Shown here: positions 1 to 64,000 of the stretch, piece by piece
Layout: every line of letters begins with the position of its first letter
How positions within the stretch are numbered: position 1 is the stretch's first letter
UHGV virus genome: UHGV-1380027
Length of the DNA stretch: 64,000 nucleotides
Reading direction: 5' to 3' (one strand)
Source: a virus
Translations under genes and position numbers: made by a program
The notes under the pieces: model-generated
Told to the model about the DNA's origin: nothing
Databases searched by the model: none
Seen by the model: only the letters and a program-made list of their open reading frames with translations

Positions 1-16
1 ATTTTTTTTGAAAAGT

Positions 17-45
17 GTTGACAGCGGCCCCGCCAGGTGGCACAA
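17..45 (+). promoter_or_regulatory. sigma70-like promoter candidate (TTGACA-N17-CACAAT)
   Basis: TTGACA at 17-22, 17-nt spacer, CACAAT at 40-45; precedes first copy of a ~90-bp repeated unit. Confidence 0.3.
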
Positions 46-290
46 TATACCTATCGAAAGGACGGCAGGCACCGGTGACGGGGGAGACAACCACAGGGGA
101 TGGGCGCTGCATAAAATGAGAACGGTTATCATTATCATTTAAAAATTTATGCAAAAAATCCTTGCTTTCTTTGTCCTGTGTGATACTATAATAACAAGCC
201 GGGGCAACAGGGGCCGGGAGACAATCACCGGGGGTGCCCGTTATTCTGCAAACGAGAATGATTATCATTCAAAATTCTAAATGAGAACTT
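46..290. repeat. two diverged copies of a ~90-bp unit (46-145 and 193-290), possible small RNA genes or regulatory elements
   Basis: shared ordered blocks GGGAGACAA(C/T)CAC(A/C)GGGG and GAGAA(C/T)G(G/A)TTATCATT in both copies, each downstream of a promoter-like element; no ORF. Confidence 0.4.
162..192 (+). promoter_or_regulatory. sigma70-like promoter candidate (TTGCTT ... TATAAT)
   Basis: perfect TATAAT at 187-192, TTGCTT at 162-167 (19-nt spacer, non-optimal); precedes second copy of the repeated unit. Confidence 0.3.
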
Positions 291-397
291 TTCGCATTTC
301 ATAAATTTAGTTAGCATGCTAATTACCTACCGTGACAATTCTATATAAAATAATACCTCCTTAAGTATTTCCATATACAAATTTTAAAAATCCATTT

Positions 398-566
398 CCG
401 AAAACGAAAAATCGATTTCGTCCCCAAAAATTTCAGGTCGAGCTCCGGAACGATTTCCAGAAAATCTGATTCAGAAAACGAAAAACAGATCGAGTACTAA
501 GAAATTTATCGAGAAAAATTTTCAGAAAATTCAATCTTTGAAACGAAAAACAGATCGAGTACTGAG
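398..566. repeat. AT-rich iteron-like direct repeats
   Basis: identical 23-mer AAACGAAAAACAGATCGAGTACT at 476-498 and 541-563 inside ~47-bp repeat copies (455-501, 520-566); diverged third copy GAAAACGAAAAATCGAT at 400-416. Confidence 0.6.
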
Positions 567-721
567 AGAGATGTATCAAAACCTACTGAGAATAATGGGT
601 TTATTGTTATAAAGGGTCAAAGGTAAGCTGGGAAAGTTCTGGTAGAAGGGTGAGAGTATGTGCGGAAAATCTGGAATAGTAACTTAAAGTACGGTGCGAA
701 CGATAGAATGAGCAGCACATC

Positions 722-829
722 TTATCGCGCCTGTCTTGAAAAATCCATTTTAGTTTTCGATCCATTTTCTGATTTTCTAAGAATTTTAAAATATCCGGCC
801 AGGTAAAATATCAAAAGGAGGAAGTCCAT
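722..829 (-). CDS. possible small ORF, 35 aa, hydrophobic N-terminus (MDFLLLIFYLAGYF...)
   Basis: ATG 8 nt downstream of AAGGAGGA on minus strand; below the 60-aa cutoff of the supplied track; uncertain. Confidence 0.2.
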   Translation of the reverse strand: MDFLLLIFYLAGYFKILRKSENGSKTKMDFSRQAR

Positions 830-845
830 TTTAGAAATCCTCCTT
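815..845 (-). promoter_or_regulatory. perfect 8-bp inverted repeat AAGGAGGA / TCCTCCTT forming a hairpin that covers the SD and start codon of the small ORF; may also act as end-of-operon structure
   Basis: arms at 815-822 and 838-845, 15-nt loop containing the ATG (827-829 complement). Confidence 0.35.
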
Positions 846-874
846 ATACTTGATGTGCCAGGGATTTTCAAGTA

Positions 875-1204
875 TCAACTGTCTTTGTTTTTAGGCTTGT
901 GCATACGTAGAGGTATGGTCTTTATAACATTCCATCTACCCAACCCCTCCCAGTTCCAATTGTGAGCGTGATACCCGGTTATGCATGCACTGCTGGCGTG
1001 ATCATAAGCATAAGAGAACGCTATGCGAACCAGGTGGGGCCAGTCCCTCCACGGCTGTGGACCGTAAGCCTTTCTCCAACACCGACACAAACTAATTGTC
1101 TCAAGAATAGGTAGAATAACAAATCCATATACCGCCACCAAAATGGTCAGAGCAATGATTGTCAGGAATACATACCCTGCAGTTGAAATAATGATCTCTG
1201 TCAT
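875..1204 (-). CDS. hypothetical membrane protein (109 aa, N-terminal TM helix)
   Basis: ORF with SD AAAGGGGA upstream, ATGA overlap with upstream gene; hydrophobic stretch FLTIIALTILVAVYGFVILPIL. Confidence 0.55.
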   Translation of the reverse strand: MTEIIISTAGYVFLTIIALTILVAVYGFVILPILETISLCRCWRKAYGPQPWRDWPHLVRIAFSYAYDHASSACITGYHAHNWNWEGLGRWNVIKTIPLRMHKPKNKDS

Positions 1205-1404
1205 TTGTCATCCCCTTTCTTACGGATATAGATGTGAGAGCCCGCTTGTACATAAATTTCCCGACCATCTTCTGCAAAGATGTGGAATACACGGTCGCCT
1301 TCGTATTCAATACGAGATATCTTCATAACGGTCTTCCCACCAGGGATGCGGATCTCATCACCCACAGCAATGTTCCATGCAGATTTAAGCTTAAACATCT
1401 GCAC
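1201..1404 (-). CDS. hypothetical protein (67 aa)
   Basis: co-oriented ORF in tight minus-strand array, stop overlaps next start. Confidence 0.5.
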   Translation of the reverse strand: MQMFKLKSAWNIAVGDEIRIPGGKTVMKISRIEYEGDRVFHIFAEDGREIYVQAGSHIYIRKKGDDK

Positions 1405-1636
1405 CCTCCTTTGGGAGCTCTAACTCTGGCATAGCCATATACGCCACAACAGGGTTGTAATCAAAGTAGAAATGACCGTTAATTATCCCAGTTTTGTGGG
1501 CATAGTCACCAGATCCTGCAAGAACAATCTCGCAAACTCCGAAATCCACCTTGCCATTCTCATCTGCCATGGCTACAATATACTTTCCTAGAGGCATGTT
1601 TTTAACGCCGTCTACAAATGTCCACCCTTTGTTCAT
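1391..1636 (-). CDS. hypothetical protein (81 aa)
   Basis: co-oriented ORF, overlaps neighbours by a few codons. Confidence 0.5.
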   Translation of the reverse strand: MNKGWTFVDGVKNMPLGKYIVAMADENGKVDFGVCEIVLAGSGDYAHKTGIINGHFYFDYNPVVAYMAMPELELPKEGADV

Positions 1637-1656
1637 ACTTTATCTCCTGCGTTTTA

Positions 1657-1989
1657 TTAAGGTAACCAGTAAACAATCTCACCTTTCAGCTTCATGTCGT
1701 TTCCAACATAAATTTCCCAGCCATCCATCTTAGCAACTGCAGGCCCAAAGTCATCAGCACCCCTTACTTCTTTCCAGGTCCCGTAGTCAGGCTGCCAGAT
1801 ATAGAAACCACCTTCCTTATCCCATGCACCTGCAACTACACCCAGCAGGCTACCCATTGCAACAATGGTGGGCCGTGGGAATAATACATCTACAGATGCG
1901 CCGCAATATCGGGTATCTTTTAAATTGCAATCCCAAAAGATGTCTGCCAGTGTGGCGGCGATAGCTTTACGTCTTTCTAATGTTACCAT
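1657..1989 (-). CDS. hypothetical protein (110 aa)
   Basis: co-oriented ORF in early array. Confidence 0.5.
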   Translation of the reverse strand: MVTLERRKAIAATLADIFWDCNLKDTRYCGASVDVLFPRPTIVAMGSLLGVVAGAWDKEGGFYIWQPDYGTWKEVRGADDFGPAVAKMDGWEIYVGNDMKLKGEIVYWLP

Positions 1990-1999
1990 AGTATAATAC

Positions 2000-2191
2000 T
2001 CACTTGTTGTTAAGAAGTTCTAAGACTTTCTGTTTTACTTTATCAAGATCTGTTGATTCAAAAACTGTGCGATATCCCCAACTTTGCCCATAGGAATGAC
2101 TGCAATCACCGTAACACCATTGCTCAACCTGATAGTATTCAAGGAATGGGTGCTGTCTAACTATGATACCGTCTCGATTAAAAATTACCAT
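2000..2191 (-). CDS. hypothetical protein (63 aa)
   Basis: co-oriented ORF. Confidence 0.45.
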   Translation of the reverse strand: MVIFNRDGIIVRQHPFLEYYQVEQWCYGDCSHSYGQSWGYRTVFESTDLDKVKQKVLELLNNK

Positions 2192-2254
2192 AATTTATCC
2201 CTCTCTGCTAGTTTATGTTTATATTATATACCGCAGTTTTCAGATGTCAACCTT

Positions 2255-2449
2255 TTACAGGTTACTCCAGTATACTCGGCATTTACACTTCGGGCAATGA
2301 GGTTCTTTTATGTAATAACCGTCAGTCTTTGGAACACTTTTTGGTGCAGTTTTAAGATTGTACCGAGTAAAGCAACGGAAGCAGGTTACCTCTCCTACCT
2401 GTTGATCGTTTATCCACTCGCCAGAGTAAAGCTCTTTCTTGTTTCTCAT
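2255..2449 (-). CDS. small Cys-rich protein (CxxC...CxxC zinc-ribbon-like), 64 aa
   Basis: track ORF 2255..2506 trimmed to internal ATG at 2449 which has SD GGGAGA and avoids overlap with upstream gene; motifs CFRC and CPKCKC. Confidence 0.45.
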   Translation of the reverse strand: MRNKKELYSGEWINDQQVGEVTCFRCFTRYNLKTAPKSVPKTDGYYIKEPHCPKCKCRVYWSNL

Positions 2450-2451
2450 AA

Positions 2452-2646
2452 TTATCTCCCCAAGCCTCTGCAATCTTCTACCAGAATCTCCAGCCAGAAA
2501 GCACACGGGAACACTTTGATGATTGAATCTTTACTCGGCTCGGAAGTTCTTTTTCCGTAGGGCAGGTAGAAATACCCTCCTGCAGATTCAAACATGGCTC
2601 CTTCTGTTGTATCTATCACAGCTAGAATTAAGATTTTAGTCTCCAT
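2452..2646 (-). CDS. hypothetical protein (64 aa)
   Basis: co-oriented ORF. Confidence 0.4.
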   Translation of the reverse strand: METKILILAVIDTTEGAMFESAGGYFYLPYGKRTSEPSKDSIIKVFPCAFWLEILVEDCRGLGR

Positions 2647-2700
2647 AGTGCTCCCCTGTCTTAATCGTTGTGGTGACTATACCACCTTAAAATATAGCTG

Positions 2701-3240
2701 TCAACACTCTTTGTACTCCACCACGATAATATCTATATCAAAAGTGGCAAGGTTAATAATGTCCTCTACATGTTCCCACTTCAAACCGCCTATGCCGCAC
2801 CCGATCTTAGGGATGTAGAATGGTAAAATCGACCCCTCAAATACTTCATTGACTCGCTCAAATCCTTTCAGTATTGAGAAATATTCAGCATTAGGCCCTG
2901 GGTAGAACTGAGTATACAGATTTATTCCGTAGACAATACCTCTCGGAGATAAGTGCTCCCAGCGGGAGAACGCGCCCAGTTTACTTAGGCAACCGTGCAT
3001 AGTCATTTTATCAGCTTCCAATGCTTGAGGGAACTCACGGGCAATCTGTTTTGCTACACCCTTACCCATTGTGTGGAAGCAGTTACAACCGTGGATCAGG
3101 TGACCAGCACCGCTCTTAAAAAGGGAGATTAAATCTCCCTCTACAGTATCAATAATCACGATATTCCAGCTCCTCTTCCACAATTTCAAAAAACTCAGTC
3201 CAGCACTGTGGCATATTGGAGTTACCGAAGTGGCTTTCAT
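2701..3240 (-). CDS. macro-domain-like protein (ADP-ribose binding/hydrolase fold)
   Basis: motifs HGCNCFHTMGKGVAKQIAREFP, LYTQFYPGP, FYIPKIGCGIGGL and DIDIIVVEY match the order and spacing of macro-domain loops (NAAN..GGGV..AI / HTVGP / AISTGIYG / RIIFCVF); true start may be GTG at 3159 (SD GAGGAG) rather than ATG 3240. Confidence 0.5.
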   Translation of the reverse strand: MKATSVTPICHSAGLSFLKLWKRSWNIVIIDTVEGDLISLFKSGAGHLIHGCNCFHTMGKGVAKQIAREFPQALEADKMTMHGCLSKLGAFSRWEHLSPRGIVYGINLYTQFYPGPNAEYFSILKGFERVNEVFEGSILPFYIPKIGCGIGGLKWEHVEDIINLATFDIDIIVVEYKEC

Positions 3241-3574
3241 AGTAAAGGTTTTTACCGCTCGGAAGATAGAAATCTGTTACCTCATAAAATCCACAATCGT
3301 CGCACTCTCCCTCTTCAAACTTGGCCTTAATCTTAATACCAAGGAAGGTGAAAAGTTTATGGATATCTTCGGTCTCGAACTCCCAACTAATGTTGTTTTC
3401 CGCATCGGTGTAAAACTGGATCAGTAGGCCATCATCCATTTTTCCAAAATATTCTGTGAAGTAGCTCCCTTCCCAGAAGTCTTTGTGACAAATAATATCC
3501 ATGCGCTTGCCCATAATAAAGGTGTGGGCGTTTCGTGCATCGTCACGAATCAGTTTTGGCATTTCATAAATCAT
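3149..3574 (-). CDS. hypothetical protein (141 aa)
   Basis: co-oriented ORF. Confidence 0.5.
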   Translation of the reverse strand: MIYEMPKLIRDDARNAHTFIMGKRMDIICHKDFWEGSYFTEYFGKMDDGLLIQFYTDAENNISWEFETEDIHKLFTFLGIKIKAKFEEGECDDCGFYEVTDFYLPSGKNLYYESHFGNSNMPQCWTEFFEIVEEELEYRDY

Positions 3575-3639
3575 CGTAGTTCTCCAGGATCAATAGGTGG
3601 TGCTACAGGAAGATCATAAAACATGGCGATCACATTCTC

Positions 3640-3837
3640 TTACGCAGGAATTGCTTCAAACAGGCCGTTATCGATACCATCTTTCAAGTAAAGATTATAC
3701 TCTATGTCGGTATCTGTGTAAAGGGCAGCATCCAGCATTCTATCTGTGAGTCCATCCATTGGGTGGAGAAACCACCACCCACGCCAGTCAAAGTAACAAC
3801 CTGGTGCATCTTCTCTCACACGGATTCGATAAATCAT
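3640..3837 (-). CDS. hypothetical small protein (65 aa), possible distant member of the KDDxG-W small-protein family
   Basis: contains WFLHP also present in ORF 8092..8286. Confidence 0.4.
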   Translation of the reverse strand: MIYRIRVREDAPGCYFDWRGWWFLHPMDGLTDRMLDAALYTDTDIEYNLYLKDGIDNGLFEAIPA

Positions 3838-3933
3838 GGGCAGTGGCCTCCTGTTAGTTACACATCCCAGTTTTCTTCGTTCATCACATCCTCCAGCTCT
3901 ACAAGGTTATAATTGCACACCTTACAACCTGTG

Positions 3934-4350
3934 TCAACAGAAAACTTCAACAAATTCTTCCACAGTTTTAATGTCGTGGGAAAAAGGTTTACGGCTATAA
4001 CGAGCAATAGCACTGTCAACCACCGCCCGGTACTCCAAATCTTCAGAATATTTCATGAAGCATTGCAATGTCTCTGGACAGATAGCCAGATAGCTCCACC
4101 ACCCCTCTTCAGATTGGTAGTCAAATCCCATACTCTCTAGCCACGAAGCGTATACACCTGCACCTTCCAGCCAGTGAGTATTTTCATCAAGGAACTTGTT
4201 CACAGTCATGTGAGCTTCTAAGCATTTATCCAACTCTTTTCCGTTAACCAGCCACGCACTGACAGTGGCGCATCCAAGGTCCACAGATTGGGTTGATAGA
4301 TTGTATTGGTCATAGTTCTCAGGTTTAACAATGATATCTTCTAATGTCAT
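3934..4350 (-). CDS. hypothetical protein (138 aa)
   Basis: co-oriented ORF. Confidence 0.5.
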   Translation of the reverse strand: MTLEDIIVKPENYDQYNLSTQSVDLGCATVSAWLVNGKELDKCLEAHMTVNKFLDENTHWLEGAGVYASWLESMGFDYQSEEGWWSYLAICPETLQCFMKYSEDLEYRAVVDSAIARYSRKPFSHDIKTVEEFVEVFC

Positions 4351-4375
4351 TTTTCAGTCCTCTCTATACAAAAAT

Positions 4376-4397
4376 GCCCCACCCTTTCGGGTAGGGC
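4376..4397 (-). terminator. rho-independent terminator hairpin (GAAA-loop type)
   Basis: minus-strand RNA GCCCUACCC-GAAA-GGGUGGGGC followed by AUUUUUGUAU; fully paired only in minus-strand transcript (G-U pair). Confidence 0.6.
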
Positions 4398-4412
4398 TAT
4401 GTTAACTAGATG

Positions 4413-5639
4413 TTAAAAAGGTATGTCATCATCAAAGGCGTACTGTGCCGGATTCTGATCCATCGGGTCGTCTTCCGCATCATCTACAGGAGGAGCGTCT
4501 ACAGTGTTTTGCTGTGGGGCGGCTTCCTGTTTGGCAGCTTGAGGCTCTTGATGGTCAGTGGCTCCAGCACCGTTCTTGATCCAATCATACAACGGTTCAG
4601 CAAGATTAGTCAAGACATCTTTTGCCTCTGCAGTAATTGCTACTGCAAAATCATCAACTTTCGTTTTCTTGTCAATACGGCGACAAGCGTTCAATACCGC
4701 ATTACCAACACTGGCACCTACTTCATCTTCAGTTCGGTTAGTGGCTTGAGCGTACTCTTTCTTAAGCTCGATGGTGACCACGTGCAGTGTTTTAGCCACA
4801 TCTAAAGGGCTGTCAATCTTAAACCCGCGATCCAAGATGATCTGCAATGCATTGATACTGTGCCCTGTCTCTACACCGATGGGGTCGTAAGAGGATTTAC
4901 GCTTACCACCAGAACCTTGTGTACCGTTCTCTGCTTTAGGCGGGTAGGCCTTGAAGCCGCTGATAATATTCCCGGTGTCTTTGTCAACAATAGCTGCAAC
5001 ACGACCGCCAACCACCAGGTCTTTAAGCTGCTCATCGGAGACAACCATAGCACCTTCGCCAATCTTGTGGTCATTGACAGTAACCACGTTACCAACAATC
5101 TGAGTCACATCACCATAGATGCGTAAAACGTCCTGATTGGCATTCTGCTGAGGTTTCTGCTTCTGGCCTTGTGATTGTGTGCCTTGTTGCTGTTTTTGTT
5201 GCTGTGGAGCTGATGGAGCCTCTCCTGCCCCCAACTTAACCATTTTAGCCAGTGAGCCTTTGTAGTAGGTCTTACCGTTATGCTCATTTGCCTTTAAAGG
5301 GATATTTACGATCCATCCTGGCGTTACTGTTTCCCACTTGTCATCAATTTTAACAGAGACGGAGTCTTGATGACCAGGCTTAAGCAGCTTATCACCCATG
5401 CTGATCCAAACTTCTTCACCACCTTGGAGCAGGTTATCAGAGGAGTCCAGTTCAGAAATCAGTAAAGAGATGGTGTGGCTGGATTCAATTTTCTTACCTT
5501 GCCACACAGTGGTTTTAATACCTGTTGTAGGATCAGCACCTTTAATGGGCTTGATGCTGACACGTTTAATCATACCGTGAGCCAGTAAAACAGTTTCACG
5601 CGGATTCATCGGGTTAGCAAATTGTTGGATAACGCTCAT
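4413..5639 (-). CDS. SSB-like protein with host-SSB-type C-terminal tail (408 aa)
   Basis: C-terminus AFDDDIPF identical to bacterial SSB tip; Gln/Gly-rich linker PQQQKQQQGTQSQGQKQKPQQ; adjacent to replication genes. Confidence 0.5.
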   Translation of the reverse strand: MSVIQQFANPMNPRETVLLAHGMIKRVSIKPIKGADPTTGIKTTVWQGKKIESSHTISLLISELDSSDNLLQGGEEVWISMGDKLLKPGHQDSVSVKIDDKWETVTPGWIVNIPLKANEHNGKTYYKGSLAKMVKLGAGEAPSAPQQQKQQQGTQSQGQKQKPQQNANQDVLRIYGDVTQIVGNVVTVNDHKIGEGAMVVSDEQLKDLVVGGRVAAIVDKDTGNIISGFKAYPPKAENGTQGSGGKRKSSYDPIGVETGHSINALQIILDRGFKIDSPLDVAKTLHVVTIELKKEYAQATNRTEDEVGASVGNAVLNACRRIDKKTKVDDFAVAITAEAKDVLTNLAEPLYDWIKNGAGATDHQEPQAAKQEAAPQQNTVDAPPVDDAEDDPMDQNPAQYAFDDDIPF

Positions 5640-6049
5640 TATTTATCTCCTTGTTCTTCGTTAGTGGTTGATGTATGTGCAAACCCTGCTTGAATTAATT
5701 TGTCCTGGACTTGAGCTAACAGGCCCATTGCAAAACTCGTCGTCCCAGAAAGGGCCATTAGCATATCTCGTTGTTGAGCTACCCAACCTAAGGCATAATC
5801 CAAACGACGATATTTCTCTTCTTCTCGCAGAGCCTGGAATAACTGTTCAGCCTCTGGTTGTTGTGTGAGCTCCTGAAGTCTCCCCATGAAAGAAGAAAGT
5901 ACCAGCAGAAGAGACACTTGATCTTTGCTTAACCCTAAGAAAAATTCTTGAGGTTGTTCTTGCTCGTTCATCGCAACCGACGCTTGATCGTTCATTTGTT
6001 CCATTGTGGAATCTCCGATTTTATTTGAACAACATAAAGGAGACACCAT
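5639..6049 (-). CDS. hypothetical protein (136 aa)
   Basis: strong SD AAGGAGA 7 nt upstream of ATG. Confidence 0.55.
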   Translation of the reverse strand: MVSPLCCSNKIGDSTMEQMNDQASVAMNEQEQPQEFFLGLSKDQVSLLLVLSSFMGRLQELTQQPEAEQLFQALREEEKYRRLDYALGWVAQQRDMLMALSGTTSFAMGLLAQVQDKLIQAGFAHTSTTNEEQGDK

Positions 6050-6086
6050 TTTAGCATCTCCTTCTGTAAATTACAACAGCTATTTG

Positions 6087-6332
6087 TTAGCCAATTACTT
6101 CGAAAGTGCCCCAGCTTCCGTTCAGCAGGCAGGTGATCGGATCGCCATCATCGTCAAATATTTCAAAGTTTTCAGCATCCAGAATATGATCATCGAACAC
6201 AATGCTCTTATCTCCACCACCAGAAATAACAGCGTATTCCTTACCTTGTGTTAGGTTCTGGCAACCTTTGCCGCCGAAACCAACTTCAACACAACGTACT
6301 TTCTGTCCTGCGCGAGCAACTACTCCAGCCAT
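6087..6332 (-). CDS. small protein, KDDxG-W family member (81 aa)
   Basis: SD AGGAGA; motif IFDDDGDPITC. Confidence 0.5.
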   Translation of the reverse strand: MAGVVARAGQKVRCVEVGFGGKGCQNLTQGKEYAVISGGGDKSIVFDDHILDAENFEIFDDDGDPITCLLNGSWGTFEVIG

Positions 6333-6349
6333 CTTAAGGTCTCCTGATA

Positions 6350-6652
6350 TTAATCGTCAAGTTCAAAATAGATTTTAACAGCTTCATCAAAGATTGGAAT
6401 CCCGATGTTGTTGATAAGCTGCCAAACTACCATATCTTTTCCTGGATCTGGGAGAATGTCAACCTTTCTCCATGCGCTGTATATCCAGTTCGGACCGCCT
6501 TCTGCACTAACTGGTAGATTTTCACCAGCTTCTTGTAGATACTTATACAGCAAAAGGTATTCTGGGTACTCTAGAACACTGTCCTCTGTAGTATATAGCA
6601 GTTCACGGTATACTTTCAAGAATCCTGTTGGGTTGATGTTTTCAGTCTTCAT
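6350..6652 (-). CDS. hypothetical protein (100 aa; track ORF extends to 6670)
   Basis: internal ATG at 6652 has SD AGGAGA 8 nt upstream, the ATG at 6670 has none. Confidence 0.45.
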   Translation of the reverse strand: MKTENINPTGFLKVYRELLYTTEDSVLEYPEYLLLYKYLQEAGENLPVSAEGGPNWIYSAWRKVDILPDPGKDMVVWQLINNIGIPIFDEAVKIYFELDD

Positions 6653-7046
6653 TTGCTGCTTCTCCTGCATTCATCAGATCTGCCATAGCGTCACCAACGA
6701 AGAGGACAACCACGTCGTTGACAGCGTCAGCATCATCTTTATTGATGTTGCTGAATTTGGGGCACACTGCAATGACCATATAGACCCCGTTGCCCAACTG
6801 AACAGTGCGTGTAGTGCACATCAGTGTGGTGCTTGTGCCTTCTTTAAAGGCAAATCCTTGCAGACGTTCTTCCAGAGAGTCACCTGTTGATTTCAACAAG
6901 GCAAGATCTCCCAGTGCGTAGGTAGTGTCCTCATAGGTCAGTCCAGAGGTCAATGTTGCCTTTCCATCAGAGACTATAATAACTCCATCGGCACCGTCAA
7001 GCTCAGAGGCTTCAAAGATATTAATATCCCAAATGTTTTTCATCAC
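6642..7046 (-). CDS. hypothetical protein (134 aa)
   Basis: co-oriented ORF. Confidence 0.5.
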   Translation of the reverse strand: MMKNIWDINIFEASELDGADGVIIVSDGKATLTSGLTYEDTTYALGDLALLKSTGDSLEERLQGFAFKEGTSTTLMCTTRTVQLGNGVYMVIAVCPKFSNINKDDADAVNDVVVLFVGDAMADLMNAGEAANED

Positions 7047-7375
7047 GCTTCCTCGTCATCTAAGTAATCATCAAGAGAGGTGAAGATTTCACCGAAGTAT
7101 TCTAATACCTCCAGCTCTCTGGTGGTGCAACAAACATAATCTCCCTGGTCATCCTTGATAGTAGCCTCCTTACCTAGCACATCCACTTCAAATTCATCGT
7201 TTAGCAGGACGGCCCCTGTGTAAACTTTATCTGCCGTGCAGTCCCGAAAAGCAGAGTCCTTCTCCAAGTAGTCTGGCTTAACCTTGGCTTTAATTCGTTG
7301 ATATTGTTTGGTCATTGCTGTGGTCCCCTTTCGTTTTGATAGGGCCATTATATTAGGCCCTATCGCTATTGTCAA
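7043..7375 (-). CDS. small protein, KDDxG-W family (110 aa), paralog of 7379..7633
   Basis: shared motifs AF(R/K)DCT and (I/F)KDD(Q/E)GD.V.CT with neighbour. Confidence 0.55.
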   Translation of the reverse strand: MTIAIGPNIMALSKRKGTTAMTKQYQRIKAKVKPDYLEKDSAFRDCTADKVYTGAVLLNDEFEVDVLGKEATIKDDQGDYVCCTTRELEVLEYFGEIFTSLDDYLDDEEA

Positions 7376-7378
7376 GTA

Positions 7379-7633
7379 TTAATGCTCAGGTTTTACAAAA
7401 ACTACTTCGTTAACAGTGCACCAGACAGAATCTCCTTCATCATCTTTAAAGGTAAGACACTGGGCTGAGTTTTCCAACTCATCGAGCTCTTCTTGTGATA
7501 AATAGGTCCCTTCTTCCAGAAGAGCTTTTACCAGAGGGTTCTCACAAAACTCTGCTTCATAAATTGCACCGAGTGTGCAATCTTTAAAAGCTCGGTCATT
7601 TGCAACGCATTCTGGCTTCAAAGTGATTTGCAT
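7379..7633 (-). CDS. small protein, KDDxG-W family (84 aa), paralog of 7043..7375
   Basis: shared motifs with neighbour. Confidence 0.55.
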   Translation of the reverse strand: MQITLKPECVANDRAFKDCTLGAIYEAEFCENPLVKALLEEGTYLSQEELDELENSAQCLTFKDDEGDSVWCTVNEVVFVKPEH

Positions 7634-7709
7634 CTTAGCAGTCTCCTCAATTATTTAAAAATCAAATCTCTGTTTGTGTGAAGTATCTTATATCCAATCT
7701 TACTTCTTG

Positions 7710-8108
7710 TCAATGGCTATTTTCAATCATCCACACAGGGTCGAGGTAAATTTGTTGGCGTTTTGCCCAATGACAAACTTCATTGTACATCTGAATCTCT
7801 TTGTCTGTCAATTCACGAATAGGCTCATCTATACCCTCATTTTTGTGGTAATCCCAGTCGGCATCGATTTCCCACAACCATGACTTACGATCTTCACGCT
7901 TACGCACACAGAAGTCCCCAGGACGGCCTGCCAGTGCATTTAAGAACTCGTTCTCCGCTCGCTCCTGAAGAATACTAAGGAGCAAAACGTTGGAGCATGA
8001 CCGTAAAATATGCTTCAGCTCACAATCATCGATCTCAACTTCAATACGTTGCTTGACTGTGTGGGTACCTTTTACTAACATTCTACCTCCTCTATACAAA
8101 CTCTGCAA
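7710..8108 (-). CDS. hypothetical protein (132 aa)
   Basis: co-oriented ORF. Confidence 0.5.
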   Translation of the reverse strand: MQSLYRGGRMLVKGTHTVKQRIEVEIDDCELKHILRSCSNVLLLSILQERAENEFLNALAGRPGDFCVRKREDRKSWLWEIDADWDYHKNEGIDEPIRELTDKEIQMYNEVCHWAKRQQIYLDPVWMIENSH

Positions 8109-8286
8109 GGGTTGTGTTGTTCACCGCACCGCAGTAGATGGAATATCCCAACCCATTAGGGTGCAGAAACCACGGCACACCTTGGTCATCCTTCACGTAT
8201 ACATCTCCATTTTCCGTGAAGGGCCAATACTCTTCCCCAAGGGTAAAATACCTACTCATACCTTCAGCCAGATACTTTACTTTCAT
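8092..8286 (-). CDS. small protein, KDDxG-W family (64 aa)
   Basis: motif VYVKDDQGVPWFL; paralogous to next two ORFs. Confidence 0.5.
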   Translation of the reverse strand: MKVKYLAEGMSRYFTLGEEYWPFTENGDVYVKDDQGVPWFLHPNGLGYSIYCGAVNNTTLAEFV

Positions 8287-8510
8287 AGATCCTCTTCAAC
8301 AACTGCAAACTTGGCAAGTAGGGTGGTCCCATAGATATGATACTCACCATTTGACAGATGGGAGATATACCAGGAGATACCGTCCTCGTCTTCGATCATA
8401 TTGTTCCTGCGATCCTTATCGTAATAAACCTTGTAGACCTTACCTTCTTCAAAGAATGACAGGTCTGTCATCTTTTCTTCTACAAACGTAGCTTTAACCA
8501 AAGTTGTCAT
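8283..8510 (-). CDS. small protein, KDDxG-W family (75 aa)
   Basis: FFEEGKVYKV and EDEDGISWYI; ATGA-type overlap with neighbours. Confidence 0.5.
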   Translation of the reverse strand: MTTLVKATFVEEKMTDLSFFEEGKVYKVYYDKDRRNNMIEDEDGISWYISHLSNGEYHIYGTTLLAKFAVVEEDL

Positions 8511-8791
8511 TGATCTGTCTCCTTCTTGTTGAGCCGGAACACTGCAATAATAGCATTTCCAAGATGCAGTGTCAAATCATTCCCCAGATACCATAACATT
8601 CCACGGTCATCTTTAATGAAAGGGTAACAATCCGGTGCCTTCCAGACATTATACACTTTGCCGACCTGAAAGAAATCAGGCCCTGTTGGAATTTTAGTAC
8701 CGGGCCACACTTGGGACACCTGAACGCACTCTACCTGCATAATGACAGGGATAGTCATGGAGGTAAATGTTTTTGTTGGTTCTACTACCAT
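8507..8791 (-). CDS. small protein, KDDxG-W family (94 aa)
   Basis: FFQVGKVYNV and IKDDRGMLWYL. Confidence 0.5.
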   Translation of the reverse strand: MVVEPTKTFTSMTIPVIMQVECVQVSQVWPGTKIPTGPDFFQVGKVYNVWKAPDCYPFIKDDRGMLWYLGNDLTLHLGNAIIAVFRLNKKETDQ

Positions 8792-8842
8792 AAAAGTCTC
8801 CTCTCTTTGTCTAACAACACTTCCGTGTGTTGATAGTTTACA

Positions 8843-11620
8843 TTAGTGACAATCGCCCCAGTTACGACCGCACAAGTATTCACCTGTGATCTGGAACGGA
8901 ACGCCCATCATTTTAGAAGCCTGCCAGAAGCAATGCACCACCATTTCGCCCACAGGGCTCCAGATAAGTTCAAGCTTTCCGTCATCGTTCAAGATAGGAT
9001 CGTATACCGTATTTCCGTCCTTGTCAACCACTTCGTTTCCGTCCTCATCTTTGCGTGCCTTTTTGTACTTATGACCGTCGAACACATGAAGTTTAGCCTC
9101 TTGTTGGGCTTTAAATGTTTCCAGCTCTTCAATTGTGTCGAAGGTGTATACAGTTTTATACTTAGGGGTGTCAGGCACTTGAAGCTGATATTCGTCATGG
9201 TAATAAATAATACGACGAACACCTTCATCATACCATCCACGCTTCACCATTTGGTGGTGCATGAGGATTCCGACCAAGTCGCACAACGATGCACCGCCAT
9301 TTTGCTGATATGCATTAAGCAAAGAGTGTTTAGAGCGGGTCCAAATGGCATGCCCGTCAAAAGAGTAGATAAATTTCTTACCTGTTGCTTCCCAGAATTT
9401 CTCCAGATCCTCTTTGCGCCCCTTAAGACCTGGGTTGGCATCCCAGAGAGCATCAATTACTCTCTGCCCCAGTTCTGGAGAGATATCCAGCATATCTGCA
9501 ACTTTATCTTTTTGTGCCCCATACATAACCCCATACGTGATAGGTTTACCATCGTTACGAGACACCTCTCTACCTGCTACTTTTGTATATGCCTCAGCAT
9601 TGTTTTGGTGCGCGTCCCCGTTACTTACAACATCATAATACAGGCCGTTGTCAAACTCAAATGCACCCCAGGCCCCGATGAGCTGCTCTAAGTTGGACCC
9701 GTCAATACCGATCTCAAAGTATCCAGGAGGAACACCCCACAGACTACGCATCTCTTTACCCATAACCACTTTAGGAGATGGTTTAGGCATGTTTGCACAA
9801 ATACTATGTTTCTGTCTGGAAGTGTTTGTTAATCCAGAACTTTTAGCAGGAAGCTTGTGGTCAATCTTCAAACGTGGATGATTAAGAAGACCAGTATCAA
9901 CCTTATCTTCCTTGATTGGATCAAGGACCGATCTGCGGTTTCGCAATGATAACCACAAAACGATATCTTTAGCCATCTCTCCGTTCAATTTTTCAAGATT
10001 CGGGCACAGGTGTCCAAACGTATCTTTCAGTTGCGGAGAAGTAATAAGCGCTCTGGCTTTTCTACGTATCTTCCCAAACACTTCCTTTTTAATCCTTTCT
10101 GAGTTAGGGAAGCTTCGGAACTTATGCACAGTTGTCTGGAACTTGGCATCAGTTTTGTTCCAGAAGTTGATAATTAGATCACAATACTCTGACTCCAAAA
10201 GCTCGTCCATATATGCATATACTCGTGCATCAACATCTGCATCAGGTAAAGCTTTCTTCTTGCTGTCTTTAGTTACATCTTTAGTTCTCCACATTGTTGG
10301 GAGCCAACCAGCACTGATCAGGTATCGCTTGATGTCGTCCTGATTGCTGATTTTCATAGGTATCTTGCAGTCAGGCATTCGCTTCTGCTGTAGGTCACTT
10401 ATCGCCTGATCCATCAGCTCTTTAGGTAAAGGGTGTGGTGTAGAAGTTCCTTTGATATACCCCCTCAAGAAATCAGCCATCTTATCGGGGTCTTTACAGC
10501 CCATCTCTTCACACCATTTTATCCCCATCTTACTTACATCCCCTGTGGAGGTAAATGCTCGCTTAGGAGGAGCTTTGAACTCTAAAGCACTCATGTCCAC
10601 AGGGTAGCCAAGCTTGTCTTTTAACCATTTCCAACCATTATTGGAGATTGTCCCATCCTGGTTAAACGGCTTTTCAGGGAACTTAGGCCGCTGAGACATT
10701 GATAACTCTTTTAAAGGAAGTTGTGGTTCAACACGATCAGCGATCTCTTTCATCCACGCATCGCAACGGTCACGTAAAGCAATAGCCCCATCTATGTCGA
10801 AATACACCCCCTGTCGAGCCTGCAGCTCCATCAGGAAGTGCTGTAACATGCCTCGGCGTAATGCGTTCTTCCAGGTGATCTTCTTGAAGCCTTTCGGCTT
10901 CTCTTTGGCAGGATCGTACATAAAGTTCTGCATGTCAGATTTGCCGTAGAATACACCTTTTGATTCAGCTACCAACTCCTTCCAGAGCAACTCCTGAATG
11001 ATAACGTCCTCGAACACACGATCCACATACTTCCACAGCGGAAGCTCACGCCAGTCATCGATTTGAACTTTCTGGTTACCAAGGGCATAGCCCCATGCCA
11101 TAAGGCCATGAGGCCCAACAGGCTGCATTTTCTTGGTAACTGGATTGAATACTGCGTCCGGACAACCTTTTGGCAAAGGGCGGTCAGGCCACAAGATTCG
11201 ACTCATCGCTAACGTATCAAACAGATTAACCTGGTGGTCGTTGATAGTTCCCATGCATTTAGGATCACGGAACATATCAAAATGAATACCGGATAATCTT
11301 TCCATCAGCATAAAGTCGTAACTGTAGCAGTTATGGCAGTTCAAAGCCGTAGGTGACCAGTCTGAATTGCCTGTAAGCCAGCCTTCCAACTCTGAAAAAT
11401 CTGCTATGCGAGCCTCAAAATCTGTATAAAGGGTCTTCTTTGCCAGAATGAAGTTCTTAGCTTTCTCCACATCCTCTTCAGAGTAGTGTGTGCGGTCATT
11501 TAGGGGAAGGAACAGCATAAAACGGTTCTTATTCAGCTCTTTAAACAAACCGCAGTGATAATAAAGATCTGGGTCTTCCAGCAAGCCAGAGGCCTCAAAA
11601 TCGAACGACCACATGCTCAT
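8843..11620 (-). CDS. DNA polymerase, family A, with 3'-5' exonuclease domain (925 aa)
   Basis: Exo I FDFEASGL; motif A DGSNLEQLIGAW; motif B SRNDGKPITYGVMYGAQ; motif C IIYYHDEYQLQV; SD AAGGAGA. Confidence 0.85.
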   Translation of the reverse strand: MSMWSFDFEASGLLEDPDLYYHCGLFKELNKNRFMLFLPLNDRTHYSEEDVEKAKNFILAKKTLYTDFEARIADFSELEGWLTGNSDWSPTALNCHNCYSYDFMLMERLSGIHFDMFRDPKCMGTINDHQVNLFDTLAMSRILWPDRPLPKGCPDAVFNPVTKKMQPVGPHGLMAWGYALGNQKVQIDDWRELPLWKYVDRVFEDVIIQELLWKELVAESKGVFYGKSDMQNFMYDPAKEKPKGFKKITWKNALRRGMLQHFLMELQARQGVYFDIDGAIALRDRCDAWMKEIADRVEPQLPLKELSMSQRPKFPEKPFNQDGTISNNGWKWLKDKLGYPVDMSALEFKAPPKRAFTSTGDVSKMGIKWCEEMGCKDPDKMADFLRGYIKGTSTPHPLPKELMDQAISDLQQKRMPDCKIPMKISNQDDIKRYLISAGWLPTMWRTKDVTKDSKKKALPDADVDARVYAYMDELLESEYCDLIINFWNKTDAKFQTTVHKFRSFPNSERIKKEVFGKIRRKARALITSPQLKDTFGHLCPNLEKLNGEMAKDIVLWLSLRNRRSVLDPIKEDKVDTGLLNHPRLKIDHKLPAKSSGLTNTSRQKHSICANMPKPSPKVVMGKEMRSLWGVPPGYFEIGIDGSNLEQLIGAWGAFEFDNGLYYDVVSNGDAHQNNAEAYTKVAGREVSRNDGKPITYGVMYGAQKDKVADMLDISPELGQRVIDALWDANPGLKGRKEDLEKFWEATGKKFIYSFDGHAIWTRSKHSLLNAYQQNGGASLCDLVGILMHHQMVKRGWYDEGVRRIIYYHDEYQLQVPDTPKYKTVYTFDTIEELETFKAQQEAKLHVFDGHKYKKARKDEDGNEVVDKDGNTVYDPILNDDGKLELIWSPVGEMVVHCFWQASKMMGVPFQITGEYLCGRNWGDCH

Positions 11621-11678
11621 ATACAGTTCTCCTTAAAGGGGAGGCGGTTGTACTACCCCTCCCACTCTTGGTTAAACA

Positions 11679-13757
11679 TTAAAAAGGTGTTTCGTCGTCT
11701 TCAAAACCAGGAACGTGGTTAGAGGACGGATCATCATACTGAAGATCTTCCTGTGTGTCAACAGGGTTAACAGCAGGAGTTATAACCTTATCAGCCACAA
11801 CCTTGCCCACAGGTGTTTCTACAACTGCATGCTCCTGATCCTCAAACATAGCTTGAGGTCTCCAAACAACCTCTCCACCTTCCCCGTCTGTAAACATCTG
11901 CATCTCTTTATCCCAATACCAATTGCTGGCATCGTGGAACTTGCCTGTGTGGGGATCCATAACTAGAGTGTCCGCAATACCTAAGGTTTTTGCTGGGCGG
12001 TTTTTAAGACCTACCAGCCGGACACGCCCACGGGAACGATCCACCATCTCCTCTGCCTCTACCCCGACAACCACCCAGCTAAGTTGCTCCAATCCGGCAC
12101 TACCGCGAAGGTTCTCTTTTCGTACAGGGTACCAGAAAGGTAACGGATTTCCATCCTTATCCTTCGGAGGTACAATCTCTGTGCGCTTCAGGTGAGCAAT
12201 CACCAAGATAAACACATTAAACTGCTTACAGAACGCGGCTAGTTGAGTCATAGCCATGTCAAGCTCTTTACGCTCATCCTTAACATTAAGCCCTGAAATC
12301 ACCATAGACAAGTGATCCAGCACAATGTAACGGCAGTGATACAGGCACACCATTTGTTTAAGCTTAGTGATCAGCTCATCTACAGGGATGGAGCCGAAAT
12401 GCTTGAACACTTTGATTTTTCCGGCCTTGGCCCAAGATTGATGAATCTCAGCGTGCTCCTGATCGGTCAGGAACTGACTGGGGTCTTCAACAAACTCTTT
12501 AACATCAACCCCCAGCTGGTTAGCGTACAGAGAGTTGATTGCTTCCTCAGGATCCTCTTCAAGGTGAATCAGGCACAGGCGATCATCCTCTTCATAATCA
12601 TCAGCTTTAGGGCATGTTGGGTCCATCAAGTATCTTGCAATGCAATGTTCCAGCTTCTTGGCTACAGTTGTTTTACCACCGCCAGACGGGCCTGTCAGCA
12701 TCATCAAGGTGCCTTTGTGGAGTCCTTTCAGCATCTTCTGCAGTTTAGGGAACTCTGCACTAATATCCACGCCATTGGAAGTCTTCTTACGAAGAGATTC
12801 AATGGAGAAGTCTTCTAAATCAGATACAGCATCAGGCACATATTTGACTGGGTGACGGAACATGTTGACAATATCTTCCAGCTTTTTAGCCTTCAGCATG
12901 TCACGAATATCTTTTACACCATCAGGGTCGTTTACCTCACCTGGGTATTCCACGTGGTAAACGTTGTCAGCCATCAAAAATGCTGCGATATTATGCGTAG
13001 CTTCAACACCTTTGATAACGTGTTTTTGCTTCTCTACCTCGTTAGCTGCATCGTTGTCCATTGCAAGGACTACTGTTCCGTAGCTACGGATAAATTTCTC
13101 ATTGTTCGCAAAAGTGTCTACGGCGTTTGCACACCCGCAGTTAATTCCGACAAAAGGCAGGCATGGTTTTCCTGCCAGATCACCGCCGTTGATAACTGCA
13201 TCAATCCCATCCTGGACTTCTTTAGCCCACTGCTTCACCTTCGCCGGGGCTTTAGTATTGGTGAGAATTCCTTTTACTTGTACCTGATATGCAGCCTGCC
13301 ACGCTGCAATAACATCTCCTTCCCCCTCACAAACGTTAATCTGCTTGCGGTTGTTGGAGGATGCACACAGCTTTTGACCAAACATCTGGGAGTTGGCCTT
13401 TACTATGCCAACAACCGAGAAATGGCCCCTTTGCTCTTTAGGGATTGTCCAGTCCCGCTTTTTAAAGCCAGATAGATTACCGTAGCGGTCATAATACGGA
13501 AAGTAGGTGGCAGTAACAGTTACACCATCCTCTTGGGATAGCGATGATCGTACACCAAAATATTGTGCAGCCATCAGTCCAATATTTTGTTGTGGAACAG
13601 GGACAATTTTAGTATTTTCTAAAACAGTCTCTACAGTTTCAACTTCTTTTTCATCACGATAGTCTCGTTTCACACTTCCCCCACTTTTATACTTAGTTGC
13701 TTTCGGGTTTTGCTCACCGAAACGGTTGTATGCAGATGCCATGAATTTACTGCCCAT
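11679..13757 (-). CDS. primase-helicase fusion (TOPRIM domain + DnaB-like helicase), T7 gp4-like organisation (692 aa)
   Basis: TOPRIM motifs NVCEGEGD and LAMDNDAANE; Walker A LTGPSGGGKTT; Walker B IVLDHL; acidic C-terminus FEDDETPF; SD AAGGAGA. Confidence 0.8.
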   Translation of the reverse strand: MGSKFMASAYNRFGEQNPKATKYKSGGSVKRDYRDEKEVETVETVLENTKIVPVPQQNIGLMAAQYFGVRSSLSQEDGVTVTATYFPYYDRYGNLSGFKKRDWTIPKEQRGHFSVVGIVKANSQMFGQKLCASSNNRKQINVCEGEGDVIAAWQAAYQVQVKGILTNTKAPAKVKQWAKEVQDGIDAVINGGDLAGKPCLPFVGINCGCANAVDTFANNEKFIRSYGTVVLAMDNDAANEVEKQKHVIKGVEATHNIAAFLMADNVYHVEYPGEVNDPDGVKDIRDMLKAKKLEDIVNMFRHPVKYVPDAVSDLEDFSIESLRKKTSNGVDISAEFPKLQKMLKGLHKGTLMMLTGPSGGGKTTVAKKLEHCIARYLMDPTCPKADDYEEDDRLCLIHLEEDPEEAINSLYANQLGVDVKEFVEDPSQFLTDQEHAEIHQSWAKAGKIKVFKHFGSIPVDELITKLKQMVCLYHCRYIVLDHLSMVISGLNVKDERKELDMAMTQLAAFCKQFNVFILVIAHLKRTEIVPPKDKDGNPLPFWYPVRKENLRGSAGLEQLSWVVVGVEAEEMVDRSRGRVRLVGLKNRPAKTLGIADTLVMDPHTGKFHDASNWYWDKEMQMFTDGEGGEVVWRPQAMFEDQEHAVVETPVGKVVADKVITPAVNPVDTQEDLQYDDPSSNHVPGFEDDETPF

Positions 13758-14511
13758 TAATTCTTCTCCTTACTGCAGGCTCGTTTGCTAAGAATACAGC
13801 TCTTGCCCAGCCACGTGGTGTAAGGCTTCGAATCATCTTCGTCCTTGCACTCTTTCCACCTAGCTTAGCGTGTTGCATGGAATAACCACTAACCACATCA
13901 ACTATTTGCGGGACAGGTTTTGTGGCGGGGATTATAAATCCATTGCCTATCCAACCGCAAGTTATTTTTGGGTAGGCATCACGTGGAGCTATAAATTCAG
14001 GAAACCATGGGTTTACATCGTCCTCTGGTAGATACCCACCATAATCCGAAGGATGAAAACGGTAATCAGGTTTTCGCCACAGTGTTGACATAACTCCTAC
14101 AGGGTTCTCTACATGCCACGGGCAATCATAAATCTCTCCCAACTCTTCTGCAACCCGAGCATCTTTCACAGCATTAATTTGGATCAGTGGGTCCTTAGCC
14201 AGCTTTTTCTTAAAGTGTGCAGCTCCGGATACTGCTAAATGCGTGCACGGAGGAAATGCAAGAATAAAGTCTGGAGCTGGATACATGCAAAAAGTTTCTT
14301 GAGGGAACCATGGATCAATCCAATAATCCACATAGTGAATGTTAGGATGATCGGTTATCACCTCTGCATAACTACCGTGGTCAGCACCTTCTGCATTAAA
14401 GCACAGGCACAGGTACCCAGCTTTTGCCCAGTCAATAACTGCACCACCAGACCCGTCAAATAGACTCCACACGACACCTTTGTGGTAGTGTTCTTTGTAG
14501 ATAAATTTCAA
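13747..14511 (-). CDS. DNA (cytosine-5)-methyltransferase-like protein, short (~254 aa)
   Basis: motif I FDGSGG, motif IV PPCT, motif VI ENPVG; start moved from track GTG (14541, inside terminator hairpin) to TTG at 14511 with SD AGGAGA; 3' end overlaps primase-helicase start by 11 nt. Confidence 0.5.
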   Translation of the reverse strand: MKFIYKEHYHKGVVWSLFDGSGGAVIDWAKAGYLCLCFNAEGADHGSYAEVITDHPNIHYVDYWIDPWFPQETFCMYPAPDFILAFPPCTHLAVSGAAHFKKKLAKDPLIQINAVKDARVAEELGEIYDCPWHVENPVGVMSTLWRKPDYRFHPSDYGGYLPEDDVNPWFPEFIAPRDAYPKITCGWIGNGFIIPATKPVPQIVDVVSGYSMQHAKLGGKSARTKMIRSLTPRGWARAVFLANEPAVRRRINGQ

Positions 14512-14534
14512 TTTGCTGTCTCCTAATGCAAAAA

Positions 14535-14556
14535 GCCCCACCCTTTCGGGCAGGGC
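14535..14556 (-). terminator. rho-independent terminator hairpin (GAAA-loop type)
   Basis: minus-strand RNA GCCCUGCCC-GAAA-GGGUGGGGC then CUUUUUGCAUU; paired with two G-U wobbles only on minus strand. Confidence 0.6.
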
Positions 14557-14562
14557 ATAGTG

Positions 14563-15045
14563 TTAAACCCGGATACCTATTGTATACTCGGTGGATACCA
14601 ATGTCAAATCTAAATTTAAAATTTCTTGCATCTCATAGTATGCGTCCAGGGTGAGATACATTTCACCATCCTTTTCTACATACTTGTCAAGGTGTTTGAG
14701 GCACTTTGGATAGCTATCAAGGGCAGCCTTTAGGCACTCAAACTCCGTGCTGTTGATGAATCCTTCCATCTTGGCTACCCGTTCCGGAGTAACGATAGCA
14801 CTGTAGTGAGATTTAGCTTCCTGAATGCAATGGGTCCAAGCATCAACTTTCTCTTCGAAAAGTCCGAAGAACTTCTTCTTGGTGAGCTTCAGATTCTTTA
14901 AGTGCTTAAGAACTCGGTTGCCGATTACAGACACATCACGAAACTTAAGGATCACTTTGTCAATATCCTCGCGGCCTATTTTCACAAAACAAGCCTCACA
15001 CATTTCAGGAGAGGCATAACCTACCTTCCACATAAAATCTGACAT
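14563..15045 (-). CDS. hypothetical protein (160 aa)
   Basis: co-oriented ORF followed by terminator. Confidence 0.5.
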   Translation of the reverse strand: MSDFMWKVGYASPEMCEACFVKIGREDIDKVILKFRDVSVIGNRVLKHLKNLKLTKKKFFGLFEEKVDAWTHCIQEAKSHYSAIVTPERVAKMEGFINSTEFECLKAALDSYPKCLKHLDKYVEKDGEMYLTLDAYYEMQEILNLDLTLVSTEYTIGIRV

Positions 15046-15057
15046 AACACTCTCTCC

Positions 15058-15456
15058 TTATTCCTGAAAAGCAACAATATCATATGCACTTGCAGATGAT
15101 CCTGGTGAAGAGTGACTCCAGTCTAGGTCATCAGAGTAGTCAGCATACTGTGCACCGCTACGTAGTTTGTATTTTACCCACTTACCTGGTGCAGGGTTTT
15201 CACCACCTTCCCACACTTCCCAACCTTCTGGCAAGCCGTTATCTTGGGAGTAGCCATCAACTTCACTAGCGATCTCTGGGTTTGGCACCAAGATCCATGC
15301 AGGCTCTTCCTTCTTAGCAAGTGTCCACACAATGTATGTGTCTGAGCAGGAGCATGTCAGTAAAGTATACCCACTGTTCAGAACTTCTGCAAGCTCTTTT
15401 TCAGCATCTTCTAATTTGGTTAGGTGGTATTGGATAATCTTCACATCTGTAATCAT
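15058..15456 (-). CDS. hypothetical protein (132 aa)
   Basis: co-oriented ORF. Confidence 0.5.
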   Translation of the reverse strand: MITDVKIIQYHLTKLEDAEKELAEVLNSGYTLLTCSCSDTYIVWTLAKKEEPAWILVPNPEIASEVDGYSQDNGLPEGWEVWEGGENPAPGKWVKYKLRSGAQYADYSDDLDWSHSSPGSSASAYDIVAFQE

Positions 15457-15758
15457 TAGAAGCCTCCTACTTCTTCAGCAAATGCTGCCGCTGTCGTCGC
15501 TGCATCCAGATAGGACTCTAGTTCACGTGCTGCACGTTTGTAAATCGAGTGGCGCAGATCGTTTGGTAACTGGTGAAAATCCACCTCTTCTCCGTTGTGG
15601 TAAACATGCACATCAGTAATCTGTCTAAATCCATAATAATCAACATCAGAATCACGGCACTCCGGATCTGGCAACTGGACAACTGCCTGAGCTTCTACAG
15701 TGAGCATATCGTCAAGTTCGAAATCGATTTCAAAAGTGTATGGTTTATAACGCTTCAT
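15456..15758 (-). CDS. hypothetical protein (100 aa)
   Basis: SD TAAGGAGAA; translation initiation region nearly identical to that of the methyltransferase gene at 17161. Confidence 0.5.
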   Translation of the reverse strand: MKRYKPYTFEIDFELDDMLTVEAQAVVQLPDPECRDSDVDYYGFRQITDVHVYHNGEEVDFHQLPNDLRHSIYKRAARELESYLDAATTAAAFAEEVGGF

Positions 15759-15817
15759 CGTTTGGTGTTCTCCTTATCTTGTGTGAAGAGTAGACCTACC
15801 CTTAGATATTTTAAATA

Positions 15818-17161
15818 TTACTCTAAATCTTCTTCTGAGTCAAGCTTATCTTTCATAACTAAGTTCGGGGCAAGTTTGTAATAGCGAAAGCCCCCGCCAC
15901 CTTGCCAGTTTACAGATTTAGAAATACCACTTTGATCTTTGCCATCGATCACTTTTTGCAAGCGCGGGATGATATGGGTATGACAATGATCACCTAACTC
16001 GACAGAGATCCAACGTCTTTTCATCTTGTGAGCTACGGCAGCAGTAGTTCCTGAACCGCCGAATGAATCCAAGACTAAATCTCCTTCTCGCGTACACATT
16101 TCGAAAATTCGCTTCAAAAGCGCTTCGGGCTTTTTTCCATTTTTGAAACTAACGCCGCCTTCATTTGCTATTCCATTCCAACTAATGTCAGTCCAAACAT
16201 CAGTTATTAGTTCAGCAGGCTGCATCTTGCCGTCAATTTCCAAAAGCCTATTGGAATAAAAGACCATTTGCCTACCATTTGCGATATAAAAGCCTTCGAC
16301 ATCCTCATTTGGATGTACATAAACCTTATCCCTATCTTTCTTTGACTTCTCGATAGTTTCTTTTCTCTTTATTTTGGCACCACCGCCAATTGCAACGGAT
16401 TGAAATACACGTTCTGCATTATCAATTGCAAATTGTGCTAATTCATCATCAAATGTATCAGGCAGTTTTTTCTTGGCTTCTTTTGTATCTTTATAGCCAT
16501 TGGCCTTTGCAAACGCATCGGCAATACCGCACCACGTCCAACTTTTATAATGGTCATCTGGGTTTAATAGATATTTGTTATATCCCGTATCATACTCTTT
16601 AGGTATATAGATTTTGTTAAGTGGTTTCTTGGTACGATCTTTTGCATATACAAGCAAAAAGTTTGCTGTGGAGAAAACTGTAGTTCCTGTTGCCTTAAAG
16701 CCTGAAGGGCAATTTGTAGTCATCGATATGGTATTTAACTGATTTGCACGACCAAAAATCTCGTCCATCAAGACTTTTAAATAAGCCATTTCGCAGTCAT
16801 CTAAGTGAACGAATATCACTCCATCATCGCTTAGCAGATTACGAATTATTTCTAATCTGTCCCGCATTAAGCCCAGCCAAATGGAGTGCTCCAGGCTATC
16901 ATCGTAGTGCTCAAAATCCCTTCCGGTATTGAATGGCGGGTCTATGTAAACACACTTCACTTTGCCTGCATACTCTTGCTCTAGTGCCTTCAATGCCAGT
17001 AAGTTATCTCCAAAAATCAGTTTATTATCAAAAATATCGTTTTCGGTCACCTTTTTACTGGCGTGATAAGACTTGCTCGAATCTTCTAACAAAATGTGAG
17101 GCTCTAGCTTTTTGCGCTCGTTCTTACCTATCCAGGTAAGTTCTAATTTGGTTTTACTCAT
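15818..17161 (-). CDS. DNA methyltransferase, beta-class amino-MTase (N6-adenine or N4-cytosine), 447 aa
   Basis: motif IV IDPPFNTG precedes motif I LDSFGGSGTT (beta-class order). Confidence 0.75.
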   Translation of the reverse strand: MSKTKLELTWIGKNERKKLEPHILLEDSSKSYHASKKVTENDIFDNKLIFGDNLLALKALEQEYAGKVKCVYIDPPFNTGRDFEHYDDSLEHSIWLGLMRDRLEIIRNLLSDDGVIFVHLDDCEMAYLKVLMDEIFGRANQLNTISMTTNCPSGFKATGTTVFSTANFLLVYAKDRTKKPLNKIYIPKEYDTGYNKYLLNPDDHYKSWTWCGIADAFAKANGYKDTKEAKKKLPDTFDDELAQFAIDNAERVFQSVAIGGGAKIKRKETIEKSKKDRDKVYVHPNEDVEGFYIANGRQMVFYSNRLLEIDGKMQPAELITDVWTDISWNGIANEGGVSFKNGKKPEALLKRIFEMCTREGDLVLDSFGGSGTTAAVAHKMKRRWISVELGDHCHTHIIPRLQKVIDGKDQSGISKSVNWQGGGGFRYYKLAPNLVMKDKLDSEEDLE

Positions 17162-17222
17162 CGTTTGGTGCTCTCCTTAGTTTTTGTGGGGAGGAGTGCC
17201 TCCCCTTTATACTCACATCTTA

Positions 17223-17564
17223 CTACTCAAGGTCTTCAGAGTCAAGCTCAAAAAGAATCAAACTGTGCATGCCTGCAGAGAGATCAACACACCCTGCAAC
17301 AATAAGGGTTTGATAGTAAGGTTCAGCACCCTCAATATCTTCGTTAAAATCCACAACAAGGTAGTCACCTTTGTTAAAGGTGTATTTGTCCGATGTAAAC
17401 GCAAAACCTGCCCAGTCCCCTACTGCAGGATCTTTATCAGTCACCTTTGTTAGCAGTAGATCTTTTTCACGAGATCTTTTAGTAAAATCGTGAATCACAA
17501 CATCCTTCTCTTCAGGAGTCGGATTGCCACACACGTAGTTAACGATATTTCTCCACAAACTCAT
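17223..17564 (-). CDS. hypothetical protein (113 aa)
   Basis: co-oriented ORF, 4-nt overlap with helicase gene. Confidence 0.5.
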   Translation of the reverse strand: MSLWRNIVNYVCGNPTPEEKDVVIHDFTKRSREKDLLLTKVTDKDPAVGDWAGFAFTSDKYTFNKGDYLVVDFNEDIEGAEPYYQTLIVAGCVDLSAGMHSLILFELDSEDLE

Positions 17565-18931
17565 ACGTCCCCCTTTTCTGCTCTAGTTTCAAAATCTTTC
17601 CTGACTTTCTCGTCTAAGCCAGGGAAAGTTGTATTATAAAACTCTACGACTCTCGGGTCAACAATAATATCCACCTCTCTTAATGGACGCAACAAGTTTA
17701 TTCCTTGTATCGTCTTAACCCGACTCAAGGCAACATACGTCATTCCGGGAGAGAAAGCTCCGTTCTTTCCGAGGTCTAGGTTGTAACAATCTAACGTAAG
17801 TCCTTGACTTTTATGCGATGTTACTGCGTACCCAGATTTCAAAGGAAGTTGCTCATAAGACCCGATCACAACCCTCTCTATGAACTTCTCCATCTTCCTT
17901 TCGGCAATATTGTACCTCTGGGAAGGTTTGTACTCGTTATTCTCCCACAATCTTGGCTCAATTTCAACCTGTGTTCCGTCTTCTAGCTCAACTACTACGG
18001 ATTTGGTCTTGAATTTTACCACTGTGGCACGTGTCCCGTTAACATAATACGGGACTTTGTGAGTAGGGTCAACATCGTTTGAGGTTATCATAACCTTCAT
18101 CCCTATCTTCAGCCTCATTTCCTGCTCCACAGGTAGTGTGGAAGGGAACTTACCTTTCATTTTACCAATGTAGGTCTTCTCTGGGGCCTTGATGGCATCA
18201 TAGAAACGTCTGTTCACCTCCTCTGCTTGCTTATTGGTGGCACAGATGGTCAAGGCATCTGTTGGGACACCACCATGATAGCAACGAGTGTTAAGCTCTG
18301 CTACAACCTCTTTTATGCGACGACCTTCACGAACACAGTTCAACATTGTGGCGAAGCGAACAGATTCCTGACGGAACTGGTCTACCAAGGCTATGTTGTG
18401 AAGATTAAGATCCTCCCAAGATTCTGTATAGCAACACAGATCTGTGTGGTAGAAGTTGAAGTAGGCTTCTTTCTCCATAGAAGAGACAACTGGAGGTGCT
18501 TGGTAGAAATCTCCAAACAATAACACCTGAATGCCTCCGAAAGGTTTGTCATTTTTCCGAAGAAAGCGGAGTTTTCTATCCATCTCTATGAACTTGTCAG
18601 CACGGATCATAGAGATTTCATCGATAATCAGGATGGTAAATGCCTTGCTTTTCAGAGGCTTTGCTGTTTTTGCCCTTATTGCTGTCCAGTCTGACTCCAT
18701 GCTCACACCTGCGGCAAGATCGAAAGTTCGGTGCGCTGTTGCTCCATTAACGTTTAAAGCGGCTACCCCTGTCGGGGCAACCGTTATGCAAGAGTCTCCA
18801 TACATGGACTGGATCATGTTGATAAGATATGTCTTCCCGGTTCCACCAGGTCCACTTACGAAGACATTCTCACCGCTCATGATTGCAACAAGGGCAGCAT
18901 CTGTGCCTACATCGTACTGCCCTTTTTCCAT
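17561..18931 (-). CDS. SF1 DNA helicase, Dda/RecD/Pif1-like (456 aa)
   Basis: Walker A VSGPGGTGKTY near N-terminus, Walker B IIDEISM, helicase-like C-terminal region. Confidence 0.75.
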   Translation of the reverse strand: MEKGQYDVGTDAALVAIMSGENVFVSGPGGTGKTYLINMIQSMYGDSCITVAPTGVAALNVNGATAHRTFDLAAGVSMESDWTAIRAKTAKPLKSKAFTILIIDEISMIRADKFIEMDRKLRFLRKNDKPFGGIQVLLFGDFYQAPPVVSSMEKEAYFNFYHTDLCCYTESWEDLNLHNIALVDQFRQESVRFATMLNCVREGRRIKEVVAELNTRCYHGGVPTDALTICATNKQAEEVNRRFYDAIKAPEKTYIGKMKGKFPSTLPVEQEMRLKIGMKVMITSNDVDPTHKVPYYVNGTRATVVKFKTKSVVVELEDGTQVEIEPRLWENNEYKPSQRYNIAERKMEKFIERVVIGSYEQLPLKSGYAVTSHKSQGLTLDCYNLDLGKNGAFSPGMTYVALSRVKTIQGINLLRPLREVDIIVDPRVVEFYNTTFPGLDEKVRKDFETRAEKGDV

Positions 18932-20136
18932 TACGCCTCCTCGTAGATAATGTCGATAGTATTACCGTCGCGGTCAACCACGTACTCAATTGGGTCGCCA
19001 TCTTTGCGCGATTCTGGAGCTACTACGATTTCGTAGCGGCATGCACGGCACTTGGCGCTGTTGTGTTGGTAAGGTACACTAACTACATCAGCAGGGTCAA
19101 CCATAACCGTCATCACAGTTCCGTAGCTCTTTGCATACTCTTTGCTGGCACAGTGCAGGCCATAAGAGCATGCAGCTTCCGGATCATCCTCTACAAAGTT
19201 ACGAGGCATGGATACAAAAGCCCCCTGGTATTGTGGGACTTTACCACTGTGCCAATCCACCCACTTGTCGCCGTTAAACTGAACCCCTTTGTAGCAAATG
19301 ATTCGACCATCTTCTGCAATCTGAATGTCGTTTGCCTGCATAAAATCGTAGAGCATGTTTACAGATTTTGCAGAAGGATTGCGTAGCAGGCGAACGAGGA
19401 ATTTCACATAGCGGTCATCCAGTGTTCCGTCTGCATAATCTTTCTCAATTTTCTTTGCAATGGTGGATCGCATCTCTACACCGTAGTAGTAGAGCTTACC
19501 ATCTTTCATGATCAGGTTGTCTGCAAGTGTGGTGAACTCATTCTTGCGTTCCAGCCAGACAAGGATTTCACCAATTGCCTCGTCATATTCCTGAACAGAG
19601 ATATGGTCGAAGACTTTCTGGTAAACTTCCTCACTTTCACTGCGGCGAATTTCAAAAATACCTTCGTTGCAGGTGATCTGGAGGAGTTCCCCGCAAATAA
19701 CCACCAAAGGCTCGATGCTTCGGGTCTGTTGCTGAGACACACTGCTCACCACCTCCAGCACCGGGTCTTTGACTTCTACTAAAGGTTCTTCTGACTTGAT
19801 TGCTACCCCAGTGAACCCTACACCGTGAACAACACACAGCGGATATACCACGCCCCAACGTTTAACGGAACCTTCGCCTAAGTCTAAGATCATGGCGTAC
19901 TTACCGTTATCTTCCAGCCCATATCGAAATAAACGGGCCTCTTCACGGGTTTCAAAATCCTCACGGGTGTAGCAGACGCTGTCACGGTCAGGATCGAACA
20001 ACTCTGGGGCACCTACTGCCAGTGTCCAGGTTGTGTTACCTTTCTCAATAGCGCATGTGAAACCCTTCTTCTCAAGCTCTGCACGGCGGTCACGTGCTTC
20101 TTTACGAGTTTTGAAATGTTCGTAGATGAAAATCAT
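18931..20136 (-). CDS. hypothetical protein downstream of rIIA-like gene (rIIB-like position), ~401 aa
   Basis: start set to ATG at 20136 with SD AGGAGA (track TTG at 20172 overlaps upstream gene); two N-terminal ~35-aa repeats (KTRKEARDRRAELEKKGF / ETREEARLFRYGLEDNGKY). Confidence 0.45.
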   Translation of the reverse strand: MIFIYEHFKTRKEARDRRAELEKKGFTCAIEKGNTTWTLAVGAPELFDPDRDSVCYTREDFETREEARLFRYGLEDNGKYAMILDLGEGSVKRWGVVYPLCVVHGVGFTGVAIKSEEPLVEVKDPVLEVVSSVSQQQTRSIEPLVVICGELLQITCNEGIFEIRRSESEEVYQKVFDHISVQEYDEAIGEILVWLERKNEFTTLADNLIMKDGKLYYYGVEMRSTIAKKIEKDYADGTLDDRYVKFLVRLLRNPSAKSVNMLYDFMQANDIQIAEDGRIICYKGVQFNGDKWVDWHSGKVPQYQGAFVSMPRNFVEDDPEAACSYGLHCASKEYAKSYGTVMTVMVDPADVVSVPYQHNSAKCRACRYEIVVAPESRKDGDPIEYVVDRDGNTIDIIYEEA

Positions 20137-20146
20137 CTTGGTCTCC

Positions 20147-22129
20147 TTATTTGATGTTATTCTTTGTATCAATCAGTTCACGGTATTCAATCATAGCAGG
20201 AGTGTCCCAATATTTCAAGCCTACATGCTTCAAAAGTGGATATTTCTTTTCCAATCTTGCAATATAGGCCTTCCCGCACTTAACCCGGTTGGCGATTAAG
20301 ATTTTGGCACGATGATTTAGCTCACCGTACTTCCACGTGGTGCTACCTTCCCACTTGTGGAAATGTGGCCGATAACTTCCAAAATCCTGCATGGGGATAA
20401 TTTTACCTAACTGTCTGCACAGGCTGTCATATGAAGTTTCATTTGCTGCGCGAGTTAGTAAGAATTTCCAAGCATCCTCTTTCAACAAATGTTCCACATT
20501 CTTCTCTGTAACATATTGGCAATCAGGATCAGTCCAAAGCAGACGAGATTCCGACACCAGGTACAGATCTTCCCCTTCAGGAATCTGGAGTGCCGCACGC
20601 ACACGGTCATAATCTTGCTGGTAGATGTTGCTCATCTGCCCTAGCCAACAACTTCCGCGTTGGATATCCCCCTCATACGGTATGCAGTGCTTAATCTTCC
20701 TGAACTCTGCCTTAGTAATACGCTCACGCCGGAAGTAACCATCCTTCTCAAGTTTTTTAACCCAATAGCCTGGTTCGTAACGGGTTTTGGTTTCACCTTT
20801 CTTCGTAGGTCGGCGTGGAAGCTCCGATAACAATTTGACCGTATCTGCAAAAAACGGATGGTGTGCCGCCTCTTTAAACTCTTTCACCAGATCCGTGTTA
20901 CGGCAATAGAAAACGTTGCGTCCGGTAATCTCGCTTAAGTAGTTACACTTATTCCGGTTATATTTGCCGTCTCCGTCGTTAAATACTAAATAAACTCCCC
21001 GTAAGAATTCTACCTTTCCGTAGCAGGCGTAACCTATGCGGCCTTTATTTAAGCCGCCAGCGAAGATCTCGCAGTCCCCCAAATTTCCTAGCCCTGTTTC
21101 TTCCCAGCGGTCATACATAAAATTCTTACCGAAGATGTGCCCGAACACTCCACTGTTCTTCATCATCTCGCGTGCTTCTGAGGATGTTTTTGCTGTCTCC
21201 AGTTCTGCAACAACTTCTGCTCCACGAAGGCGAATGCCTTCTTTGACAAAAGCTTCCAAACGCTCTTGGAATCCACCATCGTCGTGACCTTCTATGGTCC
21301 ATTCACGCCCTGGGTTAATATTGCAATCTCCGATAGGGATCTCTACACAAATTGCAGGATAATCTATTAGTGTCTCCAGGAACTTAGAACGGTAAGGTTG
21401 GTGACCCATTACCACACGACTCTCGTCAGAGCTGGTATAACCCTTCAGGATGGTCATCTTCCAACCATCTTTTTCATAATAATACTGCGCCTCTACTTTG
21501 TCTCCCTCCAGCATCTTGCTCGTCATCGGGTCGGTGACAGTGAACGGAAATTTTGCATAGCGCAGGCATGATGCAATAGCGGTGCGATATTTCAGAACAT
21601 GCTCTTTCTTAACATGAAACTGAACTTTTACCCCGTTGTGCTCTTCAGTCTTCCGCTCACGGATCTTGGTGACATTTGGGATACCCTGGTCCAAGAACAA
21701 TAGGTATGTGCTTTCCACACCGTTGTGCACACTGATTACATCGAAAGTGTCCACCATGCTGAACGGGGCCTTTGAACCAACACCTTTATTGCCTACCAGA
21801 GCGTTGCTGTTGCGCTTGGTCGACTCACCGAGGTTCATGAAAGTGTTACGGACCATCTCTTCTGACATGCCTAATCCAACGTCCTGCACAAAGAAGTATG
21901 GTTCAAGGTCTGTAGGAGAGTGAATGATGATCGGAACATCACCCCGTCCAGACTCAACATGGGAGTCCACAGCATTGAAGATCGGTTCACGGCAGCTTGC
22001 CAGTACCTTATCTTCATAAATCCCTTTGATGATTAGCCCAAAAGTCTCTTTGTTCAGAGAAATTGATCCCCTGGTTACCTCCATATTCCCAGTTAGCACC
22101 GCTTTAGTTTCATTGCTGTTTACAATCAT
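20147..22129 (-). CDS. GHKL/Bergerat-fold ATPase domain protein, rIIA-like (660 aa)
   Basis: N-box REPIFNAVDS, G1 DVGLGM, G2 GNKGVGSK in N-terminal third; SD AAGGAG. Confidence 0.5.
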   Translation of the reverse strand: MIVNSNETKAVLTGNMEVTRGSISLNKETFGLIIKGIYEDKVLASCREPIFNAVDSHVESGRGDVPIIIHSPTDLEPYFFVQDVGLGMSEEMVRNTFMNLGESTKRNSNALVGNKGVGSKAPFSMVDTFDVISVHNGVESTYLLFLDQGIPNVTKIRERKTEEHNGVKVQFHVKKEHVLKYRTAIASCLRYAKFPFTVTDPMTSKMLEGDKVEAQYYYEKDGWKMTILKGYTSSDESRVVMGHQPYRSKFLETLIDYPAICVEIPIGDCNINPGREWTIEGHDDGGFQERLEAFVKEGIRLRGAEVVAELETAKTSSEAREMMKNSGVFGHIFGKNFMYDRWEETGLGNLGDCEIFAGGLNKGRIGYACYGKVEFLRGVYLVFNDGDGKYNRNKCNYLSEITGRNVFYCRNTDLVKEFKEAAHHPFFADTVKLLSELPRRPTKKGETKTRYEPGYWVKKLEKDGYFRRERITKAEFRKIKHCIPYEGDIQRGSCWLGQMSNIYQQDYDRVRAALQIPEGEDLYLVSESRLLWTDPDCQYVTEKNVEHLLKEDAWKFLLTRAANETSYDSLCRQLGKIIPMQDFGSYRPHFHKWEGSTTWKYGELNHRAKILIANRVKCGKAYIARLEKKYPLLKHVGLKYWDTPAMIEYRELIDTKNNIK

Positions 22130-22626
22130 TTATTGCGCTCCTTGTAGTAGATATGACTCCCGAATTGAGCTGTCCTCTGCATCTTTTTTGCCCATTTCGG
22201 TCGTACTTTTGTTGTATGGTAGTGTGTTGCTCCACCTGTTATATCCATAGCCATGTATGCAACATGGTTGTTATTATAGACCTTTAGAAGCATCTTTGCA
22301 AGACTTTTAGCGTGATCCCATGAATCTTTTTCTGTCACCTTAAAAGTTTTGCCGTGGTTTGTCCACGAAAACTGGTTAGGTTGGTAGACAATCTTTCTTA
22401 TAGTGTCTGGGTATTTGGGGTGAGATTTCCTGTTTAGTGTGGCAAATCCGGATGCCAGCATCCCCATCGTGCCATCCCCTCTAGCCTCCCTGTAGATATT
22501 GCATGCTAGAATGTTTTCCTTAGTATCCGACGGCTTGCAAGTGTGATATACTTTTTGTTTTGGTGCTGCAACAACAGGCAGCGATAAAAATGCGCTCAAA
22601 ATAATAGCAAAGATTTTAATTTTCAC
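22126..22626 (-). CDS. secreted cell-wall hydrolase, SleB/CwlJ-like (166 aa) with signal peptide
   Basis: N-terminal signal peptide MKIKIFAIILSAFLSLPVVAAP; motifs CNIYREARGD and YQPNQFSW. Confidence 0.6.
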   Translation of the reverse strand: MKIKIFAIILSAFLSLPVVAAPKQKVYHTCKPSDTKENILACNIYREARGDGTMGMLASGFATLNRKSHPKYPDTIRKIVYQPNQFSWTNHGKTFKVTEKDSWDHAKSLAKMLLKVYNNNHVAYMAMDITGGATHYHTTKVRPKWAKKMQRTAQFGSHIYYKERNK

Positions 22627-22646
22627 AATAGCTCCAAATAGAAAAT

Positions 22647-22662
22647 CCCCGCCGAAGCGGGG
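22647..22662 (-). terminator. rho-independent terminator hairpin (UUCG-loop type)
   Basis: minus-strand RNA CCCCGC-UUCG-GCGGGG followed by AUUUUCUAUUU; the U-tract overlaps the SD of the hydrolase gene. Confidence 0.6.
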
Positions 22663-22675
22663 TGTGTCTTAGAAA

Positions 22676-23056
22676 TTAATCGTAGTGTGCCAAAATCTCT
22701 CCATCGTTGCAAGTCCCCTCTACGAAGTTGTGAAGATTCATGCATTCATCTTGATAGAAGAATTTACCGCTTTTCAGCCGTAGACCAAACAACTCCGCAT
22801 CTCCACGATGGCAAGCCTCTACAAGTTCATAGATTTCATACGGTAATTCCCCATCGTCATGGAAGAACCCCGCTTTATCGTTGACATAGATGAAGAAATA
22901 GTCACTGCTGTCGCAAGCGTCCAGTATTTTAAACCAGATTTCATCCACATCTTTTTCTCGGATATCGATCACACAAGTGGAGCTGCATTCGTACTCCTTC
23001 TCCGGCTCCTCGGTCAATACCACTAGGTAGTTTCCCCGCTTACCTACTTTAGCCAT
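22676..23056 (-). CDS. hypothetical protein (126 aa)
   Basis: co-oriented ORF. Confidence 0.5.
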   Translation of the reverse strand: MAKVGKRGNYLVVLTEEPEKEYECSSTCVIDIREKDVDEIWFKILDACDSSDYFFIYVNDKAGFFHDDGELPYEIYELVEACHRGDAELFGLRLKSGKFFYQDECMNLHNFVEGTCNDGEILAHYD

Positions 23057-23065
23057 ACAACCTCC

Positions 23066-24250
23066 TCAAGCTTTAGCTAAAATGGCGCTAAACTCTTCAC
23101 CAAACTCTTTTACAATCTTCATCAGGTTTGGGTATGCTTTGATCAGCTGAGCAACGATCTTGTCCCTGCCTTTACCAATAAGTAAGGCATTTCCTAAGGC
23201 GTTAGGTTTCATCATCGCCATAAAGACTGAGAATACAAAGTCTCGGTTCTCATCCTTGAAATTTTCCCAAAGGAAATCAAGGAAGTTTGCCACACAGCTG
23301 ACGAGATCTTCGTCGGAGATACTTGCATTTTCCATCATATTACGAATAGCGATACAACCTTCAGACCCCAGAATCCACAAGATGTCTGGCTGCTTAGGAC
23401 CTACATATTCTTTGCAGCCTCCTGCCATAATCCGACCGATTTCTGGCAAGTTTCGTTTCTTGGTGTGGTAGGTCCAAATTTCTACCGCTGCAGTGTGACC
23501 AATTGCACCTTGTAGAAGGACACGGGCCATAGCGTCAGAAATAATACCGCTGTCAAAATCGTGCAGGATGTCAGATGCAGCAACCCAAGATCGCGGTGTA
23601 GCAAAAGATGGACAATTAATCTCAGCCATGGCCTCATAATTATCGATGGCTGATGGGACTCTTTTCAGATATCCAATTACCGAGGAGTGCACCCCATTAA
23701 GGAATGCATAGTCCTCAATAAACACCTCTGCACTGCTTGTAACTTCTACAATGATAAAGCGGTTAGCTAGAGGAGCTTCGAGCGCCGAAAGAACAGCACC
23801 GTCTGTAGCACGGTTACCTGCAGCTACAAAAACAGAGCCCTTAGGAAATGCATAGGTGCCGCACTTGTGGTCGAGCATAATTTGCATTGCAACCTTCTGC
23901 AGGTAGTTATCTGCATGAGTAAGCTCATCTAGAAAGATAATTCCGCTCCAGTCCGGATCTGCAGGCCAAAATTCTGGAATTGCAAACACTGTGCGTGTAG
24001 TCCCATCCGACTCTACAGGGATAGGTAGCCCAGATAAGTCAGCAGGATCTTTATCTGACAACCGCACGTCAACCAGGTTGTCATCTCGCTCACCGAACAT
24101 GTTATCAGCAATCTGCTTCATCACCTGGCTCTTCCCCACGCCCATCGGTCCTAAAATCAGGACAGATCGGTTATGACGCTGGGCAAATTGAATAATAGCT
24201 GGCAACTCGCGGACAGTGATTTGACCACTTTCGAATACGTTTCTTGACAT
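23066..24250 (-). CDS. AAA+ ATPase, MoxR/AAA_5-like (394 aa)
   Basis: Walker A LGPMGVGKSQ, Walker B IIFLDELTHA, sensor-region AAGNRATDG. Confidence 0.65.
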   Translation of the reverse strand: MSRNVFESGQITVRELPAIIQFAQRHNRSVLILGPMGVGKSQVMKQIADNMFGERDDNLVDVRLSDKDPADLSGLPIPVESDGTTRTVFAIPEFWPADPDWSGIIFLDELTHADNYLQKVAMQIMLDHKCGTYAFPKGSVFVAAGNRATDGAVLSALEAPLANRFIIVEVTSSAEVFIEDYAFLNGVHSSVIGYLKRVPSAIDNYEAMAEINCPSFATPRSWVAASDILHDFDSGIISDAMARVLLQGAIGHTAAVEIWTYHTKKRNLPEIGRIMAGGCKEYVGPKQPDILWILGSEGCIAIRNMMENASISDEDLVSCVANFLDFLWENFKDENRDFVFSVFMAMMKPNALGNALLIGKGRDKIVAQLIKAYPNLMKIVKEFGEEFSAILAKA

Positions 24251-24519
24251 TAGTAAAAGTCCTCTACTTGTGTGTAAGTGTTTTCAAAGTTTTCCAAAAC
24301 AGACATCACATCGGATCTGTCAATATCATACGCAACTCTCCAGCCATATGCAACCCTTTCTGCTGTTGCCTCTTCTGGCGCTAGTCGTCTGCTGGCATAA
24401 AAGAGTGTTGGAGTACACTTTCTTGCTTGCCCTCTAACTTTCCCATAATAATATCTGTGAATATCTTTGTCAAAATTTAATTCTTTTTCTGCACGAAGTT
24501 CGTACTGCTGGTATAACAT
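24250..24519 (-). CDS. hypothetical protein (89 aa)
   Basis: co-oriented ORF, start overlaps stop of upstream gene. Confidence 0.45.
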   Translation of the reverse strand: MLYQQYELRAEKELNFDKDIHRYYYGKVRGQARKCTPTLFYASRRLAPEEATAERVAYGWRVAYDIDRSDVMSVLENFENTYTQVEDFY

Positions 24520-24563
24520 CTCTACTGCTCCTTAAGCAGCATCCTTGCCGCCATCCCTGCCCA

Positions 24564-24944
24564 CTAAAATGCAGTCCGAATCCAGACAAGGTTCTTATCT
24601 GCCCAATCATAGAGGCAAGTCATTGCACTATTGAATTGCTCACACGGAGGATAATCTTCTTCCATCTTGCGCATAGCAGAGCCTTGTGGGTAAAGCTCCC
24701 GTGCTGCAAACCACGCGTCGTAGTCATCAACGGTATCGAAGTAGTATACAACATCCTCCAACTCAGGATCGAACTTTGAACTATCAGGATCCAGCCGTTC
24801 AGGGAACTTGGAGCGTAACTTGCCAGCCACAATACTTGCCAACTCGCTAACATGTTTGTTGTCCCACTCTACCAGTTTCCCGTCTTCAGTTATGCGTCCT
24901 AACCACTGATCATGAAGGTCAACTGTTGTCTTCCACTGGGCCAT
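24564..24944 (-). CDS. hypothetical protein (126 aa)
   Basis: co-oriented ORF. Confidence 0.5.
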   Translation of the reverse strand: MAQWKTTVDLHDQWLGRITEDGKLVEWDNKHVSELASIVAGKLRSKFPERLDPDSSKFDPELEDVVYYFDTVDDYDAWFAARELYPQGSAMRKMEEDYPPCEQFNSAMTCLYDWADKNLVWIRTAF

Positions 24945-24946
24945 TA

Positions 24947-25204
24947 TCAGTCTACCTCTTCTTCTCGTTGCAGTTCAAGATACCCATAGGTCTGGATATC
25001 TTCAAAGGTGTGGAACTCTCCATCTGCCGCTAAGGCACGGACAACCTGGCATAGAGTTTTATAAGGTACTTTCTCCAAACCCAGATTCAGCGCAGGAAAA
25101 ACCTTATCTAAGTCAACAAAATATACAAACTGTAGCTCACCAGTTTCAAAAGGCGTATCTTCGATAAACATCTTCTCGGCATTAGTTAAGATTTGCACTT
25201 TCAT
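24947..25204 (-). CDS. hypothetical protein (85 aa)
   Basis: co-oriented ORF. Confidence 0.45.
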   Translation of the reverse strand: MKVQILTNAEKMFIEDTPFETGELQFVYFVDLDKVFPALNLGLEKVPYKTLCQVVRALAADGEFHTFEDIQTYGYLELQREEEVD

Positions 25205-25560
25205 TATTCTGACTCCTCTTCTTTTTCTTCAGCATTAGTTTCAGTACCACCCCACTCTGGAGTTTCCACCTCGACAGTAAACTCACGCACTACACGGTAA
25301 TTGCCCATGAAGCGCTCCACTTCTTCAAGGCTTATGGAGAGGCCATTGGCAACCAAGTCTGCAGCACCCTTCTCTACCAGGTAGTCCAGATTGGCTTCCA
25401 AGGCTTCAGGCTCAAACCCTGTCAATGCAATCATATAACCTTCCCCTTCATCAGGGAGGGCAATACAGCCCAACTGATTTTCTTTAAAAAAGCAGTGACC
25501 ATCACTATTGATTGGTTGCTCATTGCAGTAAATAGCTGCACGATAAGTAACTTTAGACAT
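25204..25560 (-). CDS. hypothetical protein (118 aa), acidic C-terminus
   Basis: co-oriented ORF. Confidence 0.5.
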   Translation of the reverse strand: MSKVTYRAAIYCNEQPINSDGHCFFKENQLGCIALPDEGEGYMIALTGFEPEALEANLDYLVEKGAADLVANGLSISLEEVERFMGNYRVVREFTVEVETPEWGGTETNAEEKEEESE

Positions 25561-25572
25561 TGATAGGCCTCC

Positions 25573-25851
25573 TTAGGCAACTGTCATTTTACATTCTTGA
25601 AATTTTAGCACAAGACGGTGATTGTGTCTAGTGTCTAAAAAGATTTTTTCAACCATCAGGCACACGGTATAACCGTCTGTCTTGTTGACAACAAAATCCC
25701 CAGGGTGAGGGAGAATGTCCCCAGGATTGGGGAAACATAACCCGCTCAAGAAGGCATCATCGGTGGTGGACTTAATGGATTTCCACACACTATCTGCCTG
25801 AACATTCTCACCAACATAATATACACTACCACATGACTTCATCATAGTCAA
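25573..25851 (-). CDS. hypothetical protein (92 aa)
   Basis: co-oriented ORF. Confidence 0.45.
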   Translation of the reverse strand: MTMMKSCGSVYYVGENVQADSVWKSIKSTTDDAFLSGLCFPNPGDILPHPGDFVVNKTDGYTVCLMVEKIFLDTRHNHRLVLKFQECKMTVA

Positions 25852-26747
25852 ATCTCCGCGTAAATTAAACTGGAATCAGTATACTTCTTTAGTGGGTAAA
25901 TATCCTGTCCATAGATGCCGTCATTAAACACCTCATCTACCCAAAGGCTACACTTATATCCCATCATCTCTAAAACACCCATCTCTTCTTCGGTAAACTT
26001 ATCACCGCTCTTGCAAGATGTCAACACCTCATTCTGTACTCTTGCTACCTCGAAGCGATTATTGGCAATATCGCTATTGGCGATCAAATACTCACCTAAA
26101 GGGTGTGCGGCATTAAAGATGCACAGTGGGCGGTTGACGTAATAGTCTCCAGGTGTATAAAAATTATTGAGGTCTTTCACTAGGACATTCTTATCAGTCA
26201 CTTCATTTATAACATCATGCATATCGCACATCTTTATATGTTTGAGGATTCCATCCCCCATCACAAAATAAAAACTTGCTGAGACACTCTCGGCATAGAT
26301 CTTACTAGATCCGTTGTAGTTGTATTTTACTCGGATGCTAACGGGGGTTTTTCCTGTCGCGTTAGCCATCATCCAAAGAAATGGCAGCTCATACTTCTCC
26401 TCTGAGGAAACAAAAGGTGAAGTTGCCAGAGATCGGAAACCTCCAGAGAAGTTGAAAGTTACAGAACCGCTCCGGCGGTATGATACTGCGTATTCCACTT
26501 TTATATCAACATATCCGTTGGAGTAAGTATGCCCTCCATTATCAAGGTATGTCCACTTATCTGACCCAGATACCAACCTCCGCTCAATTACCTTCATCAC
26601 TACAGGGATTAGCGGATTAGTACAAACCGATTTTGAAGTAGCTTTATCATCCAAAGCCTCGTAAATTGCAGAAAGGATATCACCTGCTGAGAGATTGGTT
26701 GTGATATCTTGTTTCCACCTGGTGCTAAAACTGTTAAGATTTGCCAT
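25848..26747 (-). CDS. hypothetical protein (299 aa), first gene of the minus-strand early block
   Basis: preceded by consensus-like promoter and SD TAGGAG. Confidence 0.55.
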   Translation of the reverse strand: MANLNSFSTRWKQDITTNLSAGDILSAIYEALDDKATSKSVCTNPLIPVVMKVIERRLVSGSDKWTYLDNGGHTYSNGYVDIKVEYAVSYRRSGSVTFNFSGGFRSLATSPFVSSEEKYELPFLWMMANATGKTPVSIRVKYNYNGSSKIYAESVSASFYFVMGDGILKHIKMCDMHDVINEVTDKNVLVKDLNNFYTPGDYYVNRPLCIFNAAHPLGEYLIANSDIANNRFEVARVQNEVLTSCKSGDKFTEEEMGVLEMMGYKCSLWVDEVFNDGIYGQDIYPLKKYTDSSLIYAEI

Positions 26748-26787
26748 GAGTAAGTGCTCCTATGTTAGTTTTCTTTTGAATGGGTGC

Positions 26788-26816
26788 ACTATATCGTGGA
26801 TTTAGAGTAAAGTCAA
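26788..26816 (-). promoter_or_regulatory. sigma70-type promoter (TTGACT-N17-TATAGT) for leftward early block
   Basis: on minus strand TTGACT (26816-26811), 17-nt spacer, TATAGT (26793-26788). Confidence 0.55.
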
Positions 26817-26829
26817 TACGTTTTTCAGG

Positions 26830-26858
26830 TTGACATCTTCTCAGGCACTTGGTAAGAT
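26830..26858 (+). promoter_or_regulatory. sigma70-type promoter (TTGACA-N17-TAAGAT) for rightward cassette
   Basis: TTGACA 26830-26835, 17-nt spacer, TAAGAT 26853-26858; divergent to the minus promoter. Confidence 0.5.
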
Positions 26859-26889
26859 TTCTCCACCCACAGAGAACAAGAGACAACTC

Positions 26890-27879
26890 ATGAATCTTGA
26901 AAAATATTATACACCAGAAGAGTTAGAGCGCTTGCTCAAAAAATACAGACGCAAACAGAATAACGCACGGAAACGGGATATAGAGTTCAACCTGTCATGG
27001 GAAGAATATCTCCTATTTGGTAAAAAACTTTTAGGAGAGGGAGTATGCGACTATACCCTTATACCTTTCGACATGCACACAGATGAAAACGGACTGGGAA
27101 ATCCTTTCTACCCATCTCTAGAGCGGATAGATGATGAAGGTCCTTATGCGGTTGATAACTGTTGTGTGGTAGGATTGAGATGCAACTCTCTAAAGGACTG
27201 TCTGGTAGATAAAAAGACCGCAGTCTTGATTAAAGACAAAACTGATCGAAAAATTGTCCAGCAGATGATGCTCCACCTGAGCGAAGAGCGTATGGAGAAA
27301 TTGAAAGGTGATTACACTTTTGAAGATTTCATCTTGCAATATGGAACGGAAGAGGATAAACTAGCACTCTTTGACGAAGAATGGGAGGAAGATATGTCAC
27401 CAATGCAGGATTTTAAAAACTTCATGGCTAATCGTGGAGCCAACAAGCACATTTCTGACATTGTAAACGAGCCTGTAGTAGAGGAGATTGAAGAGATGAC
27501 GCAACAGGCTTACGAAGAGGAAAAAGAGCCTCAAGGGGTCGAAGAAGAGCTTACAGAAGAGGTTCCTGCACTGCCTGACGATGTTGAGATTGCCAAAGCT
27601 TACACTTTCTATTGCCAGACGTTCTACGATGCAGGTATGAAAGTTGATCTGTCATTCAGCCAGTTTAAGAGCACATACATTCGAAAATGTTGTGCTTTAA
27701 CTGGTGAACGTCTCGGTGCCGGACTTAAACCCCTATTAGTTACCGACTGGAACAAAGGTTTCACCAAAGGTAACTTCATGGTAGTATCTCCAATCATGGA
27801 GAAGGCTATGACAGACCTTATGAAGACCACTCGCATGACAATGACCGAGTTGGCTGGTATTTTCAAGCACGTTAAATAA
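26890..27879 (+). CDS. protein with two tandem HNH-like (zinc-ribbon/HNHc-type) modules (~329 aa)
   Basis: FNLSWEEY...CDYT...PSLERIDDEGPYAVDNCCVVGLRCNSLKD and a second degenerate copy CCALTGERL...KGFTKGNFMVVSP; start set to ATG 26890 because track TTG 26830 lies inside the promoter. Confidence 0.35.
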   Translation: MNLEKYYTPEELERLLKKYRRKQNNARKRDIEFNLSWEEYLLFGKKLLGEGVCDYTLIPFDMHTDENGLGNPFYPSLERIDDEGPYAVDNCCVVGLRCNSLKDCLVDKKTAVLIKDKTDRKIVQQMMLHLSEERMEKLKGDYTFEDFILQYGTEEDKLALFDEEWEEDMSPMQDFKNFMANRGANKHISDIVNEPVVEEIEEMTQQAYEEEKEPQGVEEELTEEVPALPDDVEIAKAYTFYCQTFYDAGMKVDLSFSQFKSTYIRKCCALTGERLGAGLKPLLVTDWNKGFTKGNFMVVSPIMEKAMTDLMKTTRMTMTELAGIFKHVK

Positions 27880-27891
27880 TGACAGGGGCCA

Positions 27892-29373
27892 ATGGCCCCT
27901 TCTGGAGTTTTAATGGATAGCAGAAGTTCAGAAATCATTACCGCACAAAAAGATGATGCCTTGCGAATGCTGCAGGCCGCTCGCATGTACCTTCTTGAAA
28001 AGCTGCCGTTTTATGGCACACTGTTGTCAGGGTTGCAGTTCGTAGAAAACCACACATGGTGCTCCACTATGGCAACAGACCATAAACGCATCTACTACAG
28101 TCCTGAGTTCATTATGGGGTTGGCAGATGAGCGTAAAACCATTCTTAAAGCATCTCTGACTGACAAGCAGTTTGAGATGGCTGAAGTTTTCTATTCCCCA
28201 AAATCTGTGAAAGAGGTGGCCTTTCTTCTGTCACATGAGGTGGGGCATATTATCTGTGATCATCTGGTCCGTGGTAAAAGCTTTGAGCCGGAACTGTTCA
28301 ATATTGCTTGTGATCACGTTATCAACACAGGTCTTGTGGTTGACTTTAGCAAGCCTCCTTGTGTTTTCTTCCCGAAGGGGAAAAGCACTGAGTTCGTAAA
28401 AGGTAAGCCTTTTGGCTTCTTAGCCAGTTGCTACTGCGACATGGAGTTTCATGGATGGATTGCTGAGAACGTCTATGCAGTTCTTGATAAACAAAGAGAT
28501 CAGAATAGCGGTAAAAGTAAGAACGGTAAAGGTGAGAACTCCCAAGGAGATAAACGACAAACCGATGATCACATGAGTGGGAACGGTGGCACCAGTGATG
28601 ATCTTGGAAAGGCTATGGGGTATGATCAGCCGCAACCAGTAATCAGTCAATCTGATAAAGATCAGGCCATGCAGGACTCTGGTGACATGTTGGAAGCAGC
28701 AATGCAAGCTTCAGGAGGTCGTTGCCCCGAGGCGGTGCGCGAGTTTGTCAAAAACAGAGGCAAGCCTGTAATCAATTATATAGATATTATTAAGCAACGT
28801 ATGTTATCTAAAAGAAAGGCTGAGTTAACCTACAGAAAACCTGGTCGCCGATCTGGGTCTTTGACCACCACAATGCGAAAAGTTGGAGCTATAAACAAGA
28901 ATCAACACGTTATTGTTCCTGGTCGTAATCCGGAAAACACTATAGATATTGTAGTGGCTTTAGACGTTTCTGGATCGATCTCACAAAGAACTTTAAAGAA
29001 AATGTTCAATGAGATCACCGGGTTGTGCAATTTGTATAAAGAGTTTAAGGTTACGATGTTCTGTTGGTCAACCGAGGTTGGAGAGGTTAAAGTATACACT
29101 CGCGGTAACATCGATGAGATGATCAACTATGAGGTCCACTCAACATGGGGCACAACAGCCGCCTGCGTGTTCGAGTATCTGGATGCTAACATACCGAATG
29201 CAAAAGATGTCATCGTCCTTACCGATCTCTACTTTGAGCATAACTTTGAACAAAAGGCTGTTGACAACAAGTGGAAAAAGTACGATACTTTATGGGTTCT
29301 CACTGAAGGGTATAATAAAAATTATATCCCGAGCTTTGGGAAAACTGTGGAATTAATCGAGTACGTTAAATAA
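27892..29373 (+). CDS. putative metallopeptidase (HExxH) + von Willebrand factor A domain protein (493 aa)
   Basis: SHEVGHIICDH zinc-binding motif in N-terminal half; MIDAS motif VVALDVSGSIS in C-terminal half. Confidence 0.6.
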   Translation: MAPSGVLMDSRSSEIITAQKDDALRMLQAARMYLLEKLPFYGTLLSGLQFVENHTWCSTMATDHKRIYYSPEFIMGLADERKTILKASLTDKQFEMAEVFYSPKSVKEVAFLLSHEVGHIICDHLVRGKSFEPELFNIACDHVINTGLVVDFSKPPCVFFPKGKSTEFVKGKPFGFLASCYCDMEFHGWIAENVYAVLDKQRDQNSGKSKNGKGENSQGDKRQTDDHMSGNGGTSDDLGKAMGYDQPQPVISQSDKDQAMQDSGDMLEAAMQASGGRCPEAVREFVKNRGKPVINYIDIIKQRMLSKRKAELTYRKPGRRSGSLTTTMRKVGAINKNQHVIVPGRNPENTIDIVVALDVSGSISQRTLKKMFNEITGLCNLYKEFKVTMFCWSTEVGEVKVYTRGNIDEMINYEVHSTWGTTAACVFEYLDANIPNAKDVIVLTDLYFEHNFEQKAVDNKWKKYDTLWVLTEGYNKNYIPSFGKTVELIEYVK

Positions 29374-29388
29374 AGGAGGAGATTATTT

Positions 29389-29652
29389 ATGGCAACAGAG
29401 TTAAAATTTGCATCCAACCGTAAAACTAAGAAGTATCTGTCTTCAGTAGCTCCAGGTACTGTGGTGATGTTTGTTGATGAACTTGGAGATGTGAATACAG
29501 CACTTGTTGTGAGATCACATCCTGCAAACATATATGTTGGGGTATTTGACCTGTTCAGAAAGGTGTTTGCAGAACTACCTCACACCTTGGTTGTTACAGA
29601 AATGGATGCCTGCATAGAAATTCTTGGCGAAGTTATGGTGGAGGAACAATAA
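29389..29652 (+). CDS. small protein, tandem paralog 1 of 4 (87 aa)
   Basis: SD AAGGAGGAG; shares GTVV...FDL...LP...VTE.D..I.ILGE pattern with next ORF. Confidence 0.6.
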   Translation: MATELKFASNRKTKKYLSSVAPGTVVMFVDELGDVNTALVVRSHPANIYVGVFDLFRKVFAELPHTLVVTEMDACIEILGEVMVEEQ

Positions 29653-29915
29653 TGGCTACTAGCATTGTATTCAATTCTAAAGTGAAGAACAAAAAGCGTG
29701 CAGACAGTTTTCCATGTGGGACCGTGGTAAGTTGTGACGGAGACGGCATTCAAAACATAGTTATGATTGTCAAAACAGGGGAACATTGTGTATGGGGGTT
29801 CGATTTAGAAAATAATGAGTTGTACGATCTGCCACCAAACATGAAAGTTACAGAGCTTGACACCAAAATTACCATCCTTGGAGAGACAAGCTATTCAAAA
29901 GAAGGAGGAGAATAA
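29652..29915 (+). CDS. small protein, tandem paralog 2 of 4 (87 aa)
   Basis: TAATG overlap with upstream gene, SD GGAGGAA. Confidence 0.6.
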   Translation: MATSIVFNSKVKNKKRADSFPCGTVVSCDGDGIQNIVMIVKTGEHCVWGFDLENNELYDLPPNMKVTELDTKITILGETSYSKEGGE

Positions 29916-30178
29916 TGACCACGAAAATCACCATTGCAGAACCAAAAGCTAACACGCAACCTATCGAAAAGTTTAAATGCGGTGAGGTGGTAACATTTAC
30001 ACCAGATAATGAAGATGCTAAGATTTTTGCCATGGTAACAGCCGAGTGGATGTGTGACAATACCACACAGGTGCTGCGTTTTGACACCTATCTTACAGAT
30101 GAAATCAGGAACGACAAGATCGTGACTGGTGTGGATACTGAGATTATTTTCTACAAGAGCTTTTTAGAGGGTTTCTGA
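29915..30178 (+). CDS. small protein, tandem paralog 3 of 4 (87 aa, more diverged)
   Basis: TAATG overlap, SD AAGGAGGAG; same length, FKCGEVV and VTGVDTEIIF motifs. Confidence 0.55.
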   Translation: MTTKITIAEPKANTQPIEKFKCGEVVTFTPDNEDAKIFAMVTAEWMCDNTTQVLRFDTYLTDEIRNDKIVTGVDTEIIFYKSFLEGF

Positions 30179-30179
30179 T

Positions 30180-30413
30180 ATGGCAAAAATTCGTAAATTA
30201 TCCAGCAATCAGGTTGTGAAAGACTTTGAATCTGGAGAGATCTTGTATGTCCGTGATGCAGATGATGAATGTGAAGATCTTGTTATGCTGGTAGGGCACG
30301 CTGAAGACGGATGCATCCAGGCTGTTTTTCTTGAAACAGCGATGGTGCACTGGATAGAGCTGGACCTGAAAGCACGAAAACCTAAAGCAGAAATCATTAT
30401 TTACGAAGATTAA
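30180..30413 (+). CDS. small protein, tandem paralog 4 of 4 (77 aa, most diverged)
   Basis: immediately follows paralog 3; FESGEIL motif at conserved position. Confidence 0.5.
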   Translation: MAKIRKLSSNQVVKDFESGEILYVRDADDECEDLVMLVGHAEDGCIQAVFLETAMVHWIELDLKARKPKAEIIIYED

Positions 30414-30429
30414 CAAGAAGGAGAGAGCC

Positions 30430-30879
30430 GTGTTGAGCAAACGTGAATGCGACAGCATTAGCCTGAATTCTTATAAGAAACAATGGTTTGGGGTAGAAGT
30501 TTGCCGACTACGGCTGGGCTCCTACTTGAACTTCGTCTATTATGAGAGTGACAGTCGTATCGTTTCTTATGAAGTGTTCTACACTAAGAATACATTCGAG
30601 CTGAGACGTAAGGTGGATGGCGGGAGATCTACCGCCCAGAATAATTGGGAAACTATTCTGCCTCCAGATGTTATAGGAAGTCCCCTGAATGTATCTGAAG
30701 ATGAAAATCTTATGGTTCATGCTATGATGGGACTTGACAGCTTAGAGCTGGCGATCTATGATATGTCTATCGAAGCAGTTAAGCTGGACTACATCGAAAA
30801 CACTTTAGAGGAAGGTATCAAGAAGTTTCTCGGTGAGAAATTGAAAGCCCACTTTCATAAGAAGCTATATCTGTTATGA
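30430..30879 (+). CDS. hypothetical protein (149 aa), GTG start
   Basis: SD AAGAAGGAGAGAG directly upstream of GTG. Confidence 0.5.
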   Translation: MLSKRECDSISLNSYKKQWFGVEVCRLRLGSYLNFVYYESDSRIVSYEVFYTKNTFELRRKVDGGRSTAQNNWETILPPDVIGSPLNVSEDENLMVHAMMGLDSLELAIYDMSIEAVKLDYIENTLEEGIKKFLGEKLKAHFHKKLYLL

Positions 30880-31121
30880 AGACCCGTAAAGAACGTAACA
30901 AGATTTTACCTGGCGCTCTCGAACACATGATGAAGTGCAGATCTATCTGGCACTCTGCCAAGGAGGGGCAGCATGTGGTCGTGGTTAGTGATAATGCCAA
31001 CCCGTTCGGTGATTATGTCACCATGATGACTCCATACATCCGCGACGGTGTTGTGGAAGTGGTTCCTTATAGTGGTCTGCATGAGAGGCATTTTGAGAGC
31101 ACTTTGCTAGTGGAGCTATAA
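30876..31121 (+). CDS. hypothetical protein (81 aa)
   Basis: ATGA overlap with upstream gene. Confidence 0.5.
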   Translation: MKTRKERNKILPGALEHMMKCRSIWHSAKEGQHVVVVSDNANPFGDYVTMMTPYIRDGVVEVVPYSGLHERHFESTLLVEL

Positions 31122-31123
31122 TT

Positions 31124-31690
31124 ATGGCGGTCAATGTGGCTTACAACACAGGAAAGCTTGACAGAGACATTGGGTGTCTTGTCCTTTCAGATACAGAGGA
31201 GTATTGGGGTTATGGGTTGCTGTCAGACCCACACCCGAGCAACCTTGTATCAACAGTGCTATATCGCTACGACCCTGTACCAACGGTGCACGACAAAGAT
31301 ATTCACGACCTTCGGGTCAAGTGTCTGGAAGATCTTCTGAACAATGGCTGCAACGATCTGCAGGTAGCCAAGGAGAAGCTTACAAACATCCACAAAGAGG
31401 AAGTGATGAGCACCCTCAGTAAGAGGTCAGTGCACAAAAAGATGATGCTGAACTTTGCAATGGGTATCTACATGGATGGGTATAAGGGAGGGGATCCGAT
31501 CCTCAAGCTTCGCTGCCCAACACTGTGGGAAAGAGTGGTTGACAGTAAGGACGGTACTGCCCTGCTAGAACTCCACACTGCAGGTTGGATTTGGCGGTAT
31601 GTAGACGGATACCCTCTGTGGGCATGTGGACCCGGTGAGTTTGTTGACAGACCTAGCGCGGTGGTGGATTTGCTATTGCAGTTTGAATAA
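31124..31690 (+). CDS. hypothetical protein (188 aa)
   Basis: co-oriented ORF. Confidence 0.5.
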   Translation: MAVNVAYNTGKLDRDIGCLVLSDTEEYWGYGLLSDPHPSNLVSTVLYRYDPVPTVHDKDIHDLRVKCLEDLLNNGCNDLQVAKEKLTNIHKEEVMSTLSKRSVHKKMMLNFAMGIYMDGYKGGDPILKLRCPTLWERVVDSKDGTALLELHTAGWIWRYVDGYPLWACGPGEFVDRPSAVVDLLLQFE

Positions 31691-31746
31691 AAGGTGAGTT
31701 ATAAAGCATTCATACACCTATCAACAATACAACAAGAGAGACTGAG

Positions 31747-32022
31747 ATGACGAAAGAAGAAGCTGACGTATTAGACTTTGCACTAGAGGCTACGCAAGAG
31801 GCTCTAGTGTTAGCTTGGAAAATGAACCAACGTGCTGCAGAATGCAACCGCCGAATCAATGAGATCCTGGGTATGTCTATGTATGATTTCACCATGCATG
31901 CTGGAGAGATTCCTGAATTAACTGCTGAGATGAATGATCTTGACAATAAAATTAATATCATTCTGAAGACAGCAGAAACAACTCACCAAACCGCCCGTAA
32001 ATTTATCAACGAGAAGGTGTGA
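31747..32022 (+). CDS. hypothetical protein, predicted helical/coiled-coil (91 aa)
   Basis: co-oriented ORF. Confidence 0.5.
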   Translation: MTKEEADVLDFALEATQEALVLAWKMNQRAAECNRRINEILGMSMYDFTMHAGEIPELTAEMNDLDNKINIILKTAETTHQTARKFINEKV

Positions 32023-32024
32023 AT

Positions 32025-32498
32025 ATGGACTACAGCTACTGCGGAGAAGAAGTACCTTTTAACTACAGCAATCTCACCACGAGCAATCCATATGAGACTC
32101 GTCACGGCACGCATATCATTGCTATTGACTTTGATGGAACGTTTAATGCGAGCCCTTTCATCTTCTCCCGCCTTATTAAGGACCTGAAGAAGGAGGGGTG
32201 GACAGTCTATCTTGTGACTTTCCGATTCATCACTCAAGACAACGTGGACATCGAATACTGGCGCAAGGAGCTCGATGTTGGAGTGTTTTATACTGGAGGC
32301 GTTCAGAAGGCCGCTTATCTGGCGCAGTTTGATATCTACCCAGACATCTGGGTTGATGATTCTCCAGCTTGCATTCCGGCTAAGAATCAGTTAGAGTTTG
32401 CAATGAAGGAGATTGAGTATAAGTCTGACGCTAAGCGTAACGGATGGCCCTTTATTATTGAAGATTACCCAGATCCTGAACCGGAGAAAGAACCATGA
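32025..32498 (+). CDS. HAD-superfamily phosphatase, 5'(3')-nucleotidase-like (~157 aa)
   Basis: motif I IAIDFDGTF, motif IV DIWVDDSP; start set to ATG 32025 (SD GAGAAGG), track begins at GTG 32019. Confidence 0.5.
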   Translation: MDYSYCGEEVPFNYSNLTTSNPYETRHGTHIIAIDFDGTFNASPFIFSRLIKDLKKEGWTVYLVTFRFITQDNVDIEYWRKELDVGVFYTGGVQKAAYLAQFDIYPDIWVDDSPACIPAKNQLEFAMKEIEYKSDAKRNGWPFIIEDYPDPEPEKEP

Positions 32499-32665
32499 AA
32501 CGAAGATACCATTACGTGATGTGGAAGTTATATCATGGTGCTGCTAAGGCTTATCGAGCCGTGTTTGGTAATGACAATCACTGCATTATGTTACACCTTA
32601 CATCCATTGAGCATCACAATGAGTGGATTCGTGAAATCGTAATAGGTGACAAAGACTTTAAGTAA
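32495..32665 (+). CDS. possible small ORF (56 aa)
   Basis: ATGA overlap with upstream stop, SD GGAGAAAG; below track cutoff. Confidence 0.3.
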   Translation: MKRRYHYVMWKLYHGAAKAYRAVFGNDNHCIMLHLTSIEHHNEWIREIVIGDKDFK

Positions 32666-32695
32666 AGTATGGCTTTCTAGATGGAGACTGACTAA

Positions 32696-33076
32696 ATGTG
32701 CAAGTGTAAATCTTATAATTGGAAAGTGAAAGGTGCCAAGCATCCAAATGTTATCGTTGATGTGCCTAAAAAGCTCCGTGACGGCAAAAAACGTGTGTGC
32801 CTTGATAAGTGCATGGCTAAACCTATCATGAGTCTATGGGCGGCAGGATTGAAAACTCTAAACTGCTGCTGTGGTCATAACAAAGATGTTCCAAGCATCA
32901 TTATCCCAGAGGATGCAGACCCTAAAGCTTATGCCAAAATACTGACTCGCTACCCCAGCACCTTTCTGATCGGAAAATGGTGTCACGATGAACTTCAATG
33001 GTGGATAGCGTACGGTAGTGTAGGTGCTGCTTTTGGCTTCCCAGCTTTGTCAGAGCGCTACGTCAAATCGTCATAA
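32696..33076 (+). CDS. Cys-rich hypothetical protein (126 aa)
   Basis: SD GGAGA; motifs CKCK, CLDKC, NCCCGHN. Confidence 0.5.
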   Translation: MCKCKSYNWKVKGAKHPNVIVDVPKKLRDGKKRVCLDKCMAKPIMSLWAAGLKTLNCCCGHNKDVPSIIIPEDADPKAYAKILTRYPSTFLIGKWCHDELQWWIAYGSVGAAFGFPALSERYVKSS

Positions 33077-33180
33077 TCTGTTTTAAGGCCTCAAACGAGG
33101 CCTGTGCCTTCATAAACTGCCTACCTCTGTGTGATTACCTCTCTAAATAAAATACCCTCTCAAATTGCTTAAAATTAAGC

Positions 33181-33209
33181 TTGACATCAACACCAGATTT
33201 ATATATATG
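33181..33209 (+). promoter_or_regulatory. sigma70-type promoter candidate (TTGACA-N17-TATATG)
   Basis: TTGACA 33181-33186 with AT-rich -10 region 33202-33209; in the 165-nt gap before 33242 gene. Confidence 0.4.
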
Positions 33210-33241
33210 ATTATCTCATCAACCAAGCAGAGGAGATTGTC

Positions 33242-33649
33242 ATGGATAATCTTGCAAGTGTGAACGTCGAAATTGTTAAACTAAAGTTCTTGGGCTTTCG
33301 AGACCCTAATTCTCTAACAGCTATACTGATGGATACCCACTTCACACCTGGGAAAGAGTACACTGCCTTCCGTTATATTTGTGGAGATCACGAATCGGCC
33401 TATAGTGTGAATACAAACCTCGGCGAGGGGTATTTCATCAAAGATATCACAGATCACTTGTGGGGTATGTGGGAATTGGTGGAAGAAGAGAATAAATCCC
33501 TTCCCAAAGAGATTTGGGTGCACACCTTCCACACAGGTAAGTTCGGAGGTACGGAACATAAGTCTATCCACTATGAAGAAGAAAGTGCCATCAAACAACA
33601 AGCTGTGCTTGGTGGATCTGTAGAAAAATTTGTTAAATGCGAGGACTGA
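33242..33649 (+). CDS. hypothetical protein (135 aa)
   Basis: SD GAGGAG 6 nt upstream of ATG. Confidence 0.55.
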   Translation: MDNLASVNVEIVKLKFLGFRDPNSLTAILMDTHFTPGKEYTAFRYICGDHESAYSVNTNLGEGYFIKDITDHLWGMWELVEEENKSLPKEIWVHTFHTGKFGGTEHKSIHYEEESAIKQQAVLGGSVEKFVKCED

Positions 33650-33652
33650 GAA

Positions 33653-33853
33653 ATGGCTGATTTTTGTAAAGATTGCTCTGAAGAGTTGTTTGGCTTTGAC
33701 TGCAAAGATTTGGAAGGTCTGATCACTGAGGATCAGTGGAAGGAAGGCTATGCAGCACCTGTTATTTGTGAAGGTTGTGGCTATACCTATGTTGACCATA
33801 AAGGTAAGCGCGTCAAGCCGTCTGAAGATGGGGCATGTTGGGAGTATTACTAA
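33653..33853 (+). CDS. small zinc-ribbon-like protein (66 aa)
   Basis: CKDC ... CEGCG cysteine pairs; SD GAGGA. Confidence 0.5.
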   Translation: MADFCKDCSEELFGFDCKDLEGLITEDQWKEGYAAPVICEGCGYTYVDHKGKRVKPSEDGACWEYY

Positions 33854-33866
33854 CTATAAAAAGAAA

Positions 33867-33891
33867 GGGGCCATTTGGCCCCCCTTTTTTT
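33867..33891. terminator. bidirectional rho-independent terminator between convergent blocks
   Basis: GGGGCC-ATTT-GGCCCC stem-loop flanked by AAAAGAAA upstream and TTTTTTT downstream. Confidence 0.7.
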
Positions 33892-33903
33892 ATCTACTAC
33901 TTG

Positions 33904-36900
33904 TTAAAGAGAGAAAGTCGCGTAGGCTCCCAGACGATACTGCTGGTCACCAGGGAACATAACACCTATAGAGGCTGTCCCTAGAATCCTGCCTTCCTTT
34001 CCAGACTCCATTCTGAACCCTACCCATCCTGAACTCCTTGCAGCCTCGATGTTGTCGCTATACCCGAAAGTGGCAAGATCGTCAACACCAGCCCCAAACA
34101 GCAACTGAAGCTGACTTCTCGGAAGCCCTATAATTTCAGGAATATATGCACCAAAGTACACCATCTGCCCTACCTTAGGACCGCTGCCGTACTCCATCGG
34201 CTTGCTTGTAGCAAAAGTCTTCATACCAGAAGTCCCTGCCGGATTAGGGTATGCCCCGTTTGTTGCTGTACCTATCCACATTCTCCACTGTGGTGTCATC
34301 TGTTTGACAGTAAAAGATGTTGAAGACGTTTTGCGACCTGCATCATCAGTAGCTACAAACTTTATAGTGACATTACCAGGAGCTTTAAATGTTACCAGCC
34401 CTGTGGTAGCATCCACTGTTGCAATGTTGGTATTACTGCTTTCCCAAGTCTTTCTAATCCCAGACACATTGGAAGGGGTAATAGAAGGTTCCTGCATCTG
34501 CAGTTTACCACCCACAATCCCTATGCCGTTACCTGGGTTATACAACGCACCAACTTCATCTATAATGTTACCTGCCTTGAGACTGTACTTCCTTGAGAAG
34601 TTGTAAGTTCCGTTATAAGCGTGTGTCCCTGAGAAGGTGACATCTGCTTTTCCGTAAGAGATGCAAACCAAAGCATACTTCCTGTCAGGCAACGTTTCTC
34701 CAGTCTCTGGGTGAGTTTTACCTACCTGGAACACACTCGGGTCAGTGGAGTCGTGGCTATCACTAACGGAGCTTGGACCACCCATCAGTTGTGACAAGCA
34801 ATTCCTTACCCATGTCCAGTTATTGTCACTGGAGAAGTCTACGGTCAAATCAAACACAACCCACTCATTTGGCTTCCACACAGGTGTTGTGATCAACTTA
34901 CCAACACCCCCACCCTGAAGAGTAGGAGATTGTTCAGTGATCAGGGCAGAGTATGCCAGAGTGCCCAACTGCATAGTCTGGCTTGCTGTCCTCACTACCT
35001 TAGAATCAGCATCTGTGAAGTTGTTGATGATCTGGAATGTGCCATAAGTGTTTTTACAGGTAATTCTGGCGTTCAGTGTGTCAATCTTCCTCACATCTGC
35101 CATAGCAGTGTTAGACACAGAGAAGTCAGAAGCTTTAGCTGAGTTTGCCGCAACAGCAGGATCAACGTTAAGAGTTGCGTTGAACTGACAAGCAGGGGTA
35201 ACCAGCAGCTTGTTATCACCTATTTGCTTCCATGAAACACTTTGAACAGGGAGATTCCATTTAATACCTGAGAAAACTTTAGCAACCCTTGGTCCCAGGG
35301 CTCCAGTCCTGTTGTCTTTACAGCACATGGACATGGTGATCGTTGACGGAGTTGCCTGACCAAACAATTGCTGTGCTTTTACAGAGGACATAGTGTAGAA
35401 ATTGTCCTTAACAAACTCATCAGCCGCTAACGATCCGTCAGATCTCCACCATTGTACCTGGTAGCCTGTCTTATCCCAGCCACCAACCTGCTTCAAGTCC
35501 TCCCAAGAGATTTCCAGATCCCCAGTGGTAGGGTTGATTGCCGCAGTTCCTGGTGTTCCAGATGACCATATTGGGATATCGAACCACGCTGGTTTAACAG
35601 ACTGCACTGCGTTAGGTCCTATTGCAGCAGCAAGTTGTTGACCCATCAATACGCGAGCATCTTTCACCAGGCCCCGCTCAATCATAGATCCAGAGTAACC
35701 CTCTTTCTTATATGCAGAGGACCCGTTCAAATGGATGAGCCTGCTGCAGTCGAAGCCATACGCTCCACCACCATTAGGGTCTGCGAAGTTAGTTATGATT
35801 CTATCCCTAATATTTTTCCATGCCCTACCCCCAATCTCGTAGTCATGGTCATAACATCTTTGCAGCGTTGTCCAGCAAATGATTGCCATTCTTCTGCCAC
35901 CTGTAAACCCGAAAGCGCCGTCATTCAACTCTTTCCACAGGTAGCAGTTAGTTGTCCACATAGCTCTGTGAATGTTGAACCAGTTTATGGACTTGGCTGA
36001 GTTATCCCACTGAGTCCCAGGTAATTCAGGCCACACTGCATTAACCAGCATGTCTTCTGTTCCTGCATCAACCAAGAACCCTCTTACCTTTTTACCCATG
36101 CCTACCCTGTCTTTTGCAATCCAACTGCCAAACAATCTCAGTTTTGGACCGTAAACAACATCTTCCGGATGCTCAAAAGAGACATACTTTAAGTAGATTG
36201 TTGGGTCACCGTAGGTGCCATCACAAACACTTTTGTGCATGTTTTCGCCAAGATCTAGACGAAGCCCTGTCACCACTTTAGACGTGTCAGTGAATTTGTC
36301 TGTTAAATCAAATTCATACCACCACCATCCACCACCAAGCATAAATTTCTTGCATCGAGTATTGTCTGTATCAGATATTCTCTTATCCCCTGCAAAAGGT
36401 GAATCAGCAAACTGATAATGCAGAGCAGTCTCGAATAGATGTGTTGAGGTTCCGTTTTCTGCAAGAACTTGCTTACCTATTAAGTCGCACTTAATGATCA
36501 TCACAACACGTTTGTACCCGTTTGTTACTGGAACTTGCATAGATATGGATGTTCCGTCCATGTTCGATCTTAGTGCTGTCATGATGATATATGGGTCAAC
36601 AGCGTTGCCTAAAGTTTCAGGCCCTGGGATTATCTTGTACTTCTTAACCTGCCCCATGAACCTGTCACTGGCGTAAGTTGCAGCCTCAAAGCAAGATCCT
36701 CCATTAGGCAGTTCGCCAGGACCCCAGAAAAATGCGCCATAACAGTTATAAAACCACTTGTTAGGGTCGTATTTGTTCTTGAAGGTCTGAACCTCGTTAG
36801 CCTGTTTTGTCAAGAAAACCTGCGTATCTGTAAAGATTGCAGGATTTACTCTCGCCTGACGTGGAGGGTACCCTGTCGATTGGTTAAACCACTGATTACA

Positions 36901-39540
36901 AGAGTAATCTCTCATATAGTCATAATCAGAGTATTTGTTTGCATCTTCGTTCCAACACATATTTAGGTTGGTACCGCCCATGCACACAATGTATTCTGCG
37001 ATATACTTATCGCTTCTGGTAGGAATACCTATGAACCATCTATTAACAGGCTCATCCCAAGCTGTGCGCTCATCTTTAACGCAGATAGCAATCCAGTCAT
37101 GTGTTCCTGTTTTCTTGCATACATCTCGCTTCATACCGTAGTAGAACTCTTTAGTATTCGGCTCAGGTGCATTTATCAGGTAACTCCATGCCTGATTTGC
37201 ATAAGTTCCATTGGTTCGCGGGTCATGATCAAAGGCATACATGATGATCCTTTCCCCACCAAGATGTTCGCCAAGAGTAACTTTGACATTCACATCGCCG
37301 TAACCATTGCGAACAACATCCATATTATCAATAGAGATGCCCCTAGGGGTGTAGGCAATTTTCAGAGAGCTATCTTCACTGGTGCCTCCAAGTGTAATCC
37401 CTATGTTGTTTGTTGTCCCGTCGGCATATCTTACTGTGGCTTCCCAGCGTATTCCGAAATATCCTGCATCATGGCTGACAATTTTCAGTGTACGAGCACC
37501 TGGGTGAGGTTTTCCAGGATCAGGCCAAGGGTCTGGGTGTTCGTGGACAGTCAACGACGTTCCGTTTTGCTCGTTAACCTGCAACATTTTACCGCCTCTG
37601 CCGTTAGGGTTGAACTCCCATACGGCCTGTGTCTGCACTAAGTTGTTGTAGGTATTTCGTCTCTGATCATAAATCTCTTGGGTAACATCATAGGTGACTG
37701 ATCCAGCATCCATTCTGTGGAGTCGGACCATATACGATGTATCTCCTTCTACCGCAGGCTGAGTCCCATTCAGCCCGAAGTATACAGTATCGTTAACATG
37801 GAACTGCTTGTTTCTACCAACGGTATGCCACTTACCGTCAGAAGGATACGCAGGAACTATGGTGTTCCAGTTCAAAGTCCTTGTCGTGTGAGTTCTTCCT
37901 GTGCCATGTTTGTCATGATAGGTTATTTTTACAGAGTACAGGCCACGTCTGTTAACATTCCTGTTATACTGAGTAACAACAACTTCGTTGGCCCCGCCGT
38001 GGTTCCAGTTGGTGGAGAATTGGTAATTTGCATCTGTAACAACCGTACCCGCAGCATTTACCAGTTCAATCTTGTCAATAATGAACGTAGCCCCCTCTGG
38101 CTGAGGCTTCAATTTCATCTTGACCGTGTCACCAATGTAAATATTGCTAACACTGCTAACACCGTTAACGTCAAAAATATCATCAACACCCCAACTGTCT
38201 ACTGGGACATTTTTATACCAATTCTCAGGAACCTCTGTGAACCCCTGACTATTAAGTCTGCCGCCAAACAGGTTGTTAGAGCCTGCAAAACTTCCCCTTG
38301 GGATGCCTGACCACCAAAGTTTACCATTAACAACAGTAAAGGTACCTAAAAAACCTTCTCTGTGAATGCCCTGGAAATAAACACTCTCTGTCCAGCTAAC
38401 TGGGAGGCGTTGCTCAACGTATTTGGCTGTGGCAAGAGCTTGATAGTGGATAAAATTGGCCCTAGGGTTATTGTTTGCAGATTGTGCGCCAATATCATTA
38501 CATAAGTTGCGAGAGAATCCGCGATACTGCTTAGTGCCATTATTGAAGAAAATGCCACTTGTTCCGTACCCACGAGCCATTATTACTTCATGGGTGTAGG
38601 TAATATTTAAGGAACGCCATGTATCATCTCCCCAGACATCTTGCCCGTAGAATACGTTAACAAGCTGCTGATCATTAGGCTTGTGCATCCTCTGCGTTGC
38701 AATTATCGCCCCGTTCGGACCACACATGAATCCTTTCCACTCCTCCTCTGCAGGAATGCCTTTCAAATCGTTGCGAGTAATCTGAGCAGGGGGCCAAACA
38801 AGGTCGTTTCTACTGTTGTTTCTCAGAAAGTCGTATCCAGCAATCCAAAAACCTCTGGGCCCACCGAAAATAACAGAGTTGTCATGCACCTCGCAGTTGA
38901 TACTTGGGTTTTTCCAAGGGCCTGTTTCAGGATTTTCCGATGTTTCACCAATCTTTACAGGGGTTGCATGCTGGTTCTTATCTACATGTAAAGATCCGTA
39001 GGTGTTGTTACCAGACCCGTACAGGTGTAAAATGCCGTCACCCTCAGCCTCTGCCATAACCCAAACAGTGTTGTTAATACCGCCCATTACCTCGATAAGG
39101 CGCTCTGGGTGGGTGTCAAGGTGCAATCCTTGAACAATCTGTTCCGGAAGAGGTGTCCACTCGTTTACGCAAACATCGTTACCACCTGCCGCAGTGGATC
39201 CGATAAGACCTGCAGTGCAGCCGATGTAGAAAAACTGGTTATCAAAAGTCCGGATCACAAACGCACGGTCTGCTCTCCACACATGATCAACATTCCAGGC
39301 CGTCTCGCTCGGGTAGTTTATAGGGTTACGATCCCCAGTGCGACACTCCCCGAACTTGTTATAGCCAGTAATATTAAGCTGACCATCGTCAAAAAGTATA
39401 GCTAAGCTATTTACATAAGCTACTGTAGTGCTTGTACCGTCACTGTTGTCTATTGGGTATGACAGAACAGCAAGTTCCTTAACTCCACCCCTCTTATCGA
39501 GGAAATGACGACCAAGTTTTAGCAAAGGGATTGGAAGCAT
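33904..39540 (-). CDS. giant tail fibre-like / host-recognition protein (1878 aa) with N-terminal RCC1-like repeats and C-terminal Ig-like (Big_2-type) domain
   Basis: repeats GYNKFGECRTGD, YGSGNNTYGSLH; segment VTFKAPGNVTIKFVATDDAGRKTSSTSFTVK; position at distal end of tail module. Confidence 0.45.
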   Translation of the reverse strand: MLPIPLLKLGRHFLDKRGGVKELAVLSYPIDNSDGTSTTVAYVNSLAILFDDGQLNITGYNKFGECRTGDRNPINYPSETAWNVDHVWRADRAFVIRTFDNQFFYIGCTAGLIGSTAAGGNDVCVNEWTPLPEQIVQGLHLDTHPERLIEVMGGINNTVWVMAEAEGDGILHLYGSGNNTYGSLHVDKNQHATPVKIGETSENPETGPWKNPSINCEVHDNSVIFGGPRGFWIAGYDFLRNNSRNDLVWPPAQITRNDLKGIPAEEEWKGFMCGPNGAIIATQRMHKPNDQQLVNVFYGQDVWGDDTWRSLNITYTHEVIMARGYGTSGIFFNNGTKQYRGFSRNLCNDIGAQSANNNPRANFIHYQALATAKYVEQRLPVSWTESVYFQGIHREGFLGTFTVVNGKLWWSGIPRGSFAGSNNLFGGRLNSQGFTEVPENWYKNVPVDSWGVDDIFDVNGVSSVSNIYIGDTVKMKLKPQPEGATFIIDKIELVNAAGTVVTDANYQFSTNWNHGGANEVVVTQYNRNVNRRGLYSVKITYHDKHGTGRTHTTRTLNWNTIVPAYPSDGKWHTVGRNKQFHVNDTVYFGLNGTQPAVEGDTSYMVRLHRMDAGSVTYDVTQEIYDQRRNTYNNLVQTQAVWEFNPNGRGGKMLQVNEQNGTSLTVHEHPDPWPDPGKPHPGARTLKIVSHDAGYFGIRWEATVRYADGTTNNIGITLGGTSEDSSLKIAYTPRGISIDNMDVVRNGYGDVNVKVTLGEHLGGERIIMYAFDHDPRTNGTYANQAWSYLINAPEPNTKEFYYGMKRDVCKKTGTHDWIAICVKDERTAWDEPVNRWFIGIPTRSDKYIAEYIVCMGGTNLNMCWNEDANKYSDYDYMRDYSCNQWFNQSTGYPPRQARVNPAIFTDTQVFLTKQANEVQTFKNKYDPNKWFYNCYGAFFWGPGELPNGGSCFEAATYASDRFMGQVKKYKIIPGPETLGNAVDPYIIMTALRSNMDGTSISMQVPVTNGYKRVVMIIKCDLIGKQVLAENGTSTHLFETALHYQFADSPFAGDKRISDTDNTRCKKFMLGGGWWWYEFDLTDKFTDTSKVVTGLRLDLGENMHKSVCDGTYGDPTIYLKYVSFEHPEDVVYGPKLRLFGSWIAKDRVGMGKKVRGFLVDAGTEDMLVNAVWPELPGTQWDNSAKSINWFNIHRAMWTTNCYLWKELNDGAFGFTGGRRMAIICWTTLQRCYDHDYEIGGRAWKNIRDRIITNFADPNGGGAYGFDCSRLIHLNGSSAYKKEGYSGSMIERGLVKDARVLMGQQLAAAIGPNAVQSVKPAWFDIPIWSSGTPGTAAINPTTGDLEISWEDLKQVGGWDKTGYQVQWWRSDGSLAADEFVKDNFYTMSSVKAQQLFGQATPSTITMSMCCKDNRTGALGPRVAKVFSGIKWNLPVQSVSWKQIGDNKLLVTPACQFNATLNVDPAVAANSAKASDFSVSNTAMADVRKIDTLNARITCKNTYGTFQIINNFTDADSKVVRTASQTMQLGTLAYSALITEQSPTLQGGGVGKLITTPVWKPNEWVVFDLTVDFSSDNNWTWVRNCLSQLMGGPSSVSDSHDSTDPSVFQVGKTHPETGETLPDRKYALVCISYGKADVTFSGTHAYNGTYNFSRKYSLKAGNIIDEVGALYNPGNGIGIVGGKLQMQEPSITPSNVSGIRKTWESSNTNIATVDATTGLVTFKAPGNVTIKFVATDDAGRKTSSTSFTVKQMTPQWRMWIGTATNGAYPNPAGTSGMKTFATSKPMEYGSGPKVGQMVYFGAYIPEIIGLPRSQLQLLFGAGVDDLATFGYSDNIEAARSSGWVGFRMESGKEGRILGTASIGVMFPGDQQYRLGAYATFSL

Positions 39541-39588
39541 TGTGTTCTCCAGATAAGAAAACCGCCCCGTCAGGAGCGGTCAGATATA

Positions 39589-41334
39589 TTAACGTTGTGC
39601 AATAACCACATCCACAATATCACCAACACCACAATATGTCAATTGTAGCAAGGTGACACTGTTGGCTTTGTTGTTAATAACAGGAGTAGCCGACAGTATG
39701 GCATATTTATCGTGTAAAGTCACGTTGTGGCCTACAGCATCCTGAATGACATAGATGATTGCAGTGAACGGGTAAGGTTTATCTTCAGCCGATGTTCCAG
39801 GCCATTGCCCTATTGTAAAATCCCCTTTCGCGTGGACAACATACATATTGGCCTGCCCGTTAGGTGTCCATGTCCCACTAGATGCGTCAGCCTCCTCTAA
39901 GTCAAACTCCACCTTCCCTGCATGGAAAGCAGGGGCAGTAATAGTTTTACCAGCTTCAATTTCTTGAGAGGTGGTTATCTTGCCACTAGAGTTAATGCCA
40001 TTACAGACAAAGTTGACATTAGAGAAGTCTGGCAGCCACCCAGTCACTGTACCTGATATTTCAAGGTTGTGAAGGTGGGTGGTGCCAGTCCCTGCTGCGT
40101 TTAAACTAACATCTCCATTTACCTGCAAGTTTCTGGTAACGTTGCAGTTTTCAGAGTTTGCAGTTGTTGCAGTTAAAGTGGTGGTTGTCAGCTCGGTAAT
40201 TACACCTTTGTTGGCTGTAAGTCCTTCTCCTTCAAAAGTGGCACGCTCATTCACCCTCAGAGTATTTAAAGATATGTTCTGGACAGATGCTGTGCCACGA
40301 ATGACTATAGATCCTCCAACCTCTAAATCTCCATTGATCAGTGCATCTCCCGTGCTTTCAATATAGCTAGGGTAGATCATGGTGCCATCTACAGAGTAGG
40401 TTATCCCTGTAACGGTGCCTGTCACCTCAAGGTTCTTAACCCTAGTGGTCCCATCAACCTGCAATGTCGGTTCGGTGGCTGCCTTCATGGCATTACCGCG
40501 AATGTACACGTAGTCAAAAAAGTTATTACCTAGACCATCAAAATGCACATCGTTGTTATTAGCCACTGGTTTCCCAGAAGTTATAGTGTCAGCTATAACT
40601 CTGTGAGTTGATACTTCATGAGGTTGCAGCTCTGTGCTCCTCCAGTCTGCATGCTTAGGATCGCTCCACGCAAAAGTCAGTGTAGAAGTATTTGCCGTAA
40701 GGATTAGGTTCCTGAAGCGTGCAGTAGAATCTGCTCCATTAACAGGTCCGTGTAAGGTAAGGGTACCCCCAACTATAGTGTTAGCAAGTTCTGTAAGACC
40801 TTTTACCACCAAAGATCCTACAGTAACTTTCATCCCCTCCATGGCTTTAAATATGCTATCCACATAGTCAACAACAAACTCTGTGTTTGCTATAGACTCG
40901 GACTTATCATCCATTGGAGGTGTAGGTACTCTCGGGTCACCTTCGAACCTTGGGCTGTTAAGTTTTGCGTAGTATTTTGCCATTACTGCAGAGTCGGTGT
41001 ATAATCTCCAGTTCGGAGATTGTGAAGGATCTGCTGGCATCCTAACCGGGTTAGATTTTGACGCTGCTGGAGCGTACCACCACTGAGGGCCTGTATCTCC
41101 TTTAAACTCATACAGCTGGTTAAAAACTGTTGTGGATGCACCATACGCCCAAGGGATCGGTGGCGTTTTAAAATAAAGGTTGTCAAGCATGGCTTTTCGT
41201 ACCGTAGGGATAGTGGTCCCATCCTCTACGACAACTTCATCCACAGCGTTACCGTTGACAACCAAGTGCAAACGTTCAGAATCAACAATTACTTGATCTA
41301 CCGCCTGCTCGAAGCTTGTCATGTCTTGCGCCAT
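39589..41334 (-). CDS. tail fibre / tailspike-like protein (581 aa)
   Basis: Thr/Gly/Asn-rich beta-strand repeats (TGTVTGITYSVDGT, NLEISGTVTG); location in fibre module. Confidence 0.45.
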   Translation of the reverse strand: MAQDMTSFEQAVDQVIVDSERLHLVVNGNAVDEVVVEDGTTIPTVRKAMLDNLYFKTPPIPWAYGASTTVFNQLYEFKGDTGPQWWYAPAASKSNPVRMPADPSQSPNWRLYTDSAVMAKYYAKLNSPRFEGDPRVPTPPMDDKSESIANTEFVVDYVDSIFKAMEGMKVTVGSLVVKGLTELANTIVGGTLTLHGPVNGADSTARFRNLILTANTSTLTFAWSDPKHADWRSTELQPHEVSTHRVIADTITSGKPVANNNDVHFDGLGNNFFDYVYIRGNAMKAATEPTLQVDGTTRVKNLEVTGTVTGITYSVDGTMIYPSYIESTGDALINGDLEVGGSIVIRGTASVQNISLNTLRVNERATFEGEGLTANKGVITELTTTTLTATTANSENCNVTRNLQVNGDVSLNAAGTGTTHLHNLEISGTVTGWLPDFSNVNFVCNGINSSGKITTSQEIEAGKTITAPAFHAGKVEFDLEEADASSGTWTPNGQANMYVVHAKGDFTIGQWPGTSAEDKPYPFTAIIYVIQDAVGHNVTLHDKYAILSATPVINNKANSVTLLQLTYCGVGDIVDVVIAQR

Positions 41335-41343
41335 GATTTCTCC

Positions 41344-41610
41344 TTAAGCTTTTTGCTCTTCGTTTTTAACGTGGTCAGGGTGCTGGCAACCCCACCGGAG
41401 CGAGATGAATTTGCTAATAAGCTGGGGGCAGGCTACTGAAGGTGCGTATATCCACGCATACCATTCAGGAAGCGTATCATTGTACCCCATATGAATAAAC
41501 ACCCCAGTCATCACTGCCATGCCTATGTTTGACCATAGCTTAGATTGGGACACTTTCGTAGGGTCATCCGATGCCGCAACCAACCCCCATAAAAACTGAG
41601 TTAATTTCAT
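41344..41610 (-). CDS. small membrane protein (88 aa), function unknown
   Basis: hydrophobic segments IGMAVMTGVFIHMGY and WYAWIYAPSVA. Confidence 0.4.
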   Translation of the reverse strand: MKLTQFLWGLVAASDDPTKVSQSKLWSNIGMAVMTGVFIHMGYNDTLPEWYAWIYAPSVACPQLISKFISLRWGCQHPDHVKNEEQKA

Positions 41611-41619
41611 TTACCCTCT

Positions 41620-42666
41620 TTAAGCATAAGATATAGTGATCCATTGACCGTTTACAAATTTTTGAATGGCACCAGTCCAATAGTCGCCTTGATACGGGTG
41701 TTTATAGGCGTAATTGCCGGAGCACATTACATGCCCAGGGTATACTCTTGATTCTCTGTAGGTGGTTCTGAAACGGTTTGCTATCCTTACATCTTCAACA
41801 CCCCTACTAGGCATAGGAATAGTAAGGTTACCACTGCTATCTGCGCTGCTACCATTTACCCTGCGGACCACGTTTCTCCCACCAACTGTTGCATATTGAC
41901 CCCTGGCGGTGTTATCGTTACAATCCACTCTTCCACCTATTTGAGCGCTGCCGCAGGATTGTTGTCCATTAACAGTGGCTCTTGGTATCGTTACCGCATT
42001 AGCATTTGCAGAGGAGCTTTTTGCATCATTGCATTCAAGATTCCCTTGGATAGCCAGTCTTGCACGGTTGGCAGTTATAGCATTAAGCTTCATAGCCGAA
42101 AACACAGGCTGCCCACCAGAAGGTTGAAATCTCCAACGGAAACCGTCTATTTGGTGAGAAGGATCATCAAGGTCTGTGCCGTCAGCGCCGCCGATGTTGT
42201 CCATAATCCAGAAATCCATCATCGTTTTGTCTGGAGTTATGGTGGTGTATATCGCTGCATTGTCTGTTGACGCGGATGCAAACTCGATTCTTTGAAGACC
42301 CAAAGTTTGAGTCTGGGTCATTGTGTCCCCAGTCTTGTCAACATACAGGTCATCCATTTCTTCAGGCGAGTATACATTGAGGACTTTACGTGCAGCAGCT
42401 TTGTCTGGAACGTCTGCCAGATTATTAGTGACCCTTAAGAATCTATTATCCCATCCAGGGACAACATCTTCTGTTAAATGCTTTAGCCACGCAGAGAGCA
42501 TGTGGAGTTCAAAGTTAACAACTTCACATGCTATCCTTTGTGTCATATCCCAACCTTTCAATCTCTCTTCTTTGTTCGGTTGAGACTTGTTCAACTCTCC
42601 TGTATTTTCAAGCACAACATCCTGATTGGCCCAAATATCGAGAGGGATAACTGGTTTAGTCATCAC
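41620..42666 (-). CDS. tail fibre protein, paralog 2 (348 aa)
   Basis: GDTMT motif; N- and C-termini homologous to 43679..44719 (C-terminal VNGQWITISYA). Confidence 0.6.
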   Translation of the reverse strand: MMTKPVIPLDIWANQDVVLENTGELNKSQPNKEERLKGWDMTQRIACEVVNFELHMLSAWLKHLTEDVVPGWDNRFLRVTNNLADVPDKAAARKVLNVYSPEEMDDLYVDKTGDTMTQTQTLGLQRIEFASASTDNAAIYTTITPDKTMMDFWIMDNIGGADGTDLDDPSHQIDGFRWRFQPSGGQPVFSAMKLNAITANRARLAIQGNLECNDAKSSSANANAVTIPRATVNGQQSCGSAQIGGRVDCNDNTARGQYATVGGRNVVRRVNGSSADSSGNLTIPMPSRGVEDVRIANRFRTTYRESRVYPGHVMCSGNYAYKHPYQGDYWTGAIQKFVNGQWITISYA

Positions 42667-42721
42667 ATTCTCCTGAGAAAATTCCTTAAGGACTATTTTA
42701 ACACTTTAGAGAACAAAATGC

Positions 42722-42745
42722 AAGAACGGCATCCTTACCGTTCTT
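42722..42745 (-). terminator. possible terminator hairpin
   Basis: 8-bp stem AAGAACGG / CCGTTCTT with 8-nt loop, followed on minus strand by GCAUUUUGUUCU. Confidence 0.35.
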
Positions 42746-42753
42746 ACCTTTGT

Positions 42754-43068
42754 TTACCTTTTACTATGCTCTACAAGCATGTGCAAAATCTTTTGTACAT
42801 CAGCTCGGATACCGGAGACATCTGTCCTGACATCTTGCTTAAGGTCGTTAATATCGGCCTCTAGCTTACTTAACCGGGTCTCGATAATGGAATCAAGTCT
42901 ATCTTTTGTAACCATGCTATTTTTCACTAAAATGAGGTCTTTCTCCAGCTCATCCAACCTCTTGGAAATGCCTTTCCATTTGGTGTGCCACTGGTTGAAA
43001 GCCCATACACAGATCGGGACAACGGTACCCATGCAGATACCGTACAATGCCGCCAAATCCAACTCCAC
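42754..43068 (-). CDS. membrane-anchored coiled-coil protein (104 aa)
   Basis: N-terminal TM LAALYGICMGTVVPICVWAF followed by heptad-like region. Confidence 0.4.
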   Translation of the reverse strand: MELDLAALYGICMGTVVPICVWAFNQWHTKWKGISKRLDELEKDLILVKNSMVTKDRLDSIIETRLSKLEADINDLKQDVRTDVSGIRADVQKILHMLVEHSKR

Positions 43069-43079
43069 AACACCTCCTC

Positions 43080-43664
43080 TTAGAGGGTAGGTCGTTCCGG
43101 GAAGAAAATGTCAGGGGCTTTAGATGTATCTATTTCAAGAAGTTTTACCCTGTACATTTTCAAATCTCTGATGTTGCGTTTTTGGTCATCAGTAAGATCG
43201 TATTCAAGGTCAATCATGTCTTGATAGGCACCAATTCTAGCAGTAGCCCAAGCAAGTTCTGTCTCTATGACACCCTCTGCCTGTTGAACAAAGAATTCAT
43301 TGTCTGTGACAAATTCATCACCAACTAAACGCAAAGCGTCGTGGTGGAGCATAATGTTTTCTGGTACCTCTTCTTTTTTGGCGATAACCACACGAAGACC
43401 TGGAGCAGGCCACAAGGCATCAGGTTCTTCTGTAGATGTCTTAAGAATACCCTTCTCGTCAACAAGTAAGAAGATACAGCCGGGATTTTCTTGTCGCAGT
43501 GTTCGTGATTGCACATACCAATCGCCATCATCATTACGTAAAAAATATCCAGTGTATGCTGTGTAATCCTCAACCTCCTGAGGAGTCAGCTCCTTGGTCT
43601 CCTTGTTGGTGTAGTATTCGCCAGATCCCGGTTGGTAAAGTTTAAACTCTTGAAGTATTTTCAT
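43080..43664 (-). CDS. tail fibre assembly protein (Tfa / P2 gpG-like), 194 aa
   Basis: C-terminal signature DLKMYRVKLLEIDTSKAPDIFFPERP resembles Tfa consensus (WKxYRVxLxRVDTSxAPDIxWPxxP); directly downstream of fibre gene. Confidence 0.7.
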   Translation of the reverse strand: MKILQEFKLYQPGSGEYYTNKETKELTPQEVEDYTAYTGYFLRNDDGDWYVQSRTLRQENPGCIFLLVDEKGILKTSTEEPDALWPAPGLRVVIAKKEEVPENIMLHHDALRLVGDEFVTDNEFFVQQAEGVIETELAWATARIGAYQDMIDLEYDLTDDQKRNIRDLKMYRVKLLEIDTSKAPDIFFPERPTL

Positions 43665-43678
43665 GCTAGTCCTCCGAT

Positions 43679-44719
43679 CTACGCATAATTAACAGTGATC
43701 CATTGACCATTTACAAGTTTTTGTAAAGGTCCTGCCCAGTAGGTTGAACCACGCATCTCTTTTTTATCACCAAAATGCCAACCTGTGACAACGTAGCCGT
43801 TGCGAACTGGAGATTCAGAAACACCATCAACAAGTCTTGCACCGATTCTGATATCCTGTACCCCTGTCTGCGGGATGGTGATCGTTACATCTCCGTTACC
43901 GTTAGCCGTCACTCCATTCACAGAGCGCACCACATTTCTGTTACCGACAACACAATGCTGGCTTCTTACAACCATACTGTCACAACTTGCACCGCCATCA
44001 ACATATACGGACCCAGCTGTCAACTGACTAGCCACATTACAGTTGGTGAATGTTGCTGTGCTGCTGATGGTAAGGTTGTTACACCGCATGTTATCGACAA
44101 CTTCAACATTACCTACCACTTTCAACAGCGCACGGTTAGCCGTGATCGCGTTCAGGTACATCAAAGTGAACTCTGGATTAATGTCTGGCTGAGTTGGCTG
44201 GAATCTCCAACGAAACGCATCTACTGTAGATGTGCCACCATCATCAAACGCCCCAGTGTTATCACTTAACCCAAAGTCGAGAGTTGTCTTATCTGGACCA
44301 ATAGTTGTCTCTATCCAAGCCTTATCTGTCTCGGCAGCTTTAAAGTTGATACGCTGCAAACCTAAGGGGCCTGTCATTGTATCGCCTGTAACTTTTACAT
44401 ACCTGGCGTCTGCCTCTTCCTTAGTGATAATCCCAAGGTTTCTACGGGCAACAGGAATGTTCAAAAGATCGCTCAGGTTATTATCACGTACCAGATAACG
44501 GCCCTCTTGGGCAGGGATCTGCTCGTCAGCAATATATTTTGCCCAAGTCCCGAGCATATTGAAAATATAGTTAAGTTCTTCACATGACGGCTTTTGACCA
44601 AGATCCCAACCTTTTCTCCACAAATCATCAATCGGGCGTAGCCTGTTCTGTCTGTGGGTGTTAGGCAGAACCTGATCCTCCTCTGCCCAAATCTCTAATG
44701 GAAAACTAGGTTTTGACAT
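43679..44719 (-). CDS. tail fibre protein, paralog 1 (346 aa)
   Basis: GDTMTGPLGLQRINF motif; homologous to 41620..42666. Confidence 0.6.
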   Translation of the reverse strand: MSKPSFPLEIWAEEDQVLPNTHRQNRLRPIDDLWRKGWDLGQKPSCEELNYIFNMLGTWAKYIADEQIPAQEGRYLVRDNNLSDLLNIPVARRNLGIITKEEADARYVKVTGDTMTGPLGLQRINFKAAETDKAWIETTIGPDKTTLDFGLSDNTGAFDDGGTSTVDAFRWRFQPTQPDINPEFTLMYLNAITANRALLKVVGNVEVVDNMRCNNLTISSTATFTNCNVASQLTAGSVYVDGGASCDSMVVRSQHCVVGNRNVVRSVNGVTANGNGDVTITIPQTGVQDIRIGARLVDGVSESPVRNGYVVTGWHFGDKKEMRGSTYWAGPLQKLVNGQWITVNYA

Positions 44720-44731
44720 TTTATCTCCTGA

Positions 44732-46804
44732 TTATGAGAAGTCTGGCGGAACAACATCTTCTACATACCCTTTCAGAGCAACCTGCCCCATATGCAGAAC
44801 AGTAGAATCTCTGGCGGTAACAGTGATGCTGTCAGACATTACTTGCGGGTATGCCCACACATACTGTTTTACCTCAGGGTATCTATACTCTATGGTTGCC
44901 ATGTTTCCGCAAATACATCTCCATAAAAATTCTTGGTAATTCCTGGTTGGGTCGTAGCCATATACCGGAGCAAGCTCTTTGCTAGGAACGAACCCTGCAA
45001 GGTATTGTATTTCAGACGGTTTCCAACCTAACTTAACGATAGGTATGTTTACAGACTCTTTTGCCTTTTCAATACCTCCCTGCATCACCCAATCGTAGCA
45101 CTCAGTGCAGAAGAAATCAAGAGCACCTGCTTCCTTTTTATATTGGTCAGCAAGGTTCAGTTTTTGCGTAAGCTCGGTTTCCATAATAGTGGGGAAAAAC
45201 AGTAAAGCTGTCATCTGAGCCGATGCAGCGTGTGCTTTTATTGCCTTTGAAATGGCTGCAATACGAGCGCCAAGCTTACCACGACAAAATGCTACATACT
45301 TGTCATAAACACCGCCAGTTTTAGGATCGTCAATAGTCCCAATGTCTAGTGCATATTCACCAGTCTCATCATAAAACGCCTGCTTTGTAGGGTAGTCATA
45401 AATACAAGGCTTACGAGTATCGGTATTGAACCACCACCACGGTTCACCAATCTGCATAATCACTGGTAGGTTGTTTCTCATAGCGGCTGATGCAAAATTC
45501 TTAAATACTGCAGTAAGGAAATTCATGCCCTCTTCAATGGTTGGAGACAGGAGGTAACTACAAGGCGTATAGCCTGTTTTAGCATAGTTATCGTTCCAGT
45601 CTCTCTGGGTCCATTCCAACGGACAGGCATCGCTATAAAGCTCAAAGCTTACAGACTGCATAACGTCGAAGTCATGTCGTTTGGCATTGTACATAAAATC
45701 ATCATGCCATTTATAAGCTGCAGCGTTTAGAGCTCCTGTTTTGTTTATAGACCATTGGGTTCCTGACCATGTGTAGTCATAATAATGGCTCATACCAACA
45801 TAATGGTTTATGGTTCCTGTATAGCCCAGACGCTTGATATTGCTCAACACCCTTAAAGGGGATACGTTCCACATATCGTCATATGCTGTGCAGATCCCAA
45901 CATCGTGTTCTTTCACCTGAATATTGTTAAGTTGCATCATTTTCCAGCCTGTGTCCGGCTGAAGAAGATCTAGACGCAACTCACACTCTACATTTTCCGT
46001 TCTCGGGTCTGTGCTATTACCTACCCAATCTTTAGGCATAAGTGGTATTAGAATCCTTCTCACCTGCCGAGGATCAACACCCATCATGTTGTTGTTCTGG
46101 TCCATCCCGACGCAGTCCTCGAAATCAATATGAATTTCTGCAACATTCTTATCCTCTGAGATGCTGACAGCATATTGAGCTAAAGGAACATAGATGATTG
46201 TACCATCAACAAGGTCTACAGGCATAATCATCTTTTCAGGGGTGGAGAAGTTGCTGGCATTGGTTATTGACATTCTGAACCAAAGCTTGGTGTTTCTCAT
46301 CTCGTAGTGATCATCAAATCCAATGCCGAAATGGTCATACTTGTCAACTGTTTCCCAAATGCACCCAGCCATGCCCCCATATGTTCTTGACACTAAACGG
46401 TTAATACAGCAGTTATTATCCGCAACAATACAGGTGCTTTCAGTCTGCTGTGTGGTTGTAACCCAGTATCTTGGGTGAAACATTCTCTCCTCAACTGTAT
46501 CCCAAGATATTCTGTCAAGATTCTCATCTGAAACTATTGTACATTTCGCTCTTTGTGTTCCAATCATAACCCCTTGGGAGTTTGATGAAAACTCCATAAA
46601 GAAGCTCCTTGGCAACCTGTTTGGCAATTTGTCAACAATTTCTACAGGGATCTCGATACTGGTTGCCCCAACCGGGATAGTTACATCGCCCTCAACATGA
46701 TCATAATCCCTACCCGGAACTGCAGTATCTTGAACTGTGCGGTAATGAAACCGTGCAGCCATTGTAGAGTAATCACGGTAAGGTTTAAAAACAGCTGTTG
46801 CCAT
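44732..46804 (-). CDS. structural protein with N-terminal Calx-beta-like domain (690 aa)
   Basis: HYRTVQDTAVPGRDYDHVEGDVTIPVGATSIEIPVEIVD resembles Calx-beta consensus. Confidence 0.4.
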   Translation of the reverse strand: MATAVFKPYRDYSTMAARFHYRTVQDTAVPGRDYDHVEGDVTIPVGATSIEIPVEIVDKLPNRLPRSFFMEFSSNSQGVMIGTQRAKCTIVSDENLDRISWDTVEERMFHPRYWVTTTQQTESTCIVADNNCCINRLVSRTYGGMAGCIWETVDKYDHFGIGFDDHYEMRNTKLWFRMSITNASNFSTPEKMIMPVDLVDGTIIYVPLAQYAVSISEDKNVAEIHIDFEDCVGMDQNNNMMGVDPRQVRRILIPLMPKDWVGNSTDPRTENVECELRLDLLQPDTGWKMMQLNNIQVKEHDVGICTAYDDMWNVSPLRVLSNIKRLGYTGTINHYVGMSHYYDYTWSGTQWSINKTGALNAAAYKWHDDFMYNAKRHDFDVMQSVSFELYSDACPLEWTQRDWNDNYAKTGYTPCSYLLSPTIEEGMNFLTAVFKNFASAAMRNNLPVIMQIGEPWWWFNTDTRKPCIYDYPTKQAFYDETGEYALDIGTIDDPKTGGVYDKYVAFCRGKLGARIAAISKAIKAHAASAQMTALLFFPTIMETELTQKLNLADQYKKEAGALDFFCTECYDWVMQGGIEKAKESVNIPIVKLGWKPSEIQYLAGFVPSKELAPVYGYDPTRNYQEFLWRCICGNMATIEYRYPEVKQYVWAYPQVMSDSITVTARDSTVLHMGQVALKGYVEDVVPPDFS

Positions 46805-47490
46805 TAACCCTCCTGTCTAGTTGCGTTTACTGTAATACTTTCACAATAAATGGTTGTAGTGTCCCAATCAGGTCTTACGTCAGGAACATATAACAAAGTA
46901 GCCAGCCCACCAACCCCGAACTGATTTTCTTCCCACACTGATCCAAAGCCGAGAGCTGTAGAGTCCCCTTCAAAACCAAAAGCTTGTCCTTGCGACTCCG
47001 TAAGACGCAAATGACAAGGCAATGGCAGCATATCTAAGATTTGGTCGATAGACTGCAATATGTCAAAGCAAGTTTTTCTAATGTTTATGTCAAACCTGAA
47101 ATTGTCACCTTTCCACGTATCGAAATTATCTCTTCCGAACAACTGTCGTAAGGTGGAGATGACATCTTCGCGAGTACCACCTCTTGATGATGCTGCCTGC
47201 TGAATAATCAGCGTAGCACGAAAATCCGCGTCTGAAAGACCATTCCTAAGAATACCAAGTTGATTACCAACTTCGTCAAGGTATCTCCCGCTGGCATTGT
47301 TAAGCAATCTTCCTTCAGCCAAGCCTACCAGCATTTTATCAACATTCTTCAACCTTTTAAGGTACACGGTTAAGAATGTGACTAAATTAACCTTCTCAGC
47401 CAGAAAATCCCCAGGGAGGTAATCAAGACCTCCCTGAACAAAATCTGGCAGAGTGTGGATGTGGTTGACATCCGACTTAATCTCTGCCAT
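46804..47490 (-). CDS. putative baseplate protein (228 aa)
   Basis: follows baseplate-J-like gene with ATG/stop overlap, as in P2-type J-I arrangement; no motif recognised. Confidence 0.3.
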   Translation of the reverse strand: MAEIKSDVNHIHTLPDFVQGGLDYLPGDFLAEKVNLVTFLTVYLKRLKNVDKMLVGLAEGRLLNNASGRYLDEVGNQLGILRNGLSDADFRATLIIQQAASSRGGTREDVISTLRQLFGRDNFDTWKGDNFRFDINIRKTCFDILQSIDQILDMLPLPCHLRLTESQGQAFGFEGDSTALGFGSVWEENQFGVGGLATLLYVPDVRPDWDTTTIYCESITVNATRQEG

Positions 47491-47501
47491 ATCTCACCGC
47501 C

Positions 47502-48992
47502 TTAAATAGTTTGTTGGAAAGTTATATTACTTTCGTCTAGATCAAACACCTCAGTCATGTTTGCAACAATATCGTTTGTGGTGTAAGCTTCATCAGAGGC
47601 CCCCACAGGTTTGACTTGAATTACAAGTCTGTTAAATCTGCCTATTGACACAGCAGCCGATGCAGCACCAACCAATTGGATATTGTACAACGTATCTGCA
47701 ACATCCAGTCCGTTAACAACCTGCAAAAGAGCCTCTACAATGGCATCTTTTTCTGTTGTGGAAAGCGCAGCACCTGAGTAGGTAATTCTTACATCTAGGC
47801 GGTAGGTATTTGCCTTGGAGTAATAAATCCTTTCAGTCTGACCGTCTGATGTGGTAATATCGTAGAAGATATTCCCATAAGTTCTATTTGTGCAAGCTAT
47901 GGTTTGATACAGCGCCTGACAGATATCCTCTGTTGCACCACCAAACACCACCACTTGAAACTTATAAGGTGGTATACCTTTCGCATCCGTTTTATCGGTG
48001 TTGTTAGAGAACACTCTTACTTTCTCAACACCTTTCACCTCGCTTACAGCGCTAAGGATTGCAGGACGGGTAGCTTTAGATGTCAGCTGTTTAGTGCTGG
48101 AAGCTCTTAAGCGATACTCAGAGTCTTTCTCAACATCCCTGCCCTCATTGAATCTTTCTCGGTTGGTAAGCTTGATAAATCCACTGGGAGTAGGTGACAT
48201 TGTTGTCACGGTTTCTGCCCCTCTTGACAGCTCACCAGCCTCGTTAGCGATAACATCTAGGGTGATAGTTCTTTCCCCTACAATCGGGGATACTCTGAAA
48301 TCTACCCTGCTATTAAGTCCAACTTGATAAAGATTCGAATTGTACCCTATCCACAACGTCCCTGTCAACATATCTATCTGAATTAAATCATCATTCAGCA
48401 GGGTTGTATTATCGACAATGAATTGCTTAATCTCGCCGTAAAAGCTTGGCAAATCAGAAGAGTCCAGAGCCTTATCTGTTAAAACCAGACTTTTTGTTTT
48501 GATACTTCCGTCTGTCTGGTTGGTAATTTGAAAGTTGTATTTCCCAATTCTTAGGTCTGGAGCGTTTATTCTGTGAGCAATAAGATTTCCCGCCACCTGC
48601 ACATCGTTGCTAAGAACAAAGTTGCCACTGTCCAGCGTATAAGTTTTGGAATCATAAATCATATTGTACGGCACAGTTGTGTTGATTGTCAACTGGCAGG
48701 TACCTGATGATTTAGAACGGCCTCTTCGGTAAATACCCTGTCTTCCAAGAAGCTCATCTAGGTAAATACCTTCTGCCCCGTACAGCGTCTGCGATGCGTA
48801 TACAGATGCTGCCATAAGAATAAGTTGATACTCTCGCTCGTTGAAGATAGTGGTCAGCTTATCTGCAACGGAGTTACTCTGTACGTTGAAGTTTTCGCCA
48901 AAAGCACGGATCAGGCTTTGCTTAGTTTCAACGATTAGGTCATTTAGGGTTGGTATAACGAAACCAGCCTCTGTCAATCCATACTTAGCCAC
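47502..48992 (-). CDS. baseplate J-like protein (496 aa)
   Basis: N-terminus YGLTEAGFVIPTLNDLIVETKQSLIRAFGENFNVQSNSV matches the characteristic N-terminus of baseplate J family proteins. Confidence 0.55.
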   Translation of the reverse strand: MAKYGLTEAGFVIPTLNDLIVETKQSLIRAFGENFNVQSNSVADKLTTIFNEREYQLILMAASVYASQTLYGAEGIYLDELLGRQGIYRRGRSKSSGTCQLTINTTVPYNMIYDSKTYTLDSGNFVLSNDVQVAGNLIAHRINAPDLRIGKYNFQITNQTDGSIKTKSLVLTDKALDSSDLPSFYGEIKQFIVDNTTLLNDDLIQIDMLTGTLWIGYNSNLYQVGLNSRVDFRVSPIVGERTITLDVIANEAGELSRGAETVTTMSPTPSGFIKLTNRERFNEGRDVEKDSEYRLRASSTKQLTSKATRPAILSAVSEVKGVEKVRVFSNNTDKTDAKGIPPYKFQVVVFGGATEDICQALYQTIACTNRTYGNIFYDITTSDGQTERIYYSKANTYRLDVRITYSGAALSTTEKDAIVEALLQVVNGLDVADTLYNIQLVGAASAAVSIGRFNRLVIQVKPVGASDEAYTTNDIVANMTEVFDLDESNITFQQTI

Positions 48993-49072
48993 GTCACTCC
49001 TCCGGTATGAAAATCTCTACAAGGTATTTTACCAAATTTTGTAACAATAGTCAATCTGAGCATAAAAATAAA

Positions 49073-49088
49073 CCCCGCCGAAGCGGGG
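49073..49088 (-). terminator. rho-independent terminator hairpin (UUCG-loop type)
   Basis: minus-strand RNA CCCCGC-UUCG-GCGGGG followed by UUUAUUUUUAU. Confidence 0.65.
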
Positions 49089-49096
49089 CTTTACTG

Positions 49097-52000
49097 TTAG
49101 CCATGAGACTCGTTCCAAGGTCCCTGGAAGCTAGAGTTTGAACGACTAACTATTACGGTTGGACAAGATATTGTAACTCCTGTCACGCTTGACCTTGGTG
49201 TGTATATCTCGACGATAATGTCTATGGTTTGTTCACCGAGACCAGTTATCCCTACCGCACACATGCCGTTGTTGTCGTTTCCGTACTTCTTGCCTGCAAG
49301 GATTTGATGTCCGGCTATCCAAACGTTGAGCTGGGAGCCAGACAAGGTTCCGTTTAGTTTAAAGAAGAATGTTACGTTCTTACCTTGCCCTGAAACGTTG
49401 TCCACATATCTCCACCTCCAACGGCAAACCCCCTGCTGCGAGTTATATACCGGAGGACAGTCACCATAGGTCCTATGTGCAACGATTGCACCTTCGAACT
49501 GGTCAGCACGGATAACGGAAGCTTCTACACGTCCACGGAATGTACCTCCTGTTGCATCTATGGTGCCTCTAAAGCTACCATTATTGGCATAAACATCCCC
49601 ACGGAAAGTGCCACTGGTAGCGTTAACTGCCCCTGTGAAGTTACCTGCACTAGCGTTGATGTTACCTTTCACCCACACATCCATAAACTGGGCGTGTCCG
49701 TTCTTGTTAATATACCAACCGTATTTATGGTACCCGTTGCCATCGTAGTTGTTAGACGAAATTTCTTGTGCAATCTTGGCAGAAGAGATCGTCCCGTTCT
49801 CTATAAAAGCATCTTTCAAGAACGCTTGGTTGTTCTTGATTGCGAAAGCAAGGGTTGCTGTTCCATTTCCGGGGTTGTATACCGCAAAGTTGTTTGCACT
49901 AACCATGAAGTATGATTGAACTTGGCCTCCAGAGCCTTCCATGCCCAATTGGATACCTGCCACATACTTATTCCCTGCGGAGTCTACCTGTATTTTTGTG
50001 CCCCATTGAGCATTTACTTTGCCCTCTAAGTCTGTCACAGCCTTAGATGTTGTAGCTACTGCAGCTCTAAGCTCTGACACATCACCGACATCATCAATGA
50101 TCTCCTGCTTAGCAACAGCAAGTTCTTGACGAATAGCTGACGCTGTGCCGTTAATAAGATCCACGGTTGCTTTGTTGGTATCGGAGATTGTAGCGTCCAG
50201 TGCTGTTTTTGTGGAGGTCAGCTTACCATCCAAATCCTTAATCGCCTGTTTGTTGGTAGAAATTTCTCCACGTGCAGAAGTTATCTGCTCCGACAGTGCA
50301 GAGGTTTTCTGATTCAACAAATCTGTGGTGGCCTTGTTGGTATTGGCAATCAAGGTATTGAGATCAGTTTTTGCGGTAGTTATCTTACCATCAAGGGTGG
50401 TATAGTTCTTAGATACCGTCGCGTTTGTCTGACTGATCTTTTGATCCAGAGTTTCAGATGTCCTGTTGAGAAGATCCACTGTCGCCTGGTTGGTGCTTAA
50501 GATGCTTGCATCAAGTTCCGTTCTCTGAGTATTGATCTTGCCATCTAGAGTTTTATCTCCGGCAAGGTATCCGCTCTCCACACCACTTATTTGTTCTACC
50601 AACTCCCCTTTGGCTGCAACCAATTTCTCGTCTAAAGCCTCTGTCTTTTTGTTCAGAAGATCAGTGGTTGCTTTGTTGGTTGTCTCGATCAGGGATGCCA
50701 GTCTTCCACTTTCAGTGTTCAGATCGTTGGTGAACTTGTTCTGTGCAGCAACAAGTTTCCTATCCAGAGCTGTGATATTACCATTGACATCCTCAAACTT
50801 CTGAGTTGTCTCTGCAACTACTGCACCTATCCTATCTCCAAGTTGTTGGAATGCCTCATCTACCCTTCCGTCCATGTACTTGTTAAGCTCTGTGACACGA
50901 TTTTCAACCTCCTCGATAGAGGAATCTAAAGTGCTCATCAACTCTTTATAAGTTTCTGTCTTTTTAAATTCAGCATCTATCTGAGGCATCAAATCTTCAA
51001 TAGAGGTGTAGCAGCGTGCAGCGCATTCTACAAACTGAGAACTACCAAAAGCGTTTGTGGTTCGAATATACCAATAATAAATCTTATCGTTCTGCAGACC
51101 TTCAGATGTCCAAGTTGAACCAACACCCATACGGGTAGCTTTTGAAGTAACGGTTGCATCACTTGTGTCCGGCAACCTTGTCATACCAGATGTCCAAAAA
51201 TCATACTGGGTGCTTACACTTGCTAAGTCCCTGCTGTGCGGAATCAAGGTGATAGCAAAGTATCCCTGCTTAACTTCTACAGAAACAGGAGCTTCAGGTG
51301 CTTGAATGTTGAACTCGCAGTAGGCTTCTGGAGATACACCACCCTTATAAGATGTTGCAACCACGGTTGCTGTGTATGACCCTTTGGTCAATCCTTCTAC
51401 GCGGACAAACTGCTCGACTGTTTGTGCTGTCCAAATAATCTCTCCGTTCTTTCTTACCTGCACAATATTTTGAGCATAAGTTCCAACGTTGTCCCAAGCC
51501 AAAACACCATGAGTTACTTCCCCAGCTTGAAGAACAGAGTATCTGAAGTTTTGCGGTTGAGCTACACCGGACGGGGATATCGGAATATCCACATCTCCAG
51601 AATCCGGAAGTTGCCCTGTGGCATCATTCCACTCTTTAGCATCTTGACGGAGTTTTACCTTGACACCGCCCTTTTTGGTGAACTCCCATTCAAGAACCCT
51701 CATTTCTTGGCCCACTATACCAATACTTGGGAGGTCCATCGTAACGTAACGCCCAGGCTTAAATTTAAAACCCCGCATATTGCAGGTTACTTCAATAATC
51801 CTGCCAGCTCTGGCACGTCTTAAGAATATTGCGGAAACACGCTGAGCCTGATAAGGACTGGTAACAAAACGATAATCTATATCAATTATCTTTCTTTCTC
51901 CGTCCTTCTCTACCCATTCAGGTACGAACACCGATGGGAAGTCTGTTTCAGAATACCCTTTGGTTGGACTGGTGAATCTCCCAGTTATTGTGTTTGATCT

Positions 52001-52930
52001 TTTGTCGAAGGAGGCTTCAGGATAGATCTTAACCTCACCGCAAACACAGTCCTCACTCAGTGTCATTGTTGCCGGGCCATAGTATGCACCTACCAGCAGA
52101 CCGTATTTGCCAGCTACATAGCTAAGGTCTGCACCACAAGCCTTCAGCATTTCTGCCATAATACTTGCTGGTGCTTCGTCCATGTCGAACTCACCATTAA
52201 TAGTGTAACGGCGCTCACTGGTTCCGTCCGCGTTTTTTACAGCCTCGTCGCATATGTTGGCAGCTTCCTTGAAGGACTCCCAGTTGATGGTTTCGTCAGG
52301 ACATTTAAGGTACGTTCTTAGATAGTCCAGAATCACCAAGGCAGCGTTGTTGGTATACACCTCTTTACTGATACGAGGATCATAACATTTTTTACCAACC
52401 TTGACAAGTGTAACGTTTGGCAACCCAAAAGGAAACTTGTTAGGGTCAAACTTAAAGCTGGCACGTAGCCAACTGATCCCTCTACCTATCATGTCTGGTG
52501 ACCACGAAGGGCAGTGTGTGCCCATGAAAGGATCAGAGGTTTTCCTGTCGTTATGCAACTCCCACGATACCAAATCCCCATACGAGGAAATAGGATTACC
52601 GTCGATAAGTATATCTTCTATACCTTCCAAGGGATGATTGGCAAGAACAATAGCACAATGAAGGGTTCTGTCCCTGTCCTGCTCCAAAAACGCAAGCAAT
52701 CCAGATGTGCGTGTCTTCCCATACACTACAGAGCAAGGTGCAGCAGAAGATCTGAGAAGCTTTTGTCTATCTTGTGGACTTCTGTAAGATTTGTTGCCTT
52801 CGAAAATCTTATCAAGGGTTCTGGTGGTAACAGTGTTCAGGCTGTCAGCCAGAGCTGCCTTGGATGCGTTCCAGTCATAGCTCGAAGATCTTGCAGAAGC
52901 AACGATGTTATCAATCATTGCAATTGGCAT
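49097..52930 (-). CDS. large tail/host-specificity-like structural protein (1277 aa) with internal ~53-aa repeats and C-terminal GTFRG repeats
   Basis: fibronectin-III-like segment (SYTATVVATSYKGGVSPEAY), four to five coiled-coil repeat units (TNKATTDLLNKKTEALDEKL etc.), GNFTG/GTFRG/GSFRG beta repeats. Confidence 0.5.
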   Translation of the reverse strand: MPIAMIDNIVASARSSSYDWNASKAALADSLNTVTTRTLDKIFEGNKSYRSPQDRQKLLRSSAAPCSVVYGKTRTSGLLAFLEQDRDRTLHCAIVLANHPLEGIEDILIDGNPISSYGDLVSWELHNDRKTSDPFMGTHCPSWSPDMIGRGISWLRASFKFDPNKFPFGLPNVTLVKVGKKCYDPRISKEVYTNNAALVILDYLRTYLKCPDETINWESFKEAANICDEAVKNADGTSERRYTINGEFDMDEAPASIMAEMLKACGADLSYVAGKYGLLVGAYYGPATMTLSEDCVCGEVKIYPEASFDKRSNTITGRFTSPTKGYSETDFPSVFVPEWVEKDGERKIIDIDYRFVTSPYQAQRVSAIFLRRARAGRIIEVTCNMRGFKFKPGRYVTMDLPSIGIVGQEMRVLEWEFTKKGGVKVKLRQDAKEWNDATGQLPDSGDVDIPISPSGVAQPQNFRYSVLQAGEVTHGVLAWDNVGTYAQNIVQVRKNGEIIWTAQTVEQFVRVEGLTKGSYTATVVATSYKGGVSPEAYCEFNIQAPEAPVSVEVKQGYFAITLIPHSRDLASVSTQYDFWTSGMTRLPDTSDATVTSKATRMGVGSTWTSEGLQNDKIYYWYIRTTNAFGSSQFVECAARCYTSIEDLMPQIDAEFKKTETYKELMSTLDSSIEEVENRVTELNKYMDGRVDEAFQQLGDRIGAVVAETTQKFEDVNGNITALDRKLVAAQNKFTNDLNTESGRLASLIETTNKATTDLLNKKTEALDEKLVAAKGELVEQISGVESGYLAGDKTLDGKINTQRTELDASILSTNQATVDLLNRTSETLDQKISQTNATVSKNYTTLDGKITTAKTDLNTLIANTNKATTDLLNQKTSALSEQITSARGEISTNKQAIKDLDGKLTSTKTALDATISDTNKATVDLINGTASAIRQELAVAKQEIIDDVGDVSELRAAVATTSKAVTDLEGKVNAQWGTKIQVDSAGNKYVAGIQLGMEGSGGQVQSYFMVSANNFAVYNPGNGTATLAFAIKNNQAFLKDAFIENGTISSAKIAQEISSNNYDGNGYHKYGWYINKNGHAQFMDVWVKGNINASAGNFTGAVNATSGTFRGDVYANNGSFRGTIDATGGTFRGRVEASVIRADQFEGAIVAHRTYGDCPPVYNSQQGVCRWRWRYVDNVSGQGKNVTFFFKLNGTLSGSQLNVWIAGHQILAGKKYGNDNNGMCAVGITGLGEQTIDIIVEIYTPRSSVTGVTISCPTVIVSRSNSSFQGPWNESHG

Positions 52931-53367
52931 TAATACCTCCAGACATCAACAACGATAGAATCTTTCATGTCGAACATAAAGATCCCTTTATCACCTTTCG
53001 CCCAAATCTGGTTGTTCCAGAACACACCAGCGGTGAGCCCGTTCAGACCTTCGAAAATAACAATATCACCACGCTGAACCTGTTTAGGAGTATCCAGTCG
53101 AGTCAAAAAGAGATCAAAAATAGTAGGCAGATGTGTGGTTTTGAAACGAAGCATGCACCATCTCTTGCTTTCCAACTCTGTTTTATACGTTCCTTCAAAG
53201 TTAGAAAGAAAATCTGTTCCGTATTGGGCATCAACACACTTAGCCGCAAAAGTGCAGCAATCGTGGAATCCCCATTCAAACGGGACGGTGACTTCTTCGT
53301 CAAACACTTTCCACAATCTTTCTTGCCAGTCCACTAAACGAGGGTGTGTGCTCATTAAACCTCCCAA
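52930..53367 (-). CDS. tail-associated protein, possibly NlpC/P60-like (145 aa)
   Basis: FHDCCTFAAKC and RGDIVIF motifs; weak. Confidence 0.3.
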   Translation of the reverse strand: MGGLMSTHPRLVDWQERLWKVFDEEVTVPFEWGFHDCCTFAAKCVDAQYGTDFLSNFEGTYKTELESKRWCMLRFKTTHLPTIFDLFLTRLDTPKQVQRGDIVIFEGLNGLTAGVFWNNQIWAKGDKGIFMFDMKDSIVVDVWRY

Positions 53368-53921
53368 ATGATCGGGCGGCTTGCCACCTGATCCACATAT
53401 TTAAAAAATCTGTCATTATCGTTTCTTGAGCTATGGCTCTCCTCTGTGTATCGATAAGGAAAACCTCTTAACCAGCTGTTGAAGATGGAAGATATGGATA
53501 TGGACAAAGCACTATTCTCCCCTGTCTGAATAGCCATGTCTGTTATAAGGCCGTCAAACAAGCCATTGGTTGTAACAGGTAAACCATTCTCCATAGCTGT
53601 GATATACAACGTGGCACGACAACCCGAATACTCCGTCTTCAGCAGATCACCTACATACTTGGGATCAAACCCGTTCAATGTTGCTACCACAGACCCAAAG
53701 TTGGTGGCATCTTTCTCAGATACAGCAGTCAATGTTGCTGATCCACCTATCCCTATAAAATGCTGCCCCTCAATCACCACAACACCAGTGCCTGAGCACA
53801 CCCTGACAGTTCCTGTTGGCAGCTCTAGCTTTGCGGCAATTAAGATCTCAACACTATCAAGCTCTAGCTTTTCAAGAAATAAATTATCTAATGGCGCTCT
53901 TATCATCTTAGAAATCCTCAA
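53355..53921 (-). CDS. hypothetical tail protein (188 aa)
   Basis: co-oriented ORF within tail module. Confidence 0.4.
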   Translation of the reverse strand: MRISKMIRAPLDNLFLEKLELDSVEILIAAKLELPTGTVRVCSGTGVVVIEGQHFIGIGGSATLTAVSEKDATNFGSVVATLNGFDPKYVGDLLKTEYSGCRATLYITAMENGLPVTTNGLFDGLITDMAIQTGENSALSISISSIFNSWLRGFPYRYTEESHSSRNDNDRFFKYVDQVASRPIIWEV

Positions 53922-54501
53922 AAAAGTTGATAACTATATTATCACCTTTCTGCATAGCATCAACCTTTTGCTTAATCTTATAGAGATCCCTGATATGAAA
54001 TCTACCCTTCGGAGATTGAGTTATTATCTTCATAGTATCCCCTGCGGCAATAGGTTTTCTAAGTCTTGGTGATATGTTTATAACAGCTGCCCCCACACCA
54101 TCACTTCGCACTGAGGATGTCACAACTTTCAACTCATCATTGACAGATATTTTATCCCCAGCCCTGACTATATCTCTGTTCGGTTCCCAACCAACCGTCT
54201 TCAAAAAATCGTCATTACCAGTTGGTCCTAGAGCGATTGGTTCATTGGAAGTAACTGAATGACCATAAGCCTTGATAAGAAAAATGTTTCCATCTTTGTA
54301 AACCTGATCAACAAAACTTTTAAGCTCCAATAGCTGGGACTCACTTATATTGGAAACCGTCAAAGTTCCTTTCCAGTTGGGCGTGGCATAGGTTACTTTT
54401 TGCGTCTTACCTGTAAACGGGCTTTTAAACGTAACAATATCTGCCAGCAACTCCAATCTAATATCTGGAAGATATCTAGGTCTTTCCCATAAAAACATCA
54501 T
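53908..54501 (-). CDS. hypothetical tail protein (197 aa)
   Basis: co-oriented ORF within tail module. Confidence 0.4.
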   Translation of the reverse strand: MMFLWERPRYLPDIRLELLADIVTFKSPFTGKTQKVTYATPNWKGTLTVSNISESQLLELKSFVDQVYKDGNIFLIKAYGHSVTSNEPIALGPTGNDDFLKTVGWEPNRDIVRAGDKISVNDELKVVTSSVRSDGVGAAVINISPRLRKPIAAGDTMKIITQSPKGRFHIRDLYKIKQKVDAMQKGDNIVINFFEDF

Positions 54502-54570
54502 GCCTCCAGGTTAAACAATTATGATAGTTATTTTACCAGATTTTAAGTTAATACGCAATACAAACAAAAA

Positions 54571-54590
54571 GCCCTCGCCGAAGCGAGGGC
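54571..54590 (-). terminator. rho-independent terminator hairpin (UUCG-loop type)
   Basis: minus-strand RNA GCCCUCGC-UUCG-GCGAGGGC followed by UUUUUGUUUGUAUU. Confidence 0.65.
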
Positions 54591-54596
54591 AATACT

Positions 54597-54929
54597 TTAA
54601 AGTGCTTCCAAGGTAGATACTGATGGGTCGAACATGTTCAACCTTATCGGATCTACAATTTTTCCGCTTTTAGAGATGATATTTTCTGCATCTTCGTCTA
54701 GAGCCAGAACGTTGACATAAAACAATTCACTTTTCTCGCAAACCGGGTAGACAACCATGTTGCCAAACTCATCCTCGGCCTCATAAGTGTCTTCAGTTTC
54801 TGTGTAAATGAACCCGACAACCTCTACAAGAAGGGTGTTTTGCAACACCTCATTCTCGTAAAAGCCGATTTCGTCCATGAAACCGTTAAAATCCTCCCTA
54901 CCAGTAAACCCAAGGGTAAAAGTATTCAT
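54597..54929 (-). CDS. hypothetical acidic protein (110 aa), possible fibre/spike chaperone
   Basis: ORF coupled to end of tailspike-like gene (stop/start overlap). Confidence 0.4.
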   Translation of the reverse strand: MNTFTLGFTGREDFNGFMDEIGFYENEVLQNTLLVEVVGFIYTETEDTYEAEDEFGNMVVYPVCEKSELFYVNVLALDEDAENIISKSGKIVDPIRLNMFDPSVSTLEAL

Positions 54930-57900
54930 TATTCAACACTCTCCATCATAAGCTGGGTGTCGGTCAATGCAGAGTTCCAAACTCTTACATCTTTAATATG
55001 ACCAAACAAATGTCTTTCACCTGTCGCCGTTTGACCTCCGAGACGGATGAGAGCGCCTCCTGCCAGGAATTCCCAAGAAGATTGCGTTTCCGTACTCACC
55101 AATCCGTTAGCAAAAGAGCAGGTTTTACCGTCATCTTTTATCCTGAACCCAATTTTCAATTTACGTGTTTTAGCCATCTCATAGACACGTCTGTTTGAAC
55201 CGCCAATATCACAATATGGATAACCATCTTCTGCAATATTTGCTGCAGAGCCAAATCCCATGATAAATGCAGCACCTGATTGGTGGCCCTCTGTATCAAT
55301 AACCCTAGGAGCTGCGTTAGGAGCTTTTCCCCAACCTCTCCAGTTGGCATCCACCGTAGCGGCGATGGTGAACGGTCTAGGTGCTAAATTATCAGTCATT
55401 GGGAATTTACAAAGGTCTGCTGCCCTAGTCACTGGTGAAGACCCTGTAGGGATAAACGAGGACTCACAAGATCCTAACTCGAACTGAGGTATTGCGACGT
55501 CAACCCAATCCCCTACGGCATGTTGAGAACCATCCGGTGGGGCAATCTGGAACTGGCACCCAATATTCATGTCAGAGTCCACTGCCTCAAACGTAGCAAC
55601 AACTCTTATCCAAGCAGGTCCGGCTGTTTGCCATCTCTCAGCTTTTACTTTAATTCTCCCAGCTGCACCACCTGTTGTTTTAACTTCAAGTGTTGACAGG
55701 TTAACATAGGCATCACCCTGGAATACTGTGGTAGATCCGTTATACATGTCGAATCTTACACGCAGTCTCTGGTGAGCTTTACCACCTCTTGCAATAATAG
55801 ACCCAGTACAAAATTTCTCAGCGCCTGTTACATCTGCACCACGGGTGGCTGGAACTGTAGCCAGGTTTAACGCTGTTGTTTCTACACCGGATACGTTGCT
55901 TACTGTAAATCTTGCACCTTTTGTTCCGTTAGTGTTTGTTACAGTGTTACCGACCGTAATCTGTGACTGGGCTCCCCATTTGCTCGGGTCTTCACTGTTA
56001 AGCATCAGATTTGTCCTTTGACCTTCAATGAGCAGCCCATCTCTTTCGAAACGTGGTTGGTTTGCTTGTGCAACAGCCATAACACCGCGCTTAGTGAAAT
56101 AGGTTGCGGTAGAAGGTCTGGAGAAGATCATCTCCCCCTCACCTAACACAGGTTTCAGGTTAGAGGTTAAAGGTAGCCACAGGTCTGGCATAACTGGGGC
56201 AGTTGTACTTTCTGGGAAGCTAGTTCTCTTCCAAGGGCTCCAGTTCATTCCACTTCCAGTGTTATTATAATACCTTTCCCACGTCCCACCAAGATACATT
56301 TTATATATCTGGACACACCCAGTACCCTCGTTGGCAGAGTTTCTAAGCACGATCAGCGTACCAGCCATCTGCTGTCCTGGTGGATAGTGTCTTTCCGCTG
56401 TGGCGTTGGCATTTGCCTCTTGATGGTAAATACCTTCGCGATCAGCTTTGTAATCGTTAAGGTCACTAGTACCCAACCCTTGACCACGGTGCTGAATAAC
56501 TTTGTTCCACGCTCTGTGGTTACCCTGCTCTATGGAACGGGTGTACAGCTGATCTAAACGGCCTGCCATCTGGAAAGCATAGTTTCCAGAAAATGCCACA
56601 GACAACCCGCCAACAACCATTGAACCTTCAGGTCCGTTGACATTGCCAGCCAGTATTTTGGACGGATTATTATTCCCGAACTGATTGTTCCAATCTGCAC
56701 CAGTATGACATACAAAACCACCCGGTGCTGAGAAAGTACCATCTTTGTTGAAATTGTAGAATCTGTGAGCAGAACCTACAACATCACGAACAATAACTTG
56801 ACCAGCTTCTGGAGTAGATCTGAACTCTGCCTGGCCTTTGAGGCCAGCACCATTGCCGCATTTAGAGGTAAATGTACCGTTAGTCAGATCCTCTGTCCCA
56901 TCTGATGCACACTGGAATCCTGCATTAGAGAATAACGCCTTTCTAGGACTGCTGTAGCACAAATAGTCAATACCGTCTGCCCATAGCTCGACTTTCGGCA
57001 TGTTCATTTTGCTCATCACTGCATAGCGTTCAGCAGTGCCTATATAGTGCCACTGTGTGCCGCCGCCAGTGTAGAACCCAGAGGTGCCTTTGAAGTCAAC
57101 AATAGGTCTGGTGTTAGTAATGTTATCTCCAAGAACAGCAAGATTCAAGTCAGCTGACTGGAGAGGTGAAACGAACTTAACACCGTCCTGATTGTTTGTT
57201 ACAGAGCCGACCTGATAATCTTGCTCTCTGGTAAACACTTCGACAACATTTCTACTCGCGTATATGCTGACAGGGAAAGCACGAGCCTCCACATAGAAAG
57301 CAACATACTCTTGTTTACCCCTTGTTGGAGCAACCATCCCAAGAATTGCTTTTTCATTCTGGTAGAAATTTACTACCCCGTAGAAAGAGTCTCCTCTGTC
57401 TGTCCATCCTCCAGTTCTATAGTGACACTGTAAGGTAGCGCAGTTCATAGGGTCATTTCCAGATGACGATCTGGTAACTATGGTAATATCAGTGCCAGTT
57501 GCTGGAGCATAGTACGGATCTGTTCTAACGATGATAGGGTAGTATTTCCCATCTTCCATTCCTGCGGTTCTTGGCAGTGTTAAGAAGTCTTTTACACCTG
57601 CTGCTATAGGAACTTTGAACAGATTCTGAGCATCTGCTAAAGTTGTAGCCCCTGTGCCGCCTTGCTCTATAGCAAGAGGTTGCCACGAAGCTGTTTGTTG
57701 GTTCCACATACCCCAACGGCCTGTTGCATCAAGCTGCAAGTACCCTGCTGTGTTTAAATCATCTCCGGCACGGATAACTGTTCTTGTTGGGTTGTTTGCC
57801 TCCAGGTGTTTAAATTCGTCACGAAGTGCTATTCTTTTTGTTGTTGCTACACCGTTGGTTACTGCAATGGTATACATGGCTCCGGAGGTAGCGCCACGGA

Positions 57901-58525
57901 AAATGCCATCAACAGTTGTAGTATCACGACGAGATACCACACCGTTCAGAAATTTTTCACCCGCCGCTTCAGAAGGGTAGTTAGTAGTTCTTCCCTCTTC
58001 AATAACTGCAGGACCAACAAAGTTGACAAGGTGAATAACATCGCCTACAGTATGCACTGTGCCAAAATCTACCCGCTGTGCAAGTGCTTTAGCATCGTTG
58101 GCTGTCTGAACAGTAACATCCATTACATCCTGGACAGACTGCCCTTCGGCTGTCATGATCATAGATGCGCCAATGGTAGACTCCAGCTCCTCCCTTAAGG
58201 ACGGATCTGTATATACCATCCACGCAGCGTCAGTAATCCCACCGTCAGAATATGGTGAAGACAGTGCAGGGACAGTGTGTGGAAATTCGCCTTTCCAACG
58301 CAGGTATAGATCTTCCTCTTCGAAGTAGGCAAAATCCATTGGGCCGTTTAACTTACCACCTTCCTTAAAGGAGATTACATGAGAAACAGTCCCATCCACA
58401 TGGACAACATCGCCAATTTTTACACGACGGGTCAGGTCTGGTTGTTGAACAACCAGGTAATCATCCTCTGTCACTGCGGTAGTGGCAGGAAGAGATTCAA
58501 TTCTGACAACTTTAATATCAGCCAT
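54929..58525 (-). CDS. tailspike-like protein (1198 aa) with N-terminal anchor domain
   Basis: N-terminus (LPATTAVTEDDYLVVQQPDLTRRVKIGDVV ... FKEGGKLNGPMDFAYFEEEDLYLRWKGEFP) homologous to ORF 61160..61828; long Gly/Thr/Asn-rich region. Confidence 0.5.
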   Translation of the reverse strand: MADIKVVRIESLPATTAVTEDDYLVVQQPDLTRRVKIGDVVHVDGTVSHVISFKEGGKLNGPMDFAYFEEEDLYLRWKGEFPHTVPALSSPYSDGGITDAAWMVYTDPSLREELESTIGASMIMTAEGQSVQDVMDVTVQTANDAKALAQRVDFGTVHTVGDVIHLVNFVGPAVIEEGRTTNYPSEAAGEKFLNGVVSRRDTTTVDGIFRGATSGAMYTIAVTNGVATTKRIALRDEFKHLEANNPTRTVIRAGDDLNTAGYLQLDATGRWGMWNQQTASWQPLAIEQGGTGATTLADAQNLFKVPIAAGVKDFLTLPRTAGMEDGKYYPIIVRTDPYYAPATGTDITIVTRSSSGNDPMNCATLQCHYRTGGWTDRGDSFYGVVNFYQNEKAILGMVAPTRGKQEYVAFYVEARAFPVSIYASRNVVEVFTREQDYQVGSVTNNQDGVKFVSPLQSADLNLAVLGDNITNTRPIVDFKGTSGFYTGGGTQWHYIGTAERYAVMSKMNMPKVELWADGIDYLCYSSPRKALFSNAGFQCASDGTEDLTNGTFTSKCGNGAGLKGQAEFRSTPEAGQVIVRDVVGSAHRFYNFNKDGTFSAPGGFVCHTGADWNNQFGNNNPSKILAGNVNGPEGSMVVGGLSVAFSGNYAFQMAGRLDQLYTRSIEQGNHRAWNKVIQHRGQGLGTSDLNDYKADREGIYHQEANANATAERHYPPGQQMAGTLIVLRNSANEGTGCVQIYKMYLGGTWERYYNNTGSGMNWSPWKRTSFPESTTAPVMPDLWLPLTSNLKPVLGEGEMIFSRPSTATYFTKRGVMAVAQANQPRFERDGLLIEGQRTNLMLNSEDPSKWGAQSQITVGNTVTNTNGTKGARFTVSNVSGVETTALNLATVPATRGADVTGAEKFCTGSIIARGGKAHQRLRVRFDMYNGSTTVFQGDAYVNLSTLEVKTTGGAAGRIKVKAERWQTAGPAWIRVVATFEAVDSDMNIGCQFQIAPPDGSQHAVGDWVDVAIPQFELGSCESSFIPTGSSPVTRAADLCKFPMTDNLAPRPFTIAATVDANWRGWGKAPNAAPRVIDTEGHQSGAAFIMGFGSAANIAEDGYPYCDIGGSNRRVYEMAKTRKLKIGFRIKDDGKTCSFANGLVSTETQSSWEFLAGGALIRLGGQTATGERHLFGHIKDVRVWNSALTDTQLMMESVE

Positions 58526-58560
58526 TCTTTCTCCTGAAAGGGGGCAAACAGCCCCCTATG

Positions 58561-61158
58561 TTAAAGGTACAATCCACGGTATTGAGCATAAAGTCCCAGA
58601 CCGCGAAGGATTTCGCCAGAGTGATAGCCTACCGGATCAGAAACTGCCCAGCAGCCGTTTAAAACATTATCCCCGTTAATGAAGTGGTGCTTTTGCAGTA
58701 ACTTCACACAGGCTTCTACAACAATATCTATTTGAGGTATTGTCTCTGAATACCCGCAAAGACCTAGCCAGCAGCAACCTGCAAGCCATTCACCTACCAC
58801 CCACATCCTGTCTCCTCTGTCCTGATAAGAGTATCCTCCAGAGGTGTTAAAGTCTGTAGGTAGATTTCCTGAATGAGATGACCGGAATCTGTTGAGGAAC
58901 CATGCCCATTTCTGGCAGAACAGGAACAGTCTTTCATCAACAGGTTCTTTATGTTTCTTGAGCTCATATATTGTGCGGCACGCAGCAACAAAAGATCTTG
59001 ACTGGAGCTTAGAGTTATCTACCATCTCCCACCAACCAGTCAACCCTTCATTACCTCTCTGCCATACATAACGTGAGGCAACTGGACCCTCTGTCTTAAA
59101 TGTATTGTTATACCAGACTTGAGAGTCATACAGAAAGCCTATTGTATTTGACAATCTATGGCGGTCTATGTTTTCTGCCCCCATGCAGTAGACTGCTGGG
59201 TATTGCATACCAGGATAGGGCCAACTTGGCCTTTCCTCTAAGAGATAATTTTCCTTATCTATCACCTTTCCAGCAGGGAACACACCCGGCGTGTGCCTGT
59301 ATGCACCTTGCTTGTAGTTTCTGACATAACAATCGCCAACCTTAGCGGTTGATTCTGTCTTGCTTGCCATCCATACACTAAACCAAATTAGGTAAGCATC
59401 TCTATCTGCAACATAAAATTGCGGTAGCGTGTTGACGCAATACAGATCAAACAAGCCATTACCTATCTGCCTGTCGCTCAGACTGAAATCTACAGAGGTG
59501 ATCCCTTTGGTGTTAGCAAAGAAAGGTTTAATCTCCTCTTCGGTGTGATGAGGTTGTGTAGGGTCTAGTTTAAAATCTCCCAGAGTAAGAGTTTCTGTTA
59601 TCCATTGTCCATTAGTGGCATATAGATCAGCATACCATAACCAACGGTCTTTGTCAAGAAATTTGACCCTTACCATCTCATCATCTGATCGATAAGTTAC
59701 TGAGTTTAAAGAAATCTCTCTTCCAAAATTGAAAGTTACCTTGCCTCTTACTATGTTGCAACGGGTGAAGTTGTCAGAGTGGTTGTAAATGTCGGTATCA
59801 TACTGCATACTAACACTAGCGCCACCGCTTACGGCAATGTTTTCCTCTTTTGGCAAGAGATACGGGTTACCGTCTTTACCAACCACCTCTACAAAATCAG
59901 TAACCTTGGCAACTGTTTCTGTTACCTCTGCCCCTCCAAAAGGTACACCTATTCTGTACTGTTTTTTGTTATTGTTGCCATCATTAAGGATGAAATGTGG
60001 CTGGAACAGAACCCCTTCTCCTCCGAAATTCATAACAATTTCAGCATCTCTGCCTATTTTGTATGTAGTCCCTTTTTGGATTATTTCGCAAGGCTGGCGT
60101 GCGTTCATTCTAAAATTGATATATCCGTCACTATCCCTACTCATGACAGGTACTGTTCCTGCAACTAGACAAGTACCATCTGTGAACGGGGCCTTAATCA
60201 ACGTGGTCTTTCTGAACAGCTTGTCGTAGGCATTTATATCACTAAAATTAAGCAACTTATTGTAAGACTGCTTAAACGCGGTGTAATACTTTTCCTCACC
60301 TGTCAGGGTGTAGAGTTGATAACAAGCGTCACACCACATCTCTTCCCCATCTAACTCTGGGGCTTGATTGTCTGCAACCACGTTTATAGGATTTACAATT
60401 ACAGGGGATCCAGCAGGTATCACCGATCCGCCCTGCTCTTGAGGCAATCTCACACAATAGGTAACCTTGTGGTTGCCTGTAACACCCTTATCTTGCAGTT
60501 GGATTGTGCCGAACTCTGCAGACGTATGACCACTGTCGGCTATGCTACCGTTGGCCCAATAGCGGTTACCATCCCATGCTATATACCACTCAACCAACCA
60601 ACTTAATCCGGAAGTTGTCCAATTAGGATTAGCATCTGTGCCGCCGTAAACATCAGAGTCTACAGTGTTTCTTCCTAAAACACCGTTATACGCCTGAAAA
60701 GCCTTGTCCAAGTATTCTCCCCATGTCGGGGATCCTGCTGGGATTTTTCCTCTACCTTTGTTAAAAGACACAACCACATCTTTAAACCCACCATGTGATG
60801 GAACTCCATCTGTGGATAACGGGTAGTGGGACAATCTTTGCATTTTACTTTCTACTGCATATACTCCCAGAAGATGACTGTTGTAGGCTTCCCAAGCCTC
60901 TTTGGCCCTGTCCAGATAAAAATCGCTTTTTGATGCCCTGTATGCCTCAATGTATCCCAGAATCAACACAGCTTGGGACTCATGCATTGCCCAATCATTG
61001 TTTATCTTACTCCCTGACCAACCTGACGCTATAAGTCCATCCTGGTTTACCAGTTTGTTCTGTGTAGGGAGATTGGTAATACCTGTGTTGTTATCGAGGC
61101 ACTTCCTGTGCCCCTCGATCATCTGAAATACGTTATCAATGTTGTGTTGAATACGCAT
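58561..61158 (-). CDS. large tail-associated protein, possible carbohydrate-active enzyme (865 aa)
   Basis: own SD AGGAG; follows the stand-alone anchor-domain ORF with only 1 nt between stop and start; no motif confidently recognised. Confidence 0.4.
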   Translation of the reverse strand: MRIQHNIDNVFQMIEGHRKCLDNNTGITNLPTQNKLVNQDGLIASGWSGSKINNDWAMHESQAVLILGYIEAYRASKSDFYLDRAKEAWEAYNSHLLGVYAVESKMQRLSHYPLSTDGVPSHGGFKDVVVSFNKGRGKIPAGSPTWGEYLDKAFQAYNGVLGRNTVDSDVYGGTDANPNWTTSGLSWLVEWYIAWDGNRYWANGSIADSGHTSAEFGTIQLQDKGVTGNHKVTYCVRLPQEQGGSVIPAGSPVIVNPINVVADNQAPELDGEEMWCDACYQLYTLTGEEKYYTAFKQSYNKLLNFSDINAYDKLFRKTTLIKAPFTDGTCLVAGTVPVMSRDSDGYINFRMNARQPCEIIQKGTTYKIGRDAEIVMNFGGEGVLFQPHFILNDGNNNKKQYRIGVPFGGAEVTETVAKVTDFVEVVGKDGNPYLLPKEENIAVSGGASVSMQYDTDIYNHSDNFTRCNIVRGKVTFNFGREISLNSVTYRSDDEMVRVKFLDKDRWLWYADLYATNGQWITETLTLGDFKLDPTQPHHTEEEIKPFFANTKGITSVDFSLSDRQIGNGLFDLYCVNTLPQFYVADRDAYLIWFSVWMASKTESTAKVGDCYVRNYKQGAYRHTPGVFPAGKVIDKENYLLEERPSWPYPGMQYPAVYCMGAENIDRHRLSNTIGFLYDSQVWYNNTFKTEGPVASRYVWQRGNEGLTGWWEMVDNSKLQSRSFVAACRTIYELKKHKEPVDERLFLFCQKWAWFLNRFRSSHSGNLPTDFNTSGGYSYQDRGDRMWVVGEWLAGCCWLGLCGYSETIPQIDIVVEACVKLLQKHHFINGDNVLNGCWAVSDPVGYHSGEILRGLGLYAQYRGLYL

Positions 61159-61159
61159 C

Positions 61160-61828
61160 TTAGATAGCTCCTGCGATGATCAATGCCCCGTACCAAGTTA
61201 GTCCATTATCATATGTTTCCAACTTGAAAATGTCTGTTGCACCAGCTGTAAATGTTAGGATAGGATCTCTTCCGTAGGCCCATTTAACATTGTCAGGCCA
61301 ATAAACTTTGTTACCACCAGAGGTCTGCGTTATGCATACAGTTATAGTTCTTGCCACTCCGTCGAGCCCTTCTGTTTGATTTTCAAAAGAGATTGTGGTA
61401 TTTGAAGTGAGCCGAACTTTAAACGTGTCTGCAACGTCAAGATCCATGTCAAGTTGACCACCAATAGAGCCGTAATCAACTATCCTACCTGAAGAAGTTG
61501 CAGCAAGCTCTCCAAAAACAGACCATGCTTTTGCAGACACACCTCCGGCACCCTCTACAGTGGAATCTGGGAGGATTATTTTAGGATAATCTCCATTCCA
61601 TGTGTAGTAGCGCTTAGTTTCCGGATCATAAGCAAAATCCTTCTTGCTCTTAAGATAACCGCCTTCTGTGAAATAAACTATTTTAGTAATGCTAAGATCA
61701 TTGACAACATCATCAATCTTAGCCTTTCTTGTCCCGTCAGTCTGGTTGACAACCAAGAAGTCATCACTCAAGACTGTTTCTGCATCTTCAAGATCTGGGA
61801 TTGGTATTGTAGGATAAGCTACAGCCAT
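61160..61828 (-). CDS. stand-alone tailspike N-terminal (anchor) domain protein (222 aa)
   Basis: homologous to N-terminus of 54929..58525 (IPDLEDAETVLSDDFLVVNQTDGTRKAKIDDVV ... FTEGGYLKSKKDFAYDPETKRYYTWNGDYP). Confidence 0.5.
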   Translation of the reverse strand: MAVAYPTIPIPDLEDAETVLSDDFLVVNQTDGTRKAKIDDVVNDLSITKIVYFTEGGYLKSKKDFAYDPETKRYYTWNGDYPKIILPDSTVEGAGGVSAKAWSVFGELAATSSGRIVDYGSIGGQLDMDLDVADTFKVRLTSNTTISFENQTEGLDGVARTITVCITQTSGGNKVYWPDNVKWAYGRDPILTFTAGATDIFKLETYDNGLTWYGALIIAGAI

Positions 61829-61837
61829 GATTTCTCC

Positions 61838-62554
61838 TTAGTTAACATCAATAGCACGACCAGACTGGTTGGCAATAGCCTCATCATTAGAGGTAGCAAT
61901 AACACCAGAATATTCGCGATCATCTGGAGCAAGCGTCCAGGTATTGCGGTTAATGGTTTGTTCTGCATCAGTCATCAGCAGATCTTTATCCTGAGTCAAC
62001 AGAGAACCTACAGGGATCGGGTTTTCCATCTCAGGACCAGCATACTGGTTCCACCACGTAGCATCTCCAGTTCTAGGCAATCTGAAATTGATCAGGTAGT
62101 ACAGTTTATTAGCCCACTTAATCCAACCTTCATCATCACAAAGAGAGGTTGCCCCGTCATCAGGCTGTGGGTAGGTAAACTGATCAAGACCTACGAAAGC
62201 CAGCCTTACAATCTCGTTCTCCTTGGTAACAACCTCAAAGAACGCTTGGTATGTTCTCGATCTTCGATCCATAGTAGACTGGAAGTTTATGATGTTTAGC
62301 ACATCTGGCTCTTGTCTTGCCACTTCCATAATCTTGTTATCAAGAACAGTCTTCATGACCTTCTTACTGAGAAAGTCCATATAAGGGAAGCCAAACAACT
62401 CATCAAAGTACCAGCTCCCCTTCCATGTATTAAACCTCATCCACAGGCGCTGGCGCAGACTTACTTGGTTTGAATCTATCAACTCAAGACCTTTGTCTAT
62501 CGCCAAATCACCTGTCTGTGGGTCCATCAATATATCACTATAAAGCGTAGCCAT
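61838..62554 (-). CDS. hypothetical structural protein (238 aa)
   Basis: co-oriented ORF within tail/baseplate module. Confidence 0.4.
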   Translation of the reverse strand: MATLYSDILMDPQTGDLAIDKGLELIDSNQVSLRQRLWMRFNTWKGSWYFDELFGFPYMDFLSKKVMKTVLDNKIMEVARQEPDVLNIINFQSTMDRRSRTYQAFFEVVTKENEIVRLAFVGLDQFTYPQPDDGATSLCDDEGWIKWANKLYYLINFRLPRTGDATWWNQYAGPEMENPIPVGSLLTQDKDLLMTDAEQTINRNTWTLAPDDREYSGVIATSNDEAIANQSGRAIDVN

Positions 62555-62566
62555 TCAAGCCCTCTA

Positions 62567-63244
62567 TTAGTGCGGTCCACTTGTCTCGCCATCAGGGCAA
62601 GAGTGGGTATGACCTTTATATTCTGCATAGAATGAGTCCAAATCCACACCAGCAGCCGTTATAATTCTACCTGATGGGTCTATTGTGGCACCATTCATTC
62701 TGATATTTCCATCCACAGCAGCTCGTAAATTGGCAGCCCCGTTGGTGAAAGAAAACTCCCCGCTACTGTCGCACCGTAATGTCCCACCAGGTGTTTGAAG
62801 CTCAAAATCACCAGAAGGTGTCAGCTTAAAATAAACCCTATCATTCCATAACTCCACATTATCAGGATCGATCTGTAAAGCGTTAGAGTCTGAATGAACA
62901 GAGGTTATTGCCCACCCTGGAAACAGGCCGTGAGTTTGTTGATCATCATTATTGTTTTCATTTCTCTCTGAAAACTGCAATCCTACAACATCACCAGCCT
63001 TAATAGGAAGTGTTAACCTTGCCTTCCCGCTGTTTGCAGACATCACCTGGATTGGCACATCATAGATAAGAGGGTATCTCTCAACATCCCCGTCATCAAA
63101 CGTGGTTTCAGCTATTGGCTGCACTGCTGCGGAGGGGATACTGTAATCTACACTGACAACTCTGGCCCTGATACTGGTGTGGTAGTCCCTCATTATTTTT
63201 TCTATAAAGGATCTTACAGCAGCATCTTTCCTATTAATTGCCAT
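62567..63244 (-). CDS. possible baseplate spike/hub protein (225 aa)
   Basis: C-terminal His/Cys cluster KGHTHSCPDG; position in baseplate module; weak. Confidence 0.3.
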   Translation of the reverse strand: MAINRKDAAVRSFIEKIMRDYHTSIRARVVSVDYSIPSAAVQPIAETTFDDGDVERYPLIYDVPIQVMSANSGKARLTLPIKAGDVVGLQFSERNENNNDDQQTHGLFPGWAITSVHSDSNALQIDPDNVELWNDRVYFKLTPSGDFELQTPGGTLRCDSSGEFSFTNGAANLRAAVDGNIRMNGATIDPSGRIITAAGVDLDSFYAEYKGHTHSCPDGETSGPH

Positions 63245-63993
63245 TATACCTCCTCAGTTTTGTCAACAACTCCACCCACTGTTTCCCCAAGGCCAAGCTC
63301 TGTAGTGTAATCACCACCTTCTATGGTGCCCTTATGATGGACTGTGATCACCTTATAGAAGCCTGTGTATTGCCTACTTTTAAGATAAATGGTGGACTCT
63401 GGGAGGATAGCCCCGTTAAGACATGTGGTTACAGTAAGACCAACATCCTCTCTCGGGTTTTTCTTTTTCTTCTTACTTGTGCCACCTTTCGCAGCAGCTT
63501 TAGCTTTTCGTTTTTTAGCAGGTTCTGGGTTTTTAGGTGTGGGTGAACCGTGCATCCCAGACTCTGCACTTATTTCAAACACAGAGTCCTTGAACCTTTT
63601 TCCAACCTTGGTCCAATATAAAGCCCCGTCCTGAACGCTAAATGTTGAGTTTGTCAGCCTTGCAAACCTGCGCAGGTTCTCTGCGGTGTTTCCGGAGAAA
63701 GCCATAGAGTATTGCAAAGTTTGGTTTCCAAAACCAACAACCCTCCCTTTTGGCAAGTTCATATCCTTCAGCAGGTCATTAAGCACAGAGTTCAGAGGTG
63801 TACCTTTCTGATAAGATCTTGTGCTTTGGCACTTAATGATGTTCTCAGTGCCATCCCCAAAGATGAACTTAGTTTTTCTGGTCGGGCCTTCCCATCTGTC
63901 CTCAACAAACTCTACAGTTCCAGAGAATATCAACTGGTTCTCATTATCATAGCCAGCCTCAAACATAACTGCAAGAGCATCAGCTTGATGCAT
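63244..63993 (-). CDS. hypothetical tail/baseplate protein (249 aa) with internal Lys-rich segment
   Basis: ORF complete within window; basic stretch KKRKAKAAAKGGTSKKKKK. Confidence 0.4.
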   Translation of the reverse strand: MHQADALAVMFEAGYDNENQLIFSGTVEFVEDRWEGPTRKTKFIFGDGTENIIKCQSTRSYQKGTPLNSVLNDLLKDMNLPKGRVVGFGNQTLQYSMAFSGNTAENLRRFARLTNSTFSVQDGALYWTKVGKRFKDSVFEISAESGMHGSPTPKNPEPAKKRKAKAAAKGGTSKKKKKNPREDVGLTVTTCLNGAILPESTIYLKSRQYTGFYKVITVHHKGTIEGGDYTTELGLGETVGGVVDKTEEV

Positions 63994-64000
63994 ATCTAGA

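Follow-up and report, generated by a model that had tools for sequence, protein, structure and literature searches.

A MoxR-class ATPase gene and its probable vWA/metallopeptidase partner gene split across a divergent promoter region in Escherichia phage vB_EcoM-ECP26

In the group 2.2 jumbo phages, a MoxR AAA+ ATPase and a vWA protein fused to a metallopeptidase have been described, computationally, as a chaperone/co-chaperone pair (Iyer, Anantharaman, Krishnan, Burroughs & Aravind 2021, Viruses 13:63; PMC7824862). For this pair a role in virion assembly and processing has only been predicted (PMC7824862). The genes gp24 and gp25 (vWFA) are kept as a pair in all N4-like phages (Schitoviridae), where they are among the 14 core genes (PMC4193335). 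Among the virus-encoded couples cited in PMC7824862 and PMC7159879, only p618 (MoxR) and p892 (vWA) of Acidianus two-tailed virus have experimental support for a role, in tail development. The mechanistic template is the cryo-EM structure of NorQD, in which one vWA docks at the pore of a hexamer (PMC13036017, PMC9976466). NorQ-NorD and CbbQ-CbbO belong to the CGN subfamily of MoxR AAA+ proteins with vWA partners, and Midasin/Rea1 carries an AAA_5 ring and a C-terminal MIDAS domain.

The window analysed here is a 64-kb stretch of Escherichia phage vB_EcoM-ECP26 (Vequintavirus, rV5-like), a non-jumbo phage of 137 kb. It contains exactly one member of each family, the ATPase (23066-24250, minus strand) and the vWA/DUF2201 protein (27913-29373, plus strand). 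Both ORFs were found as the initial annotation gave them and coincide with CDSs annotated in MK883717.1, where the first is labelled 'MoxR ATPase' and the second is mislabelled as 'anti-sigma factor'. The genes are 3.66 kb apart on opposite strands and flank back-to-back sigma-70-like promoters, the unusual split that the initial annotation had pointed out. The two genes correspond to the module formed by N4 gp24/gp25 and by the jumbo-phage MoxR-vWA(MPTase) pair, and it is likely that their products are the two components of a single conserved machine, namely a MoxR-class ATPase and its cognate vWA adaptor fused to a zincin-like metallopeptidase. The split is a genuine, if modest, variation on the gene order of a widespread phage pair already described computationally in jumbo phages (PMC7824862).

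As in the jumbo phages, a MoxR-like ATPase goes together with a vWA protein that has an N-terminal metallopeptidase domain, and homologues from Asteriusvirus, RaK2 and 121Q were recovered directly with both window proteins. However, the jumbo-phage genes are adjacent and co-directional. N4 gp24 and gp25 are distant homologues of the two proteins (identity ~22-28%); their genes lie on the same strand with at most one small ORF between them and are middle genes transcribed by the N4 RNAP II system, whereas the ECP26 pair lies behind host-type sigma-70-like promoters. The Acidianus two-tailed virus couple is from an archaeal virus, p892 has no peptidase domain, and p618/p892 were not recovered as sequence homologues of the window proteins. 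Midasin/Rea1 differs in being one giant eukaryotic polypeptide with six fused AAA modules, active in ribosome biogenesis.

In the ATPase (394 aa, phrog_1297, the rV5-type 'MoxR ATPase') an AAA+ core (approximately residues 1-280) precedes an additional C-terminal helical bundle (~280-394). On the minus strand we find Walker A GPMGVGKS (24128-24151), Walker B IIFLDE (23924-23941), sensor-1 AAGNR (23810-23824), the Arg finger ANRF (23756-23767) and sensor-2 ATPRS (23588-23602). These motifs are invariant among 24 homologues, and judged by them the protein is a catalytically intact AAA+ ATPase. Alone it reaches no Pfam AAA cut-off (AAA_5 16.9 bits vs 22), so the direct profile search proposed in the initial annotation would have looked negative. 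Single-sequence searches yield sub-threshold, mostly P-loop-limited matches to ClpB/ClpC, AAA_14, Sigma54_activat and others, as would be expected of a generic AAA+ protein (Clp/Hsp100-like, sigma-54 activator-like or similar) that has no vWA partner and shares a genome with the vWA gene by coincidence. We find this explanation hardly credible, as the ClpB/ClpC-type matches span the Walker A region only and the ATPase profile search instead leads to the Midasin AAA ring, the best PDB profile match, over residues 19-174. It is also opposed by the fold search with the AF2 model (pLDDT 82.8), in which the top 17 PDB matches are all NorQ or CbbQ2, by the AAA_5/AAA_3 domains of relatives at 33-38% identity and bpMoxR among the homologues' domains, and by the DUF2201 vWA gene that almost always adjoins the ATPase gene. 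By the modelled fold and by transitive homology the ATPase is thus placed in the MoxR class, as the initial annotation had it. NorQ-NorD and CbbQ-CbbO are the closest solved structures to the model; however, sequence identity is just 16-21%, and the phage ATPase has the ~110-residue extra C-terminal helical domain.

The partner (486 aa) begins with a DUF2201_N domain and ends with a vWA domain; between them lie a disordered acidic/Gly-rich linker and, after it, a conserved basic YR(K/R)PxRRS segment. For this protein the profile search did succeed, with PF13203 (2.2e-28) and PF09967 (3.6e-11) both over the curated cut-offs. DUF2201_N, a putative zincin-like metallopeptidase, contains HEVGH (28234-28248), and the MIDAS of the vWA domain is complete, with DVSGS (28963-28977), the T in WGTT (29146-29157) and the D in LTD (29218-29226), all on the plus strand. 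The HExxH and MIDAS-vWA architecture that had been proposed is therefore present. The C-terminal domain has a vWA fold, with the NorD and Midasin MIDAS domains among the structural matches; for the N-terminal 'metallopeptidase' domain, no solved structural relative was found. Conservation of the HExxH motif suggests peptidase activity. NorD shares the order of N-domain, disordered linker and C-terminal vWA with MIDAS, but the phage N-domain is a putative HExxH peptidase and not a NorD- or CbbO-type domain, and the NorQD/CbbQO targets, nitric oxide reductase and Rubisco, are irrelevant to a coliphage. The ORF and its end agree with the initial annotation. The start given there, an in-frame ATG at 27892, falls within a GC-rich hairpin and probably lies 21 nt upstream of the true one; the likelier start is the annotated ATG at 27913, which a GGAG Shine-Dalgarno precedes by 6-7 nt.

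In almost all other lineages examined, the homologous genes lie next to each other in the same direction, which supports the idea of a cognate pair. Among the 80 best-scoring ATPase-profile loci in IMG/VR, the ATPase gene is directly followed by a co-directional DUF2201-type gene in 68, and 2 are split as in the window; of the remaining 10, 9 end ≤200 bp from the ATPase. Among the best-scoring 80 in bacterial genomes, 64 likewise have the DUF2201-type gene directly after the ATPase gene, 8 have the co-directional genes separated by 0.8-4.5 kb, and in none are they on opposite strands. Loci in both collections are phylogenetically clustered and the counts are not independent events. Adjacent pairs are found in Certrevirus, contigs L003-L008, N4-like Ab09 (gp24/gp25), cyanophage S-TIM5, jumbo phages of Asteriusvirus, a 578-kb contig and a bacterial genome. 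In A5-4 the pair is adjacent save for an inserted HNH homing endonuclease, and in Campylobacterota chromosomes the pair forms two-gene operons. Phage records number 813 vs 675 for the two genes, and their distributions over host genera run in parallel (Escherichia 214/214, Pectobacterium 26/26, Cronobacter 17/17).

The divergent split is found only in Vequintavirus, Seunavirus and related Klebsiella phages, i.e. one subclade of the Vequintavirinae, while Certrevirus and A5-4-like members of the same subfamily have adjacent genes. As adjacency is the arrangement elsewhere, the split is derived. The ancestral order would have been ATPase then vWA, adjacent and co-directional. A rearrangement in the common ancestor of the three groups would have put the vWA gene behind a Srd-like gene, on the other arm of a bidirectional sigma-70-type promoter region, and left the ATPase on the arm that also leads to a SleB-like hydrolase gene and rIIA/rIIB. 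The Srd-like gene (26890-27879, plus strand) encodes a putative anti-sigma factor, the rV5 gp11 homologue (phrog_3118, phrog_1400 Srd, phrog_4592 sigma-70 decoy; annotation; PMC3606486). It opens the plus-strand arm directly upstream of the vWA gene, and this linkage is common to all genomes with the split (synteny in L009, L010, L014).

The vWA gene trails the Srd-like gene by zero or one small gene in every split-type genome, and in genomes with adjacent genes no Srd-like homologue was found ≤9 kb from the ATPase. This would fit a loss of partnership after the split, in which the vWA/peptidase would join, for example, either the Srd-like anti-sigma factor, for host takeover, or a MoxR ATPase of the host, such as RavA, and the phage ATPase would work on its own or have a different partner. 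We consider such uncoupling very unlikely. Both genes are retained together, with intact motifs, in every split-type genome seen, and both are under strong purifying selection after the split (dN/dS 0.022 for the ATPase and 0.036 for the partner); the catalytic and MIDAS residues are all invariant across split and unsplit lineages. The ATPase/vWA identities to the window fall in parallel, from 54%/43% in a Klebsiella phage to 50%/46% in 4MG, 36%/37% in A5-4 and 34%/34% in PBES02, and neither family, vWA or AAA+, has a second member in the window. The whole 8-kb region is kept in 115 out of 122 related genomes.

The ATPase and the vWA protein probably still act together. If it works like NorQ-NorD, CbbQ-CbbO and Rea1, the ATPase would form a hexameric ring, and one or a few copies of the partner would dock at its pore through the vWA domain. 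The MIDAS site would hold an acidic residue of a substrate protein, which could be a phage assembly or a host protein. ATP hydrolysis would then remodel the substrate or the linker, and the HExxH domain would thereby be enabled to cut the substrate or be switched on. We found no experiment in the literature on any member of this phage subfamily.

The arms diverge from a 142-bp intergenic region (26748-26889) with back-to-back sigma-70-like sites, TTGACT-17-TATAGT (26816-26788, minus) and TTGACA-17-TG-TAAGAT with an extended -10 TG (26830-26858, plus), and both genes are therefore still under the same control region. The sites agree with promoters predicted in phage Gotham, and bidirectional promoters have been reported between rV5 genes 10 and 11 (PMC3606486). 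Promoters and terminators are consensus matches only; 24 are counted in the region, against 16.5 +/- 4.4 in shuffles, an excess below 2 sd. Between the minus-strand promoter and the ATPase lie six small or unknown genes (299, 90, 118, 85, 126 and 89 aa; 24250-26747, minus). The 89-aa gene shares one base with the start of the ATPase. Of the six, only the 126-aa gene (24564-24944) keeps its place beside the ATPase in the Klebsiella phages and in Seunavirus.

The initial annotation suggested that the split could allow differential timing. Separately regulated units, in which the ATPase and the vWA/peptidase differ in time or amount, would then be the selective reason for the split. The two genes do belong to different transcription units, and the ATPase is the seventh gene, ~2.5 kb from its promoter, compared with 1.0 kb for the vWA gene. 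A strong candidate site, TTGACA-17-TATTAT (24473-24445, minus), matches the sigma-70 consensus best in the region (11/12), lies inside the 89-aa gene 195 nt upstream of the ATPase start, and may be an internal promoter driving the ATPase. A GC-rich palindromic hairpin between the Srd-like and vWA genes, AGGGGCC-AAT-GGCCCCT (27884-27900), is not a canonical plus-strand terminator but may be an attenuator, limiting read-through, or an RNA-stability element, and lower vWA expression would suit a 1:6 stoichiometry like that of NorD:NorQ. However, because both units start from the same 142-bp region, simultaneous early expression is the default expectation. No strong terminator was seen between this region and either gene, and no expression data for the two genes were found in the literature. 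The separate signals are also older than the split: a promoter-like site (11/12) and a strong terminator already stand between the adjacent genes of Certrevirus PBES02, and hairpins closely precede the vWA gene in unsplit and split genomes alike (PBES02, L012 10219-10242; Seunavirus 4MG, L010 4633-4653). Differential timing is thus unsupported and appears an unlikely reason for the split.

At the other end of the minus-strand unit, a second 126-aa gene (22676-23056) follows the ATPase. A strong bidirectional hairpin, CCCCGC-TTCG-GCGGGG (22647-22662), with a T-tract on the minus strand, is likely the end of the unit with both genes, and phage Gotham has an annotated terminator at the corresponding position.

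Over 8 kb around the two genes, the window matches Escherichia phage vB_EcoM-ECP26 (MK883717.1, Vequintavirus) at 99.9% identity and more than 100 other rV5-like phages at 93-95%. Window coordinates were obtained by adding 4752 to those of the MK883717.1 record, where the ATPase ORF (23066-24250, minus strand) is labelled 'MoxR ATPase' and the vWA/metallopeptidase ORF (27913-29373, plus strand) is an annotated CDS. The initial annotation had started the latter at 27892; its end at 29373 on the plus strand holds, but that ATG falls within a GC-rich hairpin (27884-27900) directly 5' of the gene, and the better start is the annotated ATG at 27913, with a GGAG Shine-Dalgarno ahead of it. MoxR-vWA couples normally have the vWA partner encoded next to the ATPase; in the window the two genes are on opposite strands, separated by a gap of 3.66 kb.

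Six small genes (24250-26747, minus strand) lie between the ATPase and a divergent intergenic region of 142 bp (26748-26889), and on the other arm an Srd-like gene homologous to rV5 gp11 (26890-27879, plus strand) is found 5' of the vWA gene. The intergenic region contains back-to-back sigma-70-like sites, TTGACT-17-TATAGT (26816..26788, minus strand) and TTGACA-17-TG-TAAGAT (26830..26858, plus strand), both of them consensus matches that correspond to promoters predicted in phage Gotham and to bidirectional promoters reported between rV5 genes 10 and 11 (PMC3606486). The earlier description of the pair as lying either side of divergent promoters is thus correct. Another promoter-like site, TTGACA-17-TATTAT (24473..24445, minus strand, 11/12), is the best sigma-70 consensus match in the whole 8.5-kb region. 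It is located 195 nt 5' of the ATPase start, inside an 89-aa gene that shares one base with the ATPase start codon; the phrog_13164 label of this gene, 'ATPase', has no domain support. The sole strong terminator on the ATPase side is at 22647-22662, past the gene following the ATPase. The first gene of the minus-strand arm (25848-26747) is called 'putative alpha 1-3 fucosyltransferase' in many records; it has no match in Pfam, NCBIfam or PADLOC, and phrog_12338 (function unassigned) is its sole match.

The ATPase has the full AAA+ catalytic set, i.e. GPMGVGKS (Walker A), IIFLDE (Walker B), AAGNR (sensor-1), ANRF (arginine finger) and ATPRS (sensor-2). In an alignment of 24 homologues the residues G37, G39, K40, S41, D108, E109, N146, R147, R164 and R220 are invariant. 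The sequence itself reaches none of the Pfam curated cut-offs (AAA_5, 16.9 bits vs 22; bpMoxR, 15.7 vs 27; no AAA_3 match), and PHROGs assigns it to phrog_1297, 'ATPase'. A database search returns thousands of homologues. Those at about 33-38% identity (E ~1e-45, 80-85% coverage) carry PF07726 (AAA_3, the MoxR model), PF07728 (AAA_5) and sometimes PF20030 (bpMoxR). The Campylobacterota ATPase passes the AAA_5 and AAA_3 cut-offs, the Aliarcobacter homologue scoring 33.9 vs 22 and 27.2 vs 27.

To place the protein structurally, the profile of the 24-homologue alignment was compared with the PDB, and the best match is the Midasin AAA ring (1.7e-10, residues 19-174). An AlphaFold2 model (pLDDT 82.8, pTM 0.76) was also searched with Foldseek; the top 17 PDB matches are all NorQ or CbbQ2, with TM-scores to the target of 0.49-0.66. 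Both are MoxR-class ATPases of the CbbQ/GvpN/NorQ group. NorQ and CbbQ lack the extra helical domain that the phage model has from about residue 280. The MoxR clade is characterised by a hairpin insert between beta2 and beta3 and by short strands ahead of the sensor-1 strand. Both features are predicted in the model, the first as strands 75-81/84-90 after helix 2, the second at about 129-134, ahead of sensor-1 strand 138-146. Single-sequence searches of Pfam, NCBIfam, PADLOC and the PDB (phmmer) also gave matches to ClpB/ClpC, AAA_14, Sigma54_activat, DpdH and BrxF. We rejected these identities because the matches are sub-threshold and limited to the P-loop, and preferred the profile and fold results. 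From the profile and the predicted fold we conclude that the protein is a divergent MoxR-class AAA+ ATPase; together with the Pfam domains of the homologues, they point to this class and not to a family without vWA partners, in line with the MoxR assignment made at the outset.

The partner is assigned in Pfam to DUF2201_N (PF13203, 'putative metallopeptidase', 100.1 bits vs a cut-off of 23.2, 2.2e-28) and to DUF2201 (PF09967, 'VWA-like', 43.7 bits vs 26.4, 3.6e-11), in the order N-terminal peptidase, C-terminal vWA, both above cut-off. Among 19 homologues, down to 25% identity, H108 and H112 of the HEVGH motif are invariant and E109 and H117 nearly so. The MIDAS is complete (DxSxS...T...D), with D351, S353, S355, T414 and D438 invariant in the same 19 sequences. 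In the AlphaFold2 model (pLDDT 78.1) a confidently predicted N-domain (1-198) is followed by an acidic/Gly-rich linker without order, then by a basic stretch that is conserved (consensus YRRPxRRS) and lastly by a C-terminal domain with a vWA fold. Public records call the protein 'anti-sigma factor' (in this phage), 'HNH endonuclease' (phrog_1314, many PHROG-annotated genomes), 'DNA repair ATPase' or 'Zn-dependent hydrolase'. No HNH or Srd-type domain was found in it; Pfam gives only DUF2201_N and DUF2201, while NCBIfam and PADLOC are blank. The HNH and anti-sigma names, which no domain supports, appear to be annotation errors. In the phage V5 reference record (NC_011041.1, 7756-9214) the match to the vWA gene is broken in two and extends over two annotated features, a sign that this record may contain a frameshift or a sequencing error.

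We examined the pairing of the two genes in other genomes, as the initial annotation had proposed. HMMs built from the ATPase and partner alignments were run on six-frame ORFs of the 80 best-scoring IMG/VR loci retrieved with the ATPase profile. A DUF2201-type gene is directly downstream on the same strand in 68 of the 80 loci, the two ORFs overlapping by up to 58 bp or lying up to 269 bp apart. Two loci are split as in the window, and of the other ten, nine end less than 200 bp from the ATPase. Among the 80 best-scoring bacterial loci retrieved with the ATPase alignment, the genes are adjacent in 64. In eight more the DUF2201 gene is on the same strand 0.8-4.5 kb downstream with other genes between, two have no DUF2201 gene within 5-8 kb and six end too early; none of the 80 has it on the opposite strand. 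The loci of both collections are phylogenetically clustered, and their counts are therefore not counts of independent events. Even so, the order ATPase, then vWA gene is found in about ten separate lineages.

The lineages are diverse. A gene with DUF2201_N and DUF2201 is directly downstream of the ATPase on two short metagenomic contigs (ATPase 38-39% identical to that of the window) and on phage-like contigs of 15-155 kb that encode a 360-aa ATPase at 35% identity. The pair is also adjacent in cyanophage S-TIM5, an Asteriusvirus jumbo phage, a 578-kb contig and a bacterial genome. In Campylobacterota chromosomes (Sulfurimonas, Sulfuricurvum, Aliarcobacter; loci L105, L119, L158 and about 70 others) it forms a two-gene operon amid housekeeping genes. 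N4-like phage Ab09 has a gp24-like gene, one small ORF and a gp25-like gene, and our HMMs score the two products at 157.7 and 157.3 bits, respectively. N4-like phages are also matched by tblastn with either window protein. Against 50,697 phage records, tblastn finds 813 records with the ATPase and 675 with the partner, with closely matching host-genus counts. This is quantitative evidence, at the sequence level, that the rV5-type ATPase and DUF2201 protein are probably a cognate pair homologous to N4 gp24/gp25.

Some neighbouring genes recur. An Hsp20 gene is directly upstream of the ATPase in S-TIM5 (locus L094, 4524-7159), and Hsp20, ClpS and ClpP are less than 5 kb from the pair in the 578-kb contig (locus L096, 1592-8591), a hint of a role in proteostasis. 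The 155-kb environmental contigs (L005-L008), S-TIM5 and Asteriusvirus A4 (L095), three phage lineages that are unrelated, all have a thymidylate synthase gene three to five genes after the vWA gene.

Among the loci examined, the divergent split is found solely in a Vequintavirus/Seunavirus/Klebsiella-phage subclade. The Vequintavirinae hold both states. Certrevirus PBES02 also has a divergent promoter region, and there a single arm holds the two genes side by side. Their order is the same in A5-4 (locus L011), where an HNH homing endonuclease gene (10285-10779) sits exactly between the ATPase and the vWA gene, so the junction tolerates insertions. The architecture of the window is shared by Seunavirus 4MG, Klebsiella phage vB_Kpn_K54_rec4 and IMG/VR locus L014. 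In the split genomes, one arm contains the Srd-like gene and then the vWA gene, with at most one small gene between them; the other contains a conserved 126-aa gene, the ATPase and, 4-6 kb further downstream, a gene for a SleB-like hydrolase, after which rIIA/rIIB come in the two split loci that reach that far.

The split is most simply explained as a single event, and it must be old, as it is common to lineages whose proteins are just 43-54% identical to those of the window. We rejected a simple inversion model: inverting the promoter-to-ATPase segment once fails to give the gene order seen, in which the SleB-like gene has also switched arms. In adjacent-type genomes this gene lies on the other arm and no Srd-like homologue is found within 9 kb of the ATPase, thus the rearrangement was more than one simple inversion. 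All ATPase and partner motifs are conserved after the split, and a comparison of the window with phage Gotham gives a dN/dS of 0.022 (ATPase) and 0.036 (partner) at a dS of ~0.35. The split is a natural experiment showing that tight operon linkage is dispensable for the pair.

It had been suggested that the split could allow differential timing of the two genes. We find no support for this, as the same bidirectional promoter region serves both genes and signals separating them already exist in Certrevirus. In PBES02 (locus L012) a promoter-like site (10191-10218) and a terminator (10219-10242) lie between the adjacent genes. A GC-rich hairpin just 5' of the vWA gene is found in Vequintavirus, Seunavirus (4MG, locus L010, 4633-4653) and Certrevirus, i.e. 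in both adjacent and split genomes, and the Certrevirus one overlaps the promoter-like site. It could be a conserved attenuator setting the vWA dose. In the window, the doses of the two genes may differ because of the promoter-like site ahead of the ATPase and the hairpin ahead of the vWA gene. The same kinds of signals separate the adjacent Certrevirus genes, and the two doses seem to have been controlled independently before the split arose. The NorQ:NorD stoichiometry is 6:1 (PMC9976466), and we speculate, by analogy, that a lower vWA dose would suit such a ratio. The pair sits among small genes behind host-type promoters, which suggests early expression and would suit host takeover as well as later assembly; a literature search for Vequintavirinae transcriptomes found none.

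NorQ-NorD provides a template for the mechanism, with a hexamer, a vWA finger that plugs it and a MIDAS on an acidic patch of the target (PMC9976466, PMC13036017). By analogy, the partner would insert a finger of its vWA domain as a plug into the phage ATPase hexamer, and the MIDAS face of that domain would bind an acidic patch of the target. ATP would then be used to remodel whatever the MIDAS site holds, and the fused HExxH domain would either cut the substrate or be switched on.

Group 2.2 jumbo phages have the same architecture as the window pair, and for these Iyer et al. 2021 proposed virion assembly with proteolytic processing, citing the MoxR-vWA pair of Acidianus two-tailed virus (PMC7824862). 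In N4-like phages, gp24 and gp25 (vWFA) are among 14 core genes and belong to the middle transcripts in N4 (PMC4193335). A different function can be imagined from the position of the vWA/peptidase gene behind the Srd-like anti-sigma gene. Its relocation there would be adaptive and the ATPase-driven peptidase recruited to early host takeover, e.g. by ATP-dependent capture and cleavage of a sigma factor or defence protein, and, more generally, N4 gp24/gp25 and the related pairs of hundreds of phages would form a phage-encoded regulated protease aimed at host proteins and not a virion-assembly chaperone; taken jointly, we consider this chain of claims very unlikely. Membership in a defence system, as in MoxR-vWA ternary conflict systems, was rejected: a third component and a PADLOC match are both lacking, and the bacterial homologues are amid housekeeping genes. 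Literature on DUF2201 and phage MoxR-vWA pairs yielded computational mentions only, with no expression or functional data found.

The finding is a variant in gene order within a system of a known kind. GenBank and the rV5 paper already contain the genes, the names 'MoxR ATPase' and 'metallopeptidase' and the divergent promoters, and the phage pair of MoxR and MPTase-vWA had been described computationally; the quantitative evidence for a cognate pair of rV5-type ATPase and DUF2201 protein, homologous to N4 gp24/gp25, and the confinement of the split to one subclade among the loci examined are added here. In rV5-like phages the 'MoxR ATPase' and a protein variously mislabelled 'anti-sigma factor', 'HNH endonuclease' or 'metallopeptidase' probably make up a single conserved module. 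N4-like phages have it among their core genes, and it is also found in Campylobacterota chromosomes and in many phages of the jumbo and environmental kinds. The misleading names given to the vWA protein can now be corrected. This is of limited but real practical value, and the current view of MoxR-vWA systems is not overturned. The rV5-like coliphages and N4 infect E. coli K-12 and are amenable to genetics, which makes the pair a tractable model, and the contrast with the adjacent Certrevirus genes offers a handle on how the expression ratio matters.

Straight after the vWA gene there is a run of four small genes (29389-30413; 87, 87, 87 and 77 aa). Genes one and two are clearly paralogous (37% identity, z 18.6), genes three and four show weak similarity (z 4-5), and similar 264-bp genes are found near the divergent region in 4MG, PBES02 and A5-4. 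Finally, 16 GenBank 'Campylobacter phage' records (host Campylobacter jejuni) are more than 90% identical to window positions 22000-30000 (93.4% in one listed), and the ATPase of one, A112b, has 99% protein identity to that of the window; this looks like mislabelling or contamination of the deposits.

Follow-up and report, generated by a model that had tools for sequence, protein, structure and literature searches.

The oppositely oriented 7-kb block described here, part of a 64,000-nucleotide stretch of the virus genome UHGV-1380027 (the window), proves to be a conserved rightward transcription unit, published in 2013 as genes 11–26 of phage rV5, and not a newly acquired accessory cassette. 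It probably forms the rightward arm of a bidirectional control region conserved in rV5-type phages. The window belongs to a Vequintavirus (rV5-like coliphage), with 99.9% identity to ECP26.

Layout of the rightward unit

The opposite orientation of the block, as stated in the original prediction, is confirmed. Fifteen tightly packed plus-strand ORFs (g1 to g15) occupy positions 26890–33853 and are flanked on both sides by minus-strand genes; outside 26830–33853, every ORF of at least 100 aa that is compatible with the gene map lies on the minus strand. This layout agrees with the annotations of ECP26, Gotham, and EmilHeitz. In rV5, the transcription unit "genes 11-26" was defined by Kropinski et al. 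(2013, Virol J 10:76; PMC3606486), together with the promoters P010/P011, P020, and internal P025 and the terminators t026/t027. The proposed independent regulation of the block, through a promoter and a terminator of its own, is backed by the sequence and agrees with this published map.

Promoters and terminators

The divergent intergenic gap measures 142 bp (26748–26889), and a promoter scan recovered both of the back-to-back sigma70-like promoters that had been predicted within it, each scoring 10/12. The leftward promoter (rV5 P010; 26788–26816, minus strand; TTGACT-N17-TATAGT) heads the arm encoding an AAA+ ATPase and is of the same sequence class as P010 in Table S4 of Kropinski et al. 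(2013; PMC3606486). The rightward promoter (rV5 P011; 26830–26858, plus strand; TTGACA-N17-TAAGAT with an extended -10 TG) heads the block. Consensus matches this strong are frequent in the region (49 observed vs 32.7 expected), and since such hexamer pairs are common by chance, the real support for the divergent promoters comes from their position and conservation. The plus promoter of PVP-SE1, KP12, and LNA4 keeps TTGACA-N17-(G/T)A(T/A)(A/G)AT around a divergent spacer sequence. Its hexamers are conserved across genera, Seunavirus and the KP12-type Klebsiella phage included. Across the left arm and the block, the gaps between genes contain eight near-consensus sigma70-type promoters scoring at least 10/12, seven of them with a perfect TTGACA -35. 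An internal promoter (rV5 P025; 33181–33211, plus strand; TTGACA-N19-TATGAT or N17-TATATG) is kept even where the genes 3' of it differ between genomes.

The symmetric GC hairpin with U-tracts that had been predicted to close the block was likewise found, as a bidirectional intrinsic terminator (rV5 t026/t027; 33856–33891, both strands). Its stem-loop, GGGGCCATTTGGCCCC at 33867–33882, has an A-tract on its 5' side and a T-tract on its 3' side, and folds stably on both strands (-18.6 kcal/mol on the plus strand and -20.4 on the minus strand), with none of 200 shuffled sequences equally stable. Of five relatives, four keep the stem, which is one base shorter in EmilHeitz, while the loop is variable. 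The block shares this terminator with the lateral tail-fibre gene, which runs convergently and has its stop codon at 33904.

Three further hairpins were located. A GC hairpin, GGGGCCAATGGCCCC, lies between g1 and g2 (27885–27899) and is possibly an attenuator or a 3'-end stabiliser; the sister genus likewise has a hairpin at the equivalent position. Another, AGGCCTC-AAAC-GAGGCCT (33086–33103, plus strand), lies 3' of g13 and lacks a U-tract; among relatives its stem is constant and its loop reads AAAC, AAAA, or TTTT. In the leftward arm, CCCCGCTTCGGCGGGG, with a T-run after it (rV5 t003; 22647–22662, minus strand), probably closes the first operon read leftward from P010.

Conservation and plasticity

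The original prediction read the block as consistent with an accessory (moron-like or host-interaction) unit. As such a cassette it would be horizontally acquired, dispensable, equipped with its own promoter and terminator, and inserted between early and tail modules. The promoter pair and terminator would suit such an origin, as would the many small ORFan genes, whose homologues are confined to the genus, and the approximately 70% nucleotide identity of g15 with the unrelated Felixounavirus genomes. However, the block and the adjacent rIIA–ATPase backbone co-occur in the same 122 phage records with the same junctions, and in 113 records at least 80% of the block is covered as one colinear piece including both junctions. 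The block matches its flanks in GC content, and its GC skew has equilibrated to the sign that fits the strand on which it is coded. No flanking repeats, inverted ones included, were found at the block ends, and domain and profile searches of its gene content found no mobility or recombinase genes. In the sister genus, eight of the 15 genes are syntenic, with the order g1, g2, g7–g12 kept, as is the whole left arm (m1–m8), and g1, g2, and the ATPase show 61–73% protein identity; in Seunavirus and the KP12-type Klebsiella phage three to four genes are syntenic, g1, g2, and g11 among them. The predicted partner of g2, moreover, is encoded outside the block. The universality of the block contradicts an accessory reading of the whole, which we consider very unlikely. 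Of two observations that had been named as contrary to that reading, universal presence with near-identical content was found, whereas co-transcription with structural genes was not, the two units being convergent at the terminator.

Only two spots are plastic. The first (29404–29903) takes in g3 and g4, a duplication for which rV5, FFH2, nomine, and HMD-6 have a single 85-aa gene. The second, the g14 slot, lies downstream of the internal promoter and holds 109-aa and 72-aa genes in FFH2 and 85-, 109-, and 125-aa genes in HMD-6. In the distal arm of the sister genus, small ORFs follow each of several perfect sigma70 promoters, an arrangement that would also suit an accessory origin. Moron-like turnover is limited to this distal sub-unit (33139–33627) and to the change in g3/g4 copy number.

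The zincin-VWA protein and its ATPase partner

The second gene, g2 (27913–29373, 486 aa), combines an N-terminal zincin (HEVGH at 108) with a C-terminal VWA domain (MIDAS DVSGS at 351). Pfam matches to DUF2201_N (2.1e-28) and DUF2201 (3.5e-11), with conservation of both HExxH and the MIDAS motif (DxSxS) in eight lineages, bear out its description as a metallopeptidase/vWA protein. Its cognate partner is predicted to be the AAA+ ATPase of the leftward arm (23066–24250, minus strand), annotated as MoxR and placed by its profile in the AAA_5/midasin clade; against Pfam AAA_5 the window ATPase falls under the cut-off. The bidirectional promoter stands between the two genes, which are 3.66 kb from each other and on opposite strands. 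In 61 of 80 other viral loci their homologues sit side by side in the same direction; the opposite-strand arrangement is limited to 15 loci of the rV5/Seunavirus-type clade (g2 identity 43–99%), all 15 of which also carry g1. This separation by a bidirectional promoter is a modest addition to what is published.

That the ATPase and g2 are co-directional elsewhere and opposite here indicates that some rearrangement did occur, and it could suggest a recent inversion or an invertible segment, in which the block would have been turned around within a genome that was co-directional at first. We find this scarcely credible. Because the arrangement is common to the whole 15-locus clade, the opposite-strand state must be old; the orientation relative to the flanks is identical in all sampled genomes, the GC skew matches the present orientation, and the block has neither inverted repeats at its ends nor a recombinase gene.

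The remaining gene products

The first gene, g1 (26890–27879, 329 aa), encodes an Srd-like protein. Residues 13–110 match PHROG HMMs of the endonuclease VII and Srd types, with E-values of 2.7e-12 and 4.5e-10 against the Srd PHROGs over the N-terminal ~95 residues. In the AF2 model an acidic disordered linker connects two folded domains, and the top Foldseek matches are HNH nucleases, at weak E-values of 0.04–0.3. The predicted HNH-like tandem module is partly confirmed: the fold is HNH-like but degenerate, with no invariant histidine, and homology between the N- and C-terminal halves was not significant.

Four small paralogs had been predicted downstream. Homology is clear between the small acidic protein g3 (29389–29652, 87 aa) and its recent paralog g4 (29652–29915, 87 aa; E 7.6e-10), and profile comparison relates g5 (29915–30178, 87 aa) to them as a distant paralog (hhalign 81%, E 1.3e-5). 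The fourth, g6 (30180–30413, 77 aa), is similar in size and position but showed no significant homology to g3–g5 in pairwise or profile comparison. The genes g7 (30430–30879, 149 aa; also weakly kept in PVP-SE1), g8 (30876–31121, 81 aa), g9 (31124–31690, 188 aa), g10 (31747–32022, 91 aa), and g12 (32495–32665, 56 aa) are kept in the sister genus. For g11 (32025–32498, 157 aa), the predicted HAD phosphatase is probable: four HAD motifs (DxDxT at 35–39, T65, K95, and DD at 111–112) are invariant across genera, but no Pfam or PDB sequence match was found and the structure model was poor. Cys-rich small proteins were present as described, namely the Cys/His-rich g13 (32696–33076, 126 aa; MCKCKSYN... 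and a CCCGHN motif; eight Cys) and g15 (33653–33853, 66 aa; CxxC...CxxC; six Cys), which flank the hypervariable g14 (33242–33649, 135 aa).

Proposed mechanism and timing

We propose that host sigma70 RNA polymerase would initiate at the two back-to-back promoters. Leftward transcription would cover eight genes, including the AAA+ MoxR-like ATPase, and end at the hairpin at 22647–22662. The rIIA/rIIB and replication genes lie further downstream on the leftward strand. Rightward transcription would cover g1–g13, and the second promoter at 33181 would drive g14–g15. The hairpin at 33867–33882 would halt transcription of the rightward unit and of the tail-fibre operon facing it, and neither would then read antisense into the other. 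The products, comprising the Srd-like protein, the zincin-VWA protein, the probable HAD phosphatase, and small genus-specific proteins, would be non-structural and probably prereplicative (early or middle), with g2 working together with the ATPase from the opposite arm. Most of the proteins have no assignable function, which counts against this reading. The literature search turned up neither transcriptomes nor mapped transcription starts or 3' ends for Vequintavirinae, so the timing is inferred. Promoter use and protein functions are likewise deduced, whereas sequence and comparison directly show the layout, the signals, the conservation, and the domain content.

The unit could instead serve morphogenesis, with middle/late or constitutive expression, the AAA+/VWA-peptidase pair acting on the adjacent tail or tail-fibre proteins as a chaperone-protease for assembly; its adjacency to the tail module would follow from this. 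A homologous MoxR–vWA-peptidase pair of jumbo phages was proposed to function in virion assembly and peptidolytic processing, with the MoxR-VWA system of Acidianus two-tailed virus cited in that proposal (Iyer et al., 2021; PMC7824862), and later expression would suit such a role. The block adjoins lateral tail-fibre genes, g7 carries the PHROG label "tail protein", and sigma70-like promoters are dispersed across the entire rV5 genome (Kropinski et al., 2013; PMC3606486), so promoter type alone leaves the timing unfixed. Nevertheless, we judge this reading unlikely. In N4-like phages, Plateaulakevirus, and Certrevirus the pair lies among DNA-metabolism or small early-type genes rather than structural ones; the rV5 late motif GGTAAAAT is confined to tail-module gaps and absent from those of the block; the block is convergent to the tail genes and not transcribed with them; no virion mass-spectrometry evidence exists for any of rV5 gp11–26; and the label on g7 has no supporting domain match. 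Expression as the probably prereplicative rightward arm remains the preferred reading.

Comparison with known systems

Morons of lambdoid and other phages are promoter-gene-terminator units inserted between backbone genes. The block resembles them in having its own promoter and terminator and in the turnover of the g14 slot between close relatives, but differs in being genus-universal as a whole, compositionally typical, and syntenic across genera, with the g2 partner outside. For g1, the closest parallel is T4 Srd, historically the "decoy of sigma70/sigmaS" and described as activating RNase E against host mRNA (Qi, 2015); rV5 gp11 was linked to it by PSI-BLAST (Kropinski et al., 2013; PMC3606486). 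The likeness lies in the Srd PHROG families matched by the N-terminal ~95 residues, whereas the second folded domain and acidic linker belong to g1 alone, and BLAST with g1 gave no T4 match. A host-interaction role for the Srd-like protein is plausible on this resemblance.

Among MoxR AAA+/VWA pairs, such as RavA-ViaA and the jumbo-phage pair, g2 is of the same metallopeptidase-VWA fusion type, and the jumbo-phage homologues align to it at 27–29% identity. Here, in contrast, the genes of the predicted pair are on opposite strands, flanking a bidirectional promoter. In Certrevirus, of the same subfamily, sigma70-like promoters similarly cluster where the ORFs are short and hypothetical, a region that was read as early (Buttimer et al., 2020; PMC7344957); its ATPase and g2 homologue are, however, co-directional, and its strand switch lies elsewhere. 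The closest system is rV5 genes 11–26 itself, the same locus in a 92–93% identical genome, which shares the promoter hexamers, the internal promoter, the GGGGCC...GGCCCC bidirectional terminator, and the gene order. It differs in having one 85-aa gene where the present genome has two copies (g3 and g4), in annotating 441 + 81 aa in place of the single 486-aa g2 ORF, and in P020, whose counterpart here is poor in both its -10 and its spacing.

Layout and published counterpart

The plus-strand block consists of 15 ORFs (g1 to g15, in order) at 26890-33853, which in the ORF lists are separated by gaps of mostly -4 to +56 nt and one of 165 nt. Minus-strand genes lie on both sides, and the original prediction of a strand-inverted unit holds. 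The 7.2 kb at 26700-33900 are 99.9% identical to Escherichia phage vB_EcoM-ECP26 and 92-94% identical to more than 100 further Vequintavirus (rV5-like) genomes. In the well-annotated relative EmilHeitz, the minus-strand genes to the right of the block encode lateral and short tail fibres and baseplate proteins; those to the left include a 'fucosyltransferase-like' gene, five small genes, an AAA+ 'MoxR' ATPase, a cell-wall hydrolase, rIIA/rIIB, a helicase, methyltransferases, a primase/helicase, and DNA polymerase. A 399-bp stretch at 3241-3639 that had seemed to be non-coding was rejected as a gap, because an ORF at 3149-3574 covers it. No Rfam match was found in 26000-34500 at E-values up to 1, and no tRNAs were found within the window.

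The block is the same locus as a unit described in rV5, colinear with it at both junctions, and rV5 variants reach 93% identity. The rV5 genome was divided into four transcriptional units, one of them genes 11-26, and gp11 was judged to be probably homologous to Srd (Kropinski et al., 2013; PMC3606486). Table S4 of that study (PMC3606486) lists promoters P010(-), TTGACTTTACTCTAAATCTCCGATATAGT, P011(+), TTGACATCTGTTGAGACAATTGATACGAT, and P025(+), upstream of gene 25, and terminators t026(+) and t027(-), GGGGCC..GGCCCC. The window has the same elements as P010, P011, P025, and t026/t027, with matching sequences for P010, P011, and t026/t027, and the deposited record of phage Gotham carries features from PhagePromoter and ARNold at these positions. 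The strand-inverted block is an already published feature of rV5 and not new. What is new here, and of modest interest, is that the AAA+ and VWA-zincin partners are split, and where the plastic spots lie.

Backbone or accessory cassette

The block had been read as an accessory, moron-like cassette. A megablast search with the cassette returned 122 records (102 Escherichia, 16 'Campylobacter', 2 'Phage', 1 Shigella, and 1 Vequintavirinae sp.), and a backbone query spanning rIIA to the ATPase gene (20147-24250) also returned 122, with an identical breakdown. In 113 records there was a single colinear match over at least 80% of 26700-33900 at more than 90% identity, this query extending into the final codons of the genes on either side; the presence of each of g1-g15 was scored at 10 loci and from summary BLAST counts. 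GC content is 0.40-0.47 inside the block vs. 0.41-0.48 outside. GC skew runs from +0.07 to +0.18 within the block, is negative beyond it, and tracks the coding strand, as would be expected for a long-established orientation; the same skew switches were noted in rV5 (Kropinski et al.; PMC3606486). The block has no flanking direct or inverted repeats, domain searches found no recombinase or transposase within it, and GC, skew, and flanking repeats gave no sign of atypical base composition or recent acquisition.

The 16 GenBank records titled 'Campylobacter phage' (host Campylobacter jejuni), which came up in searches with both 26700-33900 and 20147-24250, are Vequintavirus genomes of full length that share more than 92% identity with coliphages. 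Their host labels are probably mis-assigned or contaminant-derived.

The arrangement extends beyond the genus. In two metagenomic contigs of a sister genus (L017 and L018), the g1, g2, and ATPase proteins are 61-73% identical to those of the window; the left arm keeps the order of m1-m8 (the genes of the leftward arm) and rIIA, the right arm carries g1, a hairpin, g2, one small gene, and g7, g8, g9, g10, g11, and g12, and the strand switch is marked by a GC hairpin. These and two further IMG/VR contigs (L017-L020; 118-141 kb) apparently represent a distinct sister genus with the same divergent-arm architecture, their g2 being 61% and their ATPase 73% identical to the window proteins. Among more distant Vequintavirinae, the Seunavirus phages PVP-SE1 and LNA4 and a KP12-type Klebsiella phage have g1, g2, and g11 on the plus arm in the same divergent layout, and PVP-SE1 also keeps g7, weakly.

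Taken together, distribution, composition, lack of mobility signatures, the sister genus, and the distant relatives argue that the block is backbone and not an island. The block does have its own promoter and terminator at the sequence level, as a moron would, but presence or absence at the same backbone position was seen only for two small segments, 29404-29903 and 33139-33627, and not for the block. The accessory reading is thus unsupported for the block as a whole, which shares its 122 records with the backbone, has typical GC and no flanking repeats, and is syntenic across genera; moron-like turnover stands for the two sub-regions. The correction is that the strand-inverted block is a fixed part of the Vequintavirus backbone rather than a mobile accessory island, and its dispensability should not be assumed when therapeutic-candidate phages are engineered or minimised.

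Plastic spots

When FFH2, nomine, and HMD-6 were aligned with the window, two replaced segments emerged, which show where gene turnover happens in the genus. At 29404-29903, the window has g3 and g4 vs. one 85-aa gene in rV5, FFH2, nomine, and HMD-6. The segment at 33139-33627 is a slot behind an internal promoter, occupied by the 135-aa g14 in the window and rV5, by unrelated 109-aa and 72-aa genes in FFH2, and by 85-, 109-, and 125-aa genes in HMD-6. The internal TTGACA promoter and the hairpin before it are kept in all genomes compared (window, rV5, FFH2, nomine, and HMD-6). The distal arm of the sister genus has three more near-perfect sigma70 promoters, with small ORFs behind each; with the g14-slot swaps, this points to moron-like turnover only in the promoter-led distal part of the arm. 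The distal plus arm of L017-L020 is dense in perfect sigma70 promoters.

The g14 protein is itself modular (window 33242-33649; compared loci L009, 6896-7114, and L011, 7172-7549). The N-terminal ~70 residues correspond to the 72-aa gene that stands alone in FFH2, the C-terminal ~45 match three further PHROG families, and HMD-6 has a hybrid of both forms. The last gene, g15 (33653-33853), encodes a 66-aa CxxC...CxxC protein, and over ~190 bp it is ~70% identical at the nucleotide level to a gene carried by many Felixounavirus (Felix O1-like) phages; the 60-80% identity band held 268 records, mostly Felixounavirus-type g15 matches. This similarity suggests exchange between unrelated myovirus groups.

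Promoters, terminator, and timing

The predicted back-to-back sigma70-like promoters are present at the sequence level, both inside the 142-bp gap at 26748-26889. The plus promoter (P011 equivalent; 26830-26858, +) reads TTGACA-N17-TAAGAT with TG ahead of the -10, and the minus promoter (P010 equivalent; 26816-26788, -) reads TTGACT-N17-TATAGT; both have -35 and -10 hexamers 17 bp apart, and the plus promoter lies ahead of the first gene and is kept in relatives. Hexamer pairs of equal quality are not rare in this DNA, with 49 found vs. 32.7 expected in shuffles. The corresponding gap of PVP-SE1, LNA4, and KP12 carries TTGACA-N17-GATAAT immediately ahead of the g1 homologue, with differing spacer sequences. 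Position and conservation therefore make a stronger argument for promoters than the hexamer match itself.

The bidirectional terminator was likewise found, as a GC-rich stem-loop, GGGGCCATTTGGCCCC, at 33867-33882 (both strands), with an A-tract before and a T-tract after it providing U-runs at the ends of both transcripts. Its folding energy is -18.6 kcal/mol (+) and -20.4 kcal/mol (-), and none of 200 shuffles was equally stable. The stem GGGGCC/GGCCCC is kept in four of five relatives, that of EmilHeitz being one base shorter, while the loops vary among the five (ATTT, GTTT, AAAT, GTCT, and AAAC). A hairpin after g1, at 27885-27899, is conserved in five close relatives, and the sister genus has a different GC hairpin in the same place between g1 and g2.

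Near-consensus sigma70-type promoters occur in left-arm intergenic gaps at 2250, 2704, 3937, 7713, and 26816 and in cassette gaps at 26830 and 33181, all with a perfect TTGACA -35 except that at 26816 (TTGACT). The equivalent of rV5 P020 (31644), with a 21-nt spacer and weak -10 in the window, was not counted. The motif GGTAAAAT, the proposed rV5 late-promoter core TggTAaAAtA (Kropinski et al., 2013, Table S4; PMC3606486), was found in two tail-module gaps, at 49033 and 54537 (-), and in no gap of the early arms or cassette; one of the two gaps also has a 10/12 sigma70-like match (49054) overlapping the motif. Separately, an 11/12 match, TTGACA-N17-TATTAT, at 24445-24473(-) lies inside an 89-aa ORF (24250-24519), with the start of the AAA+ ATPase gene ~195 nt downstream, and the ATPase may have its own promoter there besides P010.

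The block is probably a prereplicative operon, which would be driven by the host polymerase. This reading is favoured by the sigma70-type promoters, with the late motif in tail gaps, by the gene content, and by the lack of virion detection, there being no virion mass-spectrometry evidence for any of rV5 gp11-26. The g1-g2 hairpin (27885-27899) may give differential expression of g1, and the bidirectional terminator would insulate the convergent early and late units. The literature searched yielded no Vequintavirinae transcriptome (the temporal RNA-seq that surfaced was of a Kagunavirus), so block timing, promoter use, and all protein functions are what we infer.

Proteins of the block

The first gene product, g1, had been described as an HNH-like tandem protein. 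Its N-terminal ~95-180 residues match PHROGs labelled endonuclease VII, 'decoy of sigma70', and Srd, the Srd matches being phrog_4592 (2.7e-12, residues 13-107) and phrog_1400 (4.5e-10, residues 13-191). The T4 protein attaches to RNase E, in the N-terminal half of the enzyme, and speeds host mRNA decay, an activity known for T4 Srd only. An AlphaFold model from 12 sequences (mean pLDDT 79) is folded at 1-160 and 228-329 with a disordered acidic linker between, and its top Foldseek matches in the PDB were the HNH nucleases PacI, McrA, and Cas9 HNH, all weak (E 0.04-0.3, TM at most 0.5). A nuclease role is nevertheless unlikely, since the 12 homologues share no invariant histidine and the usual catalytic position reads S-x-E-R-I-D. 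The tandem claim had as its sole basis a similar order of secondary-structure elements in the predicted model; hhalign of the N- and C-terminal domains, from a five-sequence alignment, gave a probability below 1%, and BLAST detected no internal repeat. The HNH-like tandem description is confirmed only in part.

The metallopeptidase/vWA assignment of g2 (27913-29373, +) is borne out by a DUF2201_N zincin and a DUF2201 VWA domain (Pfam DUF2201, 3.5e-11), with HEVGH and the MIDAS motif DVSGS (351; DxSxS) kept across eight lineages that range from Vequintavirus to N4-like and jumbo phages. It is labelled 'HNH endonuclease' or 'anti-sigma factor' in PHROGs, in RefSeq, and in several records; the former label is a propagated error for a zincin plus VWA protein. 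The gene is a single 486-aa ORF in the window and most relatives, and rV5 annotates two ORFs there, of 441 and 81 aa (genes 12/13), probably through a frameshift or annotation artefact in the record. The 'tail protein' label of g7 (30430-30879) also looks wrong, having neither a supporting domain nor virion mass-spectrometry evidence.

Of the four small paralogs proposed, g3 and g4 are clearly related and g5 distantly so (hhalign 81%, E 1.3e-5), while paralogy of g6 to g3-g5 is not significant. For the proposed HAD phosphatase, g11, motifs I (DxDxT), II (T/S), III (K), and IV (DD) are all present in order, and D35, D37, T39, T65, K95, D111, and D112 are invariant across four lineages. However, it had no match in Pfam, NCBIfam, or PDB sequence searches (PDB by single sequence and profile), and its model, from a four-sequence alignment too shallow for an informative fold search (pLDDT 54), gave a few HAD matches, all with E above 0.02. 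The Cys-rich small proteins are g13 and g15, by Cys content. The g13 family (32696-33076) is Cys/His-rich and conserved; its members share a CCCGHN motif and the N-terminal sequence MCKCKSYN.K.KGAKHPN, which is invariant, and relatives diverge in the C-terminal half. It had no match in Pfam, PHROG-function, or PDB searches, and a homologue search gave unannotated relatives only. PADLOC found no defence family among seven cassette and three left-arm proteins, only a trivial P-loop match; NCBIfam gave no match for eight cassette proteins, and PDB sequence searches with g1, g11, and g2 returned nothing useful.

The ATPase and VWA-zincin pair

The gene at 23066-24250(-) encodes an AAA+ ATPase. The window protein is sub-threshold for Pfam AAA_5 (16.9 bits vs. 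a cut-off of 22). Hits to AAA_5 at 7.6e-8 came from two of the seven members of the family, and a profile of the family hit midasin AAA domains at 1.6e-11. Certrevirus, Septuagintavirus, Asteriusvirus SP27, Litunavirus LIT1, and Plateaulakevirus 2L372D encode the ATPase immediately upstream of the g2 homologue and in the same orientation. Among 80 IMG/VR loci encoding a g2 relative, it was upstream on the same strand in 61 (within 1.5 kb in 58) and on the opposite strand at 3.5-5.3 kb in 15; these 15 coincide exactly with the loci showing 43-99% identity to g2, and every one carries g1. Most phages encode the pair in one direction, and only the rV5/Seunavirus-type clade has a bidirectional promoter between the two genes. 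Separation of ATPase and g2 by a bidirectional promoter region, as in the window, is therefore a derived state shared across the clade.

It is conceivable, though we consider it rather improbable, that in this clade an ancestral ATPase-then-VWA-zincin operon was split around a bidirectional promoter with an Srd-like gene, that the pair is made in parallel very early and acts on host targets as a takeover protease or remodeller, not in virion assembly, and that 33139-33627 (+) is a hot spot swapping small host-interaction or anti-defence genes. For the homologous jumbo-phage pair, a virion-assembly role has been proposed (Iyer et al., 2021; PMC7824862). The comparison offers a concrete handle on a widespread phage pair of putative partner proteins. 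Unlike a MoxR-VWA chaperone pair with adjacent genes in one operon, the two genes of the window lie on opposite strands, 3.66 kb apart.

What the first reader, a model, noticed from the sequence alone, without database searches (positions are those of the whole stretch)
29389..30413. Tandem array of four same-sized small paralogous genes with strong SDs and overlapping stop/start codons
Three consecutive 87-aa ORFs and a fourth of 77 aa are joined by TAATG / ATGA-type junctions, and three have near-consensus SD sequences (AAGGAGGAG). Paralogs 1 and 2 align convincingly (GTVV, FDL, LP, VTE.D..I.ILGE at matching positions); paralogs 3 and 4 are more diverged but keep the length and the FxxGEVV/FESGEIL element. 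Local gene duplication followed by rapid divergence suggests selection for variety, as seen for host-interaction or anti-defence proteins.
Basis: seen in the sequence. Interest (0 to 1): 0.6.

Follow-up and report, generated by a model that had tools for sequence, protein, structure and literature searches.

The report
Four tandem small beta-barrel phage paralogs
Four adjacent small genes in an rV5-like E. coli phage are real, ancient paralogs predicted to fold as small acidic beta-barrels; their number and type vary between related phages, but their function is unknown and they show no sign of rapid adaptive divergence.

The parts
26830..26858 (+). Sigma-70-type promoter candidate (TTGACA-17-TAAGAT with an upstream TG) heading the operon; corresponds to annotated promoter P11 of rV5
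   Evidence: Consensus scan; rV5 annotation; rV5 paper proposes genes 11-26 as one transcription unit (PMC3606486)
26890..27879 (+). g11: Srd-like protein, variously annotated 'anti-sigma factor' or 'HNH endonuclease'; first gene of the operon
   Evidence: Annotation; PHROG phrog_3118, with weaker hits to Srd and sigma-70-decoy families; no Pfam hit
27913..29373 (+). g12: DUF2201_N putative metallopeptidase plus DUF2201 VWA-like domain protein, immediately upstream of the array
   Evidence: Pfam PF13203 (E=2e-28) and PF09967 (E=4e-11); homologs in 675 phage records
29373..29381 (+). Shine-Dalgarno AAGGAGGAG for ORF1, 7 nt before the ATG; the same 9-mer recurs at 29902-29910 for ORF3
   Evidence: Sequence; direct-repeat family D1
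29389..29652 (+). ORF1 (87 aa), family member of subtype A; present in only 44 of 118 sequenced relatives
   Evidence: (phrog_10698)
29652..29915 (+). ORF2 (87 aa), family member of subtype B; always co-occurs with ORF1; TAATG overlap with ORF1 and with ORF3
29401..29912 (+). Dimorphic cassette: ORF1+ORF2 here, replaced by one gp14-type gene (85 aa, 38-41% identical to either) in rV5, FV3, naam and 71 other records; the flanks stay about 95% identical at the nucleotide level
29915..30178 (+). ORF3 (87 aa), distant paralog and highly conserved: at least 94% aa identity in all 118 relatives, and 82-97% in phages whose neighbouring genes are 37-81% identical
   Evidence: E=1.3e-6 to a profile lacking it; hhalign 93.7%
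30180..30413 (+). ORF4 (77 aa), the most distant paralog and the most acidic of the four (net charge -8.3)
29920..30520 (+). Recombination island: ORF3, ORF4 and the first ~90 nt of ORF5 are ~90% identical at the nucleotide level to a divergent phage (L009) whose flanks are 55-75% identical
   Evidence: Sliding-window identity; island dS of 0.58-0.63 lies within the within-genus range
30430..30879 (+). ORF5 (149 aa, phrog_6790, function unknown), the conserved downstream neighbour; not a family member
33864..33885 (.). Bidirectional rho-independent terminator closing the operon
   Evidence: rV5 annotation

Best explanation
The four ORFs are expressed members of one lineage-specific family of small (77-92 aa), acidic, all-beta proteins that probably fold as Tudor/SH3-like small beta-barrels. 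They sit in the sigma-70-promoter-driven operon 'genes 11-26' of rV5-like phages, directly after an Srd-like gene and a DUF2201 metallopeptidase/VWA gene. They are probably translated in a coupled fashion, given the strong SD sites, TAATG overlaps and the SD sites of ORF2 and ORF3 embedded in the disordered acidic tail codons of the preceding gene. The array arose by ancient tandem duplication. Since then it has been remodelled by recombination at the conserved gene junctions. The first slot is dimorphic in the genus (ORF1+ORF2 or one gp14-type gene). ORF3+ORF4 travel as a conserved pair, and single members occupy other positions in the same region in more distant relatives. Shown: the genes are real, homologous, predicted all-beta barrels, variable in copy number and position, and under purifying selection. 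Inferred: each paralog acts as a small binding or inhibitor module against a different host (or phage) macromolecule during early host takeover or counter-defence. On that view the dimorphic slot serves a strain-variable target and ORF3/ORF4 serve conserved targets.
For: Real genes: annotated CDS, strong SD sites, and synonymous changes dominating. Homology: ORF1-ORF2 z=19. A profile of nine ORF1/ORF2/gp14/P0033/P0035-type sequences, run against 1,545 ORFs, hits only ORF3 (E=1.3e-6) and ORF4 (E=5e-4) beyond its own members, with the next hit at E=2.6. hhalign gives 93.7% (P=1.8e-7) and 79% (P=1.6e-5), collinear over 77 and 68 columns. Fold: two AlphaFold models built from different alignments are both all-beta with the same strand order, and both hit Tudor, PWWP, SMN and UvrD-CTD barrels. 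Orphan status: the exhaustive HMMER search of 1.84e9 representatives found only six genuine clusters. Copy number and mobility: 44 versus 74 records; one member in the slot plus one about 25 kb away in IMG/VR contigs; a lone ORF3-type gene upstream of the g11 homolog in L016; sharp cassette boundaries. Operon context. Acidic: pI 4.2-5.0 for all members except d2 (P0002, pI 5.7).
Against: No transcriptome, proteome, genetic or biochemical data exist for any member. Model confidence is only moderate (pLDDT about 73), and the small beta-barrel fold is so common that it says little about function. The direct ORF3-ORF4 profile comparison is weak, so ORF4's homology rests on the ORF1/2-type profile and on the fold. 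There is no signal of positive selection of the kind often seen in arms-race genes. Other Vequintavirinae genera keep the g11 and g12 homologs without a detectable family member, so the family is not essential to that module. 'Early' timing is inferred from promoter type and gene position only.
Confidence: 0.55

Rival explanations
1. Arms-race reading: the paralogs are diverging rapidly under diversifying selection because they target fast-evolving host defence or surface factors.
For: Paralogs are only 16-41% identical. The first slot is dimorphic, with alleles about 40% identical in otherwise ~95%-identical genomes. Copy number differs between relatives.
Against: Orthologs show pN/pS of 0.01-0.14, no higher than neighbouring genes. 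ORF3 has dN/dS of 0.034 and ORF4 0.058 against a divergent phage. Each cassette type is at least 95% conserved within its haplotype in nearly all records. No DNA-level trace of recent duplication remains.
Confidence: 0.15
2. Subunits of one hetero-oligomeric complex: the equal-sized, translationally coupled paralogs assemble together, for example into an Sm/Hfq-like ring or another mixed barrel assembly that binds RNA or DNA.
Against: Array size varies (1, 3 or 4), and single members occur alone in other phages, including an ORF3-type gene without ORF4 nearby. The models have no N-terminal helix of the kind that defines the Sm fold. No LSM or Hfq Pfam hit.
Confidence: 0.12
3. Accessory partners (adaptors, substrates or regulators) of the adjacent DUF2201 metallopeptidase/VWA protein and/or the Srd-like protein.
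For: A family member lies within about 2 kb of the g11 and g12 homologs in four different arrangements: ECP26, rV5, the IMG/VR contigs L010-L013, and L016.
Against: P0033 lies about 25 kb from g12 in the same genomes. Seunavirus, Mydovirus, Avunavirus and Certrevirus keep g12 (the first three also g11) with no detectable member. g12 homologs occur in 675 phage records, whereas the family is found in 118.
Confidence: 0.1
4. Unrelated small ORFs, or non-coding spacers, that merely share a size and a short motif by chance.
For: Pairwise scores for ORF1-ORF3, ORF1-ORF4 and ORF2-ORF4 are not or only marginally significant. PHROGs splits the four into three families.
Against: Profile searches and hhalign link all four. 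The predicted folds agree. Purifying selection holds in the annotated frame.
Confidence: 0.03

Closest known systems
PHROG families phrog_10698 (ORF1, ORF2), phrog_12861 (ORF3) and phrog_12046 (ORF4), all 'unknown function'; rV5 gp14, gp15 and gp16
   Same: Full-length, highly significant matches (E=1e-41 to 1e-62). rV5 gp15 and gp16 are the orthologs of ORF3 and ORF4.
   Different: The databases treat these as three unrelated families. Here they are shown to be one superfamily, and rV5 gp14 is a third subtype that replaces ORF1+ORF2.
Tudor / SH3-like / KOW / PWWP small beta-barrel domains (e.g. Sds3 capped Tudor 7sxi_A, SMN Tudor 1g5v_A, UvrD C-terminal domain 7egs_B, ribosomal L2 C-terminal domain)
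   Different: Sequence identity is 3-22% and there is no Pfam, NCBIfam or PDB-sequence match. An extra N-terminal hairpin is present. The similarity is fold-level only, from models of moderate confidence, and carries no functional implication.
Tandem arrays of small, translationally coupled early genes in large lytic phages (host-takeover or accessory gene clusters of T4-, T5- and SPO1-type phages; named from general knowledge, not tested here)
   Same: Small acidic proteins, host-type promoter, tightly packed genes, presence/absence polymorphism among close relatives, mosaic exchange at gene boundaries.
   Different: No member of this family has a demonstrated target, toxicity or anti-defence activity, and early timing has not been measured for this operon.

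Membership tests
One paralogous family comprising ORF1-ORF4 | Statistically supported, collinear sequence similarity between all members | tested here: met
   ORF1-ORF2 z=19. A profile lacking ORF3 and ORF4 finds them as the only extra hits among 1,545 ORFs (E=1.3e-6 and 5e-4; noise starts at 2.6). hhalign gives 93.7% and 79%. The direct ORF3-ORF4 comparison is weak.
One paralogous family comprising ORF1-ORF4 | Same fold | tested here: met
SH3-like / Tudor small beta-barrel fold class | Five-stranded, strongly bent antiparallel barrel of about 60 residues | tested here: inconclusive
Tudor 'royal family' readers | Aromatic cage binding methyl-lysine or methyl-arginine | not tested
   Model coordinates could not be inspected with the tools. 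No sequence match to Tudor Pfam models.
Sm / Hfq RNA chaperones | N-terminal alpha-helix followed by five strands; Sm1/Sm2 motifs; ring assembly | tested here: not met
   The DSSP strings of both models show no N-terminal helix. No LSM or Hfq Pfam hit at E<=1. Ring assembly is not testable here.
KOW-motif proteins (NusG/Spt5/L24) | KOW sequence motif | tested here: not met
Genes under diversifying (arms-race) selection | Excess of nonsynonymous over synonymous change between orthologs | tested here: not met
   pN/pS is 0.01-0.14 within the genus, and dN/dS is 0.03-0.23 against a divergent phage where it could be estimated (ORF1, ORF3, ORF4). Only whole-gene averages were computed; codon-site models were not run.
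Known anti-defence proteins (anti-CRISPR, anti-RM, anti-CBASS/Thoeris and so on) | Sequence or structural match to a characterised inhibitor, or a demonstrated inhibition | not testable with these tools
   No anti-defence library was available. BFVD returned only uncharacterised proteins. PADLOC, which models defence rather than anti-defence proteins, gave no hit.
Translationally coupled operon genes | Overlapping or abutting stop/start codons with SD sites inside the upstream gene | tested here: met
   Two TAATG overlaps and one 1-nt gap. The SD sites for ORF2, ORF3 and ORF4 lie within the 3' codons of the preceding gene. Coupling itself has not been measured.

The most novel reading that the evidence does not exclude
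The family is a previously unrecognised set of modular counter-defence or host-takeover inhibitors built on a Tudor-like barrel. On this reading the dimorphic first slot (ORF1+ORF2 versus gp14-type) decides which E. coli strains or defence systems an rV5-like phage can overcome, and ORF3+ORF4 neutralise a conserved host factor. Cassettes are shuffled among Vequintavirus-like phages through the conserved SD/start junctions.
Probability: 0.2. Interest if true: 0.6.

Novelty: new member of a known kind. Interest (0 to 1): 0.33.

Why it matters
rV5-like phages are widely used in E. coli O157 biocontrol and in the BASEL collection, yet the whole 11-26 operon is functionally dark. Showing that three 'unrelated' hypothetical-protein families are one small-barrel superfamily gives a concrete, cheap experiment: swap or delete the cassettes and test on defence-system panels. 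The basis for that test is the clean two-haplotype polymorphism (44 versus 74 genomes) and the evidence of cassette mobility. If a target is found, it would add a new small-protein inhibitor family. If not, this is an ordinary lineage-specific accessory gene cluster.

Tried and rejected
1) A single-sequence search of the 5.8-billion-protein database with ORF2 gave only 3 hits. The alignment query gave only close relatives.
2) The exhaustive HMMER search returned two giant repeat adhesins, P0032 and P0034. I rejected them as spurious because they match only a ~26-29-residue 'GE[LV]V..D.D' stretch repeated 4-12 times.
3) ORF6 (81 aa, with a superficially similar 'HVVVVSD' motif) and every other ORF of the 64-kb window were tested as extra paralogs; none was hit.
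4) The ~86-aa ORFs between the g11 and g12 homologs in Seunavirus, Mydovirus and Avunavirus were tested as members; no HMM hit.
5) Sequence searches of Pfam, NCBIfam, PADLOC and PDB gave nothing meaningful for the four proteins. Foldseek against BFVD found only the protein's own ortholog.
6) Rfam found no RNA element in the operon.
7) Literature: there is no genome-wide CRISPRi-ART data for the vequintavirus EdH4, no paper mentions the rV5 accessions or PHROG ids, nothing useful is published on DUF2201 in phages, and the PNAS 2026 daunorubicin paper concerns T5-like pre-early genes and is not relevant.
8) I first read the high ORF3/ORF4 conservation against the divergent phage L009 as exceptional constraint. 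I revised this to recombinational exchange plus ordinary strong purifying selection, because within-genus dS (0.35-1.2) equals or exceeds the dS to L009.

Full report
IDENTITY OF THE WINDOW AND CHECK OF THE OBSERVATION

The region 27800-31800 is 100% identical to Escherichia phage vB_EcoM-ECP26 (MK883717.1; Vequintavirinae, Vequintavirus, rV5-like). It is 90-99.5% identical at the nucleotide level to 118 further phage records.

They are annotated as hypothetical proteins ECP26DNA_00035-38.

The first two junctions are TAATG, a one-base stop/start overlap.

ORF1 and ORF3 are preceded by AAGGAGGAG, at 29373-29381 and 29902-29910. ORF2 is preceded by GGAGGA (29640-29645) and ORF4 by a weaker GAGGG. 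The SD sites of ORF2 and ORF3 lie in the codons for the Glu/Gly-rich C-terminal tails of the preceding proteins. Those tails are predicted to be disordered (pLDDT below 50 for residues 81-87 of ORF2).

ARE THE FOUR GENES PARALOGS?

ORF1 and ORF2 clearly are. Their Smith-Waterman score is 98 against 23 +/- 4 for shuffles (z=19), and both match phrog_10698 end to end.

Pairwise evidence for the others is weak: ORF2-ORF3 z=5.0, ORF3-ORF4 z=4.4, and ORF1-ORF3 and ORF1-ORF4 not significant. PHROGs files ORF3 and ORF4 in separate families.

I therefore collected more diverse members:
- rV5 gp14;
- the orthologs from a divergent rV5-like phage (P0005 and P0002);
- two types found only in metagenomes (P0033 and P0035, plus variants).

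A profile of nine such sequences, containing neither ORF3 nor ORF4, was run against all 1,545 stop-to-stop ORFs of at least 40 aa in the window and six related loci. Beyond its own members it hit only ORF3 (E=1.3e-6) and ORF4 (E=5e-4), and the next hit was noise at E=2.6. With ORF3 added, ORF4 rose to E=7e-7.

hhalign of the same nine-sequence family gave 93.7% probability against the ORF3 family (P=1.8e-7, 77 collinear columns). It gave 79% against the ORF4 family (P=1.6e-5, 68 columns). The direct ORF3-ORF4 comparison is weak.

All members share F-x-x-G-[ET]-[VI]-[VL] at the same distance from the N-terminus, followed by three hydrophobic strand-like blocks in register. No other ORF in the 64-kb window belongs to the family.

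FOLD

AlphaFold2 on ORF2, with an alignment of all subfamilies, gave pLDDT 72.7 and pTM 0.61. On ORF4, with only ORF4 orthologs, it gave pLDDT 73.1 and pTM 0.56. Both models are all-beta with the same order of strands.

- Many individual hits are shared between the two.

This supports a common fold. The fold is ubiquitous and the models are of moderate confidence, so it does not identify a function. There is no sequence match in Pfam, NCBIfam, PADLOC or PDB. Foldseek against BFVD found only the protein's own ortholog at a significant level.

DISTRIBUTION AND COPY NUMBER

The family is an orphan. An exhaustive HMMER search was run over 1.84 billion cluster representatives, which stand for about 15 billion proteins. 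It found only six genuine 50%-identity clusters: the ORF1, ORF2, ORF3, ORF4, gp14/P0033 and P0035 types.

Among sequenced phages every hit is a Vequintavirus, and the first slot is cleanly dimorphic:
- 44 of 118 records carry ORF1+ORF2, with ORF2 at least 80% identical.
- 74 of 118, including rV5, FV3 and naam, carry instead a single 85-aa gene (rV5 gp14; at least 95% identical among them).
- That gene is only 38-41% identical to either ORF1 or ORF2.

The DNA alignment of ECP26 and rV5 is about 95% identical up to the twelfth base of the first gene. It is unalignable through the cassette, and about 95% identical again from the TAATG that opens ORF3. ORF3 and ORF4 are present in all 118 records.

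A divergent rV5-like phage has the same four-gene array (loci L007-L009, e.g. contig JZQG01000001.1 in GCA_002973135.1).

More distant ~120-140-kb IMG/VR contigs have a single member, the P0035 type, between the g12 and ORF5 homologs. A second member, P0033, lies about 25 kb away.

Another ~137-kb phage (L016) has a lone ORF3-type gene, P0021, upstream of the g11 homolog and none after g12.

Seunavirus, Mydovirus, Avunavirus and Certrevirus have g12 homologs but no detectable member.

SELECTION AND EXCHANGE

Against the divergent phage L009, the neighbouring genes are 37-81% identical in protein. ORF1 is 56% identical and ORF2 64-70%, but ORF3 is 96.6% and ORF4 92%. dN/dS is 0.034 and 0.058, from 22 and 20.5 synonymous against 4 and 6.5 nonsynonymous differences.

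At the DNA level this is a sharply bounded ~600-bp island (about 29920-30520) of ~90% identity in a 55-75% background. The island's dS (0.58-0.63) is no larger than the within-genus dS of ORF3 (0.35-1.22). The island is therefore best explained by recombinational exchange of an ORF3-ORF4 cassette between lineages, on top of strong purifying selection.

The same applies to P0021, which is 82% identical to ORF3 beside g11 and g12 homologs of 37% and 47%.

Within the genus, pooled pN/pS is 0.14, 0.01, 0.02 and 0.14 for ORF1-4, against 0.03-0.12 for the neighbours. There is thus no whole-gene signal of diversifying selection. No DNA-level repeats remain except the SD motifs, so the duplications are old.

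CONTEXT

The array lies in a + strand operon that starts at a sigma-70-type promoter (26830-26858; rV5 P11). It ends at a bidirectional terminator (about 33864-33885). The rV5 genome paper proposes genes 11-26 as one transcription unit and does not mention any paralogy (PMC3606486).

The first two genes encode an Srd-like protein and a DUF2201_N metallopeptidase plus VWA-like protein. The remaining operon proteins have no informative family match. Rfam finds no RNA element. All family members except d2 (P0002, pI 5.7) are acidic, with pI 4.2-5.0 and net charge -4 to -9.

INTERPRETATION

Shown: four real, homologous, probably co-translated genes for small acidic beta-barrel proteins. Shown also: an orphan family confined to rV5-like phages, discrete variation in copy number, type and position through recombination at gene boundaries, and purifying selection on each ortholog.

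Inferred: they act as small binding or inhibitor modules against host (or phage) macromolecules during early infection. On that view the dimorphic slot is tuned to something variable among hosts, and ORF3/ORF4 to something conserved.

Rival readings cannot be excluded but each has specific evidence against it. These are a single hetero-oligomeric complex, partners of the DUF2201/Srd module, or an arms race by point substitution.

No functional data exist. Its interpretation is right about duplication and copy-number variation, but wrong about rapid divergence.

VERDICT

This is a well-supported but functionally uncharacterised lineage-specific paralog cluster. It is a new member of a familiar kind, namely accessory small-gene arrays in the early regions of large lytic phages. 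Interest is modest. The most useful output is the recognition of one superfamily and of a clean two-haplotype cassette polymorphism that is directly testable.

Noticed in passing
window 27913-29373 and 26890-27879; L003 1757-3218: The DUF2201 metallopeptidase/VWA gene (g12) and the Srd-like gene (g11) are named inconsistently across records: 'anti-sigma factor', 'HNH endonuclease', 'putative metallopeptidase', 'anti-termination' and 'DNA repair ATPase'. Only the metallopeptidase/VWA call for g12 is backed by Pfam. In the rV5 reference record g12 is split into two overlapping CDS (gp12 and gp13), and tblastn shows a frame break there. That points to a frameshift or a sequencing error.
   Followed up: partly
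phage collection records MG0656xx (e.g. MG065677.1, MG065635.1): Sixteen records named 'Campylobacter phage', with host given as C. jejuni, are 90-100% identical to E. coli rV5-like phages across this locus. They carry the same two cassette haplotypes. The host label is probably wrong, or the isolates are contaminants.
   Followed up: no
L020 3178-3435, L021 3191-3451, L023 3186-3449: In Seunavirus, Mydovirus and Avunavirus an 85-87-aa ORF sits between the g11 and g12 homologs, with its start overlapping the g11 stop. It is the same size as the family studied here and has a 'KPxxxVG[DE]xV' stretch, but the family HMMs do not detect it. It could be an analogous or extremely diverged small barrel; I had no structure-prediction jobs left to test this.
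   Followed up: partly
L010 6944-7507 and 7765-8130; L011-L013 likewise: In the distant IMG/VR relatives the ORF7 homolog (window 31124-31690) is present as two tandem diverged copies. Tandem duplication therefore recurs in this operon. FV3 also shows a partial internal duplication of ORF5 (L004 4018-4236 and 4128-4463).
   Followed up: no
window 30430-30879: ORF5 (phrog_6790) is labelled 'tail protein' in PHROGs and RefSeq. Yet it sits in the sigma-70-promoter operon among small genes of unknown function, and it starts with GTG behind a good SD (AAGGAGA). The 'tail' label looks like a propagated annotation without support.
   Followed up: no
records LR699804.1, LR597647.1, LR694165.1 (rV5_ev146/147/156) versus LR694610.1, LR694611.1 (rV5_ev168/158): Phages named 'rV5_evNNN' fall into both cassette haplotypes: some carry ORF1+ORF2 and others the gp14 type. 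If these are laboratory-evolved or recombinant derivatives, they might document cassette exchange directly.
   Followed up: no
window coordinates versus MK883717.1: Window coordinate equals record coordinate plus 4752. The window therefore starts before position 1 of the deposited linear record, which suggests it comes from a differently permuted or opened copy of the genome.
   Followed up: no
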